42,141 nt of DNA, from contig JBBTWF010000005.1 of NCBI GenBank assembly GCA_038062875.1, positions 1 through 42,141 on the forward strand. The letters run 5' to 3'. This stretch comes from Patescibacteria group bacterium (GTDB lineage: Bacteria; Patescibacteriota; Minisyncoccia; UBA6257; UBA9933). How positions within the stretch are numbered: position 1 is the first letter of the stretch; each line of letters opens with the position of its first letter. Positions 1 through 42,141 of the stretch are shown piece after piece. The notes beneath the pieces are model-generated. The model had not been told where the DNA came from, made no database searches, and saw only the letters and a list, made by a program, of their open reading frames with translations. The position numbers were made by a program, and so were the translations under genes.

Positions 1-55
1 CGCCTCTGGCGAGCCTCGCCTCTGGCGGGGGTTTTGGGTTTTGGGTTAATAAAAT
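1..55. repeat. GC-rich repeat unit (cgcctctggcgagcctcgcctctggcggggg + ttttgggttttgggtt); copy 1, identical to 790..844
   Basis: Bases 1..55 are identical to 790..844 by direct reading. The unit contains the internal tandem cgcctctggcg x2. This copy supplies the stop codon of the 46..456 ORF. Confidence 0.8.
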
Positions 56-456
56 GGTCTTTTTCCTTCGGCGACATCAACGAGATAAGGCGGCTTAAAT
101 CCTCCTTTGAGCATTAAAAGATAAGCGATTATATCGGAATCCACCTGTCTGCCGAGATTATCAACAAAAAATGCTCTATCGCCGTCAGCGTCAAAAATAA
201 CGCCGAAGTCGGCTTTGTATTTATAAATTGCTGATTGCAAATTGATAATTGCTCCTTTTTTCAGCGGGTCAGGCCCGTGAGCCGGAAAATTGCCGTCTGG
301 GTTTCCGTTGATAATTTTCAATTTTAAATTTTCAATTTTCAATTGACGAACAATTAAACCGGCGGTGCCGTTTGAACAATCAAAAACTATTTTGAGTGGT
401 TTTGCCGGCTTTAAAAATTTTTTAAGAAAATTTACGTAAATTTTTATATAATTCAT
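46..456 (-). pseudogene. Phosphoglucomutase/phosphomannomutase family, domains II-III fragment. It is split from domain I at an ATGA overlap and truncated by the repeat copy at 1..55.
   Basis: Motifs LKIVFDCSNGTAG and GNFPAHGPDPL are typical of alpha-D-phosphohexomutase domains II/III. The ORF starts 4 nt inside the upstream domain-I ORF. No domain IV precedes the stop, which is supplied by the repeat. Confidence 0.6.
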
Positions 457-944
457 ATTAACTTTAAAATTTCTTTGCCGCTAATCGGCACGGCATTTCT
501 ACCAACCACTTTCAATCCATTATAGTTTTTCGGATTATGACTGGCTGTTATCATTATCCCGCCATCGGCGTTTAGTTTATTAACCAAAAAATAAAACATT
601 GGCGTTGTTGTCATTCCGACCGGAATAGTTTTTACCTGCCTGCCGGCAGGCAGGGCTTTTAAGTTTTTTCCGCCTAAGGCGGATCCGCCTCTGGCGGAAG
701 CTTTTAGTGATTTAAGAACGATTTTGTATAAACTTGACGAACTTAATCGAGCGTCGTGGCCGATTACAATTTTAGGTTTTGGGTTTTGCCGCCTCTGGCG
801 AGCCTCGCCTCTGGCGGGGGTTTTGGGTTTTGGGTTAATAAAATAACGTCCAAGAAAACGGCTGATTTTCTCAACCACTTCCTCATTTATTTCAAGCGGG
901 TATTTGCCCCGAATATCGTAGGCGCGAAAAATTTTAGGATTCAT
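453..944 (-). CDS. Phosphoglucomutase/phosphomannomutase domain I (active-site Ser loop TASHNP), carrying two in-frame repeat-derived insertions
   Basis: The sequence contains IFRAYDIRGKYP, GHDARLSS and ITASHNPKNYNGLK. The segments KPKTPARGEARQRRQNPKPK and ASARGGSALGGKN are translations of repeats 778..844 and 672..701. Confidence 0.75.
   Translation of the reverse strand: MNPKIFRAYDIRGKYPLEINEEVVEKISRFLGRYFINPKPKTPARGEARQRRQNPKPKIVIGHDARLSSSSLYKIVLKSLKASARGGSALGGKNLKALPAGRQVKTIPVGMTTTPMFYFLVNKLNADGGIMITASHNPKNYNGLKVVGRNAVPISGKEILKLI
672..701. repeat. GC-rich palindromic repeat gcctaaggcggatccgcctctggcggaagc, with a second copy at 24963..24993 inside xerC/D
   Basis: The core aggcggatccgcct is a perfect 14-bp palindrome. 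A near-identical copy lies inside the recombinase gene and is in-frame in both genes. Confidence 0.75.
778..844. repeat. GC-rich repeat, copy 2 (see 1..55), in-frame inside pmm domain I
   Basis: A 55/55 identity to 1..55 was read directly. It is flanked by gttttgggtttt motifs. Confidence 0.8.
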
Positions 945-957
945 CGTAAATAAATTA

Positions 958-1028
958 TATCATAAATCCCGCACCTTCCCAGAATACCCCGCGGGGTTTG
1001 ATACTCCGTGGGAAGGTGCGGGATAAAA
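958..1028. repeat. Inverted-repeat element with termini AAATCCCGCACCTTCCC / GGGAAGGTGCGGGAT and an internal CCCCGCGGGG palindrome
   Basis: A 15-bp perfect inverted repeat flanks a roughly 30-bp loop. The same terminal motif (aaatcccgcacc ... ggtgcgggat) bounds a second element at 38744..38842. Confidence 0.7.
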
Positions 1029-1030
1029 AC

Positions 1031-1055
1031 AAAAAACCGCCGAAAGGCGGTCGCG
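1031..1055 (-). terminator. Rho-independent terminator (stem accgcc/ggcggt, loop gaaa) after the AbiEii-like gene
   Basis: A GC hairpin is followed on the minus strand by tttttgtttttat, directly downstream of the stop at 1060. Confidence 0.6.
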
Positions 1056-1059
1056 GAAA

Positions 1060-1731
1060 CTACTTAAATACCTTGCCTGAAAGTTTTTCCGCCTCCTTAA
1101 TAAAAAATTCCTGCCACAGTTTTTCATCAAGTTTTTCCAACATTTGAGGATAATCTTTCAGTTCTTTCGCCTTTACATATTGAGCGCCGAGCTGGACGGG
1201 ATCAATATGGTTATCAAATTTTATTTGAGCCTTATCAACCAAAGAATTAATTGTTAATGTCGGATTATCTTTTAGAATCAAATAAAGATCGATAAAATCG
1301 CGGGAACGCGGATTTTGATAAATTGTAAATATCTTATTTGTAGCGATATCAATAAGACTGTCTATAAAAAGCTCGCCGATTTTCTGTTTCCGCTCTATGC
1401 GAGTAAAAGGAAAATAAGTAAATTCCGTCTTTATCACGCCAGTATCGGTGTAAAGAAAAAATAAATTCCTATTGAAGCTTTGCTGGTATTCTACCTTCTT
1501 GACGCCGGCGGCAGTTTGAATTTTCTTTAAAATAACCGAAACACTTTGCGGATCAAATTCTTGTTCGGAGAAAAAATCCAAATCTTCAGATAATCGGTGG
1601 TGGAGATAAAACTCTGCAAGCGCCGTGCCGCCAGTTAAATAGAAATAGGCGCAGATTGACTTCTCTTCAGAGAGAAGTTTTAGAAGTTTTTTCTGATTCT
1701 CAGAGAGAATTGAAGATTGATTTATTCTCAT
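1060..1731 (-). CDS. Nucleotidyltransferase of the AbiEii/DUF1814 family (candidate type IV toxin-antitoxin / abortive-infection toxin)
   Basis: The N-terminal YLTGGTALAEFYLHHRLSEDLDFF is characteristic of the AbiEii nucleotidyltransferase fold. The 4-nt ATGA overlap with the upstream small ORF is typical TA-operon architecture. Confidence 0.65.
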   Translation of the reverse strand: MRINQSSILSENQKKLLKLLSEEKSICAYFYLTGGTALAEFYLHHRLSEDLDFFSEQEFDPQSVSVILKKIQTAAGVKKVEYQQSFNRNLFFLYTDTGVIKTEFTYFPFTRIERKQKIGELFIDSLIDIATNKIFTIYQNPRSRDFIDLYLILKDNPTLTINSLVDKAQIKFDNHIDPVQLGAQYVKAKELKDYPQMLEKLDEKLWQEFFIKEAEKLSGKVFK

Positions 1732-1916
1732 ACAAAGAGAGATAAAAATTTTCTTTTAAAAGGGTCTATATTCACTGTGTCCCAATACTTTTGTAATTCA
1801 TTAATATCAATTTTTTCTTCTCCTAATCCAAAATTAATAAGCTGCTCAAGGCGCCAAATAGAAAATTTTTCCGGATTTTTTCGCAACTCCGAAATATCAG
1901 TAGACCAATTTTTCAT
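1728..1916 (-). CDS. Small 62-aa protein translationally coupled upstream of the AbiEii-like gene; a putative cognate antitoxin or regulator
   Basis: It overlaps the toxin start by 4 nt. No recognisable motif was found, and it is shorter than canonical AbiEi. Confidence 0.35.
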   Translation of the reverse strand: MKNWSTDISELRKNPEKFSIWRLEQLINFGLGEEKIDINELQKYWDTVNIDPFKRKFLSLFV

Positions 1917-1959
1917 AGTTTAATTATATCACAAAAATCAGATAATCACAAACTCAAAA

Positions 1960-2010
1960 TTTTATAATCGTCAAACTCAACGTCCATAAAGTCGGTGCGG
2001 ATGCCGGCGT
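1960..2010. repeat. 51-bp perfect direct repeat, copy 1 (copy 2 at 2311..2361)
   Basis: The sequence ttttataatcgtcaaactcaacgtccataaagtcggtgcggatgccggcgt occurs identically at both sites. The pair flanks a roughly 300-bp segment that carries a 75-aa ORF. Confidence 0.85.
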
Positions 2011-2027
2011 AGCCTTAAAATTTTTAT

Positions 2028-2255
2028 TTATAAATATCCTTTGTTTAAAAAAATTTGTTTTAAAAAATCTTTTTTATCGGTAAAAATAAATTTCGGCTCA
2101 TTTTGATATTTTTTAATGATTTTTTTTATAAAAGACCCTTTATATTCTCCTTCGGGATCTTTTAAAATAAGAAAGACAAGCTCTTTAAGAGTTCTTGTTT
2201 CTTCTTTTAACGCTTTGACTTCTTTATAAATTTTTTCCGCAGTTTGAATAGACAT
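2028..2255 (-). CDS. Hypothetical 75-aa Lys/Glu-rich protein lying between the 51-bp direct repeats
   Basis: This is an ORF only, with no recognisable family. It sits in a duplicated or rearranged segment. Confidence 0.3.
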   Translation of the reverse strand: MSIQTAEKIYKEVKALKEETRTLKELVFLILKDPEGEYKGSFIKKIIKKYQNEPKFIFTDKKDFLKQIFLNKGYL

Positions 2256-2296
2256 AATTTAATACTATATCAAGAATTAAAAATCGTCAATATCTT

Positions 2297-2485
2297 CTAA
2301 AACTTCACGATTTTATAATCGTCAAACTCAACGTCCATAAAGTCGGTGCGGATGCCGGCGTTTGAAGCATTTCTGTTGGAACTCGCGCTCATATTTAATT
2401 CCGTAATTTTGGAAACAGTTTCTTCGTTTATTTCGTTCGGGTATTTGCCCCGAATATCATAGGCGCGGAAGATATTGTTGTCCAT
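2297..2485 (-). pseudogene. Orphan duplicate of the pmm N-terminus (MDNNIFRAYDIRGKYPNEINEE...) followed by unrelated sequence
   Basis: The first roughly 35 aa and the DNA at 2385..2485 closely match 860..944 (the pmm start). The rest of the ORF is the translation of the 51-bp repeat. Confidence 0.6.
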
Positions 2486-2525
2486 TGATTGAATTTTAAC
2501 CTATTTTAGTGTTTAATTAAAGAAA

Positions 2526-4604
2526 ATGTCGCGCTCAAAAAAGAAAAAATTTCAAAACAAAAAACTTTCTGAAAAATTAGGAACCGAGACAGAGGACTCG
2601 CGGCTTCATCCGGAAACCAAAAAAAGCGTCTGGGCGATTGTGTTTTTGGGAATCGCGGTGATTTTTATTTTGGCCAGTTTTCAAAACGCCGGACCGGTCG
2701 GCAACTTTATTTACAAAATTTTTGAAAATTTGTTCGGATGGGGATATTATCTTTTACCGACTATATTTTTGATAATGGCAGGCGTTTTTTTAGCTTCGGA
2801 ACGACGCAAGATTTATCAAATCACATTTATTGGAGCGGTTCTTTTCGTTCTTTCCGGGCTGGGATTGATTGATATAATTTCCCAGAACAAAGGCGGGATA
2901 ATCGGCAATATTATCGGGTCTTTAGAAACCCCTTTCGGCTATACCGCTTCTATTGTGATTATTTCCACCATTCTCGTTGCTTCGCTCCTTATTACTCTTA
3001 ATCTTCCAATCAAAATCAGAAAACTAATAAAATCAGAAGAAAAAGACGAAGAAACCGAACCACTGAAAGTAAGCGGAGTCAACGCTAAGGAGGAAGAAGT
3101 AAAAATCCCGGAAGAAAAAGAAACTATTAAGGAAAAGGTCTCAGCGGCTATCGGGTTAAAACCCAAACAACTGAAAACTGAAAACTTTAGGCCTAAAACC
3201 GACTATATATTCCCTCCATTAGACCTTCTTAAATCGTCCATTGAAAAGCCAACATCCGGCGATTTAAGAGCGAACGCCAATATTATCAAAAGAACTTTGG
3301 AAAGCTTTGGTATCCCAGTTGAAATGGGAGAAATAAATATCGGGCCCAAAGTTACCCGCTTCACTCTCAAGCCCGCCGAAGGCGTTAAATTATCAAAAAT
3401 TCTGGCGCTAAATCAGGATTTGGCTTTGGCTCTGGCGGCGCACCCGATTAGAATTGAAGCGCCGATTCCCGGGAAATCGCTTGTTGGAATTGAAGTGCCG
3501 AATAAGGCCGCGGCTCTTGTCCGGCTCGGCAGTTTAATGGCTTATCCGGAATTCGTTGATTCCGGATTATTGGGCTTTGTTCTCGGAAGAGATGTCAGCG
3601 GCGAACCGATTTTCGCCAATATTGATAAAATGCCCCATCTTTTGATTGCCGGTAGCACCGGTTCCGGAAAATCAATATCCTTACACTCGCTCATTATTTC
3701 TCTTCTTTATAAAAATTCTCCTGAAACGTTAAAGCTCGCATTGATTGACCCGAAACGGGTGGAGCTTTCCATTTACGAAGGCATTCCTCATTTAGTCGCG
3801 CCAGTGGTTACTGAAACAAAAAAAGCGATCGGCGTCTTTAAGTGGGCGATTCAGGAAATGGAACGGCGCTATGAAATGCTTTTAGGAGCCGGCTGCCGCG
3901 ACATCAGCGCGTACAATAAAAAATTTCCCGATGAATCACTTCCTTATTTATTATTGGTAATTGACGAACTTGCCGACTTGATGACAAGTTATGGCCGAGA
4001 AGTTGAGGGTTCTATCGTACGCTTGGCGCAAATGGCTCGGGCTACAGGACTCCATTTAATCGTTTCCACTCAACGGCCTTCTGTGGAAATAATCACCGGA
4101 CTAATTAAAGCCAACATCACTTCAAGAATCGCCCTTCAAGTCCCAAGCCAAGTTGACTCAAGAACGATTCTTGACACATCTGGAGCTGAAAAATTGCTCG
4201 GCGGTGGCGACATGCTTTTCATCTCTTCGGACTTTTCAAAACCGAAAAGAATTCAAGGCGCTTATCTTTCCGAGGAGGAAATAAATAAAGTCGTTAATTT
4301 TATAAAAGAAAATAACAAAGAAATTGAGTCAGAAGAAATATTGCAATTCCCCGTTAACAATGGAGAAAACGGAGAAAATAATCATCTTGCTTTTGACGAT
4401 TATATTAAAAGCGACGATGAAGACGAACTGCTTGACGATGCGCTGAATATAGTAAAAGAGGCCAAAAAGGCATCCGCTTCCCTACTACAACGCCGATTGA
4501 AAATCGGCTATGCCCGAGCCGCCCGACTTCTTGATATAATGGAGGCCAAAGGATTAATCGGTCCAGGCGACGGAGCCAAACCAAGAGAAGTGTATATAGA
4601 ATAA
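2526..4604 (+). CDS. ftsK: DNA translocase FtsK/SpoIIIE
   Basis: The protein has N-terminal TM helices, a Walker A motif (LIAGSTGSGKS) and a C-terminal gamma (winged-helix) domain (LLQRRLKIGYARAARLLD). Confidence 0.95.
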   Translation: MSRSKKKKFQNKKLSEKLGTETEDSRLHPETKKSVWAIVFLGIAVIFILASFQNAGPVGNFIYKIFENLFGWGYYLLPTIFLIMAGVFLASERRKIYQITFIGAVLFVLSGLGLIDIISQNKGGIIGNIIGSLETPFGYTASIVIISTILVASLLITLNLPIKIRKLIKSEEKDEETEPLKVSGVNAKEEEVKIPEEKETIKEKVSAAIGLKPKQLKTENFRPKTDYIFPPLDLLKSSIEKPTSGDLRANANIIKRTLESFGIPVEMGEINIGPKVTRFTLKPAEGVKLSKILALNQDLALALAAHPIRIEAPIPGKSLVGIEVPNKAAALVRLGSLMAYPEFVDSGLLGFVLGRDVSGEPIFANIDKMPHLLIAGSTGSGKSISLHSLIISLLYKNSPETLKLALIDPKRVELSIYEGIPHLVAPVVTETKKAIGVFKWAIQEMERRYEMLLGAGCRDISAYNKKFPDESLPYLLLVIDELADLMTSYGREVEGSIVRLAQMARATGLHLIVSTQRPSVEIITGLIKANITSRIALQVPSQVDSRTILDTSGAEKLLGGGDMLFISSDFSKPKRIQGAYLSEEEINKVVNFIKENNKEIESEEILQFPVNNGENGENNHLAFDDYIKSDDEDELLDDALNIVKEAKKASASLLQRRLKIGYARAARLLDIMEAKGLIGPGDGAKPREVYIE

Positions 4605-4619
4605 AATTTCTAATTTCTA

Positions 4620-5255
4620 ATGAACAACGACCAGCCGAAAAATTTAACAGAGACGTTTCAAGAAGCGCTGGGTCTTCGCGGTTTGAATACTGAAAAATTA
4701 GCCGAACTAACTAATGTTCCTGAAATGTATATTTTGGCTCTTCGCGACGCTAATTTTGAAAAACTTCCGTCCGCTCCTTACGTCCGTGGCTATTTGATGA
4801 AAATCGCCGAAATTTTAAGAATTGACGGCGAAATGCTTTGGCAAACGTATAAAAACGAAAATATCAAAACCTCCGGCGCGAAAGACAAACTCCCTTCCAA
4901 TCGTTTTTTAATAAAGCCGTTGAAAAAAAAGATTTTCATTTTTGGTTTTATCGCGATTTTTGTTATAATTTATTTAATCTGGCAATCTGATAATTTTTTG
5001 GGAACGCCTAAAATTGAGATTATTAATCCAGCTTTTCCGACTGTTATCGTGAATGAACCAAATATGAAACTAAGCGGAGAAACCGACACTCAAAATAAAT
5101 TGACAATAAACAATGAAGAAATTTTTATCGGAAAAGACGGTCGATTTGAAAAAGAAATTTCTCTCCAGCCGGGCATCAATATTATTGAATTTAAAGCCAA
5201 AAAATTATTAGGCAAAGAAACAAAAGTCGTAAGACAAATAATGTACCAACCGTAG
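4620..5255 (+). CDS. rodZ: RodZ-like cytoskeleton protein (N-terminal HTH, single TM, C-terminal domain)
   Basis: It has an N-terminal XRE-type HTH (LAELTNVPEMYILALRDANFEKLPSAPYVRGYL), one TM helix and a C-terminal beta-rich domain. Confidence 0.6.
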   Translation: MNNDQPKNLTETFQEALGLRGLNTEKLAELTNVPEMYILALRDANFEKLPSAPYVRGYLMKIAEILRIDGEMLWQTYKNENIKTSGAKDKLPSNRFLIKPLKKKIFIFGFIAIFVIIYLIWQSDNFLGTPKIEIINPAFPTVIVNEPNMKLSGETDTQNKLTINNEEIFIGKDGRFEKEISLQPGINIIEFKAKKLLGKETKVVRQIMYQP

Positions 5256-5265
5256 CAATCACAGA

Positions 5266-5335
5266 ACTTAGGATTTAGAATATAGGATTTAGGGAATAAC
5301 CACCCCCTAAATTCTAACTCCTAAATTCTAAATTC
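5266..5335. repeat. Imperfect palindrome built from ttaggatttagaatataggatttagggaat units; a likely bidirectional terminator and member of the 'repeat C' family
   Basis: The left arm at 5266..5299 is the near reverse complement of 5305..5335. The same unit recurs in-frame inside folD at about 7297..7340. Confidence 0.65.
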
Positions 5336-5347
5336 TTGTCACATATT

Positions 5348-6349
5348 ATGACCAAACAAAAAGACGTTGAATCAAAACAAGATATTGATAAATTATTAGA
5401 ATCGTTGCAGGAAAAATTCGGCGAGGGCGCGATAATGAAATTGGGCGATATAAAAAAAGTTGACGTGGCGGCGATTTCCACCGGTTCGTTTTCGCTTGAC
5501 TTAGCTTTGGGAGTCGGAGGTTTTCCGCGCGGAAGAATAGTTGAAGTATTTGGCCCGGAAATGTCCGGAAAAAGCACTTTAGCGCTTCACGCCATTGCCG
5601 AAATCCAAAAACAAAACGGCAAAGCCGCTTATATCGACGCGGAACACGCCCTTGATCCGGAATACGCTAAAAAATTAGGCGTAAAAATCAACGACCTTTT
5701 AATTTCCCAGCCGGACAGCGGAGAAGAAGCGTTAAATATCGTGGAAAATCTGGTGCGTTCGGGAATGATTGACGTTATCGTGGTTGATTCGGTCGCGGCT
5801 CTTACTCCTCGAGCGGAAATTGAAGGAGAAATGGGCGCGCAATTCATCGGCTTGCAAGCCAGAATGATGAGCCAGGCCTTAAGAAAACTTACGGCTATTA
5901 CCGACAAAAATAATGTCTTAATAATATTTATCAACCAATTACGGGAAAAAATCGGAATGATGGGTTATGGCGAACCGACAACTACTCCGGGTGGCAGAGC
6001 GCTTAAATTTTATGCTTCAGTCAGAATTGATTTACGCAGAATCGCCCAAATAAAAAAAGGCGAAGATGTGGTTGGAAACCGCACTCGCGCGAAAGTTGTT
6101 AAAAATAAAGTTGCCCCGCCTTTTAAAATTGTGGAATTTGATATTATTTACGGCGAAGGCATTTCTTACGAAGGCGATATTCTGAATACGGCTCTTAAAT
6201 ACGGCGTTGTAACAAAATCCGGGAATACTTATAGTTTCGAGGGAGAAAAAATCGGCGTTGGAATGGAAGCGGCGAGAGAAAAATTAAAAGAAGATAAAAA
6301 ACTCCTTGGTGAAATAAAGAAAAAGGTCTTGACGGTTTTGAAAATTTAA
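5348..6349 (+). CDS. recA: Recombinase RecA
   Basis: The sequence contains [13 protein letters not shown] (Walker A), [19 protein letters not shown] and the L2 loop region. The ATG at 5348 is preferred over the TTG at 5336. Confidence 0.97.
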
Positions 6350-6397
6350 ATTACTCTTTAATTAGTCATTTAGAATAAATTTATAAAGGAGGTAGGG

Positions 6398-6568
6398 ATG
6401 ATTACTTTTTTGATAAAAATCATTTGCTGGCCGTTTGGTATTCTTCGCGCTTTGCTTTTTTGCTGTTTTGAATTAATTGAACGAGGGATATCAGAATTTT
6501 TCTGGCAGTATGACAAGTTGGATCTTGGCAACAAGCTGATGAGAAAACTATTTAGAAGGGGATTTTAA
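6398..6568 (+). CDS. Small 56-aa hydrophobic protein with a strong SD (AAAGGAGG, 7 nt before ATG)
   Basis: This ORF is not in the supplied track because it is under 60 aa. It has an RBS and a downstream intrinsic terminator. Confidence 0.4.
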   Translation: MITFLIKIICWPFGILRALLFCCFELIERGISEFFWQYDKLDLGNKLMRKLFRRGF

Positions 6569-6582
6569 ACCCCTTCTTTTTT
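6555..6582. terminator. Bidirectional rho-independent terminator (gaagggg-N8-ccccttc + T6)
   Basis: The hairpin and T tract were read directly. It lies between the small ORF and the convergent dgkA stop. Confidence 0.7.
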
Positions 6583-6589
6583 ACAAATT

Positions 6590-6934
6590 TTACAAATATG
6601 GCAGAAAAATTACTAAACCAATAATCGCGGCACCGATACTGACAACCAAAACAACTGCCGCCATTAGGTCTTTAATTATTTTTACTTGTCCGTTGGGAAA
6701 CGGATGAATAAAATCCAAAAGCCGCTCAATAATGGAATTAATAAGCTCTAAAATCAGGACAGAAAAAATCATCAATAGAAGCGCTACCTTTTTAATTCGC
6801 GAAGTTGGAAAATAAAACATCGTTGCCACCACTAAAAAAGCGGTAATAAACATTATTTTAAAACTTCTTTCCTCCAATAAGGTATCTTTAAGACCACTAA
6901 AAGCGGCTATAAAACTATTTTTTAATTTTCGCAT
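6590..6934 (-). CDS. dgkA: Diacylglycerol/undecaprenol kinase family (DgkA)
   Basis: It is a 3-TM protein of about 114 aa with an ELINSxIExxxD motif. Confidence 0.75.
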   Translation of the reverse strand: MRKLKNSFIAAFSGLKDTLLEERSFKIMFITAFLVVATMFYFPTSRIKKVALLLMIFSVLILELINSIIERLLDFIHPFPNGQVKIIKDLMAAVVLVVSIGAAIIGLVIFLPYL

Positions 6935-7770
6935 AATTTATAAAAATTCTCAAAAAGTTTGGCTACCAGTATTGGGCCGGTGCCGCCGGGGGTTGGAGTG
7001 TAAAAATCAGCTTTTAGCTTTGAGTTTTTAGCTTTTAGAGACTCAACATCGAAATCACCGTGAATTTTTCCGTTTTCATCAATAAAATAACCAAAATCAA
7101 TTATTCCTGCGTCGTCTTTTAACATCTCCGGTTTTATAATTCCGGCTTGACCAACGCCAGAAATAACTAAGTCAAAGTTTTTTAACTCCAATAAATCGCT
7201 CCCCTTTCCAAAAATCGCTAATTCTTTCACTTTATCCATCAGCCAAACCGCAATCGGTTTGCCGATTAAAAAACCCGCGCCGACAACGGCTACTTTTTTA
7301 GAATTTAGAATATAGGATTGAGAATTTAGGGAATTTAAGATTTCTTCTACTGTTGCTACCGCTGGTGGTAGCACGAAATTTCTATTGTTATAAAAAGCCC
7401 CCAACGCTCGCTCGCCTAAAACATCAACGTCTTTTTCGCGAGGAATAACGTTGAGAATATAATGCTTATTAATATGTTCCGGCAACGGCAACTGAACAAT
7501 CACTCCCCCGACTCTTTTTAATAAAGCGATTTTGCCGGCTTCTTTTCTTAAATCGTCGTTTTTGATTCCGCCAGCTGGCGGATTCGGAAATTTGTAAATT
7601 CTAAAATCAACGCCCAATTCCTTGGCGACTTTTTCTTTTTGTTTTAAAAAACTTGAAGACGCCGGATTTTCTCCGACCAAAATTACCGCCAAGAATTTTT
7701 TAGGAATTTGTTGCTGTTTTAAATTATCAATAATTTTTTTGGCTATTTCGGCGCCGGAAATTTTTTGCAT
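6922..7770 (-). CDS. folD: Bifunctional methylenetetrahydrofolate dehydrogenase/cyclohydrolase FolD
   Basis: It contains GGVIVQLPLP, YTPTPGGTGP and a Rossmann GAG motif, and carries two small in-frame repeat insertions. Confidence 0.93.
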   Translation of the reverse strand: MQKISGAEIAKKIIDNLKQQQIPKKFLAVILVGENPASSSFLKQKEKVAKELGVDFRIYKFPNPPAGGIKNDDLRKEAGKIALLKRVGGVIVQLPLPEHINKHYILNVIPREKDVDVLGERALGAFYNNRNFVLPPAVATVEEILNSLNSQSYILNSKKVAVVGAGFLIGKPIAVWLMDKVKELAIFGKGSDLLELKNFDLVISGVGQAGIIKPEMLKDDAGIIDFGYFIDENGKIHGDFDVESLKAKNSKLKADFYTPTPGGTGPILVAKLFENFYKLCEN

Positions 7771-8972
7771 AATTTTTCAACTTCTTTTTTGATTAATGCC
7801 GAATTTCCGTTTTTAATTAAAATCCTGAAAATCCAATCTGCGATTTGACGCATTTCTTTTTCTTTCATTCCGCGAGTAGTTAGAGCTGGAGTGCCGAGCC
7901 GCAATCCTGAAGGCCTGAAAGGACTGGCGTCGCCGGGCACTGAATTTCGGTTAGCTAAAATGCCGGCTGTTTCCAGTTTCTTCTCCGCTTCAAAACCATT
8001 GCCTCCAAGATTGATTAATATTAAATGATTGTCAGTGCCTCCGGCGACTAAATCAAAGCCGTATTTTTTTAATGATTTTGCCAACGCTTGAGCATTTTTA
8101 ATAACTTGTTTCTGATATTTTTTAAATGACTGCTTTTTTGTTTCAAAAAACATTTCCGCGATGGCGGCAATCGTATTATTGTGAGGCCCGCCTTGCATGC
8201 CCGGAAAAACCGCTCTGTCAATTTTATCAGCTAATTCTCTTTTACAAAAAATTATCGCGGCTCGCGGACCGCGTAAAATTTTATGAGTCGTTGTCATCAC
8301 CACATCACTGTAAGGAAACGGAGACTGATGAAGTCCGGCGACAACCAAACCAGAAATATGCGAAATATCAACCATATGATAAGCCCCGACTTTTTTAGCT
8401 ATTTCGCCGAATTTTTTGAAATCAATTTTTCGCGGGTAAGCGGTCGCGCCGGAAACGATAATTTTCGGCTTATGTTTTTTCGCCAATCGCTCAACTTCTT
8501 TGTAGTCAATCAATCCGGTCTTTTTATCAACTCCGTATTGAATCGTTTTATAAACGACGCCGGAAAAATTCACTTTATGGCCGTGCGTTAAATGCCCGCC
8601 GTTGGTCAATTCCATTCCCATTAAAACATCTCCGAAATTGAGTAAGGCAAAATAAATTTCCAGATTAGCCGGCGAGCCGGAATACGGCTGGACATTTACT
8701 GACCAGCTTTTAGCTTTTAGCTTAAAAGCTTTTAGAGCGCGCTCTTGCGCCAAATTCTCAATCTCATCGTAATATTGGTTTCCGGGATAATAACGCCTGC
8801 CTTCCGCTGCGTATCCTTCGGAATATTTATTCATCAACGGAGAACCGACGATTTTTAAAATTTCCGGAGAAGCGAAATTTTCCGAAGCGATTAAATTAAT
8901 CGTTTTTTGCTGACGATTGATTTCTTTTTTAATTAAATTATTCAAAATTTTATCTTTCACTGAATTTATCAT
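7743..8972 (-). CDS. glyA: Serine hydroxymethyltransferase
   Basis: The PLP-site motif TTTHKILRGPR, VNVQPYSG and overall collinearity identify it. Confidence 0.95.
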   Translation of the reverse strand: MINSVKDKILNNLIKKEINRQQKTINLIASENFASPEILKIVGSPLMNKYSEGYAAEGRRYYPGNQYYDEIENLAQERALKAFKLKAKSWSVNVQPYSGSPANLEIYFALLNFGDVLMGMELTNGGHLTHGHKVNFSGVVYKTIQYGVDKKTGLIDYKEVERLAKKHKPKIIVSGATAYPRKIDFKKFGEIAKKVGAYHMVDISHISGLVVAGLHQSPFPYSDVVMTTTHKILRGPRAAIIFCKRELADKIDRAVFPGMQGGPHNNTIAAIAEMFFETKKQSFKKYQKQVIKNAQALAKSLKKYGFDLVAGGTDNHLILINLGGNGFEAEKKLETAGILANRNSVPGDASPFRPSGLRLGTPALTTRGMKEKEMRQIADWIFRILIKNGNSALIKKEVEKLCKKFPAPK

Positions 8973-9000
8973 AATGAAAATCCGTCAAAAATCAAACATA

Positions 9001-9045
9001 ACGACAACAAAAAGAGTCCCGTCGGGACTCTTTTTGTTGCTTTTT
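9001..9045. terminator. Bidirectional intrinsic terminator (agagtccc-gtcg-ggactct) flanked by T/A tracts
   Basis: A perfect 8-bp stem has T runs on both sides. It lies between the glyA start region and the 9064 stop. Confidence 0.65.
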
Positions 9046-9063
9046 TCGCCTGTGGCGAAAAAT

Positions 9064-9741
9064 TTATTCGGTTCCTCTTTTGAGTTTTTCCATCAAGGAA
9101 GCTGCGTAGTCCTTTCCGCCTAAACCGAAAGCAATACCGCCGGCCAAAGCGATCATCGCGATTAAGCCGGTAATTAATGTGTTAATAATAGTAACGGCAA
9201 TACCAAGCTGAGTTAAAGCGGTAAGAAGACCGAAAACTACTACTGACCACCAAGTAAGGGTTCCCAAAAATTTTGAGGCATGTAATTTAGAAGCAGTTAC
9301 TGAAGCCGTAACTAACGACCTCAAGAAACTCCCAAGCACCACTGTCGCCAACATTATCAAGACGGCGATAATAATATTCGGAATATAAAGCAAAACATCG
9401 CTCAAAAAACCTGAAAGCGCCCAAAATCCTAAAATATCAGAAGCCGCCAAAATAAAGGCGAATACTAAAAACCAATAAATTAAACGTCCCAAAAATCTAC
9501 CAGTGTTTATCTGGAGACCGGCTCGTTCAAAATACGGGCTCAAACGAATCTTTCTAAGAAGCGCGTCGATTTTAACAGCGCTAATCAATCGTTCAACTAA
9601 AGAACCCAATGCTGTCGCTACCACCAAACCAATAATAATTATTATTAATGCTCCGATGAGCGACGGCAAAAAACCAGCTACTGTCCCCCAAAGATTTTGG
9701 AGCGAGCTTACAACTATGTCTGTCCAATTTTGAATTGTCAT
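9064..9741 (-). CDS. Polytopic membrane protein with repeated conserved-TM-helix segments (MscS-associated TM_helix-like); function unknown
   Basis: Hydrophobic helices repeat with an A/G/L-rich pattern. The assignment is weak. Confidence 0.4.
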   Translation of the reverse strand: MTIQNWTDIVVSSLQNLWGTVAGFLPSLIGALIIIIIGLVVATALGSLVERLISAVKIDALLRKIRLSPYFERAGLQINTGRFLGRLIYWFLVFAFILAASDILGFWALSGFLSDVLLYIPNIIIAVLIMLATVVLGSFLRSLVTASVTASKLHASKFLGTLTWWSVVVFGLLTALTQLGIAVTIINTLITGLIAMIALAGGIAFGLGGKDYAASLMEKLKRGTE

Positions 9742-9761
9742 AATATTTAACTATATTCTCG

Positions 9762-9777
9762 CGAAATTTCGCGATAA
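9762..9777. promoter_or_regulatory. Perfect 16-bp palindrome TCGCGAAATTTCGCGA in the promoter region of the 9064..9741 gene; a candidate operator
   Basis: It was read directly and lies about 20 bp upstream of the minus-strand start codon at 9741. Confidence 0.35.
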
Positions 9778-9869
9778 GCTATCATATTCGACCTTTTAAA
9801 ATTATTCTTTCTAACTCTATAATTATAACGCAAAATCAAAAAAAACGCATTTACAACTGTGGATAACTG

Positions 9870-9941
9870 TGGGCGCAGGAGGGATCGGACCTCCGACCTC
9901 TTCGATGTCAACGAAACGCTCTACCACTGAGCTATGCGCCC
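9870..9941 (-). tRNA. tRNA-Val (anticodon GAC)
   Basis: It folds manually as a cloverleaf: acceptor GGGCGCA/TGCGCCC, D arm GCTC-AGTGGTA-GAGC, anticodon loop TTGACAT. Confidence 0.85.
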
Positions 9942-9946
9942 AAATA

Positions 9947-10018
9947 TGGGCAGTGTAGGAATCGAACCTACGACCTTCTCGGTGTAAACGAGACATTCTG
10001 CCATTGAACTAACTGCCC
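9947..10018 (-). tRNA. tRNA-Val (anticodon TAC)
   Basis: Manual fold: acceptor GGGCAGT/ACTGCCC, anticodon stem TCTCG/CGAGA, loop TTTACAC, T loop TTCGATT. Confidence 0.8.
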
Positions 10019-10624
10019 CTATATTTCTTTTTTTATATCTTTTTTAAGTGTCCTTCTTAAGGCGTCTTCAAAAACAATAATAACTAAAATAAAAACAGAA
10101 ATAAAGATGGCTGCGGTTTTTATGTCTTGATGGAGAATATTGGTTTTATGGGCGAAAATATAACCCAAAGAAACAAAAGTAATTGACCAAATCAAAGAAG
10201 CCGGAACGCTGTATGATAATAATTTTTTAAACGGAGTTTTCATATAGCCGCTGGCGACTAAAACCACTCTGTTTAAATTCCAAACGAATTTTGAAATAAA
10301 AATATAAAGGCCATTTCCTCTTTTTAACGATTCAAGAAAACCGATAATTTTCTCCAATTTAAAAAACAGAAACTTTCCTTTCGGGGCCGCGTTTCCTCCG
10401 AAACGAGCCGCTATTTTTCTGCCGATGCCCCAATAAATCAAATCGTGAATCACGGCGGCTATAAAAGAGAAAAAAATTATGTCAAAAAAATCAAGATAGC
10501 CGTTACGGCTTAAAACGCCGGCTAAAACAAGAACAATTTCTCCTTCAATCAAAATACCGATGAAAATAATCAAATAAGCGAGTATTCGATGGGTTTCGGA
10601 AAAATCCATTAAAAATGATTGCAT
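10019..10624 (-). CDS. DedA/VTT-domain family membrane protein
   Basis: The N-terminal GILIEGEIVLVLAG and the following G-rich segment fit the DedA pattern. Confidence 0.7.
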   Translation of the reverse strand: MQSFLMDFSETHRILAYLIIFIGILIEGEIVLVLAGVLSRNGYLDFFDIIFFSFIAAVIHDLIYWGIGRKIAARFGGNAAPKGKFLFFKLEKIIGFLESLKRGNGLYIFISKFVWNLNRVVLVASGYMKTPFKKLLSYSVPASLIWSITFVSLGYIFAHKTNILHQDIKTAAIFISVFILVIIVFEDALRRTLKKDIKKEI

Positions 10625-10640
10625 ATTTTGTTTCTCCTTT

Positions 10641-11603
10641 TTATTTCTCCGCTTTTATTTTATTCAAAATCTTTTTCACTTTTTCCAAACTGTCATCGTC
10701 AAGAATAGAGATAGGGGAAGCGTTCTTATTTATTTTTTTCAGGATGGCAATTTTCTTCTTTATTTCTTCACGGGAAAACATATCGCTCTTGCTTAAAAAT
10801 ACATATTCGGTTTTTTCAATAAGTTCCTTACTGTATGTCCCAAGCTCATTTTTAATTATTTTATAGTCCTTTGTAAGATTTTCCGATTCCGCGGAAATTA
10901 AATGAAAAAGAATTTTCACGCGTTCAATGTGGCGAAGAAATTTTACTCCTAAGCCCTTGCCGACTGACGCACCTTCAATCAATCCGGGAATATCCGCGAG
11001 GATAAGTTCGTAATATGTTCCCAAATTCGGCTCCAAAGTGGTAAAAGGATAATTCGCAACCCTACTTTTCGCTTCCGTAAGTTCGTTTAATAAACTGGAT
11101 TTCCCCGCGTTAGGCAAACCGATAAGACCCACATCCGCGATAAGTTTAAGTTCAAGCTTCAAAGTAAAATGTTCGCCTGGGAGACCAGTTTGAAATTGTT
11201 TTGGAGAAGTATTTTTTGAAGAGCGAAAATGAAAATTTCCTTTTCCTCCGATTCCGCCCTTCGCGATAAGAATTTTTTCGTTGATTTTTAATATCTCTCC
11301 AGTTTCATTCGTTTCAATTTTGCGGATTATCGTTCCAACCGGAACTTTTAATATAAGGTCTCCTCCGTCAGGACCATCATTAAATTGGTCTCTTCCGTTT
11401 ACGCCGTCCTTTGCTTTGATTTCTTTTTTATATCTGAATTGACCCAAAGCGCTTAAGTCGGAAACGCCTTCAAAATAAATACTGCCGCCTTTGCCGCCAC
11501 TTCCGCCGGTCGGTCCCAAGCTCATCATATTTTTATTAAAAGACACGGCGCCTTTTCCGCCGTTTCCGGCGCTTACTTTAATTGTTACGTCGTCGATTAA
11601 CAT
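10641..11603 (-). CDS. obg: GTPase Obg/CgtA
   Basis: It has a Gly-rich N-terminal Obg fold, GLIGLPNAGKSSLLN (G1) and DIPGLIEGA (G3). Confidence 0.95.
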   Translation of the reverse strand: MLIDDVTIKVSAGNGGKGAVSFNKNMMSLGPTGGSGGKGGSIYFEGVSDLSALGQFRYKKEIKAKDGVNGRDQFNDGPDGGDLILKVPVGTIIRKIETNETGEILKINEKILIAKGGIGGKGNFHFRSSKNTSPKQFQTGLPGEHFTLKLELKLIADVGLIGLPNAGKSSLLNELTEAKSRVANYPFTTLEPNLGTYYELILADIPGLIEGASVGKGLGVKFLRHIERVKILFHLISAESENLTKDYKIIKNELGTYSKELIEKTEYVFLSKSDMFSREEIKKKIAILKKINKNASPISILDDDSLEKVKKILNKIKAEK

Positions 11604-11605
11604 AA

Positions 11606-12055
11606 TTATTGTCGATTTCCCTCATAAGGCAAAGGCAATAACTCCTTAAAAGAAGTTCTTATAATTATATCTTTTGAGCTGTTTGAACAAATAATAGGAA
11701 TATCTTTGTTATTGATTATTAAAAACTCTTCCATAAATTGTCTGCATACGCCGCATGGCATTATTGGATTTTCTATAACGCCATCGCTATCCGTGCCTAT
11801 TATAGCCATTGCTATTATATCTCTGTGGCCGATTGAATTTGCCGCGGCGAGAGCGACTCTTTCCGCGCATAAATTAACCGTTGAAGAAGCGTTAGCCATG
11901 CTTGAACCAATAACAATTTCTCCGGAACTTATACGCGCGGAAGCGCCGACCTTCGTTTGACTGCCATAAGGATTATACGCGTTGGCTAAAACTCTTTCGG
12001 CGGCGTCAATTAACTCCTTTTCGTCTTTGCTTAAATCAAGATATTTTATATTCAT
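11606..12055 (-). CDS. cdd: Cytidine deaminase (homotetrameric CDA type)
   Basis: It carries the zinc-ligand motifs CAERVAL and PCGVCRQ. The longer track ORF (to 12205) is an artefact that reads through the tRNA gene. Confidence 0.85.
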   Translation of the reverse strand: MNIKYLDLSKDEKELIDAAERVLANAYNPYGSQTKVGASARISSGEIVIGSSMANASSTVNLCAERVALAAANSIGHRDIIAMAIIGTDSDGVIENPIMPCGVCRQFMEEFLIINNKDIPIICSNSSKDIIIRTSFKELLPLPYEGNRQ

Positions 12056-12132
12056 AAGATTATTTTCAATGTCGCCTTTTATCTCCACTGGTCGTCCGCG
12101 AGGCGAACCAAAACTCTTTGACTTTTCCTTTC

Positions 12133-12207
12133 TGGTGCGTGCGGAGGGGATCGAACCCCCGACCATTCGGATATAAGCCGAACGCTCTACCACTGAGCTA
12201 CGCACGC
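12133..12207 (-). tRNA. tRNA-Ile with anticodon TAT (UAU), CCA encoded
   Basis: Manual fold: acceptor GCGTGCG/CGCACGC, anticodon stem TTCGG/CCGAA, loop CTTATAT, T arm GGGGG-TTCGATC-CCCTC, then ACCA. Confidence 0.75.
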
Positions 12208-12220
12208 CCGCTATAATATA

Positions 12221-14056
12221 TTATATATTTACCATCTTAAACCCGAAGTTTTTAATCAGGTTGTCAAATTCGTCTTTTTCTATGGTTTCTTCTTTGATTA
12301 ATTTTTCAGCAAGGGCTTTTAACGCTTTTTTACGGCTAATGAGAATTTTTTTGGCGGCCTGAAACGCCTTATCAACTATTTCTTTAACTTCGTTGTCTAT
12401 TTCCGCGGCGATTTTCTCGGAATAATTTTTTCCAGTGGCAATTTCCCGTCCAAGAAAAATCATCTCCTGAGTGTCGCCGAAAGCGATTGGCCCAAGTTTT
12501 TCGCTCATCCCAAATTTAGTTACAAGTTTGCGCGTCAATTCAGATGCTTCTTTTATGTCGTTGGAAGCGCCAGTGCTTATATCTCCAAATGTTAATTGCT
12601 CTGAAACATAACCGCCGAACATTACCGCCAAGTCAGCCAAAAATTGCGACTTAGTCCGCAAATGCGTTTCTTCAATCGGAAGTTTTAAAGTATAACCGCC
12701 GGCTCTGCCGCGCGCCACAACGGAAATTTTCTGAACCGGGTCTGCGTTTTTCAAACTCGCAGCAACCAAAGCGTGTCCGGCTTCATGATAAGCGATAATT
12801 TCTTTTTCTTTTATTGATATGGCTCTGCTTCTGCGTTCAGGACCTAAAATAACTTTTTCAATGGAATCAAAAATATCCTGCTGGTTGATTAACAGCTGAT
12901 TTTTCCTCGCCGCGAAAATCGCCGCTTCATTCATTAAATTAGCCAAATCAGCTCCGGAAAATCCAGGTGTCCGCACAGCCACTTTGCGTAAATCAATTTC
13001 TTTGGATAAAATTTTTTCTTTGCTATGAATTTTTAGAATCGCTTCGCGGTCATTGATGTCGGGCAGGTCAAGAATAACGCGGCGGTCAAAACGACCTGGC
13101 CTTAACAATGCCTGGTCTAAAACATCGGGTCTATTAGTAGCCGCCATTACTATAACTTTTGTCTCCCGGTCAAATCCGTCCATTTCCACTAAAATTTGAT
13201 TTAAAGTTTGTTCTCTTTCGTCGTGGCCGCCGCCCAAGCCGGCTCCCCGCTCTCTGCCGATAGCGTCAATCTCATCAATAAAAATTATTGAAGGAGACGC
13301 TTTTTTGGCGGTCTGAAACAAATCTCTAACTCGGGAAGCTCCAACGCCCACAAACATTTCAACAAATTCAGAACCGGAAATATGGAAAAACGGCACACTG
13401 GCTTCGCCGGCAACCGCGCGAGCCAATAAAGTTTTTCCGGTCCCCGGAAGTCCTAATAATAAAACTCCTCTCGGAATTCTCGCCCCTAAATCAAGATATT
13501 TTTTTGGACGCTTCAAAAAATCAACAACTTCTAAAAGTTCTTCTTTAGTTTCTTTGAGACCTGCCACATCATTAAATGTAACCCTGTCTTTAAAAGCGGA
13601 AAAAAGCCGTATATTGGCTTTGCCGAAACTAAACGCCTGACCCATACCGCTCCGCGCCTGCTTAAACATAAGCCAGAAAAATACGCCGATAATTAAAAGC
13701 GGAAGAATTGTCGGCAAAAGAATGCTCATCCAAAAACGAAAACCGGATTCTTCTTTCACTTCTAGTGAAATTTTTTGAAGAGCAACAGGGTCAACGCCGT
13801 AATTTCTCAATGTCTCGGTTAGGCCGGCTTCTGTTTCTTTTTTAGAAACAGCTTTTCCGCCGTCTTTCAATTCAATTTCCAGATTATTCCCGTTAATTAA
13901 AATTTTGGTTATTTCTTGATTGTTAATTTTCGTTGCCAGCTGGTCAATACCCAAGACCTGCGGTTTTTGCTGTTCGCTGTAAAAAGCGGAAAAAATAAAC
14001 GCCACCATCAAAAGCGTCATAATCGCCCAGAAAATATTTTTGGATAAAGTTTTCAT
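12221..14056 (-). CDS. ftsH: ATP-dependent zinc metalloprotease FtsH
   Basis: It has two N-terminal TM helices, an AAA Walker A (GLPGTGKT) and the zinc motif HEAGHA. Confidence 0.97.
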
Positions 14057-14099
14057 ATTTTTTTACTAATTTACGAATTAAATACGAATATACGAATAT

Positions 14100-14127
14100 A
14101 TTATATAGTAATACATATTGGTGTCAA
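14100..14127 (-). promoter_or_regulatory. Sigma-70-like promoter for ftsH (TTGACA -N16- TATAAT on the minus strand)
   Basis: Minus-strand reading gives TTGACA (14127..14122), a 16-nt spacer and TATAAT (14105..14100), about 45 nt upstream of the ftsH ATG. Confidence 0.6.
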
Positions 14128-14149
14128 TTTTTTAAAATAAATAAAAATG

Positions 14150-14173
14150 GAGCATCTCCGAAGAGATGCTCCA
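14150..14173 (-). terminator. Intrinsic terminator (ggagcatctc-ttcg-gagatgctcc + T-rich tail) ending a minus-strand transcript
   Basis: A perfect 10-bp stem with a tetraloop is followed on the minus strand by atttttatttatttt. Confidence 0.75.
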
Positions 14174-14290
14174 TACAACAGGAAAGACGCTTTCGCAGGG
14201 AAGCGAAAAATCTTTCTTTTTACGAGGCGGGTTAGACATCGCAACTACGTCGCGCTCTCATGAGATAACTGCAGCGCACCCGACGTAGAT

Positions 14291-14590
14291 TTAAAATCTA
14301 TAAGTCATAGCAGGGACGAGAGGGATAGTCTGTATATCGACTGTTAATCCCGGTATGGATTCGCCTATACTAAAAGCCAAATCCGAAACAACTTCCGGAC
14401 AACACGGATCACCCGGCGTAATTGTGATTCCGCCTTCAGAATTTCTACGCATTCTGCTGCCGGTGTCTTTTAAAAGAGAACGGAGATCACGCATTGTGCC
14501 CTTTGGCGTTTCTGGAAAAATAATTTCGTAAAAAACTTTTACTCTTTTTTTTGTTTTAACTTTTTTTGCTTCATTTACGTAACCGGACAT
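14291..14590 (-). CDS. Hypothetical 99-aa protein (basic N-terminus, PCCPE motif); the coding status is uncertain
   Basis: This is an ORF with a weak SD (aaaggcgg). No family was recognised. A structured region of about 120 nt follows it before the terminator. Confidence 0.3.
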   Translation of the reverse strand: MSGYVNEAKKVKTKKRVKVFYEIIFPETPKGTMRDLRSLLKDTGSRMRRNSEGGITITPGDPCCPEVVSDLAFSIGESIPGLTVDIQTIPLVPAMTYRF

Positions 14591-14832
14591 ATCGTTCCGC
14601 CTTTCTTTTTTATTAAAATTAATAAAAAATTCAATTTTCTCATTTTTATTTTTACATCATTTTCCCCTCCTCTCTTTTATCAAAAAGTTAAAGAACGTTG
14701 GTTTTTCGCCGCGATTACTGACTATCCACCTCCTTTCTTATTTTCTAATGCAATACCGCGAAAGAAACACTATTAGTTAGTATAGAGCAAAAATAATAAA
14801 ACGTCAAGCTACGCGCGCCAAACGTTAAATAT

Positions 14833-15927
14833 TTATTTCTTCAATTTAAGAGTAATTCTTTTTTCTTCCATCTTTACCGCTTCAATGATAAATTTATAAC
14901 TCTTTCCGATTTCCAATTGTTTTTTCATTTCTTCGTCTCCGCCAAATTCGGAAATATGAATCAAGCCCTGAATTTCCGAATCAATATCAATAAGAGCGCC
15001 GAACGGGTTGAATTTATTAATCGCTCCGCTGATTTCTTGTCCGGCTTTGTATTTCTCTCCAACTTTCTCCCAAGGGTCGGGCTTAAGGGCTTTTAATGAA
15101 AGCGAAACTCGTCCTTCTTTGATTTCAGTAATTTTCGCTTTGATTCTCTCGCCAACTTCCACTATTTCTTTCGGATTTTCAATAAGCCGATGGTCAAGCT
15201 CCGAGATGTGAATCATTCCTTCAATCGTCTCATTATCGACAAATTTCATAAATACGCCGAAATCTGCCACCCCGGAAACGACACCCTCAACAACATCCCC
15301 CGCCTTATATTGATTAAGAAGTTCTTTAATATTTTCTTCCGCCGCTTCCCGTTCGGAAATAATCAATTTATTATTGCGAGGAATAAAATCAATGACTTTT
15401 ACCGCCAGTTCTTCTCCGACTAATTTCCGCAATTCTTCCAAAATTTTACTCCGCTCGCCTTCGTTAACTCTCGGATAATGTTCGCTAGCCAACTGAGAAA
15501 CAGGCAAAAACGCCTTGAAATCGTTGACCTTAGCAACCAAACCTCCGCTGTTGGCGCCGATGATTTTTACTACGGTTATCTCGCCGGAATCTTTTAAGTT
15601 TTTTATTTCTTGCCAATCCTTTTGTTGTCGGGCGCCGGCCAATGAAAGTTCGATGTAGCCGTCTTCATTTTCCGAACCAACGACTTTGGCGCTGATTAAA
15701 TCCCCCGACTTTAAATTTTTTACTATGTCTTTCGCGTTTAAAAATTCCGCTCCATAAACAATTCCGGTGCCGAATTTCCCTAAATCAAAATAACAGGCCT
15801 TTCTGCCTCTATCTAAAAATTTCGCCTCAATCAATTCTCCTTCTTTAAGAAAAGAAACGAGGTCCGGCTCAAGCTTCATCAACTGTCCAAGCGCGGAAAG
15901 AGGTTTTTTATTTATTATTGCTAACAT
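14833..15927 (-). CDS. rpsA: 30S ribosomal protein S1 (short form, about 4 S1 domains)
   Basis: Repeated S1-domain signatures occur (GxxVxGxV...G.GLLH-like, for example VVEGVVSGVADFGVFMKF and GLIHISE). The 364-aa length is typical of reduced genomes. Confidence 0.8.
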   Translation of the reverse strand: MLAIINKKPLSALGQLMKLEPDLVSFLKEGELIEAKFLDRGRKACYFDLGKFGTGIVYGAEFLNAKDIVKNLKSGDLISAKVVGSENEDGYIELSLAGARQQKDWQEIKNLKDSGEITVVKIIGANSGGLVAKVNDFKAFLPVSQLASEHYPRVNEGERSKILEELRKLVGEELAVKVIDFIPRNNKLIISEREAAEENIKELLNQYKAGDVVEGVVSGVADFGVFMKFVDNETIEGMIHISELDHRLIENPKEIVEVGERIKAKITEIKEGRVSLSLKALKPDPWEKVGEKYKAGQEISGAINKFNPFGALIDIDSEIQGLIHISEFGGDEEMKKQLEIGKSYKFIIEAVKMEEKRITLKLKK

Positions 15928-15953
15928 AGAAATAAATATTAACTTAACCTTGT

Positions 15954-15982
15954 TTGAAAATCAAGAGGAGATAAGTTATAAT
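15954..15982 (+). promoter_or_regulatory. Sigma-70-like promoter (TTGAAA -N17- TATAAT) for the 16005 gene
   Basis: Read directly. It lies 23 nt upstream of the ATG. Confidence 0.5.
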
Positions 15983-16004
15983 TAAATTAAATCTAAATTT
16001 CAAA

Positions 16005-16628
16005 ATGGTCATTACTTTCTACGGCGAAAATTGTTTTAAAATACAGAGCGGCGATACAACTATTCTAATCGACCCTTTTTCCGACCAAATAGGATTGACT
16101 TCTCCGCGCTTGAAGCCGGACATTCTCGTCAAAACACTAACTTCGTTTCCTGTAGTTTTATCTCCCGCCTATTCTGCTCGACAAATTATCGGGCCTGGAG
16201 AATATAATTTGAAAGATATTGATATTGTCGGTTTTGAATTACTTAAAGAATCTACGGAAAAATTTATAAAAACGATTTATTTAATGAAAATAGAAAACAT
16301 TAAAGTCGGGTTTTTAGGTCATCTAGCCGGAATACTCGAACCGGAAATTTTAGAACGTTTCGAAGAAATAGACATATTATTTATCCCGGCCGGCGGCTCG
16401 CCTTTTATCGAACAAAAATCAGCCGTAAAACTGATAAAACAGCTTGAACCGAAAATCGTCATCCCGTGTCTCTTTAAAATTCCAGGCCTTAAAAGACGCG
16501 CCGATGACGTAAAAGAATTTATTGAAGAATTCAATCACCAAAAACCCGTTCCTCAAGAAAAACTGACTATTAAAAAGAAGGACTTGGAGGGCATTAAAAA
16601 AACGGAAATTGTGGTACTAAAGATTTAA
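16005..16628 (+). CDS. Metallo-beta-lactamase-fold protein (COG2220-like) with an apparently degenerate metal motif
   Basis: ILIDPFSD is followed by beta-strand/Gly patterns typical of the MBL fold. The HxHxDH motif is not intact. Confidence 0.5.
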   Translation: MVITFYGENCFKIQSGDTTILIDPFSDQIGLTSPRLKPDILVKTLTSFPVVLSPAYSARQIIGPGEYNLKDIDIVGFELLKESTEKFIKTIYLMKIENIKVGFLGHLAGILEPEILERFEEIDILFIPAGGSPFIEQKSAVKLIKQLEPKIVIPCLFKIPGLKRRADDVKEFIEEFNHQKPVPQEKLTIKKKDLEGIKKTEIVVLKI

Positions 16629-16643
16629 AATTTAACTTAAATA

Positions 16644-16955
16644 ATGTGGCAATCTATTAAAAATTTTACAACCCGTCTCCAAAATTCCGATGACACGATT
16701 AAAAAGCGCTGGCTAATCGGAGTTAGCGCAATAACTATGATTTTTGTAATCGGCGGATGGATGATTTATTTAAATTACACTATTGAAAAAATGGGCGCTG
16801 TTGAAAATGAAATTGCTCACTCAACGAGTTTTTGGCAAGTTTTTAAAACCGGCCTACTAATCACCACTCAATCAATAAAAAACGGAACGCAAAATTTAAT
16901 TTCCGATATTGTGGATAAGATAAAAAGCAAGAATACGATTATAATGGAAAAATAA
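16644..16955 (+). CDS. Hypothetical small membrane protein (1 TM)
   Basis: This is an ORF with one hydrophobic helix and no recognised family. Confidence 0.35.
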   Translation: MWQSIKNFTTRLQNSDDTIKKRWLIGVSAITMIFVIGGWMIYLNYTIEKMGAVENEIAHSTSFWQVFKTGLLITTQSIKNGTQNLISDIVDKIKSKNTIIMEK

Positions 16956-17009
16956 AGGGCTTTCTATAAATTTTCGAGCCGATAGGCAATGAAAATTTAT
17001 CTAGAAAAC

Positions 17010-17125
17010 CTTTACCCCGCCCCATTTGTGGCAGAGATGTCAGATAGCGCCCAGTCAGAGCCGCAAGGCGGCTTCCGCCTCTGATTGAGCCAAAGGAAAT
17101 CTGTGCTACAAATGGGGCGGGGTGC
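17010..17125. repeat. Imperfect palindromic element (ccccgccccatttgtggcagagat ... atctgtgctacaaatggggcgggg) enclosing gccgcaaggcggc and a ccgcctctg motif
   Basis: The 15-bp terminal inverted repeat was read directly. The internal GC hairpin shares the cgcctctg motif of the repeat at 1..55. It lies just upstream of gyrA. Confidence 0.6.
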
Positions 17126-17152
17126 TCAAATTTATGGTAAAATTTTCTCGCT

Positions 17153-19660
17153 ATGCTCAAAAATTTAAATAAAATTGGCAAAATAGAAAAAAGGGAAATC
17201 ACTGCTGAGTTGCAGGAATCTTATCTTGATTACGCGATGTCTGTAATTATTTCCCGCGCCCTGCCGGATGTCCGAGACGGATTAAAACCGGTCCATCGCC
17301 GAATTTTGTGGGCCGCTTGGGAAGAAGGGCTGACGCATAACGCGAAATTCAGGAAGTCGGCGAACATAGTCGGTCAGGTTATGGCGCGTTATCATCCGCA
17401 CGGCGACTCCGCAATTTATGATTCTTTGGCAAGAATGGCCCAGGACTTTTCATTAAGATATCCGTTAATTCAAGGTCAAGGCAATTGGGGTTCCATTGAC
17501 GGAGACGCTCCCGCGGCAATGCGATATACGGAAGCGCGCCTTGCAAAAATATCCGACGAATTATTAACCGACGTTGAAAAAGAAACAGTTGATTGGAATC
17601 CGAATTATGACGGAAGCCATCGCGAACCGAAAGTTCTGCCGGCAAAACTCCCTAATCTTTTAATAAACGGCTCAATGGGCATCGCTGTAGGAATGGCAAC
17701 CAATATACCGCCAAATAATCTCTCCGAAGTTATTGACGCCACACTCCATTTAATAGACCACCCCAAATCTTTGACAGAAGATTTGATGACTTTTATCCAA
17801 GGCCCTGATTTTCCGACAGGCGGGATTATTTACGACAAAAAAGCGATTACCGAAGCGTACGCTTCTGGCAAAGGAGCGATTACCGCGAGAGCGAAAACGG
17901 AAATTATTGAAAAAAAGAGCGGTTATTTCAGCATTATTATCACGGAAATCCCCTATCAAGTTAATAAATCTGAATTAATAATAAAAATCGCCGAACTGGT
18001 GCAAGATAAAAAAATAGAAGGTATCCGCGATGTCCGCGACGAAAGCGGAAGGGAAGGATTAAGAATAGTCATTGAATTGAAAAACGACGCTTCTCCGCAA
18101 AAAATACTTAACCAACTTTTCAATCACACCGACCTTCAAAAAAATTTTAATATGAATATGCTCGCGCTGGGTCATGGAATCCAACCGCAAACAATGTCGG
18201 TAAAAGACGTTTTAGAAGCGTATGTTGAGCATCGCCAAGAAGTTGTTCGACGACGTACCGCGTTTGAACTCGCCAAAGCGAAAGAACGCGCCCATATTCT
18301 TGAAGGATTGGCAAAAGCGCTTTCCGCAATAGATAAAATCATCGCTGTCATAAAAAAATCAAAAGATACCGAGGAAGCGCATAAGAAATTAATGGAAAAT
18401 TTCAAACTCACAGGTATTCAGGCGACCGCGATTCTTGAAATGAAATTGAGGGCATTGGCGGCGCTGGAAAGACAAAAGATAGAAGACGAATTAAAAGAGA
18501 AAAAGAAATTAATAGCCGAATTGGAAGCGATTCTAAAAAGCGGACAAAAGATACTGAATATCATCAAAGAAGAATTAATAAAATTAAAAGAAAAACACGG
18601 CGATGAAAGAAAAACAAAAGTGGTTGCTGGCGGTCTCAAAGAATTTAAAGAAGAAGACCTTGTTCCGCAGGAAGAATCCATAATCACTCTTTCCAAGAGC
18701 GGTTATATTAAACGAGTAAATCCTACCATTTTTAAATCGCAGAAACGCGGAGGCACGGGATTAATCGGCTCTGAAGTCGGCGAAGAGGATTTTCTTTCTC
18801 ATTTTATTTCCGCCAACACACATAACAATATCTTATTTTTCACAGACCACGGAAAAGTTTTTCAAACCAAAGTTCATGAAATTCCCGTTGGCTCCAGAAT
18901 CGCCAAAGGTAAATTAATTCAAAATTTCTTAGACGTTCCTCCCGGCGAAACAATCAGCGCAATTGTTAATTATCCAATCGGCAATCAGCAATCAGCAATT
19001 AATAATCAATTCTTAGTAATGGCTACCAAAAAGGGCGTGATTAAAAAAACGCCTGTTGAAGAATTCCTAAATGTTAGAAGAAGCGGCATCATCGCTATCA
19101 ATCTTGAGAAAGCCCCGACGCCGAAGGGTCGGGGTTCCGACCGAAGCGTCGGAAACGACAGATTGAAATGGGTGAAACTTTCATCGGGAAAAGACGAGAT
19201 AATTTTGGCGACTAAATTAGGACAAGCGATAAGATTCAAAGAATCTCAATTACGGTCAATGGGCAGAACAGCTGCTGGCGTAAAAGCCATTAAATTGAAA
19301 AATAATGACTTTGTGGCAGGACTTGATATAATTAAAAAAGAGGAAAGGGAAAAGAGGAAAGAGGAAAGATTATTAGTTGTGACTGAAAACGGATTTGCCA
19401 AACAGACGGAGCTCAAAGAATACAAAATCCAGAGCCGCGGCGGTTCGGGAATCAAAACCTCTAAAATCAACGCCAAGACCGGATTGATTGTAGCTAGCCG
19501 AATTATTACCAATGAAGAAGAAATTTTGGCTCTTTCGGCAAAAGGGCAGATTATCAGAACTAAAATTTCCGACATCAGAACCGCTGGACGAGCCACTTCC
19601 GGAGTAAGAATTATGAAACTCAAACAAGGAGACAAAGTTATAGGAGTAGTGTGTTTATAA
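17153..19660 (+). CDS. gyrA: DNA gyrase subunit A
   Basis: The active-site region [10 protein letters not shown], the QRDR-like [10 protein letters not shown] motif and a C-terminal beta-pinwheel are present, along with in-frame low-complexity insertions. Confidence 0.96.
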
Positions 19661-19662
19661 AA

Positions 19663-20949
19663 ATGAATCTCACTCGCAACCAAATAATTATAATTTCCAT
19701 AACCATAGCGATAATTCTGCTCGCGGTATTGATGTTTATTTTTTTCCGGCAAAGCGGTGGAGGAGGCGGCTTTGGAGACGGAAACAAACAAATTGAATTA
19801 AATTTCTGGGGAATTGAGGACTCTAAAAATTTCCAGCCCGTTATTGACGCTTACGCGCAATCTCGACCGGAAATCAGAATCAATTATCGCCAAATTGACG
19901 CCAATTCCTACGAAGACAATTTAATCAATGCCTTAGCAGCGGGTCGAGGACCTGATATTTTGATGCTTCATAATACTTGGTTGCCAAAACATAGCGATAA
20001 AATTATAGCCGCGACTGAGTCGCAAATTCCTTTTTCAAATTTCCTCCAATTCTTCCCGACTGTGGCTGAACAGGATTTAACTTCCAACGGTATTATTTAC
20101 GGCCTGCCTCTTTATATCGACACTTTGGCGCTTCTGTATAATAAAGACGCTTTTGACGCCAAGGCCGTCGCCTTGCCGCCGACTCAATGGTCAGGATTCC
20201 AAAATCTAATACCTCGACTGCGAATAAAAAATCAACTTAATCAAATTACTCACGCGGCCGCGGCAATCGGCGGTTCGGAAAAAAGCGAAAATCAAGCCGC
20301 TGATTTATTTTCTCTTTTAATGCTCCAGTTCGGCAGCCCAATGATTAACCAACAATACTCCCAGGCGGATTTCGGCGCTCAAGGAATTGAAGCGTTGAAT
20401 TTTTATCTTCAGTTCTCCAATCCTTCCGGACCTTTTTACACTTGGAACGATAATCTTCCATATTCCATTGACGCTTTCAGCCAAGGCGCGGCTGATATGA
20501 TTTTTAATTACGCCGAGGCAATTCCTCAAATCAAAGCCAAAAATCCGTTCCTTAATATAGGCGTAGCGCCAATGCTTCAATTTAATTCTTCCCAGCCAAT
20601 AAACTACGCTAATTATTGGGGATTAGCGGTTTCCAACAAAAGCCAAAACTCGGCTTGGGCGTGGGATTTTGTATTATTCGCCACAACTAATCCGGAAAAT
20701 TCTTTGAAATATTTAGAAAATTCCCTTCATCCACCGGCGCTTCGAACGCTCATCAACCAGTATCTCACATATCCTGATTTAGGCATCTTCGCCAAGCAAG
20801 CACTTACCGCCCGCTCTTGGTATCAACCGGACAGTAAAACAATTAAACAAATTTTTTCCAATATGATAGAATCTGTATTGAACGGACGATTAAGTTCGGA
20901 CAAAGCGCTGGAGCAGGCGGAGAATGAGATAACGTCCTTAATGAGATAA
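19663..20949 (+). CDS. Extracellular solute-binding protein (ABC transporter SBP, family-1/MalE-like) with an N-terminal TM anchor and Gly-rich linker
   Basis: An N-terminal TM helix and GGGGG linker are followed by NFWG, PVIDAY and GRGPDI, which are typical of sugar-type SBPs. No permease or ATPase genes are adjacent. Confidence 0.65.
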   Translation: MNLTRNQIIIISITIAIILLAVLMFIFFRQSGGGGGFGDGNKQIELNFWGIEDSKNFQPVIDAYAQSRPEIRINYRQIDANSYEDNLINALAAGRGPDILMLHNTWLPKHSDKIIAATESQIPFSNFLQFFPTVAEQDLTSNGIIYGLPLYIDTLALLYNKDAFDAKAVALPPTQWSGFQNLIPRLRIKNQLNQITHAAAAIGGSEKSENQAADLFSLLMLQFGSPMINQQYSQADFGAQGIEALNFYLQFSNPSGPFYTWNDNLPYSIDAFSQGAADMIFNYAEAIPQIKAKNPFLNIGVAPMLQFNSSQPINYANYWGLAVSNKSQNSAWAWDFVLFATTNPENSLKYLENSLHPPALRTLINQYLTYPDLGIFAKQALTARSWYQPDSKTIKQIFSNMIESVLNGRLSSDKALEQAENEITSLMR

Positions 20950-20950
20950 A

Positions 20951-21376
20951 ATGACAAGTTATAATTTAAAATTCAAAATTTTTACATTTTACATTGTCAT
21001 TTTGATTTTTACATTTTTAATTTTTAATTTTGCGCCTATGGCGCAAGCCGCCGGTCTTGTTCCATGCGGCGGCGTCGGCCAAAATCCCTGCACCTGGTGT
21101 GATTTTGGCGTAATGGCCAATAATATTTTTAATTTCACCGTTTATAGTATTATTATTCCAATTGCCGTGGCTGTTGTAATCTGGGGCGGGTTTGTGATAA
21201 TGACTGCCGGCGGTTCGCCGGAAAAAGTAAAAAGCGGAAGAGACATTATTAAATCAGCGATAATCGGAATTATTATTACTTTAGCCGCCTGGCTGATTAT
21301 AGATACAATCATCAAAATTGCGGCTACCGGCTGGTCCAGCCTGAAAATCGGCCCCTGGAATCAAATTGGTTGTTGA
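20951..21376 (+). CDS. Small secreted two-helix protein, paralog 1 of 4 (signal peptide AQA|AG, Cys-rich segment, TM, loop MTAGGSPEKVKSGR, TM); VirB2/TrbC-pilin-like topology
   Basis: It shares the motif (M/L)TAGGxPEKVK with the next three genes, and the hydrophobic-loop-hydrophobic architecture follows a signal peptide. Confidence 0.55.
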   Translation: MTSYNLKFKIFTFYIVILIFTFLIFNFAPMAQAAGLVPCGGVGQNPCTWCDFGVMANNIFNFTVYSIIIPIAVAVVIWGGFVIMTAGGSPEKVKSGRDIIKSAIIGIIITLAAWLIIDTIIKIAATGWSSLKIGPWNQIGC

Positions 21377-21404
21377 TAAAATATTTTTTTGATATAATAA
21401 AAAA

Positions 21405-21800
21405 ATGAAATCCCGACAAAAAAAATCAACCAATAAAATTTTAACTGGCGTATTTTGTGTTAGTTTAGTGATGGTTTTAAGTTTATCTTTCAGTAATGAA
21501 GTTTTAGCAGATACTGGCGGCGGTACTGGCAGTGTTCAACTTCAAAACCCCCTTTGCGGTGGCTCTCCGAACTGCACTTTCGCCAATATTCTTAAAACTA
21601 TTTCCAATTATTTGGTGACGCTTAGCGGAATTATAGTGGTGATCATGATTCTAATCGGCGCTTTCCAAATTATGACCGCCGGCGGGGACCCGGAAAAAGT
21701 CAAAACTGGCCGGCACACGATTTTATGGTCCGCCGTAGGATTTGCCATCGTCTTGTCCGCTTACGGAATTGTTGCTATAGTGGAGGAACTACTAAAATAA
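21405..21800 (+). CDS. Small secreted two-helix protein, paralog 2 (MTAGGDPEKVKTGR loop)
   Basis: It has a signal peptide, a Cys pair (PLCGGSPNC) and the same core as paralog 1. Confidence 0.55.
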   Translation: MKSRQKKSTNKILTGVFCVSLVMVLSLSFSNEVLADTGGGTGSVQLQNPLCGGSPNCTFANILKTISNYLVTLSGIIVVIMILIGAFQIMTAGGDPEKVKTGRHTILWSAVGFAIVLSAYGIVAIVEELLK

Positions 21801-21820
21801 TTTTCAATTTTCAAAGCATT

Positions 21821-22147
21821 ATGAATAAATTAACAAAAACCGCATCATTTTTAATTCTATCTGGTTTAATAACCTTGCTTATTGTGCCGATAATTTCTTA
21901 CGCGGCGGTTGAATCAATGAACGATGTTATTAGGGTGCTTAATAATATTGTTAGTTGGACTTATATTATTTTCTTTATTGTGGCCACTTTTTTCATATTG
22001 ATAGCGGCTTTTAATTTTTTAACAGCAAGAGAAAATCCTGAAAAAATTAAAACCGCTAAAGACCAATTACTTTACGCGGCTATCGCTATCGCTATCGCAT
22101 TAATGTCATCGGGAATTAAAGCGATAGTATTGGACATTTTAAGTTAA
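21821..22147 (+). CDS. Small secreted two-helix protein, paralog 3 (LTARENPEKIKTAKDQ loop)
   Basis: The ATG at 21821 (MNKLTKT...) is the preferred start. The longer track ORF overlaps gene 2. The family core is conserved and there are no Cys residues. Confidence 0.55.
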   Translation: MNKLTKTASFLILSGLITLLIVPIISYAAVESMNDVIRVLNNIVSWTYIIFFIVATFFILIAAFNFLTARENPEKIKTAKDQLLYAAIAIAIALMSSGIKAIVLDILS

Positions 22148-22212
22148 GATATTAAAATAATTAATATGATCATTTCCAAAGGTCGAAAGGATTAAATCAA
22201 GTGTTATATTTT

Positions 22213-22572
22213 ATGCAAAAATTAAAAACAAAAATTTCCGTTGGAGTTATGGCCGGTTTATCAACTTTATTAGGAAGCGCTTTGCTTGTTGTTGCGGGTC
22301 CGCCTCCAATCCCCAGTTCTCCGGTCACTTCAGTTACCGGCATTGTTGATGTAATAGACAATGTAGTCAGATGGGTTTATATTATTTTCTTTATTTTGGC
22401 TGTTCTTTTCATTATTTTCGCGGCATTCACTTATTTGACTGCCGGAGGCGATGAAGAAAAAGTCAAAAAAGCCAAAGACCAGATAATTTACGCGGCAGTC
22501 GCGATTGTTGTCGCTCTATTGGCGGTTGGATTTCAAACAATCATCGGAAACTTCTTAACAAGCGGTGGCTGA
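22213..22572 (+). CDS. Small secreted two-helix protein, paralog 4 (LTAGGDEEKVKKAKDQ loop)
   Basis: The ATG at 22213 is preferred over the GTG at 22201. It is the closest paralog of gene 3 (VRWVYIIFFILA...). Confidence 0.55.
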   Translation: MQKLKTKISVGVMAGLSTLLGSALLVVAGPPPIPSSPVTSVTGIVDVIDNVVRWVYIIFFILAVLFIIFAAFTYLTAGGDEEKVKKAKDQIIYAAVAIVVALLAVGFQTIIGNFLTSGG

Positions 22573-22641
22573 TAATTAATCATTAAATTCGCAGCCATTC
22601 GGATTAATTCGGATGGTGTGTGGCAAATTTTTAGAAAAAAA

Positions 22642-22696
22642 GACCGAGCACATAAAGTTTGTAAACTTATGTGCTCGGTTTGTGTTTTTATTTTTC
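22642..22696. terminator. Bidirectional intrinsic terminator (gaccgagcacataa ... ttatgtgctcggt + T tract)
   Basis: A 14-bp stem lies between the convergent genes at 22572 and 22696. Confidence 0.75.
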
Positions 22697-23211
22697 TACG
22701 CCTTTATTTTTGGGCGAAGAAAAATTATTACTTTCACCTCCTTATCTTCCATAGATTTTATTCTGAAATTGCTTAGAGTAATTTCATCTCCTAACCAGTT
22801 CGGCTTTCCAGGCTCGTCTTCTATTTCCTGACCATCCCAGAATTTATACCTTACTTTTCCTTCTGGTCTAATTCTAAACCAATGATACGGCGGTATAGAA
22901 AAATTTTCCGACCATTGATTTGGCTGGACAATTATTTCTTGCCACCGTATTTCCGCCGCCAGCGATGGCTGGGAAGGCGATATACTACTGAAATATTTGT
23001 ACCCGCCATATCCAGCGATAGCCAGGATAAGAATAGATATAACCCAGCCAAAACTAATTTTTTTTCTTTCTTTCTTTACTTCTTTCACTTCCTGAGGTTG
23101 AGATTGTACACCCGGTACTCCAGGTACCCCCGTTTTATCCCTTGCGCGGGTTATTCTAAAAAACAGAAATGTCGCCAAAGCGAGAAAAAAGATAATCAAT
23201 TCTATCCTCAT
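22696..23211 (-). CDS. Two-TM membrane protein with a beta-rich C-terminal domain, translationally coupled to the SPFH gene (possible NfeD-like partner)
   Basis: It overlaps the SPFH gene by 4 nt and has TM helices at the N-terminus and after a VPGVPGV linker. The NfeD assignment is speculative. Confidence 0.4.
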   Translation of the reverse strand: MRIELIIFFLALATFLFFRITRARDKTGVPGVPGVQSQPQEVKEVKKERKKISFGWVISILILAIAGYGGYKYFSSISPSQPSLAAEIRWQEIIVQPNQWSENFSIPPYHWFRIRPEGKVRYKFWDGQEIEDEPGKPNWLGDEITLSNFRIKSMEDKEVKVIIFLRPKIKA

Positions 23212-24452
23212 TTTTTCTCCTCCTTCTTAAAAACTTCTCCAACAGCGGAAGCAACGGCCACTAAGTCAGAAAAACCCGCAGAACCGGCAACAATTGTTTT
23301 TTGCCCTGGGTTCTCCGTGATCGCCCTGGCTGTTTCAGCGCCCAATACCGCCGCGCCGGAAACTCCAAGTTCATTCGCCATTCTCTTGAACCCATCAGTT
23401 CTACCATCAAGAATAGCTTTTTCTTTGGCCCCCTTTCCTTCTCCTTCAAGCGTATCTTTTCGTTTCTGAGCTTCAGCAACGGTAATAGTTGCCTGCTTTT
23501 TCGCTCGCTCTTTAGCCGGTTCTTGAAGAGCCTCATTAAGCTTGTGGCTATAGATAAAGGGTCGTAAGAGCACTGTTACAATATCTATGCCACGATCGCT
23601 CTTTTTATCGCTTTCTATTCTTTCAATTCTTTCGACTATCTCGTCTTTAATGAGCTCACTAAACGTTCCGAGATTGTGTTGCGCTACCGCAGGAGTGATT
23701 TTCGAAAACTCCCGGTTAAGCATCGCTACCGCGATGTCTTGTATCTGATCAATTGCTTTCTCTATCGAGCCGAATATTCTCAAAAACTCACTGAGACTTC
23801 TGATTCTTAACCGAACTACAAGAGGAGTTTCCGCAGTCATACGGATATTTAACGGATCATCCTTAATTTCTTCGTTTGCTATAAGCTCATTCAGTGTGTC
23901 GTAGAGTTTTTTAGTCTTTTCAGCTTTAGGATCGTTGATTTTGGCATCAAGATCTTTTGTGCTTAGTTTAATCCCCGGCCACCCAAATTGAACTCTGATT
24001 GGAGGTTTGTATCCGAGCGCCAGAAGATCTTTTGGCACAACTTCTTCTTCTCCTAGCTTAGCCCTGAATATTAGTTCGGGTCGGGCTGGAAGTTCAATCT
24101 CAATAATATTTCTTGTATTCTTTACCAACTGGCATACAAGGAACGGAACGAACTTCAATCCTGAACCCACGTCGCGTATAGGCTTACCAAAGAAAAGTAT
24201 TGCCCCAAGTTCTGTTGGCCCAACCGTGCGAAAACTAATCAACACATAAAATAATTGAGCCAAAAACGTTGCTAACCCCCAATTCCATTTCAGCTGTATG
24301 CCGAAAAGATTTATTGTTATTGAGTAGTTTGATAGCCAAGAATACTCAATAACAAAAAGAACGATAGAAATTGAAACCACCCACTTCCAAAAATTTCGGG
24401 GTGTTTTTTTCTCTCTTTTTTGCTCTTTTTCTTCCGCTTCTGCTGTACTCAT
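23208..24452 (-). CDS. SPFH/band-7 (stomatin/flotillin/HflKC-like) domain membrane protein
   Basis: An N-terminal TM helix is followed by an SPFH-like core and a coiled-coil Ala/Glu/Lys-rich region (ITVAEAQKRKDTLEGEGKGAKEKAILDGRTDGFKRMANELG). Confidence 0.7.
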   Translation of the reverse strand: MSTAEAEEKEQKREKKTPRNFWKWVVSISIVLFVIEYSWLSNYSITINLFGIQLKWNWGLATFLAQLFYVLISFRTVGPTELGAILFFGKPIRDVGSGLKFVPFLVCQLVKNTRNIIEIELPARPELIFRAKLGEEEVVPKDLLALGYKPPIRVQFGWPGIKLSTKDLDAKINDPKAEKTKKLYDTLNELIANEEIKDDPLNIRMTAETPLVVRLRIRSLSEFLRIFGSIEKAIDQIQDIAVAMLNREFSKITPAVAQHNLGTFSELIKDEIVERIERIESDKKSDRGIDIVTVLLRPFIYSHKLNEALQEPAKERAKKQATITVAEAQKRKDTLEGEGKGAKEKAILDGRTDGFKRMANELGVSGAAVLGAETARAITENPGQKTIVAGSAGFSDLVAVASAVGEVFKKEEKK

Positions 24453-24552
24453 TTTTCCTCCTTCCGGCCATTCGACCGATTCTGATTGTTTTTATTTTCT
24501 AATCCCTATAAAATTATCAAAGGACTGCTTCATAGAACGCCAAAGGCATCTA

Positions 24553-24581
24553 TTGAAGTTATCGTAAATATAGCATAAAAT
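24553..24581 (+). promoter_or_regulatory. Promoter for tRNA-Leu (TTGAAG -N17- TAAAAT)
   Basis: Read directly, about 20 nt upstream of the tRNA 5' end. Confidence 0.45.
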
Positions 24582-24601
24582 AGTAAAGATGTCAATGTGT
24601 T

Positions 24602-24684
24602 GCTCCCGTGGCGGAACTGGCATACGCGCATGGTTTAGAACCATGTCCCGTAAGGGTTAGAGGTTCAAATCCTCTCGGGAGCAC
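24602..24684 (+). tRNA. tRNA-Leu (anticodon TAG), with a long variable arm
   Basis: Manual fold: acceptor GCTCCCG/CGGGAGC, anticodon stem CATGG/CCATG, loop TTTAGAA, variable arm CCCGTAAGGG, T arm AGAGG-TTCAAAT-CCTCT. Confidence 0.85.
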
Positions 24685-24690
24685 AAAAAA

Positions 24691-25626
24691 TCATTTTCTT
24701 CTTCTGGCGTGAAAGGCGTGGTGGACTTCGCGAAGCCCCTTATTGGTAAGATGGGTATAAATTTGAGTGGTGGAAACATTGGCATGACCCAAAAGTTCTT
24801 GGACTGAACGGAGATCGGCTCCGCCGACCAAAAGATCTGTTGCGAATTGATGACGGAGCTGGTGCGGAGTAATTTTATCGGTAATGCCAGCTTTGCGAGC
24901 GTAAAAATTAACCAGTCGCTGGATTGTCCGTGGAATAATCCGACCGATTATTTTTGGCGAGCTTTTTCCGCCTGAGGCGGATCCGCCTTTGGCGGAAGAC
25001 AAACTTACAAAAAGCGCTTCGTCAGTGTCGGTTCTTTTTTCTAAATAATTTTTAATCGCTTTTTTGGCTCGTTCGGAAAGAAAAACCAGCCGCAATTTGT
25101 CTCCTTTCCCACGCACCGAAATTTCACCGCGTTCTAAATCAAGATAACGATTAAGCCCACAAAGTTCGGAAATTCGCAAACCAGTTGAAAAAAATGTTTC
25201 TAAAATCGCTTTGTCGCGCAAAGCGCGCAAATTATTACCGGCAGGCGCCTCAAATAATCTTTCTAAGTCCTTGTATTCAATAATCTCAATCTGCCGCGTA
25301 GATGTTTTCGGAAGTTCAATTTTATCCGGAGATAAAACATTATAATCCTGCTTAATTAAATATTTTAGAAAATTCCGCAAAGCAATCACGTAATACGACT
25401 GGGTAGTTTTTTTTAGAATTCCTCCGTCCGAGATTTTGGTTCGCGCTAAACGCAACCGAAAATCCCTAATTTTATCCATAGTAATGTCTTTTTCGGTTCT
25501 AATTTCGGCAAAATCAATAAAAACCCTAAGATACCGCTCGTAATTCTCGCTTGTTTTCGGGGAACGATTTTTTTCAATCTCTAAATAATCAAGATAATTT
25601 TTGAGAAGATTTTTAATGTCTGGCAT
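24691..25626 (-). CDS. xerC: Tyrosine recombinase, XerC/XerD family, with an in-frame Gly/Ser-rich repeat insertion
   Basis: The catalytic motifs RGKGDKLR, HQLRHQFAT and LGHANVSTTQIYTHL are present. The SSAKGGSASGGKSS segment is encoded by repeat B (24963..24993). Confidence 0.85.
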   Translation of the reverse strand: MPDIKNLLKNYLDYLEIEKNRSPKTSENYERYLRVFIDFAEIRTEKDITMDKIRDFRLRLARTKISDGGILKKTTQSYYVIALRNFLKYLIKQDYNVLSPDKIELPKTSTRQIEIIEYKDLERLFEAPAGNNLRALRDKAILETFFSTGLRISELCGLNRYLDLERGEISVRGKGDKLRLVFLSERAKKAIKNYLEKRTDTDEALFVSLSSAKGGSASGGKSSPKIIGRIIPRTIQRLVNFYARKAGITDKITPHQLRHQFATDLLVGGADLRSVQELLGHANVSTTQIYTHLTNKGLREVHHAFHARRRK

Positions 25627-25675
25627 TAAGTTAATTATAACCCTTTTTAGAACTGTCGCAAAATCTCTTCAACTA

Positions 25676-25704
25676 TTGATTTTTATTTTAGGATAATATA
25701 ATAT
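25676..25704 (+). promoter_or_regulatory. Promoter for rpsO (TTGATT -N15/17- TATAAT/TAATAT)
   Basis: Read directly. It lies 7-9 nt upstream of the ATG region. Confidence 0.45.
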
Positions 25705-25710
25705 ATTAAA

Positions 25711-25977
25711 ATGTTAACTCCTCGCAAAAAACAAAACCTTATAAAAGAATACAAACTCCATGAAACCGACACCGGCTCAGCTGAAGTTCAAACCGCGCTT
25801 CTGACAAAATCCATCACTGAACTTACCGGCCACTTAAAAACCCATCCTAAAGACAATCATTCGCGACGCGGACTTTTAAAAATGGTTGGGAAAAGAAGAC
25901 GGCTTTTGGATTATCTGAGTAAAAATAATAAAAAAAGCTATACCGCTTTAGTGAGAAAATTGGGGTTGAAAAAATAA
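25711..25977 (+). CDS. rpsO: 30S ribosomal protein S15
   Basis: It is 88 aa and contains [11 protein letters not shown]...L.HLK.H.KD.HSRRGLL.MVG.RR.LL.YL. Confidence 0.95.
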
Positions 25978-25982
25978 TAAAT

Positions 25983-26519
25983 ATGAATATACACAAAGAC
26001 CAACGAGTAGGGATTTTTATTGATATCCAAAATCTTTATCATTCGGCCAAAAATCTTTACAACGCCAGAGTAAATTATCAAGAACTAATCAAAGAATTGG
26101 TCAGTGGTCGAAAATTAATCAGAGTAATCGGTTATGTCGTTAAAAGCGAATCGGTTTTAAGCGAAACATCTCCTCGCCAAAAGGGGCAAAAAAGCGAAAC
26201 TACTTTTTTTGACGCTCTTGGAAAAGCCGGAGTTGAATTAAGAACAAAGGACTTGCAGGTTTTCGCCGGAGGATTTAAAAAAGCCGACTGGGACGTAGGA
26301 ATGGCCGTTGACGCCATTAGAATGGCAAGTTTTTTGGACGTAGTCATTTTAGTGACAGGCGACGGCGACTTTATACCTTTAGTTGAATATCTTAAATGGG
26401 GACTGGGCAGGGAAGTTGAAGTGGCGGCTTTTGGCAGAAGCGCTTCCGCTAAACTTAAAGAAAAAGCGGATTTTTTTATTGATTTAGGGGAAAAACCAAG
26501 AGTAATACTTAAAAAATAA
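25983..26519 (+). CDS. NYN-domain (LabA/DUF88-like, PIN-related) putative RNA nuclease
   Basis: IFIDIQN ... VDA ... LVTGDGDFIPLV ... V.V.AF is the NYN acidic-residue pattern. It sits between rpsO and pnp. Confidence 0.65.
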   Translation: MNIHKDQRVGIFIDIQNLYHSAKNLYNARVNYQELIKELVSGRKLIRVIGYVVKSESVLSETSPRQKGQKSETTFFDALGKAGVELRTKDLQVFAGGFKKADWDVGMAVDAIRMASFLDVVILVTGDGDFIPLVEYLKWGLGREVEVAAFGRSASAKLKEKADFFIDLGEKPRVILKK

Positions 26520-26527
26520 ACAAATTT

Positions 26528-28639
26528 ATGAATCTAAATAAACAACAATTCGCAACTGAAATCGCCGGCAAAAAAATAACGCTGGAGGTTTCGAAAATCG
26601 CCGGCCAAGCCAACGCGGCAGTATTAGGTCAATACGGAGACACAGTTGTTTTAGTAACAACTGTAATGGGAAAACAAAATAGAGATACTGATTATTTCCC
26701 TTTAACCGTTGATTATGAGGAAAAATTTTATGCGGCCGGTAAAATAATCGGCAGCCGATTTGTTCGGCGCGAAGGCCGTCCTTCAGAAGAAGCCATTCTT
26801 TCCGGTCGGCTCATTGACCGAGCTTTGCGGCCGCTTTTTGATCAGAGGATGCGCCGAGACGTCCAAATCGTTATTACTATCATTTCTTACGATGAAGAAA
26901 ACGACCCTGATTTTATTTCTCTTCTTACTGCTTCAGCCGCTTTAGCGATTTCAGAAATCCCGTGGAATGGTCCTGTTGCCGGCGTTAAAATCGTCCGAGC
27001 CTCTGATGGTGAAACTTTCATTAACCCCGAAAATTCCAAAATTAAAGAACTACAAACTAAATTCAGCGCTTTTGCCGCTGGTCTTGACAACGCAATCAAT
27101 ATGATTGAATTAGACGGAAACGAAACTACCGAAGATGAAGTAATTGAAAGTTTTGATTTGGCTCAAAAAGAAATCTCAAAACTGATTGATTTCCAAAAAG
27201 AAATCGTTAAAAAAATCGGGCAGCCGAAAGCGGAAGTCCTTTTAGCCGAACCGGATGAAAAAATTAAAAACAAAATTAAAGATTTTCTCAAAGATAAACT
27301 GAAAGACGCAATCTATCCGTCAGAAAAAACCGAACGCAAAAACAAACTTGATGAATTAAAACAATCTCTAAAAGAACATCTGGAACAAGAAGAAATGACC
27401 GAAGGAATTAAATTTATTGATGCAATACTCGAGGAAGAAATCGACAAATTAGTCCATAAAAATATTCTTGAGTCCGAAAAAAGGCCTGACGGCAGACGGC
27501 TTGACGAAGTACGCGAACTTCACGCTGAAGTTGGATTATTTAAACGGCTTCACGGCTCCGCTCTTTTTATCCGTGGCAATACCCAAGCGCTGGCAGTCAC
27601 TACTTTGGCCGCGCCAGGAGCTGAACAATTGATTGAGACGATGGAAACAACTGCTAAACGCCGATTTATGCTCCATTATAATTTTCCGCCGTATTCAACA
27701 GGCGAAATAAAACGGCTCGGCGGTCCTGGACGCAGAGAAATCGGCCACGGCGCTTTGGCGGATAAAGCCATCAGATCTCTTATCCCATCCCAGGAAGAAT
27801 TTCCTTACACTATTCGTGTAGTTTCGGAAATTTTATCTTCCAACGGCTCTTCTTCTATGGCAAGTGTTTGCGCTTCTTCATTGTCCTTAATGGATGCCGG
27901 AGTGCCGATTAAAAAACCAGTGGCTGGAATCGCGATGGGATTAATAATTGAAACTAAAACCCAAAACCTAAAACCTATAACCTATAAAATTTTAACCGAC
28001 ATCCAAGGGCCGGAAGACCATTACGGCGATATGGACTGTAAAGTCGCCGGCACTAAAGACGGCATTACTGCCATTCAAATGGACGTAAAAATCGACGGCG
28101 TTGCTCTTCCTATACTTAAAGAGGTCTTCCAACAAGCTAAAAAAGCCCGTTTGGAAATTTTGGAAGTGATAAATAAAACTATTGATAAACCAAGACCGCA
28201 AGTTTCTTCTTTTGCTCCGATTATTATGACTGTGGAAATTAATCCAGAGAGAATAGGCGAAATTATCGGGCCGGGCGGTAAAATGATTAAAAAAATCACC
28301 AAAGACACCGGCGTGGACGCGATTGATATTGAAGAAAGCGGACGAATTTTTGTGGCCTCTATTGATCCTGAAAAAGCTATGGCAGCGGTTAATTATATTA
28401 AATCGCTCACCCGCGAATTCCAAATCGGCGAACTCGTGGAAGGAGAAATAATAAAAATCCTCGACTTCGGAGCTATTGTTGATTTAGGCGCCGGCAAAGA
28501 CGGGATGATTCACGTTTCCGAACTTAAAAACGGATTCGTGGAAAAAGTGGAGGACGTGGTGAAAATTGGCGACCGCGTCAAAGCGAAAGTTATCCGTACT
28601 GAAAATGGAAAAATTGGGCTGTCTTTGAAAAATCTCTAA
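26528..28639 (+). CDS. pnp: Polyribonucleotide nucleotidyltransferase (PNPase)
   Basis: It has two RNase PH domains and KH + S1 C-terminal domains (GPGGKMIKKI, GELVEGEIIKILDFGAIVDLG), plus an in-frame repeat insertion at about 27958..27990. Confidence 0.96.
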   Translation: MNLNKQQFATEIAGKKITLEVSKIAGQANAAVLGQYGDTVVLVTTVMGKQNRDTDYFPLTVDYEEKFYAAGKIIGSRFVRREGRPSEEAILSGRLIDRALRPLFDQRMRRDVQIVITIISYDEENDPDFISLLTASAALAISEIPWNGPVAGVKIVRASDGETFINPENSKIKELQTKFSAFAAGLDNAINMIELDGNETTEDEVIESFDLAQKEISKLIDFQKEIVKKIGQPKAEVLLAEPDEKIKNKIKDFLKDKLKDAIYPSEKTERKNKLDELKQSLKEHLEQEEMTEGIKFIDAILEEEIDKLVHKNILESEKRPDGRRLDEVRELHAEVGLFKRLHGSALFIRGNTQALAVTTLAAPGAEQLIETMETTAKRRFMLHYNFPPYSTGEIKRLGGPGRREIGHGALADKAIRSLIPSQEEFPYTIRVVSEILSSNGSSSMASVCASSLSLMDAGVPIKKPVAGIAMGLIIETKTQNLKPITYKILTDIQGPEDHYGDMDCKVAGTKDGITAIQMDVKIDGVALPILKEVFQQAKKARLEILEVINKTIDKPRPQVSSFAPIIMTVEINPERIGEIIGPGGKMIKKITKDTGVDAIDIEESGRIFVASIDPEKAMAAVNYIKSLTREFQIGELVEGEIIKILDFGAIVDLGAGKDGMIHVSELKNGFVEKVEDVVKIGDRVKAKVIRTENGKIGLSLKNL

Positions 28640-28668
28640 TTTTATAATATTAAAAATAAAATTTAGAC

Positions 28669-29295
28669 GTGCTTGAACAATTAAATCAAATTTATCTACT
28701 TTTTAGCGGAAGCGTAATCGGCCTCTTAATTGAGTACAAGCTTTGGGCAATTTTTGGAGGAGCGATTTTTTTTGCCGAAAGCTTCATAATAACCGCCTCC
28801 GCCTTATCAGTAAAAGGATGGTGGTCTCCTATCGATGTATTTTGGTTAACACTGGCCGGAACGCTTATTTCTGATTTCTTTTGGTATCTGCTTGGCCAAT
28901 TTCTTTTAAAAATCAACTATCGATTAGGAGAAAAAGACCAGAGCAGAATGAAAAAGTTGGCTTTAGTTATTAACGCGGTGGCTGGGAAAAAGCTTTTTCC
29001 CGTGCTTTTATTTATGAAGTTTTCATATGGAACGCGATTTTTAATACTGCTTTATTTATCATTGCGTCGTGTGAAATTGAAAGATTTTCTGATTTTTGAT
29101 ACTATAAGCACTGTCATCTGGCTCTTAGTGCTAATCCCATTAGGATGGCTGGCAGGTAAGGGTATAAATTATTTTGGACTTTTCCAGAAAATTGAGTATC
29201 TTTTTTCGGCAATACTCGTTCTTATTTTGATATATAAAGGCGCCACATTTCATATACGGAAAAAAATTACAAAAAAACCTGCGCAAAATGAGTAA
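28669..29295 (+). CDS. Polytopic membrane protein, possibly DedA/VTT-like (GTG start); first gene of the candidate biosynthetic operon
   Basis: It has 4-5 TM helices and a G-rich loop pattern with weak DedA resemblance. It overlaps the next gene by 8 nt. Confidence 0.4.
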   Translation: MLEQLNQIYLLFSGSVIGLLIEYKLWAIFGGAIFFAESFIITASALSVKGWWSPIDVFWLTLAGTLISDFFWYLLGQFLLKINYRLGEKDQSRMKKLALVINAVAGKKLFPVLLFMKFSYGTRFLILLYLSLRRVKLKDFLIFDTISTVIWLLVLIPLGWLAGKGINYFGLFQKIEYLFSAILVLILIYKGATFHIRKKITKKPAQNE

Positions 29296-29959
29296 TATTA
29301 TTTTTTCGTTAGTAAAATCAGAAAAAGAATTAAACAGAGCTCTTAATCTGGCTTACTTAGAATACCGAAGAAAAAAATTCATTAAAGCGTCTAACGAAAA
29401 AATTTACAAAACCTCATTTAATACTCCATCAAAGTCAGTCACTTTCGTAGCTAAAAATAATAATAAAGTTATCGCCACCGCTTCTCTTATTATAGACTCG
29501 GAATCCGGTCTACCGATGGATTCGCTCTATAAAAAAGAATTGGATGATTTGCGGAAAAAAGGGAAAAAAATCTCCGAGATTTCGCAACTCGCCTTTGATA
29601 ATGAAACAACTAAATCTTCTTTTGAGGAAATTAAAACAATTAACTTGCTATTAACGCTTTTTAAACTAATGTTCCATTACTGCCTATATCGCGGCATTAA
29701 TAATATCTGTATTTGCGTCAATCCTCTCCACAAAATTTTCTACGAACATTTATTTTTTAAAGATCTGGGGAAAGGATTGAAAAAATATCCAGCAATGAAT
29801 GGAGCTCCGGCGATTGCCAAGTATCTCACTATAAATAAACAATTAAAAAAGATTGCCGCCGAAAAAAAACCAGCTGTTTATAAAATTTTTTATAAAAATA
29901 AACCGAATTATAAAATGTTCGGCGGAAAATCAAGGCTTACTTTTAAAATAAAAATATGA
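29288..29959 (+). CDS. GNAT-fold N-acyl amino acid synthase-like acyltransferase (FeeM/NasY-type, PEP-CTERM/exosortase-associated acyltransferase family)
   Basis: TASLIIDSESGLPMDSLYKKELDDLRKKGKKISEISQLAF matches the family core (RLIL..GLP.E..F...L...G..AEISRLAV). Confidence 0.55.
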   Translation: MSNIIFSLVKSEKELNRALNLAYLEYRRKKFIKASNEKIYKTSFNTPSKSVTFVAKNNNKVIATASLIIDSESGLPMDSLYKKELDDLRKKGKKISEISQLAFDNETTKSSFEEIKTINLLLTLFKLMFHYCLYRGINNICICVNPLHKIFYEHLFFKDLGKGLKKYPAMNGAPAIAKYLTINKQLKKIAAEKKPAVYKIFYKNKPNYKMFGGKSRLTFKIKI

Positions 29960-29972
29960 TATAATATTAAAT

Positions 29973-30440
29973 ATGGGATTATTAGAAATTATAAAACGCA
30001 ATATTTGGGTGTTGGAAGACGACATTCAAACGCCTTATCGCAAGATAGTAAGCTTGATATTGAAAACAATGGGGGTCTCCGCCGTAATTATAGGAATTTA
30101 TTTCTTCTTCCTGGCTTTTGAGACGCAAAACAAATATTTTGAATTACAAAACAAATATTTTGAATTACGGGATAATTATGAATTTATGCGTCAGAATAAT
30201 AATATAGGAGAAGAAACAATTTCTTCTATACGCTCCGCGGACCTCGCTTTATTACAATTAGAAACAGAACAAATATCTTACGAAATTACTCTTTTTTGTC
30301 TTTCGGGAATCGGCTGGCTTCTATTGGGCGTATTTATCTCCGGAACTTTATATATAAGATATATGTCTTTTGTTTTGCCGGATCGAATTTATCATCGTTG
30401 TTTTGCCACCGAAGAAGAAAAGAAAAAAATGCGCTCTTAA
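29973..30440 (+). CDS. Hypothetical 2-TM protein containing an exact in-frame 21-bp tandem duplication (QNKYFEL x2)
   Basis: ORF in the operon; the duplication lies at 30126..30167. Confidence 0.4.
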   Translation: MGLLEIIKRNIWVLEDDIQTPYRKIVSLILKTMGVSAVIIGIYFFFLAFETQNKYFELQNKYFELRDNYEFMRQNNNIGEETISSIRSADLALLQLETEQISYEITLFCLSGIGWLLLGVFISGTLYIRYMSFVLPDRIYHRCFATEEEKKKMRS

Positions 30441-30461
30441 AACATAAAATATCGTGTTTTT

Positions 30462-31337
30462 ATGCAATTTCAAGAAAATGAATTCTATAAACAAGCTTTT
30501 TCAAGAAATCTTGGGTTGCTAACAACCGAAGAACAGGAAAAGATAAGTAGAGCGAAAATCGCCATCGCTGGCCTTGGCGGCGTTGGTGGAATATATTTTT
30601 TAAACTTGGTAAGAATTGGCGTTAAAAATTTTAATATCGCCGATTTTGATGTTTTTGAATTGCCAAATATAAACCGACAGGTTGGCGCTGACATAAATTC
30701 ATTGGGAAAATCCAAAATTGACACGCTTGAGAAAATGGCCAAATCAATTAATCCATTTATTACCATTCAAAAATTTGGAAAAGGCGTTGACGAAAATAAC
30801 ATTGGTGAATTTCTAAAAAACGCGGATGTAGTATTGGACGGACTGGACTTTTTTAACATTAAAGACAGAATCGCTTTATTTAGAGAAGCGAAAAAGAAAA
30901 AAATTTACGCCATAACTTCCGCTCCTGTGGGTTTCGGCGCCTCGCTTTTAGTTTTTTCTCCCAAAGGAATGAGTTTTGAGGAATATTTTGACATTAAAAA
31001 TGAAGAAACCGATAATGAAAAATTATTCTCTTTCGCACTTGGATTAAGCCCGAGCTTGCTCCATAGAAAATATTTTAAACCATCGCTTATCGATTTTAGC
31101 AAAAAAAAAGCTCCTTCTTTGAGTTTAGCTACTCTTTTATGCGCCAATTTAACATCTTGCGAGGTTATAAAAATAATACTTGGGAAAAAGGTAAAACCAG
31201 CCCCATTTTGTTCGCAATTTGACCCATATCTTCAAAAATATAAAAAAATAAACTTAAGAAACGGAAATAGAAATTTTATTCAGCGTTTTAAAAAATGGAT
31301 TATCAAAAAAAAGCTTGCCAAGTCGGGGAATTTATAA
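30462..31337 (+). CDS. E1-like adenylyltransferase (ThiF/MoeB/HesA family)
   Basis: It contains the nucleotide-binding KIAIAGLGGVGG, then D.D....N.NRQ and a C-terminal Cys-containing region. Confidence 0.75.
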   Translation: MQFQENEFYKQAFSRNLGLLTTEEQEKISRAKIAIAGLGGVGGIYFLNLVRIGVKNFNIADFDVFELPNINRQVGADINSLGKSKIDTLEKMAKSINPFITIQKFGKGVDENNIGEFLKNADVVLDGLDFFNIKDRIALFREAKKKKIYAITSAPVGFGASLLVFSPKGMSFEEYFDIKNEETDNEKLFSFALGLSPSLLHRKYFKPSLIDFSKKKAPSLSLATLLCANLTSCEVIKIILGKKVKPAPFCSQFDPYLQKYKKINLRNGNRNFIQRFKKWIIKKKLAKSGNL

Positions 31338-31343
31338 ACAAAA

Positions 31344-32423
31344 ATGGAGCAAGATATTTTAAAAATAATAGAATATGGAATAATGGCGCCTTCAGTGGAT
31401 AATAACCAGCCCTGGTATTTTAAAACAGATAAAAAATCAATTTATGTGTACCTTGACGAAGATAGAAAAAAAACAGGAGAATTTCTGCATACTGAAAACG
31501 CTTTAGATTTAATCTGTTTAGGCGCTCTTTTGGAAAATATAAAAATCGCATCTTCCCACCTTGGATATCTGCCAGAAATCATCAACTTCCCCGATAAAAA
31601 ATACAAAAATCTAATTGCTCGCGTAAATCTTTCAATAAACAAGAAGAAAGCCAGTCATCCTTTTTATTTATTTATTCCTCAACGCGCAACCAATAGAACG
31701 CGTTACCAAAATTGCCGTATAAACGAAACAATAAAAAATACAACGCTTGATATCGCGAAACAAAACAACGCCAACCTTTATTGGGTTGACGATAGGGCTT
31801 CAATAAAAAAAATAGCCAACGCTGCCTCTCTTTTTGATTTTGTGTTATGGAATAATAATGAAAAAAGAAACGATTTGTTAAAATGGCTTCGTCTGGACGA
31901 AAAAGAAGCTTATTTAACGAAAGACGGTTTGTTTTTAGAAACCTTAGGATTGAATAAATTTAAAAAAATACTTTTTAATTTTTTCGCGAAAATATCCAGA
32001 ACCTCGATTCTCGCGCGTTGGATTATCGGAATTAATTCTTGTTTTCACCAACGCGGTCTGATTAAGGCCTCTTCAGCTGTTTTAATTCTGACTATGCCGA
32101 ACGCCTCCGATATTGATTATTTAAAAGGAGGACAAATTCTTCAAAATATTTGGCTTTATCTAACTTCTGAAAAAATCGCCTGCCAGCCGATAGCCGGAGC
32201 CCTTTATTTATTAATGTACGAGTTCTTTCCTGAAAAAATGGGGGAATTGCGGCCGTGGCACCGAAAAATAGCAAAAAAATGTTTTAGAGAATTTTCTCTA
32301 AATTCTAAAATTTCCGAAAATAACGCTTTAATTTGTCTATTAAGAATCGGTTGCGCAGAAATACCAAAAATAAAATCATTAAGACGCCCGATTAAAGAAG
32401 TGATAAGCCCCCTTAAAAAGTAA
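31344..32423 (+). CDS. Nitroreductase-superfamily protein, SagB/McbC-type (two-lobed) dehydrogenase-like
   Basis: The N-terminal APSVDNNQPWYF (nitroreductase FMN-binding region) and the roughly 360-aa length suggest a duplicated nitroreductase fold. Confidence 0.5.
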   Translation: MEQDILKIIEYGIMAPSVDNNQPWYFKTDKKSIYVYLDEDRKKTGEFLHTENALDLICLGALLENIKIASSHLGYLPEIINFPDKKYKNLIARVNLSINKKKASHPFYLFIPQRATNRTRYQNCRINETIKNTTLDIAKQNNANLYWVDDRASIKKIANAASLFDFVLWNNNEKRNDLLKWLRLDEKEAYLTKDGLFLETLGLNKFKKILFNFFAKISRTSILARWIIGINSCFHQRGLIKASSAVLILTMPNASDIDYLKGGQILQNIWLYLTSEKIACQPIAGALYLLMYEFFPEKMGELRPWHRKIAKKCFREFSLNSKISENNALICLLRIGCAEIPKIKSLRRPIKEVISPLKK

Positions 32424-32427
32424 AAAT

Positions 32428-33288
32428 TTATAATCTTAATCTTTTGATATCGTTTAATTTGCCGTCCATTAAAATAACTACTCTATCCGCCTGTTCGGCA
32501 AAAGAGGGCTCATGTGAAACAAGCACAATTGTTTTTTTGAATTTGACGTTAATTTCTCTTAAAAGCGAGATTAACAACTGGCCGTTTTTAAAATCAAGGT
32601 GGGCGGTTGGTTCGTCAGCCAAAATCAACAACGGGTCTTTGGCTAAAGCCCGAGCGATAGCAACCCTTTGCTGTTCCCCGCCGGAAAGTTCTTTCGGATA
32701 CCGCTTCATTTTATCTTTTAAACCAAGAACTTCTAAAATTTCTTTCGCTCTCTCTTTGGTTTTTCTGAATCCAACATTTTGAAGCCGCAAAGCGAAAGCG
32801 ACATTTTCAATAGCCGTAAAGTCCTCTAAAAGATTAAAAAATTGAAAAATAAATCCGATATTAAAAAGCCGCAATTGCGTCAACTGTCTATTTTTAGAAC
32901 CTTTAATGTCTTCGTTTTCAAATATAATTTCTCCGCCGTCTGGCTCATCAATCAAGCCGATTAAATTCAATAAAGTGCTTTTGCCGGAACCGGAATACCC
33001 AGTAATGGACAAAAACTCCCCCTTATAAACTTCCAAACTGATTCCATTTAACGCCGCGACTGTAATATTTTTTGACGGGCTATATCTCTTAAAAATATTA
33101 TTAATTCTAACAAGCGGAAGTTTTTGACTTTCTATTGAGACTATTTCGTGAAACGCATCATTTATTAACTCGTTGTGCCAACCAATGGAAATCAAATTGG
33201 TCTTAATTTGTTCGTTAGAAATTTTTAACGCCCGGCACTTAATTATGTAATCAATAAGTTCTTGGTTTATCATTTTAAATAGACCCAC
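32428..33288 (-). CDS. ABC transporter ATP-binding protein (MacB/LolD/FtsE-like) with an unusual N-terminal extension of about 57 aa
   Basis: It has Walker A GYSGSGKST, the signature LSGGEQQRVAIARAL and Walker B ILADEPT. Confidence 0.85.
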   Translation of the reverse strand: MGLFKMINQELIDYIIKCRALKISNEQIKTNLISIGWHNELINDAFHEIVSIESQKLPLVRINNIFKRYSPSKNITVAALNGISLEVYKGEFLSITGYSGSGKSTLLNLIGLIDEPDGGEIIFENEDIKGSKNRQLTQLRLFNIGFIFQFFNLLEDFTAIENVAFALRLQNVGFRKTKERAKEILEVLGLKDKMKRYPKELSGGEQQRVAIARALAKDPLLILADEPTAHLDFKNGQLLISLLREINVKFKKTIVLVSHEPSFAEQADRVVILMDGKLNDIKRLRL

Positions 33289-34471
33289 GCATTACATCGA
33301 CTATTTTTGTTTTTGAGGCAAGATAAGCTGGTACCGCGCTCCCAAGTAAAGTCGCCCCTAAATAAGCCCAAAAAGATATCCAAAAAAGATGATAATTAAT
33401 AACCGTTCTTAAATCCCCGATAAGTAAAACAATCGGATTGCCAGCAAAATACTGGTGAATTAGCACGAATATTAATCCGCCCAAAACAAACGATAAGGTG
33501 GAATAAATAAACGCCTCTAAAATATAGACGGTGATTACAAATTTATCACCTCCGCCCATTGATTTGATAATGCCGATTTGCCTTCTTCTTTGAATGGTGT
33601 GAATAAAAATCACCATTGCGATAATTATGAAAGTGACTGCCAGGAAAAAATTTATAACCATATTCATAACCAAAGAAAATCCCGAAAGTAAATCGTCAAT
33701 ATAACCAGCATCTTCTCGCCAAGTAGCCACATGAACATTTAAATTCTTTTCTTGAATTTCTTTCTTTGTCTGTTCAATTTTATCCAAATCTTTTAATTTT
33801 ATGACTATCTCGCTATTTTTTTGCGAATCATCGAGTTTTTCCAACGCTTCTTTATCTAAATAAACAACCCAATTTGGTAAAAATGTTTTAAAATCAGCGA
33901 TTCCCACTACCTTATAATCATAATTCGTTCCATCGGTGGCGACGATATTAATCGTTTCCCCAATTTTTATCCTATCTTTATCATAGGGATAACCAACTAA
34001 TGAGTCCGCAATAGTAAGGCCCAACACCGCCTCATTGTTTCGTGACGAAACAATATTTCTTCCTTGAACGATTTTATCTTCAAATCCCGTAACTTTATTT
34101 TCTTGTTTCGGCGAAAAACCAACCACTCGATAAGGACTATGCATCTTGCCTTTATAACTAGTGCCAACAGCCATTATGACGCTTCTGACATTAAAAGCTT
34201 CTATGTTGTCAATAGAATTTAATTCCTTGGAAATATTTTCAATATCAAAATCAGAAATGAATGTATTATTTTCTCCGGGGGTGATAATGATATGACCCGA
34301 AGAACCAATGGCGCCGTCAGTTAAGGCAGTTTTAAAACCCTCTAAAATTCCGGCTGTTGTGAACAGAGCCGCGAATAAAGCGGTTAAAGACAGAATTGTA
34401 AGAAAAAAATTGATTCCGCTCTTTGAGGTATCGCGCAAAGCCAACGATAAAAGAGCGAATAAACGGTTCAT
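33275..34471 (-). CDS. ABC transporter permease, FtsX/MacB type (N-terminal TM, large extracytoplasmic domain, 3 C-terminal TM helices)
   Basis: The topology and the C-terminal FtsX-like helices identify it. It overlaps the ATPase gene. Confidence 0.75.
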   Translation of the reverse strand: MNRLFALLSLALRDTSKSGINFFLTILSLTALFAALFTTAGILEGFKTALTDGAIGSSGHIIITPGENNTFISDFDIENISKELNSIDNIEAFNVRSVIMAVGTSYKGKMHSPYRVVGFSPKQENKVTGFEDKIVQGRNIVSSRNNEAVLGLTIADSLVGYPYDKDRIKIGETINIVATDGTNYDYKVVGIADFKTFLPNWVVYLDKEALEKLDDSQKNSEIVIKLKDLDKIEQTKKEIQEKNLNVHVATWREDAGYIDDLLSGFSLVMNMVINFFLAVTFIIIAMVIFIHTIQRRRQIGIIKSMGGGDKFVITVYILEAFIYSTLSFVLGGLIFVLIHQYFAGNPIVLLIGDLRTVINYHLFWISFWAYLGATLLGSAVPAYLASKTKIVDVMRGSI

Positions 34472-34710
34472 ATTTTATTGTTTTTTAAGTTAATTAACGC
34501 AATAATGTCTCCGATCGTCTTAATGCGCGTCAACTCCTTATAATCCAATTTGAGTCCGAATTTCCTTTCAAGGACTGGTATTAATTCGAAAATATGAAAA
34601 GAATCGTGGACTAAATCCTCAATTTTGGCGTCTAATGTGATTTTTTCTTCATCAATGCCGGATATTCCCGAAATAATCCTGATAAGCTTTTTATTAGTTT
34701 TATCTTCCAT
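34468..34710 (-). CDS. Acyl/peptidyl carrier protein-like (80 aa, DSF serine motif)
   Basis: DAKIEDLVHDSFHIFELI resembles the (D/E)xGxDSL carrier-protein attachment site. It is coupled to the PPTase and permease genes. Confidence 0.55.
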   Translation of the reverse strand: MEDKTNKKLIRIISGISGIDEEKITLDAKIEDLVHDSFHIFELIPVLERKFGLKLDYKELTRIKTIGDIIALINLKNNKI

Positions 34711-35416
34711 AAAAAGTACGTGGAATGTTAATTTGAGTTAATATAAATCTATTTAAAATAATCCTCCATTTTACTATCGCCGGTAATTCTCTATTTTTAT
34801 TATACAATTTAATCGGCTTTTTACGCAAATTGTCGAAATTAATATCTATCAATTTCGGAGAATATGACAATCCGCAACCAACCGCCTTTAAGTATGCTTC
34901 TTTTACACACCAAAACAATATTATTAATTTTCTTTTGTTTTCTTTGTTTTGTCGGGATATTATTTTTAATTCATTGTCGGTAAGAAATTTTTTTGAAAAT
35001 GCACGATTTACTCCTTTTATTTTTTCTATATCAATACCCACAACTCCTTTCTGACGAACATTAACAATGCTCCCGACGCCTATACCGCCACAATGACTAA
35101 TTGAGATATCCGTTTCCTTGATTTCTTTTAGAATTTTCGAATCGCATTTCTTAATAATTTTATAAAACGGCCTGCCCGATTTTTTATTTAAAATCTCTAT
35201 TTTGTTAAAATCAATTAATAAATAAAATTTCTTTAAAAAATAACTCCGAATCGCTTTTTTAACGGCCATCCTTCCGGAAAACCAATCTTTTTGTTTTTTC
35301 CACGAAGAAATATTTTTATAAATATGCACCTCTTTTTCCGAAAGAAATCCACAAAGACGGTCGTTATTAATCTTCTTAACCTTAAATAAATGAACGGCGG
35401 GCGCTGAATTTCTCAT
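34700..35416 (-). CDS. 4'-phosphopantetheinyl transferase (Sfp/EntD type)
   Basis: It contains GIDIE and FWCVKEAYLKAVGCG (the W..KEA.lKa.G.G motif). Confidence 0.7.
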   Translation of the reverse strand: MRNSAPAVHLFKVKKINNDRLCGFLSEKEVHIYKNISSWKKQKDWFSGRMAVKKAIRSYFLKKFYLLIDFNKIEILNKKSGRPFYKIIKKCDSKILKEIKETDISISHCGGIGVGSIVNVRQKGVVGIDIEKIKGVNRAFSKKFLTDNELKIISRQNKENKRKLIILFWCVKEAYLKAVGCGLSYSPKLIDINFDNLRKKPIKLYNKNRELPAIVKWRIILNRFILTQINIPRTFYGR

Positions 35417-35474
35417 TTCATATTTAAATCTATATTAAAATCGCGCCAAAATCAAACAGATAATATCGAATCCT

Positions 35475-35503
35475 TGACTTTTCTTGAAGTAAAATTGTAT
35501 AAT
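35475..35503 (+). promoter_or_regulatory. Promoter for nusA (TTGACT -N17- TATAAT)
   Basis: Read directly. It is followed by the leader hairpin aagtccgc-cgaaa-gcggactt at 35515..35535. Confidence 0.6.
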
Positions 35504-35545
35504 TTAACTATTGAAAGTCCGCCGAAAGCGGACTTTTATAAAATT

Positions 35546-36748
35546 ATGATGGACTTAAAAAATCTCAATCGGGCGGTGGAGCAGATTGCCGACGAAAAAG
35601 GCATTGAACCGAAGCAGATTATGAACGTAATCGAAGAGTCAATCGCCGCCGCTTATAAAAAAGAATACGGGAAAAAAGGAGAAATTATCAGGGCAAAACT
35701 GGATTTAAAAACCGGCGATTTGGAATTTAAAAAAATAAAAACTGTGGTTGACGAAAACACGGTGGAAATAGCGGAGGCAAGAGAAGATGACGAAAAATAT
35801 GAAAAAGAAAAAAAACCAATTTTTGCTAAATCCGCGGAAGATGAAGAAAAACTGCCGCGTTATAATCCCGACCGCCATATTTTAATTAAAGAAGCGAAAC
35901 AAATCAAAAAAGACGTTGAACTCGGCGAAGAATTGGAATTTCCCTTAGAAGAACACGACGAATTTGGAAGAATCGCGGCCCAGGCCGCCAAACAGGTAAT
36001 TCTTCAAAAAATAAGAGAGGCCGAAAGAGCGTCAATCCAAAAAGAATACATAAATAAAGAAGGAGAGATTATTAGCGGTGTTGTCCAGCGCGTTGAACGA
36101 GGCAATGTTTATATTGATTTAGGCAGGGCTGTCGGAATGATGTTTTACAATGAGGCCATTCCAGGCGAACATTATCGAATCGGCGAACGACTGCGTTTTT
36201 ACGTTTTAGCGCTTCAAGAAGAAACCTCCAGATTGCCGGGGATTATTCTTTCCCGTTCTCACCCAAAATTCGTCAGCAAACTTTTTGAAATGGAAGTGCC
36301 GGAAATTCAAGACGGCTCAGTGGAAATTAAATCAATTGCTCGGGAAGCCGGCAGTAGAACGAAAATCGCGGTTACATCAAAAATAGAAGGCGTTGACCCG
36401 GTCGGCTCTTGCGTTGGCCAAAGAGGAACTCGCGTAATGTCCGTAACTAATGAGCTCGGTGTTGAAAAAATTGACATCATTGAATGGTCGGAAGACCCTG
36501 GTAAATTTATCGCCGCCGCTCTTTCTCCATCAAAAGTAAAAGATGTGGAAATTATGCCGCGCAGGGGAGCTAAAGCATTTGTGCCAGAAGATCAATTAAG
36601 TTTAGCAATCGGCAAAGGCGGACAAAATGTCCGACTTGCGGCTAAACTAACAGGTTGGAAAATCGATGTCCGTTCTCAATCGCGGCCCGAAGAAACACAT
36701 GAAGGCGGGACGGCAGAGGTGGAAGTGGAAAAAACAAATACTGAATAA
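35546..36748 (+). CDS. nusA: Transcription termination/antitermination factor NusA
   Basis: It has N-terminal, S1 and two KH domains (GSRTKIAV, GVEKIDII, GKGGQNVRLA). The start was moved to the ATG at 35546 because the track ORF overlaps its own promoter. Confidence 0.93.
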   Translation: MMDLKNLNRAVEQIADEKGIEPKQIMNVIEESIAAAYKKEYGKKGEIIRAKLDLKTGDLEFKKIKTVVDENTVEIAEAREDDEKYEKEKKPIFAKSAEDEEKLPRYNPDRHILIKEAKQIKKDVELGEELEFPLEEHDEFGRIAAQAAKQVILQKIREAERASIQKEYINKEGEIISGVVQRVERGNVYIDLGRAVGMMFYNEAIPGEHYRIGERLRFYVLALQEETSRLPGIILSRSHPKFVSKLFEMEVPEIQDGSVEIKSIAREAGSRTKIAVTSKIEGVDPVGSCVGQRGTRVMSVTNELGVEKIDIIEWSEDPGKFIAAALSPSKVKDVEIMPRRGAKAFVPEDQLSLAIGKGGQNVRLAAKLTGWKIDVRSQSRPEETHEGGTAEVEVEKTNTE

Positions 36749-36766
36749 GTTTGGTTTAAAAAACAT

Positions 36767-38743
36767 ATGTTCAATATTTATTCTTTAACCTTAATCCCAA
36801 TTATTATCGCAATCTTGTATAGTTTATATTTGATTTTCTGGCTTAAAAAACAGCCGACCGGCAGTCCAGAGATGGTAGAAATCTCTAAGGCCATCCAAAC
36901 CGGCTCTTCGGCTTATCTTAATCGTCAATATCGTAGTGTTGCTATTGTGGCAACTATTCTTTTTATTGTTATTTATATCTTTCTTAGCGCCTTATCGGCA
37001 ATCGGTTTTTTAGTCGGGGCAATTGCTTCTGCTTTAGCAGGTTATATCGGAATGAATGTCGCTGTCCGCTCTAATGCTAAGACCACGGAAGCGGCCAAAA
37101 AGGGATTGTTGCCCGCTCTTTCTTTGGCATTTAGAGCCGGTTCGGTAACTGGATTTTTAGTAGTCGCTCTGGCGCTTTTAGCGGTGGCTGGCTTTTATTT
37201 CTTAACGAATGACATAAAAGTTTTAATAAGTTTAAGTTTTGGCGCGAGTTTAATTTCGATTTTTGCGCGGCTGGGCGGTGGCATTTTCACCAAAGCCGCT
37301 GATGTGGGAGCTGATTTAGTAGGCAAAGTGGAAGCCGGCATTCCGGAAGACGACCCAAGAAATCCGGCTGTTATCGCCGATAATGTCGGCGACAATGTCG
37401 GCGACTGCGCCGGAATGGCGGCTGATCTTTTTGAAACATACGCCGTTACTTTAACCGCGGCAATTCTACTCGGCTCTCTGATAATCGGCATTAATGGCGT
37501 TAATTTCCCGTTAGTTCTTGCAGGTTTAGCGATTATAGCCTCAATAATCGGCGCTTTGTTTGTCCGTCTTGGCAAAAATCAAGATATTATGGCAGCTCTT
37601 TACAAAGGACTTTTCGCTTCATTGCTCATTTCCGCTATTTTATTTTATCCGGCAAGCAAAATGTATTTCGCTGAAAATTATTTGAATATCTATCTTTGCG
37701 CTTTAATCGGCCTAATAATTACGGCTTTAATGGTTATTATCACCGACTATTACACTGCTAAAAAATTCAGACCGGTTCAATCCATCGCTAATGCTTCGCG
37801 CTCCGGTCACGGCACAAATATTATTATAGGATTAGCGGTTGGGATGGAATCAACCGGATTGCCGATTGTTTTGATTATCGCCGGCGTCTTGACAAGTTTC
37901 GGTTTGGCTGGAATTTACGGAATCGCCATTGCCGCTGTAGCTATGCTTTCCGTGGCAGGCGTAATAATCGCCATTGATTCTTTCGGACCGGTTACCGACA
38001 ACGCCGGCGGCATCGCGGAAATGACCAATCAGCCGCAGGAAGTCAGAAAAATCACCGACGCTCTTGATTCTGTTGGTAATACCACCAAAGCCATTACCAA
38101 GGGATATGCTATTGCTTCGGCTGGTTTGGCCGCTTTAGTTTTGTTTGCTAGCTACACTGAAGAATTATCCGGATTCATTAAAGATATAAAATTTGAACTT
38201 CAGAATCCTTATGTTATTGCCGGCTTATTCTTGGGAGCGGCTGTACCCTATCTTTTCAGTTCAATGGCAATGAGAGCGGTTGGCAAAACAGCCGGTTCGG
38301 TTGTCGAAGAAGTCCGTCGGCAATTCAGAGAAATCCCGGGAATTATGAAGGGGGAAAATAAACCCGATTACGGTCGAGCGGTTGATATTGTTACCAAAGC
38401 GGCTATCAAAGAAATGATTATCCCAGCTCTGATTCCTGTTGTTTCAGTTCTTTTGGTTGGATTTTTATTAGGCGCTGAAGCCCTTGGCGGATTTCTAATC
38501 GGTTCAATTATTTCGGGTTTATTTATGGCGCTCTCAATGACAGCCGGAGGAGCGGCCTGGGATAACGCTAAAAAATACATTGAGGAGGGCAACTTTGGCG
38601 GCAAGGGTTCGGAAGCTCATAAAGCCGCGGTTACCGGAGACACAGTCGGCGACCCATACAAAGACACCGCAGGCCCAGCTATTAATCCTTTAATCAAAGT
38701 TATTAATATTGTGGCGTTGCTGATTGTAAAATTTTTAAAGTAA
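36767..38743 (+). CDS. hppA: Membrane-bound proton/sodium-translocating pyrophosphatase
   Basis: The motifs [22 protein letters not shown] and DNAGGIAEM are present in a 16-TM-like topology. Confidence 0.93.
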
Positions 38744-38842
38744 ATCCCGCACCTTTTTGGCAAAATATTAAATCACTGCTAAAAAATTTGTATTTTCACC
38801 ATCAGAGAAACTGTGGTATTCCAAAAAGGTGCGGGATAAATT
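38744..38842. repeat. Inverted-repeat element AAATCCCGCACCTTTTT ... AAAAAGGTGCGGGATAAA (second member of the 958..1028 family)
   Basis: The shared 12-13-bp termini were read directly. The internal 60 bp are AT-rich and unrelated to the 958 copy. Confidence 0.7.
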
Positions 38843-38853
38843 ATAATAAAACC

Positions 38854-39450
38854 ATGGAATACGACCAATACTTAATTCCGACCGTAATTGAAAAATCCCA
38901 ATACGGCGAACGCGCTTACGACATATATTCCAGACTTCTCAAAGAACGGATAATTTTTCTTGGCGGGCCGATTACTGATGCTGTGGCAAACATAATAATC
39001 GCCCAACTTTTATTTTTGGAACACGAAGACCAGAAAAAAGATATCACACTTTATCTTAATACTCCGGGCGGAATGGTGACGGCTGGTTTGGCGATTTACG
39101 ATACAATGCAGCATATAAAACCCGATGTTTCAACGATTTGCGTCGGCATCGCCGGCTCAATGGGAGCGGTGCTTTTAGCTGCCGGAAAAAAAGGCAAAAG
39201 ATTTATTCTGCCTAATTCCGAAGTTCTGCTTCACCAAGTAATGGGCGGCGGCGAAGGCCAAGCAATAGAAGTGGAAATCGCGGCTCGTCATATTATAAAA
39301 ATCAAAGACCAATTAAGCCAAATCTTAACAAAACATACCGGACAATCGCTGTCTAAAATTGAAAACGACACTGACCGAGATTTCTGGCTTACAGCCAAAG
39401 AAGCCAAAGAATACGGAGTTGTTGATGAAATTATCAAGGCGAAGAAGTAA
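38854..39450 (+). CDS. clpP: ATP-dependent Clp protease proteolytic subunit
   Basis: It contains [11 protein letters not shown] (catalytic Ser), His and Asp regions. The ATG at 38854 is preferred, because the longer ORF begins inside the IR element. Confidence 0.93.
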
Positions 39451-39452
39451 CT

Positions 39453-40208
39453 ATGTATATTTTCTATTGGATTCTCGGCGCCAGCGTCTTTGGGGGAATT
39501 TTCTCTTTAGTCGGGGGTTTACTGCTTCTTTATAAAGAAAACTTAGCGCGCCGTCTTTCTCTTTATTTCGTAAGTTTCGCCATTGGCGCTCTTTTGGGAG
39601 CGGCTTTTTTTGATTTAATTCCGGAGGCCTTGAAACTTGACGAAAATACAGGGAGCCAAAATTTAATTTTAGGCATTGCTCTTACCGGCTTTCTTCTTCT
39701 TTTTATCTTTGAAAAATTTCTCAAATGGCATCACTGCCACGATGAAGAAATATGTGAAATCCATACTTTTAATTCAACAGTTATTTTCAGCGACACAATC
39801 CACAACTTCATTGACGGAATTATTATTGCTTCAAGTTTTTTAGTTTCTATACCGGTCGGTATTGCCTCTTCTTTGGCGATTTTTTTCCATGAAGTTCCTC
39901 ATAAAATTGGCGATTTCGGGGTTTTGCTTCACAGCGGTTACAATAGTAGAAAAGTAATTATTATAAATCTTTTTTCTAGTTTTGCCTCTCCTTTGGGAGC
40001 GATTGCCGCTTTTTTGGCCGCGCCGATTTTTATAAACCGCCTCCCCTATTTGTTGTCTTTCGCCGCCGGCTCGTTCATATACATTGCCGCTACCGACCTT
40101 TTGCCTCACGTCCACCACAAAACCAAGGGCTCTGATTTTTCGCATCTTTTTATAATTATTCTGGGGATTTTAACTATTTTCGGCATTGGCGTTTTACTGC
40201 CAGAGTAA
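39453..40208 (+). CDS. zupT: ZIP-family divalent metal transporter (ZupT-like)
   Basis: HEVPHKIGDF and histidine-rich helices identify it. Confidence 0.8.
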   Translation: MYIFYWILGASVFGGIFSLVGGLLLLYKENLARRLSLYFVSFAIGALLGAAFFDLIPEALKLDENTGSQNLILGIALTGFLLLFIFEKFLKWHHCHDEEICEIHTFNSTVIFSDTIHNFIDGIIIASSFLVSIPVGIASSLAIFFHEVPHKIGDFGVLLHSGYNSRKVIIINLFSSFASPLGAIAAFLAAPIFINRLPYLLSFAAGSFIYIAATDLLPHVHHKTKGSDFSHLFIIILGILTIFGIGVLLPE

Positions 40209-40222
40209 TATAATAAAAATAT

Positions 40223-41263
40223 ATGAAAATCGCTTTTTTTGAAATTGAGGACTGGGAAATTCTTTATATCAAAGCGCGGATAAATACGGATATCAACGCA
40301 GATAAATACGGATTCGATTTATTTTTTTCTAAAGAAAAATTAAATAAGGATAATTTACCCGAGAAAAAGGACTTTGACATTATCTCTATTTTTGTCGGGT
40401 CAAAAATTGATAAAGAAACGATAAACGCTTTTCCTAATCTTAAATTAATTACCACTCGCTCAACCGGTTTTGACCATATTGATTTAAAATCCGCCAAAGA
40501 AAAAAATATCCAGGTCGCTTATGTGCCGGGCTACGGCGACAACACAGTGGCTGAATTCGCTTTCGCGCTTATATTAACTTTGTCAAGAAAAATCTTTGAG
40601 GCCTATGATCGCATTAAAGAAAAAGGATTGTTCAATTTTGACGGACTTCGAGGTTTTGATTTAAAAGGAAAAACCATCGGCATTGTCGGCACCGGCAGAA
40701 TCGGAAAATATATGGTCAAAATCGCCAATGGATTTGGAATGAAGGTGATTGCCGTAGATGCCAAACCCGATGAAAAATTCGCAAAAGAGGAAAATTTTAG
40801 ATATATGCCACTTGAAGAAGTTTTAGCTAACGCCGATATTGTTTCACTTCATACTCCTTATTCACCTTCAACTCATCATTTAATCAACGCTGATAATATC
40901 AATAAAATCAAAAAAGGCGCGATTTTAATTAATACCAGCCGCGGACCGCTTGTGGAAACCGAAGCAATAGTAAAGGCCTTAAATGACGGAATTTTAGGCG
41001 GCTACGGCGCCGATGTTCTGGAAGAGGAAGGCGTTATTAGCGACGAAAAAGCGTTTTTACTTTACGGCCGCCCGGAAGAACACGATATGAGAGCTATTTT
41101 AGCTGACCATGTTTTAATTGATATGCCGAACGTGATTATCACTCCGCACACCGCTTTCAATACTACCGAAGCGCTTCAACGGATTTTAAACGCGGATATT
41201 GAAAATATTAAATCTTTTTTAGAAAAAGGCGCGCCGACTTACTCCATCGACAACTCAACATAA
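40223..41263 (+). CDS. D-isomer-specific 2-hydroxyacid dehydrogenase (LdhA/SerA-like), NAD-binding
   Basis: It has GIVGTGRIGKYMVKIANGFGMKVIAVD (Rossmann) and the catalytic R/E/H pattern (INTSRG ... HTAF). Confidence 0.8.
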   Translation: MKIAFFEIEDWEILYIKARINTDINADKYGFDLFFSKEKLNKDNLPEKKDFDIISIFVGSKIDKETINAFPNLKLITTRSTGFDHIDLKSAKEKNIQVAYVPGYGDNTVAEFAFALILTLSRKIFEAYDRIKEKGLFNFDGLRGFDLKGKTIGIVGTGRIGKYMVKIANGFGMKVIAVDAKPDEKFAKEENFRYMPLEEVLANADIVSLHTPYSPSTHHLINADNINKIKKGAILINTSRGPLVETEAIVKALNDGILGGYGADVLEEEGVISDEKAFLLYGRPEEHDMRAILADHVLIDMPNVIITPHTAFNTTEALQRILNADIENIKSFLEKGAPTYSIDNST

Positions 41264-42141
41264 AAAATGGCCCCCTTCCCAATCCCTTCGCTCTCAGCCC
41301 ACACTCTTCCGTTGTGCGCTTTTATGATTGAGGCGGCGATGAATAGGCCGATGCCTCTGCCTGTGGTGTAAAGTTTTTGCGCTTGCTCGCCTCGCTCAAA
41401 GTATTTGGTAAATAATGTGGGCAGTTCTTCCGGATTGACGCCAATGCCGTTGTCTTTGATGGCGACTTGGAAGGAGGAATTGATGGTTTTGCCTTGAATT
41501 ATGATTTCTCCTTTGGGGGCTTGCCCCGCACCGAGCTTGCTCTGGTGCGGGGTGTATTTGACAGCATTATCAATCAAATTAGACAAGGCGATTTTGAGTT
41601 TTTCAAGGTCAGCGGGGATAAGAGGCCAGTCCTGTTTGTTTGTTGGAATGAGCTTGATATTGAGGTTCTTGGTTTGGATTTCCTGTTGAAATTCGTTGAG
41701 GATTTCATCAATAATATCTCTGATATTGATTGGATGTATATTCAACGGCTGTTTGCCAACCTGAAGCTGGGAAATATCCAATAGTTCATTGACCAGTTTG
41801 ACGAGACGGTCGGTGGAAACAGAAACCCTGAAAAGGCGGTCTTTGGTCTGTGTTTGTAATGTTTTGTCTTTGTCGAGAATGGCGGACAGATAACCTTTCA
41901 TAATGGTAAGAGGAGTTCTCAGATGATGCTGGGTTGCCAAAATGAATTGGTCTTTGACTTCTGAAAGATGAAGCAGTTCCTTGTGAGCTTGTTTTTCAAT
42001 GATATACGCCCTTTCCACTTGTTTGGATTTGCGCCAGAACAGATTGCCAAGCCAAAATGTGAGAATGGCCGCGATCAAGGGAATTGTCCAGAATTTGAAG
42101 CCGGGAATGTTTGCCACGAACCAATAACTCAAGAATGTGAT
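41239..42141 (-). CDS. Sensor histidine kinase (partial; the N-terminus lies beyond the window end)
   Basis: It has the H box HHLRTPLT and the HATPase N/G boxes (NLIDNAVKYT, DNGIGV, GRGIGL). The ORF is open at the window edge. Confidence 0.8.
   Translation of the reverse strand: MTFLSYWFVANIPGFKFWTIPLIAAILTFWLGNLFWRKSKQVERAYIIEKQAHKELLHLSEVKDQFILATQHHLRTPLTIMKGYLSAILDKDKTLQTQTKDRLFRVSVSTDRLVKLVNELLDISQLQVGKQPLNIHPINIRDIIDEILNEFQQEIQTKNLNIKLIPTNKQDWPLIPADLEKLKIALSNLIDNAVKYTPHQSKLGAGQAPKGEIIIQGKTINSSFQVAIKDNGIGVNPEELPTLFTKYFERGEQAQKLYTTGRGIGLFIAASIIKAHNGRVWAESEGIGKGAIFYVELSME

What the first reader, a model, noticed from the sequence alone, without database searches (positions are those of the whole stretch)
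1..844. GC-rich repeats inserted in-frame inside the pmm coding sequence (RPE-like behaviour); one copy creates the stop of the downstream fragment
Bases 1..55 and 790..844 are identical. The second copy is translated inside pmm domain I as PKPKTPARGEARQRRQNPKPK without breaking the frame. A second palindromic repeat (672..701, core aggcggatccgcct) is also in-frame in pmm (ASARGGSALGGKN) and recurs in-frame in the xerC/D-like gene at 24963..24993. In-frame proliferation of palindromic elements inside protein genes is well documented for Rickettsia palindromic elements. I am not aware of a described equivalent in CPR-type genomes.
Basis: seen in the sequence. Interest (0 to 1): 0.65.

Follow-up and report, generated by a model that had tools for sequence, protein, structure and literature searches.

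The report
Tiny palindromic inserts inside CPR genes
About 30-base GC-rich hairpin DNA modules sit in frame in surface loops of intact housekeeping genes of this CPR bacterium, as in Rickettsia but about four times smaller and found in many phyla; the repeat copy at the window start looks like a contig-end artefact.

Summary
The in-frame inserts are real. The copy at the window start is not an independent insertion.

- **Terminal copy.** Bases 1-55 do equal 790-844. An independent assembly that is 100% identical over window 48-10944 continues with the rest of pmm instead of the repeat. So bases 1-47 are a contig-terminal join, and the stop they create is unsupported.
- **Inserts in pmm and relatives.** pmm carries a 29-nt 'type 1' core flanked by AAAACCC heptamers, a 30-nt 'type 2' double hairpin and an 18-nt palindrome. 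A nested type 1-in-type 2 insert lies just outside the window. xer has type 2 in the same frame, and gyrA has another double hairpin.
- **Lineage-specific.** Orthologues lack these segments. AlphaFold2 places the pmm domain I and xer inserts in low-confidence loops.
- **Widespread.** About half the named type 2 hosts are CPR; the rest span many phyla.
- **Frame bias.** In long ORFs, 67 of 79 type 2 copies use the frame that encodes SAxGGSAxGG.
- **Heptamer link.** Flanks often carry locus-specific tandem heptamers. Heptamer arrays are about 10-fold enriched in this window.

The closest known analogues are Nostoc small dispersed repeats with their heptamer arrays, intragenic REPs and Rickettsia palindromic elements. 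The mobilising enzyme is unknown. I rate this a new variant of a known kind.

The parts
1..47 (.). Contig-terminal duplicate of 790-836. It holds 28 nt of the type 1 core plus the GGGTTTT heptamer flank, joined to pmm ORF2 at the shared 8-mer ATTTTATT (48-55). It is not present in the independent assembly.
48..456 (-). pmm ORF2 (domain II onward). In this window it is cut off by the terminal join; the full ORF2 is 316 aa in L001 10489-11439.
453..944 (-). pmm ORF1 (PGM_PMM domain I, 163 aa against a 127-131 aa baseline). It carries three inserts in two helix-to-strand loops. The catalytic TASHNP motif is intact.
789..817 (-). Type 1 core CCGCCTCTGGCGAGCCTCGCCTCTGGCGG (29 nt). It encodes PARGEARQRR.
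770..836 (-). Whole site-1 insertion context: (GGGTTTT/AAAACCC)n heptamer arrays at 770-788 and 818-836 around the type 1 core. The net addition against orthologues is about 51 nt (17 aa). My reading is a 30-nt module plus three heptamers (30 + 21).
669..698 (-). Type 2 element TCCGCCTAAGGCGGATCCGCCTCTGGCGGA (two 15-nt hairpin units). It encodes SARGGSALGG.
636..653 (-). 18-nt perfect palindrome CTGCCTGCCGGCAGGCAG, encoding LPAGRQ. The stretch 626-659 is 100% identical to a segment inside trmD of an unrelated metagenome contig (L223).
313..344 (-). AATTTTC heptamer array (4.6 units) in frame in pmm ORF2 (LKIENLKLKI). The short Logan contigs break here.
24967..24996 (-). Type 2 element in the xer-like tyrosine recombinase gene (SAKGGSASGG). 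It sits between TCT and the heptamer AAAAGCT. A 92%-identical relative has three extra heptamers at the same point, and more distant relatives have an empty site.
19112..19153 (+). A further in-frame GC-rich double hairpin in gyrA ([14 protein letters not shown], 74% GC). It is absent from two syntenic relatives.

Best explanation
The GC-rich segments in pmm, xer and gyrA are copies of several families of very small (18-30 nt cores, about 30 nt as inserted) palindromic double-hairpin DNA modules. They spread at the DNA level and insert into A/T-rich or heptamer-repeat sites.

Inside genes, a copy survives only under three conditions:
- The added length is a multiple of three: 30 nt, 60 nt when nested, or 30 nt plus three 7-nt units (51 nt).
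- The reading phase yields a small, flexible or charged peptide, such as S-A-x-G-G-S-A-x-G-G.
- The site is a surface loop.

The result is RPE-like 'decoration' of housekeeping proteins that remain intact.

Shown here: presence/absence among orthologues, the same DNA in unrelated genes and organisms, nesting, frame bias, loop location and the heptamer association.

Inferred: active transposition, possibly with a 7-8 bp staggered target duplication, and a trans-acting enzyme that was not identified.

Separately, the copy at window 1-47 is not an insertion. It is an assembly-graph join at the contig end, arising from chimeric reads or a minor tandem-duplication variant. The stop codon it creates is not a feature of the gene.
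For: **Terminal copy**
- L001 is 100% identical to window 48-10944 but continues with the conserved remainder of ORF2.
- ORF2 residues beyond the junction align at full occupancy with about 100 homologues.
- The 136-aa product is not on record.
- The duplicated 47 nt include site 1's own heptamer flank, whereas other type 1 copies carry locus-specific flanks.

**Lineage-specific inserts**
- Three pmm segments have zero occupancy in 19 full-length homologues and about 100 ORF2 homologues.
- ORF1 relatives have a 127-131 aa baseline with two variable loops.
- Xer relatives have a baseline of about 301 aa with SLTKS-KNPKVIGR. Six or more different palindrome-type peptides occupy the same loop in different lineages.
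- The gyrA insert is absent from the syntenic loci L124 and L127.

**DNA-level families**
- The type 2 pattern gave at least 120 loci in GTDB species genomes. The type 1 pattern gave at least 120 loci in JGI metagenomes.
- Flank bases that were not part of the query are conserved: -1 T in 120/125, +1 A in 122/125, -3 T in 109/125.
- The 34-nt LPAGRQ segment is identical in pmm here and in trmD of L223.

**Frame filter**
- In ORFs of at least 150 aa, the three frames hold 67, 7 and 5 copies. The binomial test against equal use gives p about 5e-21.

**Nesting**
- The L001 domain III insert folds as type 1 inside the second loop of type 2. It is 60 nt (20 aa).

**Heptamers**
- Lag-7 self-similarity of flanks is 0.345 against 0.263 in controls.
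- Perfect 7-mer direct repeats span the core in 13% of type 1 copies, against 0% in controls.
- The window holds 17 period-7 arrays, against a mean of 1.67 in shuffles.
- At the xer site, the 30-nt element in this genome sits where a 92%-identical relative has three extra heptamers.

**Loops**
- AlphaFold2 of ORF1 (mean pLDDT 86) places the inserts at 37-57 and 86-104, in low-confidence coil between a helix and a strand.
- The PDB alignment shows gaps at the same two places.
- The Xer insert at 213-222 has pLDDT below 50 and lies between two strands.
Against: - No transposase or other mobilising gene was identified. None appears in the Pfam lists for L001, L124, L126 or L127.
- No event of recent movement was caught. 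The xer copy is shared by relatives of 84-86% protein identity, so it is old and stably inherited.
- Heptamer flanks occur only in a minority of copies. A 7-bp target duplication is therefore not established.
- Both scans were truncated at 120 rows, so copy numbers and host range are lower bounds. Taxon labels on MAGs may be imprecise.
- For the terminal copy no reads were available. A real minor variant cannot be excluded.
- Translation of the inserts is inferred from intact frames, not from protein data.
Confidence: 0.7

Rival explanations
1. The copy at 1-55 is real. Either a second insertion of the element, or a 789-bp tandem duplication in the sampled population, truncates pmm ORF2 with a TAA stop.
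For: - A de Bruijn contig can end on a repeated k-mer whether the repeat is real or chimeric, so the contig shape does not discriminate. This is my inference.
- The junction needs reads that span it, and the assembler kept that edge.
- The 789-nt spacing and the 8-nt microhomology fit a microhomology-mediated tandem duplication.
Against: - The independent assembly, identical over 10.9 kb, lacks the junction.
- The truncated product is absent from the gene-position collection, while ORF1 is found on 9 contigs.
- The duplicated piece carries site 1's own heptamer flank. That argues against an independent transposition.
- The residues after the junction are conserved in about 100 homologues.
Confidence: 0.2
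2. The elements are ordinary REP/REPIN sequences mobilised by a RAYT (IS200/IS605-type Y1 transposase) encoded elsewhere in the genome. The intragenic copies are the known 'intragenic REP' phenomenon.
For: - The size (about 30 nt), GC-rich imperfect palindromes, dimer organisation and lack of a regular target duplication resemble REPs.
- Intragenic REP dimers encoding 20-30 aa are documented, including in a verrucomicrobium (PMC3733652).
- REP doublets are the replicative unit in Pseudomonas (PMC3116915).
- In a Kiritimatiellae MAG the type 2 core sits in a 185-nt intergenic repeat.
Against: - No GTAG or CGTC tag lies next to the cores: at most 12 of 125 copies for type 2 and 9 of 122 for type 1, which I take to be about chance level.
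- About 63-71% of copies lie inside ORFs of at least 150 aa.
- No Y1 transposase appears in about 52 kb of this genome or in three syntenic relatives.
- From my own knowledge, REPs are mainly extragenic and REP families are normally species- or genus-specific, whereas the same core here spans many phyla.
Confidence: 0.2
3. The segments are not mobile. They arise locally by slippage, hairpin template switching or selection for Gly/Ser/Ala-rich linkers in variable loops.
For: - The sites are hypervariable loops where many kinds of indel accumulate.
- Heptamer arrays clearly expand locally.
- Type 2 is a tandem dimer of a 15-nt unit.
Against: - Near-identical DNA, not just similar peptides, occurs in unrelated genes and organisms, with conserved flanking bases.
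- The same core is found in all three frames and in intergenic DNA.
- Monomer hairpins are rare: 276 unit matches, of which 266 belong to dimers.
- One family is nested inside another.
Confidence: 0.08
4. The hairpins have a selected function in the mRNA or the DNA, for example translational pausing, programmed bypass, protein binding or restriction-modification sites (GGATCC, GCCGGC), rather than being neutral passengers.
For: - The hairpins are stable: -9 to -26 kcal/mol, z-scores -2.6 to -5.
- The palindromic centres are restriction-type sites, as the sequence shows.
- Five modules are clustered in one gene pair.
Against: - No Rfam family matches.
- Presence is patchy among close relatives at the same site.
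- The host proteins are unrelated to one another.
- The frame bias is explained by peptide tolerance alone.
Confidence: 0.05

Closest known systems
Small dispersed repeats (SDR1-8) and STRR heptamer arrays of Nostocaceae (Elhai et al. 2008, Genome Res 18:1484; paper not held, so details are recalled from memory. Searches confirm only that SDR5 inserts precisely within HIP1.)
   Same: - Very small size (21-27 nt there, about 30 nt here).
- Predicted hairpins.
- Copies embedded in tandem heptameric repeats whose sequence differs from locus to locus.
- Nested insertions of one element within another.
- Precise insertion without a transposase in cis.
- Mobilising mechanism unknown.
   Different: - Unrelated sequences.
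- Hosts are CPR/Patescibacteria plus many other phyla, not one cyanobacterial family.
- GC-rich double hairpins of 3n length.
- Most copies seen here are inside ORFs, with a strong frame bias.
- I could not check whether in-frame genic insertion is a feature of SDRs.
Rickettsia palindromic elements (RPE; Ogata et al. 2000, Science 290:347; cited in PMC3184786 and PMC3733652)
   Same: - Palindromic selfish DNA inserted in frame in housekeeping genes that stay intact.
- Inserted peptides sit in loops.
- Several families coexist in one genome.
   Different: - RPEs are about 105-146 bp (PMC3184786) and restricted to Rickettsia.
- Some short RPE families carry a CGTC tag.
- The elements here are about 30 nt, untagged, associated with heptamers and found across phyla.
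REP/REPIN elements and intragenic REPs (Di Nocera et al. 2013, PMC3733652; Bertels and Rainey 2011, PMC3116915)
   Same: - 20-40 bp GC-rich palindromes.
- Often occur as dimers.
- Occasionally sit inside genes, encoding 20-30 aa.
- Considered non-autonomous mobile DNA.
   Different: - No GTAG or CGTC tag.
- No RAYT seen.
- Predominantly intragenic in the CPR examples.
- The same core is shared across phyla.
GC clusters, double-hairpin elements and 'byp' elements of fungal mitochondrial genes (recalled from memory; not checked here)
   Same: Short GC-rich hairpin modules that invade AT-rich genomes, including protein-coding sequences.
   Different: - Organellar.
- Byp elements are skipped by the ribosome rather than translated.
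- Here the frames are open and of 3n length, so translation is the simplest reading.

Membership tests
Rickettsia palindromic elements (RPE) | Palindromic repeat of about 100-150 bp | tested here: not met
   Cores are 18-30 nt. The largest composite insert is 60 nt.
Rickettsia palindromic elements (RPE) | Inserted in frame in otherwise intact protein genes, absent from orthologues | tested here: met
Rickettsia palindromic elements (RPE) | Sequence homology to the RPE families of Rickettsia | not tested
   No RPE consensus was available. The host is a Paceibacteria-type CPR bacterium (names).
REP / REPIN (RAYT-mobilised) | Conserved GTAG (or CGTC) tetranucleotide tag at one end of the palindrome | tested here: not met
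   A tag lies within 8 nt in at most 12/125 (type 2) and 9/122 (type 1) copies, which I take to be about chance level. The flanks are T-rich and A-rich.
REP / REPIN (RAYT-mobilised) | Cognate RAYT / Y1 transposase gene in the genome, flanked by the repeats | not testable with these tools
   Only about 52 kb of the genome was seen, and no such Pfam hit appears in the gene lists. A whole-genome scan is needed.
REP / REPIN (RAYT-mobilised) | Mainly extragenic location | tested here: not met
   79/125 type 2 and 87/122 type 1 copies lie in ORFs of at least 150 aa. All seven copies in this genome are genic.
Cyanobacterial SDR / STRR system | Dispersed repeat under about 30 nt with a predicted hairpin | tested here: met
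Cyanobacterial SDR / STRR system | Embedded in tandem heptameric repeats of locus-specific sequence | tested here: met
   The feature holds for a subset of copies: 13% have perfect 7-mer repeats across the core.
Cyanobacterial SDR / STRR system | Nested insertions of elements within elements | tested here: met
   L001 11013-11075: type 1 lies inside loop 2 of type 2.
Cyanobacterial SDR / STRR system | Sequence identity to SDR1-8 and confinement to Nostocaceae | tested here: not met
   Hosts are CPR and many other phyla.
MITE | 50-500 bp with terminal inverted repeats matching an IS, and a fixed-length target-site duplication | tested here: not met
   The elements are about 30 nt. Direct 7-8 nt flank repeats occur only in a minority. 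No related IS was seen.

The most novel reading that the evidence does not exclude
These are a previously unrecognised class of ultra-small (about 30-nt) mobile double-hairpin elements with three properties:
- They are shared horizontally across many bacterial phyla and are especially frequent in CPR genomes.
- They transpose through an unknown trans-acting activity that also generates or exploits 7-bp tandem duplications.
- They are protein-compatible by construction: 3n length, almost stop-free in all six frames, and one frame that encodes a flexible SAxGG loop.

On this reading they colonise essential genes of highly reduced genomes where little intergenic space exists. They would then be the long-sought general case of the Nostoc SDR phenomenon.
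Probability: 0.35. Interest if true: 0.8.

Novelty: new variant of a known kind. Interest (0 to 1): 0.6.

Why it matters
- **Streamlined genomes.** CPR genomes are among the most streamlined known. Several families of selfish palindromic DNA living inside their housekeeping genes show that reduction does not purge such DNA. It pushes the DNA into protein loops.
- **An open mechanistic question.** As far as I know, how elements of about 30 nt move has been unexplained since the Nostoc SDR report of 2008. These cores occur in hundreds of environmental genomes, which makes a comparative search for the mobilising enzyme feasible.
- **A practical warning.** The cores and their heptamer flanks break or mis-join short-read assemblies, as at the start of this window and at 313-344. 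They also inflate apparent protein divergence and 'low-complexity' regions in CPR proteomes.

Tried and rejected
- **Truncated ORF2 look-up.** Searching for the 136-aa product was meant to find other contigs with the terminal junction. Nothing is on record.
- **Literature.** Searches for CPR, Patescibacteria or Parcubacteria with palindromic, MITE, REP, intragenic or in-frame terms found nothing relevant. Searching for the core string GGCGGATCCGCC returned only cloning primers.
- **Elhai et al. 2008.** The paper could not be opened by DOI or by two PMC ids. Its content is cited from memory and from two citing papers.
- **Rfam.** At gathering thresholds only four tRNAs were found, and nothing at the elements.
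- **Viral contigs.** Two hits for type 2 and none for type 1, so a phage vector is not indicated.
- **Pseudogene idea.** I considered that pmm is a decaying pseudogene, which would make 'in frame' meaningless. I rejected it. The ORF1/ORF2 split is conserved in hundreds of relatives, and the catalytic motifs TASHNP, DADGDR, EHSGH and RLSNTE are intact.
- **Linker idea.** I considered that the inserts are protein-level selected linkers. I rejected it because identity is at the DNA level and the same core occurs in other frames and between genes.
- **Technical contaminant idea.** I considered that the type 2 core is an adapter or other technical contaminant, because of its BamHI site. I rejected it. 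The core occurs in frame in different genes, with variable loops, in assemblies from many studies and assemblers.
Full report
**1. The observation**

Window 1-55 and 790-844 are identical. Identity ends at 56/845 and is cut on the other side by the window start.

pmm lies on the minus strand as two ORFs that overlap by ATGA:
- ORF1 is 944..453, 163 aa, Pfam PGM_PMM_I.
- ORF2 is 456..46, 136 aa in this window, PGM_PMM_II.

ORF1 reads through all the GC-rich segments without a stop: FINPKPKTPARGEARQRRQNPKPKIVIGHDAR and KASARGGSALGGKNLKALPAGRQVK.

The 39-nt stretch 662-700 recurs at 24960-24998 with 92% identity. It has the same orientation and the same frame in a xer-like tyrosine recombinase gene, giving SAKGGSASGGK. 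The hairpin unit CCGCCNNNGGCGG, with up to 1 mismatch, occurs 11 times against 0.67 expected.

**2. The copy at the window start is not an insertion**

A look-up of ORF1 returned a 75.7-kb contig of NCBI assembly GCA_964356485.1 (locus L001). It is 100% identical to window 48-10944. After GACCATTTTATT it continues with GGTTCGCGCC..., the rest of ORF2 (316 aa, domains II-IV).

The evidence against a real second copy:
- The residues after the junction align at full occupancy with about 100 homologues.
- The truncated 136-aa product is on record nowhere, while ORF1 is found on 9 contigs.
- Only window 1-47 is extra. It copies 790-836, including that site's own GGGTTTT heptamer flank.
- The 8-mer ATTTTATT is native to both places, so 47 + 8 = 55.
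- A contig that stops exactly when its last 55-mer repeats an earlier one is what a de Bruijn assembler with k = 55 would produce when a path re-enters a visited node. This is my inference; the assembler is not known.
- Other type 1 copies carry flanks specific to their own locus. A copy that brings site 1's flank with it is therefore a join back to site 1, from chimeric reads or a rare 789-bp tandem duplication, and not an independent transposition.

So the claim that one copy creates the stop of the downstream fragment is not supported. Without reads, I leave about 20% for a real minor variant.

**3. The in-frame inserts are real and lineage-specific**

*pmm against homologues.* I aligned a concatenated ORF1+ORF2 query with the 120 best homologues. 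Three segments have zero occupancy in the homologues:
- residues 36-53, INPKPKTPARGEARQRRQ
- residues 87-102, GSALGGKNLKALPAGR
- residues 343-355, GSASRRRRGSPLA; this domain III insert lies just outside the window, at L001 11013-11075

*ORF1 relatives.* These are stand-alone domain I proteins of 125-186 aa with a baseline of 127-131 aa. They show the same two positions as variable loops. There other lineages carry FSARGGSAAG, SLRGRQ, SPAGRQ, RRIRLFRPRR or PPKADP.

*Xer.* Relatives of 70-80% identity read SLTKS-KNPKVIGR. The query and two relatives have the 10-aa insert. Other lineages carry different palindrome-type peptides at the same loop:
- RLRQGFGGQA
- PSTRSGQA
- KSLPAGRQA
- PPKADSPLA, which is type 2 in another frame
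- SRQRRGSL, which resembles a type 1 frame
- PEAEQARYGAG

*Syntenic loci.* Loci from three relatives (L124, L126, L127) gave further cases:
- a 42-nt, 74%-GC double hairpin in gyrA of this genome only (window 19112-19153)
- an insert in the H+-PPase of L124 only, PEAEQARYGAG, the same peptide as in one Xer relative

*Structure.* An AlphaFold2 model of ORF1 (mean pLDDT 86) puts the inserts at 37-57 and 86-104. They are low-confidence coil between helix 21-36 and strand 58-63, and between helix 70-85 and strand 105-111. In an alpha/beta fold these helix-to-strand loops lie at the end of the sheet opposite the catalytic TASHNP loop; that placement is my inference from the topology. The alignment to Xanthomonas phosphoglucomutase (5BMN) has gaps at the same two places. 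In the Xer model the insert at 213-222 has pLDDT below 50 and lies between two strands.

*Gene integrity.* The catalytic and ligand-binding motifs of pmm are intact (TASHNP, DADGDR, EHSGH, RLSNTE).

**4. Anatomy of the elements**

- **Type 2** is TCCGCC-NNA-GGCGGA|TCCGCC-TNN-GGCGGA. It is a 30-nt dimer of a 15-nt hairpin unit with a 14-nt central palindrome.
- **Type 1** is CCGCC-NNN-GGCGAG-N-CTCGCC-NNN-GGCGG, 29 nt.
- **The third element** is the 18-nt perfect palindrome CTGCCTGCCGGCAGGCAG.
- **The domain III insert** is 60 nt. It folds as a type 1 module nested in the second loop of a type 2 module.
- **pmm site 1** has the type 1 core between AAAACCC heptamer arrays. The net addition is 51 nt, which I read as a 30-nt module plus three heptamers (30 + 21).

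All additions inside genes are multiples of three.

**5. The elements are widespread families**

The chance expectation for 22 specified bases is far below one; that is my own calculation. Of the 80 rows displayed, I counted:
- 38 named as CPR lineages (Kaiser-, Lipton-, Doudna-, Moran-, Campbell-, Giovannoni-, Buchanan-, Falkowbacteria and others)
- 34 named as other phyla (Omnitrophota, Kiritimatiellae, Verrucomicrobiota, Ignavibacteria including contigs over 1.6 Mb, Planctomycetes, Chloroflexota and others)
- 8 named only as 'bacterium'

IMG/VR gave only 2 and 0 hits.

*Flanks.* Bases that were not part of the query are conserved: -1 T in 120/125, +1 A in 122/125, -3 T in 109/125, +3 A in 98/125.

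*Frame.* In ORFs of at least 150 aa, 67 of 79 type 2 copies lie in the frame giving S-A-x-G-G-S-A-x-G-G. The Arg-rich frame holds 7 and the PPxADPP frame holds 5 (p about 5e-21). In short ORFs the three frames are about equal. The fixed bases contain no stop in any frame, so the bias reflects which peptide is tolerated.

*Same DNA in unrelated genes.* The 34-nt LPAGRQ stretch is identical in pmm here and in trmD of an unrelated metagenome contig. That contig also carries two tandem type 1 cores with 8-nt flank repeats.

*Larger context.* In a Kiritimatiellae MAG the type 2 core is part of a 185-nt intergenic repeat.

**6. The heptamer link**

- Many type 1 copies, and some type 2 copies, sit between tandem 7-nt repeats whose sequence is specific to the locus, such as GGAAATT, AATTTCC, AAAAGGC or ATTTTTG.
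- Flank self-similarity peaks at lag 7: 0.345 against 0.263 in controls for type 1, and 0.305 against 0.261 for type 2.
- A perfect 7-mer direct repeat spans the core in 13% of type 1 copies, against 0% of controls.
- The window has 17 period-7 arrays, against a mean of 1.67 (maximum 5) in 30 third-order Markov shuffles. Most are in frame inside ftsK, gyrA, the PNPase gene, pmm ORF2 and other long ORFs.
- At the xer site this genome reads TCT|30-nt element|AAAAGCT. A relative of 92% protein identity reads TCT AAAAGTT CAAAGCT AAAAGAT CAAAGCT, which is three extra heptamers (21 nt, SKLKDQS). A more distant relative has the empty site.
- At one PNPase loop, two relatives carry different heptamer arrays and a third carries none.

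**7. Mechanism**

Best supported: these are very small, non-autonomous palindromic DNA modules that spread at the DNA level. Selection filters them inside genes for 3n length, a benign peptide and a loop position.

- *Shown:* presence/absence among orthologues, the same DNA at non-orthologous sites, nesting, frame bias, loop location and the heptamer association.
- *Inferred:* active transposition, a possible 7-8 bp staggered target duplication that repeated insertion and excision would amplify into arrays, and an unknown trans-acting enzyme.
- *Against recent activity:* the xer copy is shared by relatives of 84-86% identity.

**8. Comparison with known systems**

- **RPE.** The behaviour is the same, but RPEs are about 105-146 bp (PMC3184786). 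The size criterion is not met.
- **REP/REPIN.** Size and dimer organisation fit, and intragenic REPs are documented (PMC3733652). However, no GTAG or CGTC tags are present, most copies are genic, and no RAYT was seen in the DNA available.
- **Nostoc SDRs and STRR heptamers.** This is the closest behavioural match. From my memory of Elhai et al. 2008, these are 21-27-nt hairpin repeats, often embedded in tandem heptamers and often nested, with an unknown mechanism. The paper is not held. Two citing papers confirm only the precise insertion of SDR5 within HIP1. The sequences and hosts differ here.
- **CPR literature.** Four searches found no description of such elements in CPR genomes.

**9. Verdict**

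The terminal copy and its stop codon are an assembly-end effect. The in-frame palindromic inserts are genuine. They belong to a broad, apparently undescribed set of SDR/REP-like families linked to heptamer arrays. I rate this a new variant of a known kind, with interest 0.6.

Noticed in passing
window 453-456 (ORF1/ORF2 junction); L001 10489-10492: pmm is split into a domain I ORF and a domain II-IV ORF that overlap by ATGA. The same split is conserved in many Paceibacteria-type genomes: 481 domain-I-only proteins and about 100 of the best 120 ORF2-type hits. Locus tags are adjacent, for example V3T98_01875/01880, HYW34_01845/01840 and AAB405_02060/02055. This is either a natural two-subunit phosphomannomutase or a programmed frameshift, not a pseudogene.
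   Followed up: partly
window 945-2485: A second pmm 5' remnant lies at 2400-2485 on the minus strand (MDNNIFRAYDIRGKYPNEINEE..., 79% identical to 865-935). Between the two copies lie an AbiEii toxin gene (1060-1731), three small ORFs and a 57-nt direct repeat (1954-2010 and 2305-2361). It looks like a toxin-antitoxin cassette island that inserted at the pmm 5' end and supplied a replacement 5' end.
   Followed up: no
window, 17 sites, e.g. 313-344, 3169-3186, 7009-7038, 7297-7329, 8705-8735, 18975-18999, 19337-19369, 27954-27984: Tandem heptanucleotide arrays of differing unit sequence are about 10-fold enriched over shuffles. Most lie in frame inside ftsK, gyrA, the PNPase gene, pmm ORF2 and other long ORFs. 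They differ between close relatives at the same site.
   Followed up: yes
window 19112-19153: gyrA carries an in-frame 42-nt, 74%-GC double hairpin ([14 protein letters not shown]). It is absent from two syntenic relatives and represents a further element family.
   Followed up: partly
window 958-1025 and 38732-38849: A long intergenic hairpin just upstream of the pmm start codon (cccgcaccttccc...gggaaggtgcggg) shares its AAATCCCGCACCTT arm with an inverted-repeat pair near 38.8 kb. This is another dispersed palindromic family, and this one is intergenic.
   Followed up: no
L223 1004-1762 (JGI metagenome contig): trmD of an unrelated organism carries the identical 34-nt LPAGRQ segment (KALPAGRQVK). 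Near its 3' end it also has two tandem type 1 cores, read in two different frames, each followed by the 8-nt repeat GGTTCTTG.
   Followed up: partly
L009 4569-4752 and 6390-6572 (Kiritimatiellae MAG): The type 2 core is embedded in a roughly 185-nt intergenic repeat present twice, 1.8 kb apart. Similar flanks (cataggaatttt-core-acaatcc) occur in other Kiritimatiellae and Verrucomicrobia contigs.
   Followed up: partly
L002, L003 (Logan contigs) ending at window 312-314: Short-read unitig assemblies of two other runs break exactly at the AATTTTC heptamer array in pmm ORF2. These arrays, like the palindromic cores, fragment assemblies.
   Followed up: no
L124 (H+-PPase gene, residues 282-292) and Xer relative P0185: The same GC-rich peptide PEAEQARYGAG (CCCGAAGCAGAGCAAGCTCGCTACGGGGCAGGT) occurs in an H+-pyrophosphatase of one relative and in the Xer loop of another. 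This is yet another element family.
   Followed up: no

What the first reader, a model, noticed from the sequence alone, without database searches (positions are those of the whole stretch)
944..2500. Rearranged pmm locus: split pmm, orphan duplicated pmm 5' end, 51-bp perfect direct repeats, and an inserted AbiEii-type toxin module
The main pmm copy (944 down to 46) is split at an ATGA overlap (453..456) between domain I and domains II-III, and ends at a repeat-derived stop. A second pmm start (2485 down to 2385, MDNNIFRAYDIRGKYPNEINEE) duplicates about 100 bp of the first (860..944) and then decays. Between them lie an AbiEii/DUF1814 nucleotidyltransferase gene with a coupled 62-aa upstream ORF, and a 75-aa ORF bracketed by 51-bp identical direct repeats (1960..2010 and 2311..2361). 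This looks like insertion of a defence or addiction module accompanied by a target or partial gene duplication. I cannot tell from the sequence whether pmm is still functional.
Basis: partly seen in the sequence, partly recalled or inferred. Interest (0 to 1): 0.55.

Follow-up and report, generated by a model that had tools for sequence, protein, structure and literature searches.

The report
Naturally split pmm with inserted toxin cassettes
The two-piece sugar-phosphate mutase gene is not broken: it is an old, conserved two-gene form found across a large group of tiny (Patescibacteria) bacteria. In this genome, mobile toxin-antitoxin cassettes have landed at its start and left the old gene start stranded, and the apparent truncation is a contig-end artefact.

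Summary

1. **The split is ancestral.** The domain I | domains II-IV split at the ATGA (453..456) occurs at the same residue in nine other Patescibacteria lineages. Their junctions differ: 1-, 4- and 13-nt overlaps, 20- and 57-nt gaps, and once an intervening gene. All catalytic motifs are intact.

2. **The "repeat-derived stop" is a contig-end artefact.** Window 1-55 is an exact copy of 790-844. A 75.7-kb contig, identical from base 48 onward, continues the ORF to 316 aa with domains II-IV.

3. **The orphan pmm start (2485..~2399) is the resident 5' end.** It lies 40 bp from ftsK, as in relatives that lack the insert.

4. **The insert (945..2398) is a patchwork:**
   - a mobile 62-aa + AbiEii cassette (~1060..1959), 84-87% DNA-identical to copies at other loci in other genomes;
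   - an orphan DUF2683-like antitoxin gene whose RelE-like toxin is gone;
   - two copies of the 3' end of an unrelated gene, which are the 51-bp repeats.

The present pmm start and promoter probably arrived with the insert. The locus shows ordinary cassette traffic, but I found no published description of the conserved split mutase.

The parts
1..55 (.). Exact copy of 790-844 at the contig start. Bases 1-47 are absent from this position in the longer contig, so this is an assembly-end chimera or the junction of a 789-bp tandem duplication. It creates the false stop at 46-48.
   Evidence: (D4)
48..456 (-). 5' 136 codons of pmmC, the domains II-IV subunit. It is cut by the contig end; the full gene is 316 aa in L001:10489-11439. 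It carries the metal-binding motif DADGDR. EHSGH and RLSNTE lie beyond the window.
453..944 (-). pmmI, the domain I subunit (163 aa) with the catalytic-serine motif TASHNP. Its stop overlaps the pmmC start (ATGA at 453-456).
635..700 (.). In-frame GC-rich insert 2 in pmmI (SARGGSALGGKNLKALPAGRQ), made of CGCC-NNN-GGCG / CCTGCCGGCAGG mini-hairpins. It is absent from relatives and from solved PGMs.
789..846 (.). In-frame GC-rich insert 1 in pmmI (NPKPKTPARGEARQRRQNPKPK): two CGCCTCTGGCG hairpins flanked by AAAACCCAAAACC direct repeats.
945..1059 (-). Spacer that arrived with the insert. It holds a terminator-like hairpin (1052..1035), a 59-nt perfect-stem hairpin (1024..966) and an extended -10 (TGATATAAT, 962..954) 10 nt upstream of the pmmI ATG. 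It is unrelated to the ancestral ftsK-pmm spacer.
   Evidence: (I7); no Rfam family
1060..1731 (-). AbiEii/DUF1814 nucleotidyltransferase toxin gene (223 aa). The GGTAL and SEDLD motifs are readable in the sequence.
1728..1916 (-). 62-aa partner ORF, translationally coupled to AbiEii. It is conserved with AbiEii in seven other loci and matches no known family.
1060..1959 (-). Extent of the mobile two-gene cassette, defined by 84-87% DNA identity to L091, L092 and L107-L111 (different loci and genomes). It includes its own promoter (TTGTGA-17-TATAAT, 1951..1923).
1954..2016 (-). Repeat copy 2: the last 19 codons plus stop of a gene of the '..GYAGIRTDFMDVEFDDYKI' family. This is the longer remnant, as it keeps the GY codons at 2016..2011.
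2018..2281 (-). Orphan DUF2683-like small gene (ORF 2255..2028, 75 aa) with its promoter. It is 74% DNA-identical to L095, where the homologue is followed at once by a RelE/YoeB-like toxin gene. That toxin is missing here.
2305..2361 (-). Repeat copy 1 of the same gene 3' end. It is read in frame as the C-terminus of the 62-aa fusion ORF 2485..2297.
2362..2398 (-). 37 bp of unknown origin between the pmm' remnant and repeat copy 1.
2399..2485 (-). pmm': the resident (ancestral) first ~29 codons of pmmI (MDNNIFRAYDIRGKYPNEINEETVSKITE).
2486..2525 (.). Ancestral divergent ftsK-pmm spacer: 40 bp, about 36 of 40 identical to relative L005.
2526..4604 (+). ftsK, the syntenic anchor (78% aa identity to L005).

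Best explanation
This is a Patescibacteria (Parcubacteria-type) chromosome.

**The split gene.** Its phosphomannomutase/phosphoglucomutase is encoded, as in a large clade of relatives, by two genes. pmmI is domain I with the phosphoserine. pmmC is domains II-IV with the metal, sugar and phosphate loops. The two are usually translationally coupled and presumably assemble into a two-chain enzyme. The break sits where unsplit relatives have a variable 15-50-aa linker.

**The ancestral layout.** pmmI starts 40 bp from the divergently transcribed ftsK.

**The insertion.** In this lineage about 1.45 kb of foreign DNA (945..2398) has been recombined in after codon ~29 of the resident pmmI. It contains:
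- a 37-bp scrap;
- a 3'-end fragment of an unrelated gene;
- an orphan DUF2683-like antitoxin gene whose RelE-like toxin has been deleted;
- a second copy of the same 3'-end fragment;
- an intact, widely travelling 62-aa + AbiEii cassette with its own promoter and terminator;
- a hairpin and a new promoter.

**How pmm stayed whole (inferred).** The incoming DNA also carried a pmm 5' end. This happened either by Campbell-type or short-patch crossover in the conserved FRAYDIRGKYP-coding stretch, or by homology-facilitated illegitimate recombination that replaced pmm from a donor. As a result the working pmm stayed complete, and the resident 5' end was left as a 62-aa fusion ORF.

**The truncation.** The apparent truncation of pmmC at the window start is an assembly-end artefact.

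**Shown versus inferred.** Shown: the conserved split, intact motifs, the ancestral position of pmm', the cassette boundaries and mobility, the origin of the repeats and the artefact. Inferred: the two-chain enzyme, TA activity and the recombination route.
For: **Conserved split**
- 98 of the best 120 homologue clusters are 293-374-aa proteins that lack domain I and cover 62-68% of the fused query. They are 43-55% identical and named Wolfebacteria, Brennerbacteria, Paceibacterota or Patescibacteria.
- All 17 aligned pmmC proteins begin at or within three residues of the same point, with Y7, F10 and L11 invariant.
- Nine lineages examined have a separate pmmI ORF ending ..SGxEIxKL.. and a pmmC ORF:

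| Locus | pmmI/pmmC junction |
|---|---|
| L005 | 1-nt overlap |
| L007-9 | ATGA |
| L100 | ATGA |
| L098 | 13-nt overlap |
| L096 | 20-nt gap |
| L102/L104 | 57-nt gap |
| L010 | a RibD_C gene in between |

- Unsplit relatives have a variable linker exactly at the break.
- The motifs TASHNP, DADGDR, EHSGH and RLSNTE are present.

**Artefact:**

**Ancestral position of pmm'**
- The spacer to ftsK is 40 bp against 39 bp in L005 and about 90% identical. The start MDNN.. resembles L005 MDN...
- No other lineage has such a remnant.

**The present 5' end is foreign**
- The first 18 nt match pmm' at 10 positions, then 29 of 30, then 22 of 39 (read).
- The upstream 115 bp are unrelated to the ancestral spacer.

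**Mobile cassette**
- 84-87% DNA identity over 1060..1959 to seven loci with different neighbours.
- AbiEii homologues at 80-89% aa identity occur in more than 50 clusters, whereas FtsK of the nearest relative is 78% identical.

**Repeats:** the encoded peptide is the conserved C-terminus of 30+ proteins or fragments.

**Orphan antitoxin:**
Against: - No experiment or structure shows that pmmI and pmmC associate or are active.
- About 23 residues at the domain I/II junction are missing compared with solved PGMs.
- The recombination route is not resolved. pmmI and pmmC are nearest to L005 in only about 60% of bootstrap resamples, against 100% for FtsK and HTH_25. This fits either a replaced pmm or simply a fast-evolving one.
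- The near-identical 30-nt core is also conserved at synonymous sites in distant L010, so it is weak evidence for a crossover point.
- No closely related genome that lacks the insert, or that carries a donor-like arrangement, was found.
- Only one homologue of the 75-aa gene was seen next to a RelE-like gene.
- The 62-aa partner has no detectable similarity to AbiEi or to any known fold.
Confidence: 0.8

Rival explanations
1. One reading: pmm was hit by a frameshift at 453..456 and truncated by a repeat, so the locus carries a decaying pseudogene produced by the module insertion.
For: - Two ORFs where most bacteria have one, and an in-window stop inside a repeat copy.
- Three GC-rich inserts in the gene.
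Against: - The same split is found in nine other lineages at 46-62% pmmC identity, with different junction architectures and intact motifs.
- The stop is absent from a longer contig that is identical from base 48.
- The inserts are in frame and fall in loops that vary among relatives.
Confidence: 0.03
2. The cassette DNA was inserted with an in-situ duplication of the first ~90 bp of pmm (a long target duplication). The left copy then decayed.
For: - Both copies are about equally similar to L005 at the protein level (78% and 84%).
- A 30-nt core is 97% identical between them.
Against: - The differences are not spread as decay would spread them: 10 of 18, then 29 of 30, then 22 of 39 positions match.
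- It is the left copy that keeps the relative-like MDN start and the ancestral spacer. The functional right copy has a different start (MNPK) and an unrelated upstream region.
- The 51-bp repeats in the same insert are still identical, so the insert is young relative to about 30% divergence.
Confidence: 0.12
3. The 51-bp direct repeats are recombination sites of a cassette system (integron-like or att-like). The system captured the 75-aa gene and the AbiEii pair one after the other.
For: - Each repeat copy ends just upstream of a separately mobile cassette: the exact part of copy 2 ends at 1960, where homology to L107 begins, and copy 1 ends about 24-30 nt before the homology to L095 begins.
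- Toxin-antitoxin cassettes are typical cargo of such arrays (my own knowledge).
Against: - There are only two copies.
- The same cassettes in L091, L092, L095 and L107-L111 are not preceded by this sequence.
- The sequence is the in-frame, conserved C-terminal coding end of a protein family.
- No integrase or recombinase gene is nearby.
Confidence: 0.1
4. The duplicated pmm start and the module are assembly chimeras.
For: The window itself begins with a chimeric-looking 55-mer.
Against: - The same arrangement is found in a 75.7-kb contig of another assembly, in 5 further long contigs and in Logan assemblies of two other runs.
- The two pmm starts are only 79% identical, so an assembler would not confuse them.
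Confidence: 0.02

Closest known systems
Bacterial PMM/PGM of the alpha-D-phosphohexomutase superfamily (Xanthomonas citri PGM, PDB 5BMN; Pseudomonas aeruginosa AlgC, PDB 1K35)
   Same: - The same four Pfam domains in the same order.
- The phosphoserine loop TASHNP, the metal loop DxDxDR, the sugar loop ExSGH and the phosphate loop RxSNTE are all present.
- phmmer E=1.7e-43 and 5.8e-36 for the conceptually fused protein.
   Different: - It is encoded as two polypeptides, broken between domains I and II.
- About 23 residues at that junction are missing.
- There are three lineage-specific GC-rich in-frame inserts.
- I found no paper describing a split form, although the searchable library is incomplete.
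AbiE type IV toxin-antitoxin / abortive-infection system (AbiEi + AbiEii) and the mycobacterial MenA/MenT pairs. The comparison rests on my own knowledge of Dy et al. 2014 and Cai et al. 2020.
   Same: - The downstream gene is a DUF1814/AbiEii nucleotidyltransferase with the GG[ST] and [ST]xDxD motifs.
- It forms a two-gene operon with an overlapping stop and start.
- It is horizontally mobile.
   Different: - The upstream partner is only 62 aa, all-helical in a low-confidence model.
- It has no similarity to AbiEi or its winged-helix and C-terminal domains in Pfam, NCBIfam, PADLOC or a PDB fold search.
Type II RelE/YoeB-family toxin-antitoxin pairs with a small upstream antitoxin
   Same: The 75-aa ORF belongs to a family of ~70-aa proteins: 69 representative clusters, and 15 of 26 members match Pfam DUF2683. 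Its closest homologue (71% identical) is followed directly by a RelE/YoeB-like ORF.
   Different: There is no toxin gene here. Homology to the pair stops about 10 nt past the antitoxin stop, where the repeat begins.
Homology-facilitated illegitimate recombination / Campbell-type integration of foreign DNA that carries a fragment of the target gene (my own knowledge)
   Same: The architecture matches: a truncated resident 5' end, then foreign DNA, then a complete gene whose extreme 5' end and promoter differ from the resident ones.
   Different: The route is inferred from one end state only. No donor, circular form or sister strain was observed.

Membership tests
alpha-D-phosphohexomutase (PMM/PGM) | Four domains, PGM_PMM_I to IV, in order | tested here: met
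   Domain I is in ORF 944..453 (E=2.8e-30). Domain II is in ORF 456.. (E=9e-19). Domains II, III and IV (weak) are in the full 316-aa ORF of L001.
alpha-D-phosphohexomutase (PMM/PGM) | Catalytic phosphoserine loop (T/S)ASHNP, metal loop DxDxDR, sugar loop (G)ExSGH and phosphate loop RxS(N/G)TE | tested here: met
   ITASHNPK, FDADGDR, AEHSGH and RLSNTE were read. They are invariant or nearly so in the 17-sequence alignment A1.
alpha-D-phosphohexomutase (PMM/PGM) | A single polypeptide carrying all four domains | tested here: not met
   There are two ORFs in different frames with an ATGA overlap. The same break occurs in nine other lineages.
alpha-D-phosphohexomutase (PMM/PGM) | Mutase activity and substrate (mannose, glucose or glucosamine phosphate) | not testable with these tools
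   All NCBIfam hits are far below the equivalog cut-offs.
AbiE (AbiEi/AbiEii) type IV TA / Abi system | AbiEii DUF1814 nucleotidyltransferase toxin | tested here: met
   PF08843 scores 62.7 bits against a cut-off of 22.5. There are 22 PADLOC AbiEii models. GGTAL and SEDLD can be read in the sequence.
AbiE (AbiEi/AbiEii) type IV TA / Abi system | An upstream AbiEi antitoxin with an N-terminal winged helix and a C-terminal antitoxicity domain (~200-300 aa) | tested here: not met
   The partner is 62 aa. It has no Pfam, NCBIfam or PADLOC hit, and its low-confidence helical model has no fold match.
AbiE (AbiEi/AbiEii) type IV TA / Abi system | Growth arrest by the toxin, neutralisation by the partner, phage abortive infection | not testable with these tools
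   -
Type II RelE/ParE-family TA pair (for the 75-aa ORF) | An antitoxin gene immediately followed by a RelE-fold toxin gene | tested here: not met
   The toxin is present next to homologue P0278 in L095 (YoeB_toxin E=3.6e-5, HigB-like E=2.6e-4). It is absent in the window: only 17 bp separate the ORF stop from the repeat.
Transposon / IS insertion with target-site duplication | A transposase gene, terminal inverted repeats and short identical target duplications at the insert boundaries | tested here: not met
   There is no transposase-like ORF in 945..2398. No inverted repeat brackets the insert. The 'duplicated' pmm ends are only 79% identical.
Integron-like cassette array | An integrase gene plus attC-type imperfect palindromes separating the cassettes | tested here: inconclusive
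   No integrase is found within 10 kb. The repeats are a coding 3' end. attC-like folding of the 51-mer was not examined.

The most novel reading that the evidence does not exclude
A large Patescibacteria clade makes its only PMM/PGM-type phosphohexomutase as an obligate heterodimer. The catalytic phosphoserine domain is a free ~130-160-aa subunit that docks onto a domains II-IV subunit. This natural fission of an enzyme has been maintained across clade-level divergence (46-62% pmmC identity among the lineages examined), and even tolerates another gene between the halves (L010). The mechanism of such enzymes depends on inter-domain closure and a 180-degree flip of the bisphosphate intermediate. 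The arrangement could allow regulated assembly, or sharing of the phosphoserine subunit.
Probability: 0.6. Interest if true: 0.5.

Novelty: new variant of a known kind. Interest (0 to 1): 0.33.

Why it matters
For annotation:
- Split pmm genes in Patescibacteria MAGs should not be called frameshifted pseudogenes, nor used as evidence that the sugar-nucleotide pathway is missing in these reduced genomes.
- The first 55 bases of this contig should not be interpreted biologically.

For enzymology, a naturally split phosphohexomutase offers a ready-made system for asking how domain I contributes to the open/closed cycle.

For genome dynamics, the locus is a clean example of toxin-antitoxin cassettes being recombined into the 5' end of an essential-pathway gene without inactivating it. 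The incoming DNA supplied a replacement 5' end and promoter, and a dated 'fossil' of the old start was left behind. The ftsK-pmm spacer has also been hit independently in another lineage (the HEPN/MNT pair in L010).

Tried and rejected
- **Genome-contig scan.** I used the pmmC alignment as the query. The scan was useless for synteny.
- **Metagenome-contig scan.** A search for the ftsK-pmm spacer (29-nt pattern) gave 0 hits. The second scan, with the neighbouring HTH_25 protein, gave 11 loci at 46-56% identity. These were good for showing the split, but none was a close strain.
- **Rfam.** Over 1-3000 at E<=1, only sub-threshold chance matches appeared. There was no family for the 966-1024 hairpin.
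- **Structure of the 62-aa partner.** AlphaFold2 without an alignment gave pLDDT 66.7, and Foldseek against the PDB gave nothing below E=6. No conclusion can be drawn.
- **Profile of the 75-aa family against the PDB.** Only coiled-coil noise.
- **Phylogeny.** An NJ bootstrap in Biopython timed out. I replaced it with a nearest-neighbour bootstrap, which could not decide whether pmm was replaced by a foreign copy.
- **Repeat at the window start as a mobile element.** I considered that it might be an independent insertion of a mobile mini-element. I rejected this because the copy includes 13 nt of unique pmmI coding flank.
- **A second pmm/pgm in the window.** None was found apart from the remnant.


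Full report
**1. What is in the sequence**

| Element | Coordinates (minus strand) | Evidence |
|---|---|---|
| 163-aa ORF | 944..453 | PGM_PMM_I, E=2.8e-30 |
| 136-aa ORF, overlapping the first by ATGA | 456..46 | PGM_PMM_II, E=9e-19 |
| 223-aa ORF | 1731..1060 | AbiEii, E=6.6e-17, above Pfam's cut-off; 22 PADLOC AbiEii models |
| 62-aa ORF, overlapping AbiEii by ATGA | 1916..1728 | |
| 75-aa ORF | 2255..2028 | |
| 62-aa ORF starting MDNNIFRAYDIRGKYP | 2485..2297 | |

The direct repeats are 1954-2010 and 2305-2361. They are 57 nt at 96% identity, with 51 nt exact. The two pmm starts share 79% identity over 71 nt.

**2. The truncation is an artefact of the contig end**

- The repeat finder also shows that window 1-55 is an exact copy of 790-844 (D4).
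- The exact-protein look-up found the same locus inside a 75.7-kb contig of another assembly (GCA_964356485.1; L001).
- That contig is 100% identical to window 48..10944 but not to bases 1-47. In it the second pmm ORF continues to 316 aa and carries domains II, III and IV.
- The two sequences share only AATAAAAT at the switch point.
- The copied 55-mer contains unique pmmI coding sequence. It is therefore a chimeric end, or the junction of a 789-bp tandem duplication present in some cells. It is not a repeat element that truncates the gene.
- The 55-nt length matches a common assembler k-mer size (my own knowledge). Reads would be needed to decide between the two possibilities.

**3. The split is ancestral and conserved**

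- A database search with the conceptually fused protein returned 120 best clusters. Of these, 98 lack domain I, are 293-374 aa long and cover 62-68% of the query, at 43-55% identity. The named ones are Wolfebacteria, Brennerbacteria, Paceibacterota or 'Patescibacteria group'.
- Only 22 clusters carry domain I, for example Harrisonbacteria at 45% identity.
- In an alignment of 17 such proteins, all begin at or within three residues of the same point, M-N-Y-x-x-x-Y-x-x-F-L-K-K (A1).
- The genomic contexts show a separate domain I ORF every time:

| Locus | pmmI (aa) | pmmC (aa) | Junction |
|---|---|---|---|
| L005 | 161 | 300 | TAATG, 1-nt overlap |
| L007-L009 | 133 | 296 | ATGA |
| L100 | - | - | ATGA |
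| L098 | - | - | 13-nt overlap |
| L096 | - | - | 20-nt gap |
| L102/L104 | - | - | 57-nt gap, same frame with a stop |
| L010 | 141 | 323 | a RibD_C gene between the halves |

- Unsplit relatives have a poorly conserved 15-50-aa linker exactly at the break.
- Both halves keep the signature loops: ITASHNP in pmmI, and FDADGDR, AEHSGH and RLSNTE in pmmC. The closest solved structures are X. citri PGM and P. aeruginosa PMM/PGM.
The most likely function is a two-chain phosphohexomutase. That is an inference, and no assay exists.
- I found no paper describing it, but the searchable library is partial.

**4. The ancestral layout and the orphan start**

- In L005, L007-9, L096, L098 and L100, ftsK and pmmI are divergent neighbours with only a short intergenic spacer and nothing between them.
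- L005 is the nearest relative: FtsK 78%, RecA 83% and HTH_25 72% identical. It is nearest in 998-1000 of 1000 resamples.
- In L005 the spacer is 39 bp and about 90% identical to window 2486-2525, and pmmI starts MDNIFRAYDIRGKYPDEINEKIVEKITQFLGRYF.
- The window's orphan ORF starts 40 bp from ftsK with MDNNIFRAYDIRGKYPNEINEETVSKITE, and then leaves pmm homology at about 2399.
- It is therefore the resident 5' end, cut after codon ~29. No other lineage has such a remnant.

**5. The present pmm start is not a copy of it**

- Reading the two DNA sequences side by side gives the following matches: the first 18 nt at 10 positions, the next 30 nt (coding RAYDIRGKYP) at 29, and the next 39 nt at 22.
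- The 115 bp upstream of the present start (945-1059) are unrelated to the ancestral spacer. They contain a terminator-like hairpin, a 59-nt perfect-stem hairpin (z=-5.2; no Rfam family) and an extended -10.
- The present start MNPK resembles L007 (MDPK) and L102 (MNPD) rather than L005.
- I conclude that the incoming DNA brought its own pmm 5' end and promoter.
- There are two possible routes:
  - a crossover in the conserved core (Campbell-type or short patch);
  - a replacement of pmm further downstream (homology-facilitated illegitimate recombination).
- These could not be separated. pmmI and pmmC are nearest to L005 in only about 60% of resamples, and the same core is conserved at synonymous sites in distant L010.

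**6. The insert is a patchwork**

(a) The AbiEii cassette
- Window ~1060..1941-1959 is 84-87% identical at the DNA level to seven loci from other samples. Their neighbours all differ: downstream of rplL, next to a DNA methylase, next to beta-CASP/lactamase genes, and next to a LAGLIDADG gene.
- In each one the 62-aa ORF precedes AbiEii.
- AbiEii homologues at 80-89% aa identity fill more than 50 clusters. Hits at 77-80% are labelled Sungbacteria and Omnitrophica. This is more conserved than FtsK between this organism and its nearest relative.
- The cassette is thus a mobile two-gene unit.
- The partner is not an AbiEi by any test I could run. The system is therefore AbiEii-like in its toxin, but it fails the AbiE membership test on the antitoxin.

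(b) The 75-aa ORF
- It is a real gene family: 69 representative clusters at E<=1e-3, all about 70 aa, with an invariant D-x-E-G-x-Y motif. 15 of 26 members match Pfam DUF2683.
- Its closest homologue (71% identical) is followed at once by a RelE/YoeB-like ORF.
- In the window, homology (2281..2018) ends about 10 nt past the stop, and the toxin is missing. The ORF is an orphan antitoxin-position gene.

(c) The 51-bp repeats
- They encode (GY)AGIRTDFMDVEFDDYKI. This is the conserved C-terminus of 30-odd Patescibacteria proteins and fragments, of the pattern ..DDGKxYGGxAILxEGYAGIRTDFMDVEFDDYKI... The family has no Pfam match.
- Copy 2 keeps two more codons (GY).
- Each copy ends just upstream of a cassette. 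The exact part of copy 2 ends at 1960, where homology to L107 starts; copy 1 ends about 24-30 nt before the homology to L095 starts.
- The same cassettes elsewhere are not preceded by this sequence.
- The repeats are therefore duplicated scraps of a gene's 3' end, carried along in earlier recombination events. They are not target-site duplications.
- An att-like role cannot be excluded, but nothing supports it.

**7. Hot spot**

L010 has an unrelated HEPN + nucleotidyltransferase pair and a 217-aa ORF between ftsK and pmmI. The same spacer has therefore been used independently by another toxin-antitoxin module.

**8. Verdict**

- It is wrong about the split, the truncation, the nature of the repeats and the 'duplication'.
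- pmm is most probably functional.
- The locus itself is ordinary cassette traffic in a reduced genome.
- The one feature of wider interest is the conserved two-gene phosphohexomutase, together with the GC-rich in-frame hairpin inserts noted below.

Noticed in passing
window 635-700 and 789-846; L001:11013-11070 (the part of pmmC beyond the window start): pmm carries three in-frame GC-rich inserts built from tandem CGCC-NNN-GGCG mini-hairpins. They encode NPKPKTPARGEARQRRQNPKPK, SARGGSALGGKNLKALPAGRQ and GGSASRRRRGSPLAAGGK. Eight of the ten such motifs in 20 kb lie in the 1.44-kb pmm pair. They appear as gaps against relatives and solved structures. On the antisense strand they score as intrinsic terminators. 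Insert 1 is flanked by AAAACCCAAAACC direct repeats. Other Parcubacteria pmm genes have different GC-rich peptide inserts (P0041, P0056, the P0002 linker). This recalls Rickettsia palindromic elements inside genes (my own knowledge), but it was not pursued.
   Followed up: partly
window 966-1024 (minus strand): A 59-nt hairpin with a perfect 16-bp outer stem and a nested CCCCGCGGGG stem lies between the AbiEii terminator and the pmmI promoter. The 146-nt region folds at -56 kcal/mol, z=-5.2. It is a single copy in the window and has no Rfam family. Its function is unknown; it could be an insulator or terminator, or a regulatory element for pmm.
   Followed up: partly
L010:5053-6972: In GCA_041643315.1 a RibD_C-domain gene (173 aa) sits between pmmI and pmmC, overlapping the pmmC start by 4 nt. 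The two halves are therefore separable genes in that lineage.
   Followed up: no
L010:3063-4706: A HEPN + NTP_transf_2 (MNT-like) toxin-antitoxin pair and a 217-aa ORF occupy the ftsK-pmmI spacer in another lineage. This is an independent insertion at the same place.
   Followed up: no
window 1954-2016 and 2305-2361; proteins P0242-P0277: The peptide GYAGIRTDFMDVEFDDYKI is the strongly conserved C-terminus of an uncharacterised Patescibacteria protein family with no Pfam match. In public data the family is mostly seen as short ORF fragments of 36-96 aa, including remnants inside long contigs such as L094. Why its 3' end survives so often as a fragment is unexplained.
   Followed up: partly
window 2297-2485 (minus strand): The resident pmm promoter and start now drive a 62-aa chimeric ORF. 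It consists of 29 codons of pmm, 13 codons of unknown origin and 20 codons of the other gene's C-terminus, read in its native frame to its own stop region. It is annotated as a hypothetical protein in NCBI (P0241).
   Followed up: no
L091 and L092 (ENA ERZ1286166): These contigs show many fragmented ORFs (for example rplL and beta-CASP genes split into pieces). This is typical of uncorrected long-read assemblies, so ORF calls there should not be taken as real gene fissions.
   Followed up: no

What the first reader, a model, noticed from the sequence alone, without database searches (positions are those of the whole stretch)
20951..22572. Tandem array of four diverged paralogous small secreted two-helix proteins with VirB2/TrbC-pilin-like architecture
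Four consecutive plus-strand genes of about 110-140 aa each share a strongly hydrophobic helix, a conserved loop ((M/L)TAGG(D/S)PEKVK(T/S)GR, or LTA(G/R)(G/E)(D/N)(E/P)EK(V/I)K(K/T)AKDQ in the second pair), and then a second hydrophobic helix. All have N-terminal signal peptides, and the first two have a Cys pair after the signal peptide. Hydrophobic-loop-hydrophobic after a long leader is the topology of conjugative/T4SS pilins (VirB2/TrbC); it is not a type IV prepilin. Genes 1-2 and genes 3-4 form two subfamilies, which suggests serial duplication. No T4SS ATPase or channel genes are in the window. Their function is open; candidates are pilus subunits, surface antigens undergoing diversification, or bacteriocin-like peptides.
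Basis: partly seen in the sequence, partly recalled or inferred. Interest (0 to 1): 0.75.

Follow-up and report, generated by a model that had tools for sequence, protein, structure and literature searches.

The report
VirB2-like pilin gene array, Patescibacteria
Four neighbouring small genes in an ultra-small (CPR/Patescibacteria) bacterium encode diverged copies of a conjugation-type (VirB2-like) pilin, a kind of gene array already described in this phylum; here it sits in one operon with gyrA and a sugar-binding-type surface protein rather than next to the secretion machine.

Summary
Four plus-strand genes (20951-21376, 21405-21800, 21821-22147, 22213-22572) each encode a signal peptide, then a hydrophobic helix, a TAGG-x-PEKVK loop and a second hydrophobic helix. 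All four exceed the gathering score of Pfam PF18895 (T4SS_pilin).

The window comes from a Patescibacteria (class Paceibacteria-like) chromosome. Tandem arrays of diverged VirB2-like pilins in this phylum are already published: 441 arrays in 383 assemblies, and a six-gene array that is essential in Ca. Southlakia epibionticum. This is therefore a new member of a known kind.

Points that may go beyond the literature I could search:
- The array lies more than 10 kb from any VirB4.
- It is tightly packed behind gyrA and a membrane-anchored SBP_bac_1 protein.
- The SBP-array pair recurs in about 45 species, including some where gyrA is not adjacent.
- Gene order is conserved: a Cys-rich g1-type first, then a g2-type, then one to four g3/g4-type copies.
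- Two Cys residues of the g1-type co-vary, which suggests a disulfide tying the N-terminal segment to the C-terminus.

Whether any of these proteins forms a pilus is unproven, here or in any Patescibacterium.

The parts
17153..19660 (+). gyrA, first gene of the tightly packed gyrA-SBP-pilin gene string (context)
   Evidence: DNA_topoisoIV plus DNA_gyraseA_C domains. Its stop lies 2 nt before the SBP ATG at 19663. gyrA-SBP-array order is conserved in relatives, often with 4-nt overlaps.
19663..20949 (+). Membrane-anchored orphan solute-binding protein (SBP_bac_1/SBP_bac_8), conserved immediately upstream of the array
   Evidence: PF01547 4e-25 and PF13416 4e-22. Only weak NCBIfam similarity to GanS, MalE and UgpB. 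It has an N-terminal TM helix followed by a Gly-rich linker. Its stop TAA is at 20947-20949 and the g1 ATG at 20951. An SBP lies directly upstream of 40 (43 counting three ORF-overlap cases) of 44 arrays of 3 or more copies, and 3 of 3 SBP-selected loci carry arrays.
20951..21376 (+). g1: Cys-rich VirB2-like pilin (141-aa precursor; predicted cleavage after AQA33), first-position paralogue class
   Evidence: PF18895 41.3 bits, E 1.6e-10. Four Cys (39, 47, 50, 141) are conserved in g1-type orthologues, and C50 and C141 co-vary. It is always first after the SBP gene.
21405..21800 (+). g2: VirB2-like pilin (131-aa precursor; predicted cleavage after VLA35), second paralogue class
   Evidence: PF18895 40.3 bits; TrbC PF04956 21.2 bits (below the 27.9 cut-off); NF045849 37.4 bits (below the 40 cut-off). 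The exact protein is on NCBI GCA_964356485.1.
21821..22147 (+). g3: VirB2-like pilin (108 aa from ATG 21821), g3/g4 class
   Evidence: PF18895 36.5 bits. It is called as 108 aa on the public contig and is 43% identical to g4.
22213..22572 (+). g4: VirB2-like pilin (119 aa from ATG 22213), the most conserved copy and candidate major subunit
   Evidence: PF18895 51.8 bits, E 8.6e-14. It is 81-87% identical to orthologues where gyrA is 74-78%. The AF2 hairpin has pLDDT 85-89.
22632..22697 (.). Strong hairpin with an A-run before and a T-run after: likely bidirectional terminator closing the pilin operon and the convergent SPFH operon
   Evidence: RNA fold of 22570-22705: -45.8 kcal/mol, z = -7.0 against shuffles, core stem 22641-22681. 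Inverted repeat I2 at 22632-22655 / 22667-22690.

Best explanation
The four genes encode diverged paralogues of the VirB2-like pilin family PF18895 on the chromosome of a Paceibacteria-type Patescibacterium.

Shown here: family membership; the architecture of signal peptide plus two-helix hairpin; tight packing in one gene string with gyrA and an orphan membrane-anchored SBP; conserved order of paralogue classes across many species; and location more than 10 kb from any VirB4.

Inferred mechanism:
1. Each precursor is inserted by Sec and cleaved by signal peptidase I. This leaves an 80-108-aa hairpin with both termini outside the cell and the K/R-containing loop inside.
2. In g1, extracellular disulfides form (C39-C47 and C50-C141). 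The second would clamp the N-terminal segment to the C-terminus.
3. A VirB4/VirB3(PrgI)/VirB6-type monoderm T4SS encoded elsewhere in the genome extracts the membrane pool and assembles a short pilus or conduit.
4. The well-conserved g4-type is the bulk subunit. The faster-evolving g1- and g2-types are specialised (tip, base or adhesin-bearing) subunits used to contact the host cell in an epibiotic lifestyle.

The role of the co-encoded SBP is unknown.
For: Family and architecture:
- All four proteins match PF18895 above the gathering score. Precomputed PF18895 annotations exist on the identical public contig.
- Topology and hairpin are supported.

Organism: the source is a Patescibacteria MAG, and the closest named homologues are Paceibacterota and Wolfebacteria.

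Link to T4SS:
- The same local pilin HMM finds a 4-gene array directly next to an 887-aa unknown, PrgI (PF12666) and a VirB4 (NF045971, 378 bits against a 325-bit cut-off) in L075.
- Six PF18895 pilins beside VirB6/VirB4 are all essential in Ca. S. epibionticum.
- 441 such arrays are reported in PMC12102498.
- Six genomes carrying related array loci are VirB4-positive in that paper's Table S1: L022, L045, L052 and L057 have the gyrA-SBP-array, L016 has an array without an SBP hit, and L035 has giant fusions. VirB4 occurs in 2,417 of 3,035 assemblies.

Differentiated paralogues:
- Positional orthology of g1-type, g2-type and g4-type copies.
- g4 is 81-87% identical to orthologues, against 47-64% for g1-g3, where gyrA is 74-78%.
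- g1-type orthologues often carry large Cys-rich extensions.
- C50 and C141 co-occur: 24 with both, 6 with neither, 0 and 1 discordant.
Against: - No T4SS gene lies in the 42-kb window or in the next 10 kb of the source contig. I could not search the rest of the source genome.
- No pilus has been seen in any Patescibacterium; the 2025 review treats it as a possibility only.
- The TrbC/VirB2 profile itself is not reached.
- Fold searches cannot tell this hairpin from any other helical hairpin.
- The near-invariable coupling to an SBP gene, and the existence of single polypeptides with 6-7 fused pilin units, fit a membrane-resident assembly at least as well as a filament.
- Signal-peptide and disulfide assignments are sequence heuristics. 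The Cys covariation test is not corrected for phylogeny.
Confidence: 0.6

Rival explanations
1. The hairpin proteins do not form a pilus. Together with the co-encoded anchored SBP they build a T4SS-independent, membrane-embedded hetero-oligomer (a ring, pore or scaffold) for capturing or importing host-derived compounds. In this reading the PF18895 fold is reused as a membrane module.
For: - An SBP gene lies immediately upstream in 40-43 of 44 arrays of 3 or more copies. This includes ABY1-like loci where the upstream neighbour is an NTP_transferase rather than gyrA. All 3 SBP-selected loci carry arrays.
- Start and stop codons abut or overlap.
- Arrays lie more than 10 kb from virB4.
- A fixed order of paralogue classes suggests fixed stoichiometry.
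- Fused proteins with one signal peptide and 6-7 hairpin units exist.
- The structure-based annotation of one Se ML1 pilin (the entry preceding SEML1_0019) listed an ATP-synthase c-subunit-like domain as the nearest ECOD fold.
Against: - The loci were found through the window's own loop motif or through SBP orthologues, so the linkage may largely reflect one inherited locus.
- No permease or ATPase gene accompanies the SBP.
- The same family is embedded in T4SS clusters elsewhere and is essential there.
- A Wolfebacteria T4SS has its own adjacent PF18895 pilin, which shows that the family works with the T4SS.
Confidence: 0.2
2. The array is mainly a diversification device: interchangeable surface-exposed variants that alter host range or evade host defences, as proposed for multi-copy VirB2 in Bartonella and Anaplasma.
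For: - Copy number varies from 4 to 6 among close relatives and from 2 to 9 more widely.
- g1-g3 diverge faster than flanking housekeeping genes.
- The same idea is raised in PMC12102498.
Against: - Paralogue classes and their order are conserved across species whose gyrA is only about 55-65% identical.
- The only DNA-level repeat is a 54-nt stretch at 72% identity over the loop motif, so there is no sign of recent duplication or gene conversion.
- There are no silent cassettes, and no invertible or recombination sites were found.
- All copies sit in one operon.
Confidence: 0.12
3. They are secreted bacteriocin-like or holin-like membrane-active peptides.
For: They are small, hydrophobic and carry signal peptides. 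There are weak sub-threshold Pfam hits to holin families (E 0.095-0.46).
Against: - No immunity gene, ABC-exporter/C39 gene or lysis gene is adjacent.
- The family-specific PF18895 match is far stronger.
- Conserved chromosomal synteny with housekeeping genes in dozens of species is not typical of bacteriocin loci.
Confidence: 0.03
4. They are type IV (T4P or competence) pilins.
For: Patescibacteria are rich in T4P, and the proteins are small and hydrophobic.
Against: - There is no class III leader or G|F-x-x-x-E motif.
- They have two hydrophobic helices rather than one followed by a globular domain.
- There is no Pfam match to N_methyl or pilin families.
Confidence: 0.01

Closest known systems
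VirB2-like pilin arrays of Patescibacteria (Quinonero-Coronel et al. 2025, PMC12102498; the essential array SEML1_0014-0019 of Ca. Southlakia epibionticum, Wang et al. 2023, PMC10633639)
   Same: Same Pfam family (PF18895), same phylum, and tandem genes of about 110-140 aa. Within-array identity is low: 27-43% here, against a reported mean of 25% and maximum of 54%. Each copy has a signal peptide and a two-helix hairpin.
   Different: - The Se ML1 array lies inside the T4SS cluster beside VirB6/VirB4. This one lies more than 10 kb from any VirB4, inside a gyrA-SBP-pilin gene string.
- The published arrays were reported as most abundant in Microgenomatia and Saccharimonadia. This one is in a Paceibacteria-type lineage.
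- SBP coupling, conserved paralogue order and the g1 Cys pattern are not mentioned in the papers I could search.
TrbC/VirB2 conjugative pilins of diderm T4SS (Pfam PF04956; Agrobacterium VirB2, RP4 TrbC, F TraA)
   Same: Long Sec-type leader, two hydrophobic helices and a short charged loop. Three of the four proteins give weak profile similarity (13-21 bits), and two orthologues carry recorded PF04956 hits. From established knowledge, both termini of these pilins face outward and some are cyclised head to tail. The predicted C50-C141 disulfide of g1 would tie the ends in an analogous way (inference).
   Different: - The match is below the PF04956 gathering score.
- The host is a monoderm.
- The genes are not encoded with VirB3-B11.
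- There are multiple differentiated paralogues rather than one major pilin.
- No filament has been demonstrated.
Mbov_0395 / MMCAP2_0565 pilin-like conjugal transfer protein of mycoplasma ICEs (NCBIfam NF045849)
   Same: This is the best curated match after PF18895: g2 scores 37.4 bits (E 1.4e-9) over model positions 11-77 of 80. The patescibacterial VirB4 of L075 also matches the neighbouring mycoplasma ICE ATPase family Mbov_0397 at 280 bits. A pilin-like protein paired with VirB4 therefore exists in another wall-less or monoderm lineage of the MPF-FATA type.
   Different: All four proteins fall below the 40-bit cut-off. They are chromosomal housekeeping-linked genes, not ICE-borne, and they form an array rather than a single gene.

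Membership tests
Pfam PF18895 T4SS_pilin | Profile match at or above the curated gathering score (26.6 bits) | tested here: met
   41.3, 40.3, 36.5 and 51.8 bits for g1-g4. The precomputed annotation on the identical contig agrees.
Pfam PF18895 T4SS_pilin | Small protein with an N-terminal signal peptide followed by two hydrophobic helices joined by a short loop | tested here: met
   Hydropathy segments; AF2 helices 42-76 and 81-116; AxA sites and basic n-regions (heuristic).
TrbC/VirB2 pilin (Pfam PF04956) | Profile match at or above the gathering score (27.9 bits) | tested here: not met
   13.5, 21.2, no hit, and 17.3 bits. Orthologues in L003 and L090 do carry recorded PF04956 hits.
TrbC/VirB2 pilin (Pfam PF04956) | Encoded within a T4SS gene cluster (VirB3/VirB4/VirB6 nearby) | tested here: not met
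   No T4SS gene in the window or in the next 10 kb. tblastn with the L075 VirB4 and PrgI finds nothing in the other fetched loci.
TrbC/VirB2 pilin (Pfam PF04956) | Polymerises into an extracellular helical filament (with phospholipid) | not testable with these tools
   Needs cryo-EM, cryo-ET or biochemistry. Fold searches were uninformative.
Patescibacterial VirB2-like pilin array (PMC12102498) | Two or more PF18895/PF04956 genes in tandem (or separated by one gene) in a Patescibacteria genome | tested here: met
   Four adjacent PF18895 genes; the source is a Patescibacteria MAG; definition taken.
Patescibacterial VirB2-like pilin array (PMC12102498) | High divergence among copies (reported mean 25%, maximum 54% identity) | tested here: met
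   27-43% pairwise identity. No DNA-level repeats beyond the loop motif.
Patescibacterial VirB2-like pilin array (PMC12102498) | Genome also encodes the patescibacterial VirB4-type T4SS | not testable with these tools
   The rest of the source assembly could not be read. Six relatives with related array loci are listed as 'Presence of VirB4: Yes', and the overall prior is 2,417 of 3,035 assemblies.
Mbov_0395 family pilin-like conjugal transfer protein (NF045849) | Score at or above the 40-bit cut-off | tested here: not met
   21.8, 37.4, 30.8 and 33.3 bits.
Type IV pilin / pseudopilin (T4P, competence) | Class III leader with G|[FM]xxxE and a single N-terminal hydrophobic helix | tested here: not met
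   No such motif in any of the four proteins, and each mature protein has two hydrophobic helices.
Lipoprotein or sortase substrate | Lipobox [LVI][ASTVI][GAS]C, or an LPXTG sorting signal | tested here: not met
   Neither pattern is present.

The most novel reading that the evidence does not exclude
The anchored SBP_bac_1 protein and an ordered set of differentiated VirB2-like hairpin proteins form a distinct, widely conserved surface module of Paceibacteria and ABY1-type Patescibacteria. The set comprises a disulfide-clamped g1-type, a g2-type and multi-copy g4-type subunits. The module is co-transcribed with gyrA. It works either with the T4SS in trans or independently of it, as a host-contact or nutrient-capture organelle and not as a conjugative pilus.
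Probability: 0.2. Interest if true: 0.7.

Novelty: new member of a known kind. Interest (0 to 1): 0.35.

Why it matters
Patescibacteria make up a large share of bacterial diversity and live attached to other cells. Their T4SS and its pilin array are essential in the one species tested, yet nobody knows what the system moves or whether it builds a pilus.

This locus adds nothing categorically new, but it gives three testable handles:
- In a large Paceibacteria-type group the pilin genes are detached from the T4SS and hard-wired to gyrA and an orphan solute-binding protein.
- The copies fall into conserved classes, which points to a heteromeric structure and away from interchangeable variants.
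- One class carries a predicted N-to-C disulfide clamp and, in relatives, large Cys-rich extensions, making it a candidate host-binding subunit.

Tried and rejected
- Exact look-up of g4 from ATG 22213 returned nothing. g2 located the source contig instead.
- A PDB sequence-profile search found no relative (best E 0.13, a designed protein).
- Walking the source contig was limited to 10 kb beyond the window and showed only housekeeping genes.
- The species of the window is not among the genome contigs representatives (best match 60% to g1), so same-genome VirB4 could not be tested.
- Literature searches for an SBP-VirB2 link in Patescibacteria and for Mbov_0395 found nothing relevant.
- Gracilibacteria loci (L038, L039, L053, L055, L078, L083) fragment under genetic code 11 and were not interpreted.
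- Rejected readings: type IV pilins, lipoproteins and sortase substrates; bacteriocin locus, because there are no partner genes; recent duplication or gene-conversion cassette system.
Full report
**What is there**

The region holds four consecutive plus-strand ORFs. From the DNA and the gene calls on an identical public contig, the most likely genes are:
- g1, 20951-21376 (141 aa)
- g2, 21405-21800 (131 aa)
- g3, 21821-22147 (108 aa)
- g4, 22213-22572 (119 aa)

The longer ORFs listed for g3 and g4 start upstream of their true ATG. The public gene call for g1 starts at an internal Met and would delete its signal peptide; I prefer the 141-aa form.

Each protein has a basic N-terminus, a hydrophobic h-region and an AxA-type site, followed by two long hydrophobic helices separated by TAGG(D/S)PEKVK-type loops. 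An AlphaFold2 model of g4, built on 40 sequences, gives helices 42-76 and 81-116 at pLDDT 85-89. Pairwise identities are 27-43%. At the DNA level only a 54-nt stretch over the loop motif is still recognisable, at 72% identity between g1 and g2, so the duplications are old.

A very stable hairpin flanked by an A-run and a T-run (22632-22697; z = -7) closes the operon against the convergent SPFH operon.

**What family**

All four proteins exceed the gathering score of Pfam PF18895 'T4SS_pilin' (41.3, 40.3, 36.5 and 51.8 bits against 26.6). Three have sub-threshold TrbC/VirB2 (PF04956) matches. All four have sub-threshold matches to the mycoplasma-ICE pilin-like family NF045849.

None carries a type IV prepilin motif, a lipobox or an LPXTG signal.

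The family is very large. A profile of g4 and its homologues finds 60,661 cluster representatives at E <= 1e-3 and 8,890 at E <= 1e-10. Sequence and fold comparison with solved structures gave nothing usable, because any helical hairpin matches.

**Where it comes from**

g2 is encoded identically on NCBI GCA_964356485.1 contig CAYHHQ010000003.1. g4 equals a protein of a 'Patescibacteria group bacterium' MAG, and the nearest named homologues are Paceibacterota and Wolfebacteria. PMC12102498 Table S1 places Wolfebacteria and Harrisonbacteria in GTDB class Paceibacteria.

The window is ordinary chromosome: PGM, FtsK, RecA, SHMT, FolD, Obg, FtsH, S1, GyrA, PNPase, NusA, H+-PPase, ClpP and others. 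No VirB4, VirD4, VirB6 or pilus-machinery gene is in the window or in the next 10 kb of the source contig.

**What is already known**

- Quinonero-Coronel et al. 2025 searched 3,035 Patescibacteria genomes with PF04956 and PF18895. They found VirB2-like pilins in 1,948 VirB4-positive assemblies, near virB4 in 1,135 of them. [quoted passage not shown]
- Wang et al. 2023 showed that the T4SS cluster of Ca. Southlakia epibionticum, including a series of predicted pilins, is essential for epibiotic growth. Their tables list SEML1_0014-0019 as PF18895 proteins scored essential.
- A 2025 review calls a pilus in these monoderms an 'intriguing possibility', not a fact.

The finding is therefore a further member of a described kind.

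**Link to the T4SS**

- A local HMM built from g1-g4 finds a four-gene array in L075 directly upstream of an 887-aa unknown, a PrgI/VirB3 protein and a VirB4. The VirB4 scores 378 bits on NF045971 against a 325-bit cut-off. The same family is thus physically part of a T4SS cluster in some Patescibacteria.
- In two Wolfebacteria in Table S3 of the 2025 paper, a single PF18895 gene lies three genes from VirB4 and TrsD.
- tblastn with the L075 VirB4 and PrgI finds nothing in any other fetched locus.
- Six of those genomes (loci L016, L022, L035, L045, L052, L057) are listed as VirB4-positive.

Taken together, arrays of the window's type lie away from virB4 in genomes that do have a T4SS. I could not read the rest of the source genome, so whether it has a T4SS rests on this comparative evidence and on the 80% prior.

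**Things that may be new**

(1) SBP coupling.
- In relatives found through g4, through the loop motif in GTDB genomes and through the SBP itself, the order is Lactamase_B_3, small ORF, GyrA, SBP_bac_1, then pilin x 2-9. Coding regions frequently abut or overlap by 4 nt.
- An SBP homologue lies directly upstream of 40 (43 counting three ORF-overlap cases) of 44 arrays with three or more copies.
- This holds in ABY1-like loci such as L074 (Kuenenbacteria) and L056, where the gene before the SBP is an NTP_transferase, not gyrA.
- The SBP is anchored by an N-terminal helix, has no permease next to it, and resembles sugar-type SBPs only weakly.
- Caveat: all these loci were retrieved with probes derived from this locus, so much of the linkage may be shared ancestry.

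(2) Ordered paralogue classes.
- The first gene after the SBP is always g1-type (Cys-rich), usually followed by a g2-type and then one to four g3/g4-type copies. In one subgroup the g2-type is last.
- Against L003, L011 and L009, g4 is 81, 87 and 68% identical. g1-g3 are 43-64%, and GyrA is 74-78%.
- This pattern suggests a conserved bulk subunit plus faster-evolving specialised subunits. It does not look like a set of interchangeable variants.

(3) A Cys clamp in g1.
- In 31 g1-type orthologues, Cys50 (the second Cys of CxxC) and the C-terminal Cys141 are both present in 24, both absent in 6, and discordant in one. The discordant sequence has two Cys in its tail.
- Fisher p is about 1e-5, not corrected for phylogeny, with at least two independent losses.
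- With both termini outside the cell, this predicts a disulfide tying the N-terminal segment to the C-terminus. That would be functionally reminiscent of head-to-tail cyclised TrbC/VirB2 (established knowledge). This is inference only.

(4) Extensions in relatives. g1-type genes are sometimes extended to 300-968 aa, with many Cys on either side of the hairpin.

**Most likely mechanism and rivals**

I favour Sec export, signal-peptidase cleavage and an N-out/C-out membrane pool, followed by assembly by a T4SS encoded elsewhere into a short heteromeric pilus or conduit used in host contact (confidence about 0.6 overall). Family membership is near certain; the filament is roughly even odds.

The main rival (about 0.2) is a membrane-resident SBP-hairpin complex independent of the T4SS. 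It is favoured by the SBP coupling, by the distance from virB4, and by natural fusions with one signal peptide and 6-7 hairpin units.

Pure antigenic or host-range variation is weakened by the conserved order and by the lack of DNA repeats. Bacteriocin or holin roles and type IV pilins are rejected.

**Verdict**

In kind the finding is already known, with modest new comparative detail. Interest is 0.35.

Noticed in passing
window 19663-20949 and loci L003-L092: An orphan, N-terminally anchored SBP_bac_1 gene lies immediately upstream of the pilin array in about 45 species and abuts or overlaps both gyrA and the first pilin gene. I found no paper that mentions this.
   Followed up: yes
L035, L043, L060, L061, L066, L068, L071, L077, L079, L080, L085 (for example L061:4173-7580 and 7781-18223): In Magasanikbacteria, Falkowbacteria and similar ABY1 genomes, the pilin-like hairpin (residues about 5-140) forms the N-terminus of paired giant proteins. 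These are 650-1,145 aa and 1,971-3,480 aa long, and the larger ones carry 76-145 Cys. The hairpin looks like a membrane or pilus anchor for huge surface proteins.
   Followed up: partly
proteins P0121 (606 aa) and P0122 (552 aa): Single polypeptides with one signal peptide followed by 6-7 tandem pilin hairpin units and no internal leaders. These are natural 'poly-pilin' fusions. They are hard to reconcile with free subunit polymerisation unless they are processed.
   Followed up: partly
L075:9386-20047: A compact patescibacterial T4SS cluster: pilin x4, an 887-aa protein with no family hit (possibly VirB6-like), PrgI, a VirB4 split over two ORFs (15311-16015 and 15984-17804), and a Peptidase_C39_2 protein. 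It lies next to PolA-FtsK-RodZ-like-RecA.
   Followed up: partly
window 12133-12207 (- strand): ARAGORN calls a tRNA-Ile with anticodon UAU, which I recall to be an unusual decoding solution in bacteria. It overlaps the 5' end of the longest ORF of the deaminase gene (11606-12205), so that ORF start is probably too far upstream.
   Followed up: no
window 46-944 (- strand): Phosphoglucomutase is split into two overlapping ORFs: domain I at 453-944, and domains II onward from 456 downward. The same split (163 aa plus 316 aa, 4-nt overlap) is called on the public contig. It is either a genuine split gene or a frameshift.
   Followed up: no
window 29288-32423: A gene cluster of FeeM-like N-acyl amino acid synthase, a 155-aa unknown, a ThiF/E1-like adenylyltransferase and an Acg/Rv1355c-like FMN oxidoreductase. 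Together these match the fused 'PRK14852/PRK14851/Rv1355c' hypothetical proteins. The cluster lies before a convergent MacB-type ABC pair (32428-34471) and may be a small-molecule or peptide-modification pathway.
   Followed up: no
L006:2890-6695 and L091:2224-6004: The gyrA gene of a relative (ERZ1286166) is interrupted by an intein with a LAGLIDADG homing endonuclease.
   Followed up: no
window 22696-25626 (- strand): Downstream of the array and convergent to it lie a 171-aa TM protein with no family hit, a long SPFH/Band_7 protein, tRNA-Leu and a XerC/D-type tyrosine recombinase. The Band_7-recombinase arrangement recurs in relatives, so the recombinase is probably the chromosomal Xer and not a sign of a mobile element.
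   Followed up: partly
window 1060-1731 (- strand): An AbiEii-type nucleotidyltransferase toxin gene (type IV TA / abortive infection) with small upstream ORFs.
   Followed up: no

What the first reader, a model, noticed from the sequence alone, without database searches (positions are those of the whole stretch)
28669..35416. Compact candidate acyl-metabolite biosynthesis and export locus: DedA-like, N-acyl-amino-acid-synthase-like, E1-like and SagB-like genes, convergent with PPTase, carrier protein and a MacB-type ABC exporter
The plus-strand genes form a tight operon with an 8-nt overlap and 14-, 22- and 7-nt gaps. They encode a DedA-like membrane protein, a FeeM/NasY-type N-acyl amino acid synthase-like GNAT (core LIIDSESGLPMDS...ISEISQLAF), a 2-TM protein, a ThiF-type E1 with an intact GLGGVGG nucleotide loop, and a roughly 360-aa nitroreductase/SagB-like protein. 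The convergent minus-strand operon has overlapping genes for an Sfp-type PPTase (GIDIE, W..KEAYLKAVG.G), an 80-aa carrier protein with a DSF serine, an FtsX/MacB permease and an ABC ATPase. Characterised NAS enzymes acylate amino acids using acyl-ACP donors, so an ACP, its activating PPTase and an exporter nearby form a coherent module. That they act together is my inference. The E1-like plus SagB-like pair recalls the cyclodehydratase/dehydrogenase pair of thiazole/oxazole RiPP systems, although no YcaO gene is present. Reduced, CPR-type genomes usually lack fatty-acid synthesis; here that is an expectation I have not checked. If it holds, a dedicated ACP/PPTase pair is itself unexpected.
Basis: partly seen in the sequence, partly recalled or inferred. 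Interest (0 to 1): 0.85.

Follow-up and report, generated by a model that had tools for sequence, protein, structure and literature searches.

The report
Acyl-oxazolone lipid operon in a CPR bacterium
An ultrasmall Patescibacteria (CPR) genome carries the known three-enzyme set for making N-acyl-amino-acid oxazolone lipids, packaged with its own acyl carrier protein, the enzyme that activates it, and a lipid exporter; this matters because CPR bacteria are thought to lack ACP-based lipid chemistry.

Summary
All nine genes are real, at the stated coordinates, and every family call holds except "SagB-like". The FeeM-type N-acyl amino acid synthase, the ThiF-like enzyme and the roughly 360-aa nitroreductase are not a YcaO-less TOMM remnant. 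They are the signature trio of the characterised acyl-oxazolone pathway (OxzA/OxzB, TyzA/B/C, TrzA/S). The nitroreductase belongs to the Acg/TyzC flavin-dependent-oxidase subgroup. One NCBIfam family fuses all three domains in the window's gene order.

Among 160 loci encoding ThiF relatives, the nitroreductase is fused or nearby in about 59% and FeeM in about 54%. The ACP/PPTase pair accompanies only one ThiF clade. Its taxonomically labelled members are all Patescibacteria. In that clade the same families recur in shuffled orders, together with DedA, a conserved 2-TM protein and a MacB-type exporter. In one relative, all nine families plus an Aas-like acyltransferase lie in a single co-directional operon.

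The verdict is a new CPR variant of a known pathway. How the ACP is loaded is unresolved: no ANL-type adenylase occurs in any related locus. FAS II absence could not be checked genome-wide.

The parts
28669..29295 (+). DedA/VTT-family membrane protein (208 aa). It is the first gene of the plus operon, overlaps FeeM by 8 nt, and is a candidate lipid flippase or scramblase for the product.
   Evidence: Pfam VTT_dom 3.2e-11, above the cut-off. A DedA orthologue lies immediately upstream of FeeM in L093 and L095 as well, and DedA genes occur in the L006 and L034 loci. The L095 orthologue is 42% identical.
29288..29959 (+). FeeM/NasY-type N-acyl amino acid synthase (223 aa), corresponding to OxzA/TyzA/TrzA.
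   Evidence: Pfam FeeM 2.4e-33. PDB 2G0B FeeM 2.3e-18 over residues 40-182, with the LPMDS and E-x-x-Q-x-A motifs aligned. It maps to positions 35-204 of the 989-aa triple-fusion family PRK14852. FeeM homologues occur in 50 of 80 and 37 of 80 ThiF-relative loci.
29973..30440 (+). Conserved 2-TM protein (155 aa) found immediately upstream of ThiF. It belongs to no described family and is a candidate membrane anchor or partner of the cyclase. It is not a precursor peptide.
   Evidence: No Pfam or NCBIfam family. Homologues sit directly upstream of ThiF in L008, L090/L095 and L091, where it is fused behind a CBS domain. The alignment shows a conserved DDI..PY.KI N-terminus, two TM helices and a C-terminal LPDRIY.RCFA..EE motif, with a variable loop between the helices.
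30462..31337 (+). ThiF-like ATP-dependent adenylase/cyclase (291 aa), corresponding to TyzB or the ThiF domain of OxzB/TrzS.
   Evidence: Pfam ThiF 6.3e-42. NCBIfam PRK08223 scores 342.6 bits (cut-off 266), PRK14851 (ThiF-nitroreductase fusion family) 342 bits, and the Rv1355c family 4.6e-19. GLGGVGG, R72 and the D126/D129 adenylation motif are invariant in 30 relatives, and no cysteine is invariant. Identity to ThiF domains that are fused to the nitroreductase is 41-50%.
31344..32423 (+). Single-chain 'double' nitroreductase-fold flavoenzyme of the FDO (Acg/TyzC) subgroup (359 aa), the predicted desaturase.
   Evidence: NCBIfam: C-terminal half of the Rv1355c (TrzS) family 8.5e-46, PRK14851 2.8e-42, Acg-family FMN oxidoreductase 2.6e-39; no SagB hit. 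The AF2 model has pLDDT 81 and pTM 0.84. Its best PDB fold match is 2YMV, the M. smegmatis Acg homologue (E 2e-11, TM 0.67/0.73, full length). APSxxNxQPW and RxTNR motifs are invariant in homologues. There are 3910 relatives in the representative library, including ThiF-nitroreductase fusions.
32428..33288 (-). ABC ATPase of the MacB/LolD/DevA type (286 aa; gene callers start it at 33273, giving 281 aa), with a roughly 55-aa N-terminal extension.
   Evidence: ABC_tran 2.7e-33. NCBIfam LolD 4e-66, DevA 2.9e-56, MacB 3.7e-52. Orthologues of 52-58% identity occur in CPR-clade loci L005, L092, L094 and L095.
33275..34471 (-). MacB-type permease (398 aa): MacB periplasmic core domain plus FtsX.
   Evidence: MacB_PCD 4.4e-19 and FtsX 3e-15. 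Orthologues score 1e-62 to 1e-100 (36-45% identity, full length) in CPR-clade loci L005, L008, L090/95, L092 and L094. Generic MacB neighbours elsewhere score only 1e-4 to 1e-20.
34468..34710 (-). Stand-alone carrier protein (80 aa) with a DSF serine. It is the predicted acyl donor scaffold for the FeeM-type synthase.
   Evidence: PP-binding 4.9e-8. It scores below all NCBIfam AcpP cut-offs (48.3 against 71; 42.5 against 70.45). The D-S motif is invariant across 8 cluster ACPs; the window copy has pI 6.7 against 4.05 for E. coli AcpP. Among 160 ThiF-relative loci, an ACP was detected in 9: eight in the CPR clade, all of which also carry the PPTase, plus L098, which was not placed in a tree.
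34700..35416 (-). Sfp/HetI-type 4'-phosphopantetheinyl transferase (238 aa) that would convert the adjacent apo-ACP to holo-ACP.
   Evidence: ACPS 1.5e-20. NCBIfam PPTase domain 67 bits (cut-off 45), HetI 4.5e-13 over residues 17-204. It overlaps the ACP gene by 11 nt. The PPTase-ACP gene pair is adjacent in every CPR-clade locus that is long enough to show it.

Best explanation

Proposed steps:
1. The Sfp-type PPTase converts the 80-aa carrier protein to its holo form.
2. A scavenged fatty acid is carried as acyl-S-ACP. The loading enzyme is not identified.
3. The FeeM-type synthase transfers the acyl group to the amino group of an amino acid.
4. The ThiF-like enzyme adenylates the carboxylate with ATP, and the amide oxygen closes a 5(4H)-oxazolone ring. 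The conserved 2-TM protein probably holds ThiF at the membrane.
5. The Acg/TyzC-type flavoenzyme desaturates C-alpha/C-beta, giving a 4-ylidene-oxazolone or, after ring opening, an N-acyl-dehydroamino acid.
6. DedA and the MacB-type ABC pump move the amphiphile across or out of the membrane.

Status of each claim:
- Shown here: the gene families and their conserved linkage.
- Taken from characterised homologues: the chemistry of steps 3-5.
- Inferred: ACP as the acyl donor, the membrane role of the 2-TM protein, and export.
For: (1) Trio identity. FeeM scores 2.4e-33 in Pfam and 2e-18 against PDB 2G0B. ThiF is above the PRK08223 cut-off and scores 342 bits on the ThiF-nitroreductase family PRK14851. 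The nitroreductase matches the C-terminal half of the Rv1355c (= TrzS) family at 8.5e-46. All three window proteins map in order to consecutive segments of the single 989-aa family PRK14852.

(2) The nitroreductase model best matches the Acg homologue 2YMV over its full length.

(3) Published biochemistry. OxzA/OxzB make tyrazolones (10.1101/2020.06.11.147165). TyzA/B/C and TrzA/S show N-acylation, ATP-dependent ThiF cyclisation and FDO desaturation. The authors state that ThiF adjacent or fused to an FDO and next to an acyltransferase 'strongly implies' oxazolone biosynthesis (PMC10404671; PMC12856293).

(4) Linkage statistics. In 80 genome loci with ThiF relatives, the nitroreductase is fused in 23, within 2 kb in 24 and farther away in 4; FeeM is present in 50. 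In 80 metagenome loci, the nitroreductase is present in 44 and FeeM in 37.

(5) ACP/PPTase/exporter linkage. ACP+PPTase-linked ThiFs form one clade in an NJ tree. The families recur in different orders and strands across loci with 45-63% ThiF identity and GC from 0.30 to 0.60. L095 has TM2-ThiF-NTR-AT-PPT-ACP-FtsX-ABC-DedA-FeeM all co-directional, with orthologues of all nine window proteins at 35-62% identity.

(6) The window is the only clade member without the PlsC/Aas-type acyltransferase, yet it keeps ACP and PPTase. That leaves FeeM, or possibly ThiF, as the in-cluster client of the ACP. FeeM itself is described as ACP-dependent (PMC10404671).

(7) Patescibacteria are reported to lack fatty-acid and lipid synthesis (PMC11665869; PMC10633639). 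No fab gene lies in the window.
Against: - No acyl-ACP synthetase or any ANL/AMP-binding enzyme is encoded in the window or in any of 11 CPR-clade loci, so ACP loading is unexplained.
- The characterised OxzA, TyzA and TrzA were assayed with acyl-CoA, not acyl-ACP.
- FDO desaturation is O2-dependent in the characterised systems, and many CPR bacteria are anaerobes.
- Three CPR-clade loci with full 10-kb flanks (L006, L014, L034) have FeeM, ThiF, ACP and PPTase but no nitroreductase. The clade's conserved core may therefore make something other than an unsaturated oxazolone.
- The amino-acid substrate is unknown.
- In stieleriacine producers with the same trio, no oxazolone was detected (PMC12479983).
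Confidence: 0.6

Rival explanations
1. Lipid-salvage reading. The CPR-clade operon is mainly a membrane-lipid scavenging and re-acylation machine, analogous to Aas/LplT or chlamydial AasC/LPLAT. A lipase-like hydrolase frees fatty acids. The ThiF-type adenylase, rather than an ANL enzyme, activates a carboxylate and loads it on the holo-ACP thiol. An Aas-like acyltransferase re-acylates lysolipids, and FeeM makes N-acyl-amino-acid membrane lipids. DedA and MacB move lipids. The window would be a reduced version that has lost the acyltransferase.
For: - All other CPR-clade loci carry a PlsC-family acyltransferase next to PPTase-ACP. Its best NCBIfam hit is acyl-[ACP]--phospholipid O-acyltransferase (Aas), 6e-19.
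- Several also carry a Palm_thioest/lipase-like hydrolase.
- L090/L095 has a bona fide cyclopropane-fatty-acyl-phospholipid synthase, 615 bits.
- No ANL adenylase is present in any of these loci, so ThiF is the only ATP-dependent carboxylate activator.
- Outside CPR, the nearest FeeM homologues sit beside AMP-binding--ACP--acyltransferase fusions.
- ThiF persists in CPR loci that lack the nitroreductase.
- CPR membranes are lysolipid-rich, and no ACP-using enzymes were found in the CPR genomes screened in that study (PMC7242380).
Against: - The window has no acyltransferase, hydrolase or MFP, but it does have the complete FeeM/ThiF/FDO trio.
- The ThiF is 41-50% identical to ThiF domains fused to the FDO, and those act on N-acyl amino acids.
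- No ThiF-family enzyme is known to load a carrier protein (review PMC12596934).
- Non-CPR loci have both an ANL-ACP-AT fusion and ThiF (L004), so ThiF is not simply a substitute for the ANL domain.
Confidence: 0.2
2. Chance neighbours. The minus-strand ACP/PPTase and the Lol/MacB-like ABC system are housekeeping genes that merely abut an oxazolone operon.
For: - The two operons are convergent, not co-transcribed.
- The ABC components resemble LolCDE/FtsEX-type housekeeping systems.
- In relatives, ACP/PPTase sits with general phospholipid enzymes.
Against: - The same exporter orthologues (E 1e-62 to 1e-100) and the ACP/PPTase pair stay with ThiF and FeeM through many rearrangements. They are co-directional with them in L095, L092, L005 and L034.
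- ACP+PPTase linkage is restricted to one ThiF clade.
Confidence: 0.06
3. RiPP/TOMM-like system. The E1-like protein and a SagB-like dehydrogenase modify a ribosomal peptide.
For: ThiF-like enzymes and nitroreductase-fold dehydrogenases do occur in RiPP pathways (PMC12596934).
Against: - No SagB (TIGR03605) or Ocin-ThiF hit.
- The fold matches Acg, not McbC/SagB.
- No YcaO anywhere in the 42 kb.
- Intergenic gaps are 4-57 nt, leaving no room for a precursor gene.
- The only small ORF is a conserved membrane protein.
Confidence: 0.02
4. Anti-phage E1/E2-type (CBASS Cap2-like or 6A-MBL) conjugation system.
For: The ThiF gives weak PADLOC E1-E2 hits (best 2.9e-14, 50 bits).
Against: These are generic Rossmann-domain matches, far below the 342-bit PRK08223/PRK14851 scores. 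No E2, JAB, cyclase or effector is present, and no other locus protein hits PADLOC specifically.
Confidence: 0.01

Closest known systems
TyzA/TyzB/TyzC of Mycobacterium tuberculosis (Rv2336-Rv2338c), acyl-tyrazolone pathway (PMC10404671)
   Same: It has three separate genes: an N-acyl amino acid synthase with the FeeM fold, a stand-alone roughly 300-aa ThiF-like cyclase, and a stand-alone roughly 360-aa monomeric FDO-type nitroreductase adjacent to the ThiF gene. A lipid transporter (MmpL9) lies next door.
   Different: - TyzA was assayed with acyl-CoA, and there is no in-cluster ACP or PPTase.
- The host has full fatty-acid synthesis.
- There is no 2-TM partner, DedA or MacB-type pump.
- The window proteins are distant. 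The nitroreductase falls below Pfam cut-offs and is recognised only by the NCBIfam Rv1355c, PRK14851 and Acg models.
OxzA/OxzB (Pseudoalteromonas rubra) and TrzA/TrzS (Rv1356c/Rv1355c): oxazolone synthetases with a fused ThiF-nitroreductase
   Same: The domain set is the same, and the order (acyltransferase, then ThiF, then nitroreductase) is the same. The window ThiF and nitroreductase match the two halves of the Rv1355c-family and PRK14851 models.
   Different: In the window, ThiF and the nitroreductase are separate genes. The window also has an inserted 2-TM gene and additional ACP, PPTase, DedA and ABC genes. The known producers are Pseudomonadota, Actinomycetota and Planctomycetota (PMC12479983), not Patescibacteria.
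FeeM and the fee cluster (soil eDNA long-chain N-acyl-tyrosine synthase, PDB 2G0B)
   Same: FeeM is the closest solved structure to the window synthase (2e-18). It is described as ACP-dependent, matching an ACP-fed reading.
   Different: FeeM was matched here only as a single protein (PDB 2G0B), and its genomic context was not examined. From memory, and untested here, the fee cluster lacks the ThiF/FDO pair and carries other tailoring genes.
Aas/LplT lysophospholipid re-acylation (E. coli) and chlamydial AasC/LPLAT (PMC11416262, PMC5693948)
   Same: Relatives of the window locus combine an Aas-like acyltransferase with ACP and membrane lipid movers, in organisms that must scavenge lipids.
   Different: The window itself lacks the acyltransferase. 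No ANL acyl-ACP synthetase domain is present in any CPR locus. LplT (an MFS protein) is replaced by DedA and MacB-type proteins.
DevBCA glycolipid exporter with HetI PPTase (cyanobacterial heterocyst glycolipids) and YknXYZ/MacAB
   Same: These are MacB-architecture permeases with a separate ATPase that export a lipidic product. The window ATPase hits DevA at 2.9e-56 and the PPTase hits HetI at 4.5e-13. Relatives have a YknX/DevB-like adaptor.
   Different: The window has no membrane-fusion adaptor. The comparison is a functional analogy only and was not tested.

Membership tests
Oxazolone-synthetase gene cluster (OxzAB / TyzACB / TrzAS) | FeeM-fold N-acyl amino acid synthase gene in the cluster | tested here: met
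   Pfam FeeM 2.4e-33. PDB 2G0B 2.3e-18. N-terminal segment of PRK14852 8e-22.
Oxazolone-synthetase gene cluster (OxzAB / TyzACB / TrzAS) | ThiF-like enzyme of the TyzB/OxzB/TrzS sequence cluster with an intact adenylation motif (Asp equivalent to TrzS D217) | tested here: inconclusive
   Strong hits to PRK08223 (above cut-off), PRK14851 and the Rv1355c family, and 41-50% identity to nitroreductase-fused ThiF domains. GxGxxG, R72 and D126/D129 are invariant. However, no direct alignment to OxzB, TyzB or TrzS was possible, and the CPR sequences form their own clade.
Oxazolone-synthetase gene cluster (OxzAB / TyzACB / TrzAS) | FDO-subgroup (Acg/TyzC-like) nitroreductase fused or adjacent to the ThiF gene | tested here: met
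   It lies 6 nt downstream of ThiF. NCBIfam: Rv1355c C-terminal half 8.5e-46, Acg family 2.6e-39. Best fold match 2YMV. APSxxNxQPW and RxTNR motifs are conserved.
Oxazolone-synthetase gene cluster (OxzAB / TyzACB / TrzAS) | Production of an N-acyl oxazolone (ATP-dependent cyclisation, O2-dependent desaturation) | not testable with these tools
   Needs expression plus LC-MS, or enzyme assays.
TOMM / thiazole-oxazole RiPP system (SagBCD-type) | YcaO cyclodehydratase | tested here: not met
   No YcaO domain appears among the Pfam annotations of all called genes of the window.
TOMM / thiazole-oxazole RiPP system (SagBCD-type) | SagB-type dehydrogenase (TIGR03605) and a precursor-peptide gene | tested here: not met
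   No SagB model hit at E<=0.1. The fold matches Acg. Intergenic gaps of 4-57 nt leave no room for a precursor gene, and the 155-aa ORF is a conserved 2-TM protein.
Housekeeping FAS II AcpP/AcpS pair | ACP scoring as AcpP; AcpS-type (about 120 aa) PPTase; fab genes in the genome | tested here: inconclusive
   The ACP is below every AcpP cut-off (48.3 against 71). The PPTase is 238 aa and Sfp/HetI-like. No fab genes lie in the 42 kb. The rest of the genome could not be searched.
MacB-type ABC exporter | Permease with MacB periplasmic core domain plus FtsX C-terminal domain; cognate ABC ATPase; membrane-fusion adaptor | tested here: met
   MacB_PCD 4.4e-19, FtsX 3e-15 and ABC_tran 2.7e-33. The adaptor is absent from the window but present in relatives L005, L006, L034 and L092.
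OlsB/OlsA-type aminolipid synthesis | N-acyltransferase paired with a PlsC-family O-acyltransferase | tested here: not met
   There is no PF01553 homologue anywhere in the window. The feature is met in all other CPR-clade loci, so it stays relevant to the clade but not to this locus.

The most novel reading that the evidence does not exclude
The CPR-clade operon, of which the window is a trimmed copy, is an ACP-dependent lipid-scavenging and remodelling system. In it an E1/ThiF-type adenylase, working with the conserved 2-TM partner, replaces the ANL acyl-ACP synthetase: it loads a fatty acyl or N-acyl-aminoacyl group onto the carrier-protein thiol, either directly from the adenylate or via ring-opening of the reactive oxazolone. 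FeeM and an Aas-like acyltransferase then use that thioester to build membrane or host-directed lipids. This would be the first E1-like loading of a phosphopantetheinyl carrier, and the first described route by which Patescibacteria handle acyl chains.
Probability: 0.12. Interest if true: 0.85.

Novelty: new variant of a known kind. Interest (0 to 1): 0.55.

Why it matters
1. It would extend the acyl-oxazolone / N-acyl-dehydroamino-acid pathway beyond the three phyla where it is known (PMC12479983). The new hosts would be Patescibacteria, organisms that live attached to other cells and whose small-molecule repertoire is almost unknown. No paper in the searchable library links the two.

2. Reviews state that CPR bacteria lack lipid synthesis and that lipid uptake mechanisms have not been identified (PMC11665869). 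One study found no enzymes that make or need ACP in the CPR genomes it screened (PMC7242380). A conserved CPR operon with an ACP, its PPTase, ACP-type acyltransferases and lipid movers gives that open question a concrete, testable gene set.

3. The cluster-specific 2-TM partner of ThiF, and the absence of any ANL loader, point to unexplained biochemistry.

4. N-acyl amino acids and oxazolones act as signals or antimicrobials in other bacteria, so the product could mediate episymbiont-host interaction.

Tried and rejected
- Promoter and terminator consensus scans over 28300-35700 gave no excess over shuffles (26 found against 27 expected; 3 against 7) and are uninformative.
- Rfam at gathering thresholds found only four tRNAs in the window.
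- PADLOC gave only generic E1 and ABC matches, so a defence system was rejected.
- The SagB/TOMM reading was rejected.
- The word-indexed protein search found very few relatives of FeeM (3) and of the nitroreductase (4). The nearest FeeM homologues (38-40% identity) lie in a different context: an AMP-binding-ACP-acyltransferase fusion plus PilZ, with no FDO.
- The afdb50 fold library was unavailable, so the model could not be compared directly with the TyzC or OxzB AlphaFold entries.
- A search for a PlsC-type acyltransferase, alpha/beta-hydrolase, HlyD adaptor or ANL adenylase in the window found none.
- A relaxed (E<=10) HMM search for a hidden nitroreductase in L006, L014 and L034 found none.
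- A low ACP pI as evidence of specialisation was dropped. Only the window copy is near-neutral; relatives have pI 4.5-5.1.
- The Tn-seq paper on a cultured Saccharibacterium does not mention ThiF, ACP or PPTase.

Full report
**Observation**

Plus strand:

| Coordinates | Size | Gene |
|---|---|---|
| 28669-29295 | 208 aa | DedA/VTT |
| 29288-29959 | 223 aa | FeeM-type synthase |
| 29973-30440 | 155 aa | 2-TM protein |
| 30462-31337 | 291 aa | ThiF |
| 31344-32423 | 359 aa | nitroreductase fold |

Minus strand:

| Coordinates | Gene |
|---|---|
| 32428-33288 | ABC ATPase |
| 33275-34471 | MacB_PCD+FtsX permease |
| 34468-34710 | 80-aa carrier protein |
| 34700-35416 | 238-aa PPTase |

- The DedA/FeeM overlap is 8 nt.
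- The minus-strand genes overlap by 4 and 11 nt.
- The two operons converge with 4 nt between their stops.
- Gene callers on public assemblies find the same genes, and the locus occurs in the same order on 16 contigs from several samples.
- The source is annotated as a Patescibacteria-group MAG (GCA_964356485.1).
- The locus sits between rpsO-NYN-pnp and nusA. Its G+C is 0.31-0.37, against 0.40-0.45 on both sides.

**Family assignments**

Pfam and NCBIfam support every call except "SagB-like".
- FeeM: PF21926 2.4e-33, and PDB 2G0B 2.3e-18 with the LPMDS and E..Q.A motifs aligned.
- ThiF: PF00899 6e-42. It scores above the curated cut-off of NCBIfam PRK08223 (342.6 against 266).
- Carrier protein: PP-binding 5e-8, but below every AcpP cut-off.
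- PPTase: ACPS 1.5e-20, with Sfp/HetI-like length.
- Permease: MacB_PCD 4e-19 plus FtsX 3e-15.
- ATPase: LolD/DevA/MacB-like.

The 359-aa protein is only marginal in Pfam. In NCBIfam it matches three models and has no SagB hit:
- the C-terminal half of the Rv1355c family (8.5e-46);
- the ThiF-nitroreductase family PRK14851 (2.8e-42);
- the Acg family of FMN oxidoreductases (2.6e-39).

An AlphaFold model built on five homologues (pLDDT 81, pTM 0.84) has as its best solved neighbour, over its full length, the M. smegmatis Acg homologue 2YMV (E 2e-11, TM 0.67/0.73). All other hits are half-length classical nitroreductases. It is therefore a single-chain "double" nitroreductase of the flavin-dependent-oxidase (FDO) subgroup.

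**What the core is**

The three window proteins map, in gene order, to consecutive segments of one 989-aa NCBIfam family, PRK14852: FeeM to positions 35-204, ThiF to 311-586, and the nitroreductase to 623-797.

The literature identifies this trio.
- OxzA (N-acyltransferase) plus OxzB (a ThiF-nitroreductase didomain) make tyrazolones and phenazolones (bioRxiv 10.1101/2020.06.11.147165).
- M. tuberculosis TyzA/TyzB/TyzC are the unfused equivalent (PMC10404671).
- TrzA/TrzS (Rv1356c/Rv1355c) make tryptazolones. ATP-dependent ThiF cyclisation precedes O2-dependent FDO desaturation (PMC12856293).
- The same genes are implicated in N-acyl-dehydrotyrosines in Planctomycetota (PMC12479983).

The RiPP reading fails on every defining feature:
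- There is no YcaO anywhere in the window.
- There is no SagB-type dehydrogenase.
- There is no room for a precursor gene.
- The ORF at 29973-30440 is a conserved membrane protein.

**Neighbourhood conservation**

A scan of species-representative genomes with a ThiF alignment returned 80 loci. Local phmmer/HMM searches with the nine window proteins gave the following counts:

| Feature | Loci out of 80 |
|---|---|
| Nitroreductase fused to ThiF | 23 |
| Nitroreductase within 2 kb | 24 |
| Nitroreductase farther away | 4 |
| FeeM present | 50 (44 within 5 kb, 3 fused) |
| ABC / FtsX present | 17 / 20 |
| ACP and PPTase present | 5 |

The five ACP/PPTase loci are L006 and L034 (Saccharibacteria), L008 (Moraniibacteria), L014 (Paceibacterota) and L005 (an unclassified "bacterium").

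A metagenome scan gave similar proportions: nitroreductase in 44 of 80 and FeeM in 37 of 80. It added L093, L094 and L095. Exact-protein look-ups added L090, L091 and L092.

In a neighbour-joining tree of the ThiF domains, all ACP- or acyltransferase-linked sequences form a single clade. That clade is separate from the proteobacterial, desulfobacterial and planctomycete ThiF(-nitroreductase) clades. L093-L095 were fetched after the tree was built and are assigned to the clade by gene content and by 52-62% ThiF identity.

Within this clade, ThiF identity to the window is 45-63% and G+C ranges from 0.30 to 0.60. Gene order and strand are repeatedly shuffled, yet the same families stay together.

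The clearest case is L095, which is 97% identical to L090 where they overlap. It has Cfa - DedA - PyrD-like - 2-TM - ThiF - nitroreductase - acyltransferase - PPTase - ACP - FtsX - ABC - DedA - FeeM. All are on one strand with overlapping or near-abutting junctions. It holds orthologues of all nine window proteins at 35-62% identity and near-full coverage.

The exporter orthologues in the clade score 1e-62 to 1e-100. Generic MacB neighbours elsewhere score 1e-4 to 1e-20.

**New details**

(i) The 155-aa 2-TM protein is a conserved partner placed directly upstream of ThiF in the window, L008, L090/L095 and L091, where it is fused behind a CBS domain. It has conserved N- and C-terminal motifs and a variable loop.

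(ii) DedA lies directly upstream of FeeM in the window, L093 and L095.

(iii) Every other clade member has a roughly 200-aa PlsC-family acyltransferase next to PPTase-ACP. Its best NCBIfam match is the Aas-type acyl-[ACP]--phospholipid O-acyltransferase. Several also have a lipase/Palm_thioest-like hydrolase and a YknX/HlyD adaptor. The window has none of these.

(iv) No ANL/AMP-binding enzyme is present in the window or in any of the 11 clade loci.

(v) L006, L014 and L034 lack the nitroreductase even at E<=10.

**Mechanism**

The best-supported reading (about 0.6) has six steps:
1. The PPTase makes holo-ACP.
2. A scavenged acyl chain is carried on the ACP.
3. [quoted passage not shown]
4. 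ThiF adenylates and cyclises it to an oxazolone.
5. The FDO desaturates it.
6. DedA and the MacB pump relocate the amphiphile.

Steps 3-5 rest on characterised homologues. ACP use rests on three points:
- FeeM's described ACP dependence.
- The clade-specific linkage of ACP and PPTase with ThiF and FeeM.
- The window retains ACP and PPTase although the only other in-cluster ACP client, the acyltransferase, is missing.

The weak points are also three:
- The ACP loader is unidentified.
- The model enzymes OxzA, TyzA and TrzA were assayed with acyl-CoA.
- Known FDOs depend on O2.

The main rival (about 0.2) reads the clade's operon as a lipid-salvage and re-acylation system (Aas/LplT-like, compare PMC11416262 and PMC5693948), with ThiF as the carboxylate activator feeding the ACP. 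That would answer why no ANL enzyme is present. It would also fit CPR biology: lysolipid-rich membranes and no ACP-using enzymes found previously (PMC7242380). However, no ThiF enzyme is known to load a carrier protein (PMC12596934), and the window itself has the complete oxazolone trio.

**Novelty and score**

The core chemistry is already known. What is new is the lineage and the architecture.
- Lineage: Patescibacteria. No paper in the library links them to oxazolones.
- Architecture: a dedicated ACP plus Sfp-type PPTase, a 2-TM ThiF partner, DedA and a MacB-type exporter, which in relatives are joined by phospholipid-remodelling genes.

That is a new variant of a known kind, with real relevance to the open question of how CPR bacteria handle lipids (PMC11665869; PMC10633639). 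Interest is 0.55.

Noticed in passing
window 12133-12207 (-): A tRNA-Ile with anticodon TAT (UAU) (ARAGORN; Rfam tRNA 73.5 bits). This would decode AUA without lysidine modification, which is uncommon in bacteria. It also overlaps the 5' end of ORF 11606-12205 (dCMP deaminase), so that ORF's true start must be further downstream.
   Followed up: no
window 29000-36000 against the flanks: G+C drops to 0.31-0.37 across exactly the nine-gene locus, against 0.40-0.45 in the flanking pnp and nusA/H+-PPase genes. The locus interrupts an rpsO-pnp / nusA housekeeping neighbourhood. This may reflect lateral acquisition or a mobile cassette.
   Followed up: partly
L090 4786-7760; L095 86-2679; L005 18225-19346: In relatives, a bona fide cyclopropane-fatty-acyl-phospholipid synthase (NCBIfam 615 bits) and a quinone-type dihydroorotate-dehydrogenase-like flavoenzyme lie in the same operon, directly upstream of 2-TM-ThiF. 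A PyrD-like gene also neighbours FeeM in L005. A DHODH-like alpha,beta-dehydrogenase in organisms said to lack nucleotide synthesis could be a second, O2-independent desaturase.
   Followed up: partly
window 30120-30190, inside the 155-aa ORF: The variable loop of the 2-TM protein carries a window-specific internal repeat (FELQNKYFELQNKYFELRDNYEF) that is absent from its homologues.
   Followed up: no
window 20951-22572 (+): Four tandem T4SS_pilin genes, followed by a Band_7 protein (Pfam). This is typical of the Patescibacteria type IV secretion/pilus apparatus.
   Followed up: no
window 24602-25626: A Xer-type tyrosine recombinase (24691-25626, minus strand) lies immediately after tRNA-Leu(TAG) at 24602-24684. 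This could be either an integration hotspot or ordinary XerC/D.
   Followed up: no
window 1060-1731 (-), 6590-6934 (-), 10019-10624 (-): Three other genes of note: an AbiEii toxin-family ORF, a prokaryotic diacylglycerol kinase, and a second DedA/VTT gene. The last two are further lipid-handling genes in a genome expected to lack lipid synthesis.
   Followed up: no
L001 6972-10819; L004 7056-13597: The closest non-CPR FeeM homologues (38-40% identity) sit beside an AMP-binding--PP-binding--PlsC-acyltransferase tri-domain protein, a PilZ protein and DUF1302. In L004 a ThiF gene is also present, but no nitroreductase. This looks like a different, apparently undescribed FeeM context.
   Followed up: partly
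L018 (contig labelled Nanoarchaeota): A ThiF relative (49% identity) with DedA and two alpha/beta-hydrolase genes lies on a contig binned as a DPANN archaeon. This is either mis-binning or cross-domain spread among ultrasmall symbionts.
   Followed up: no
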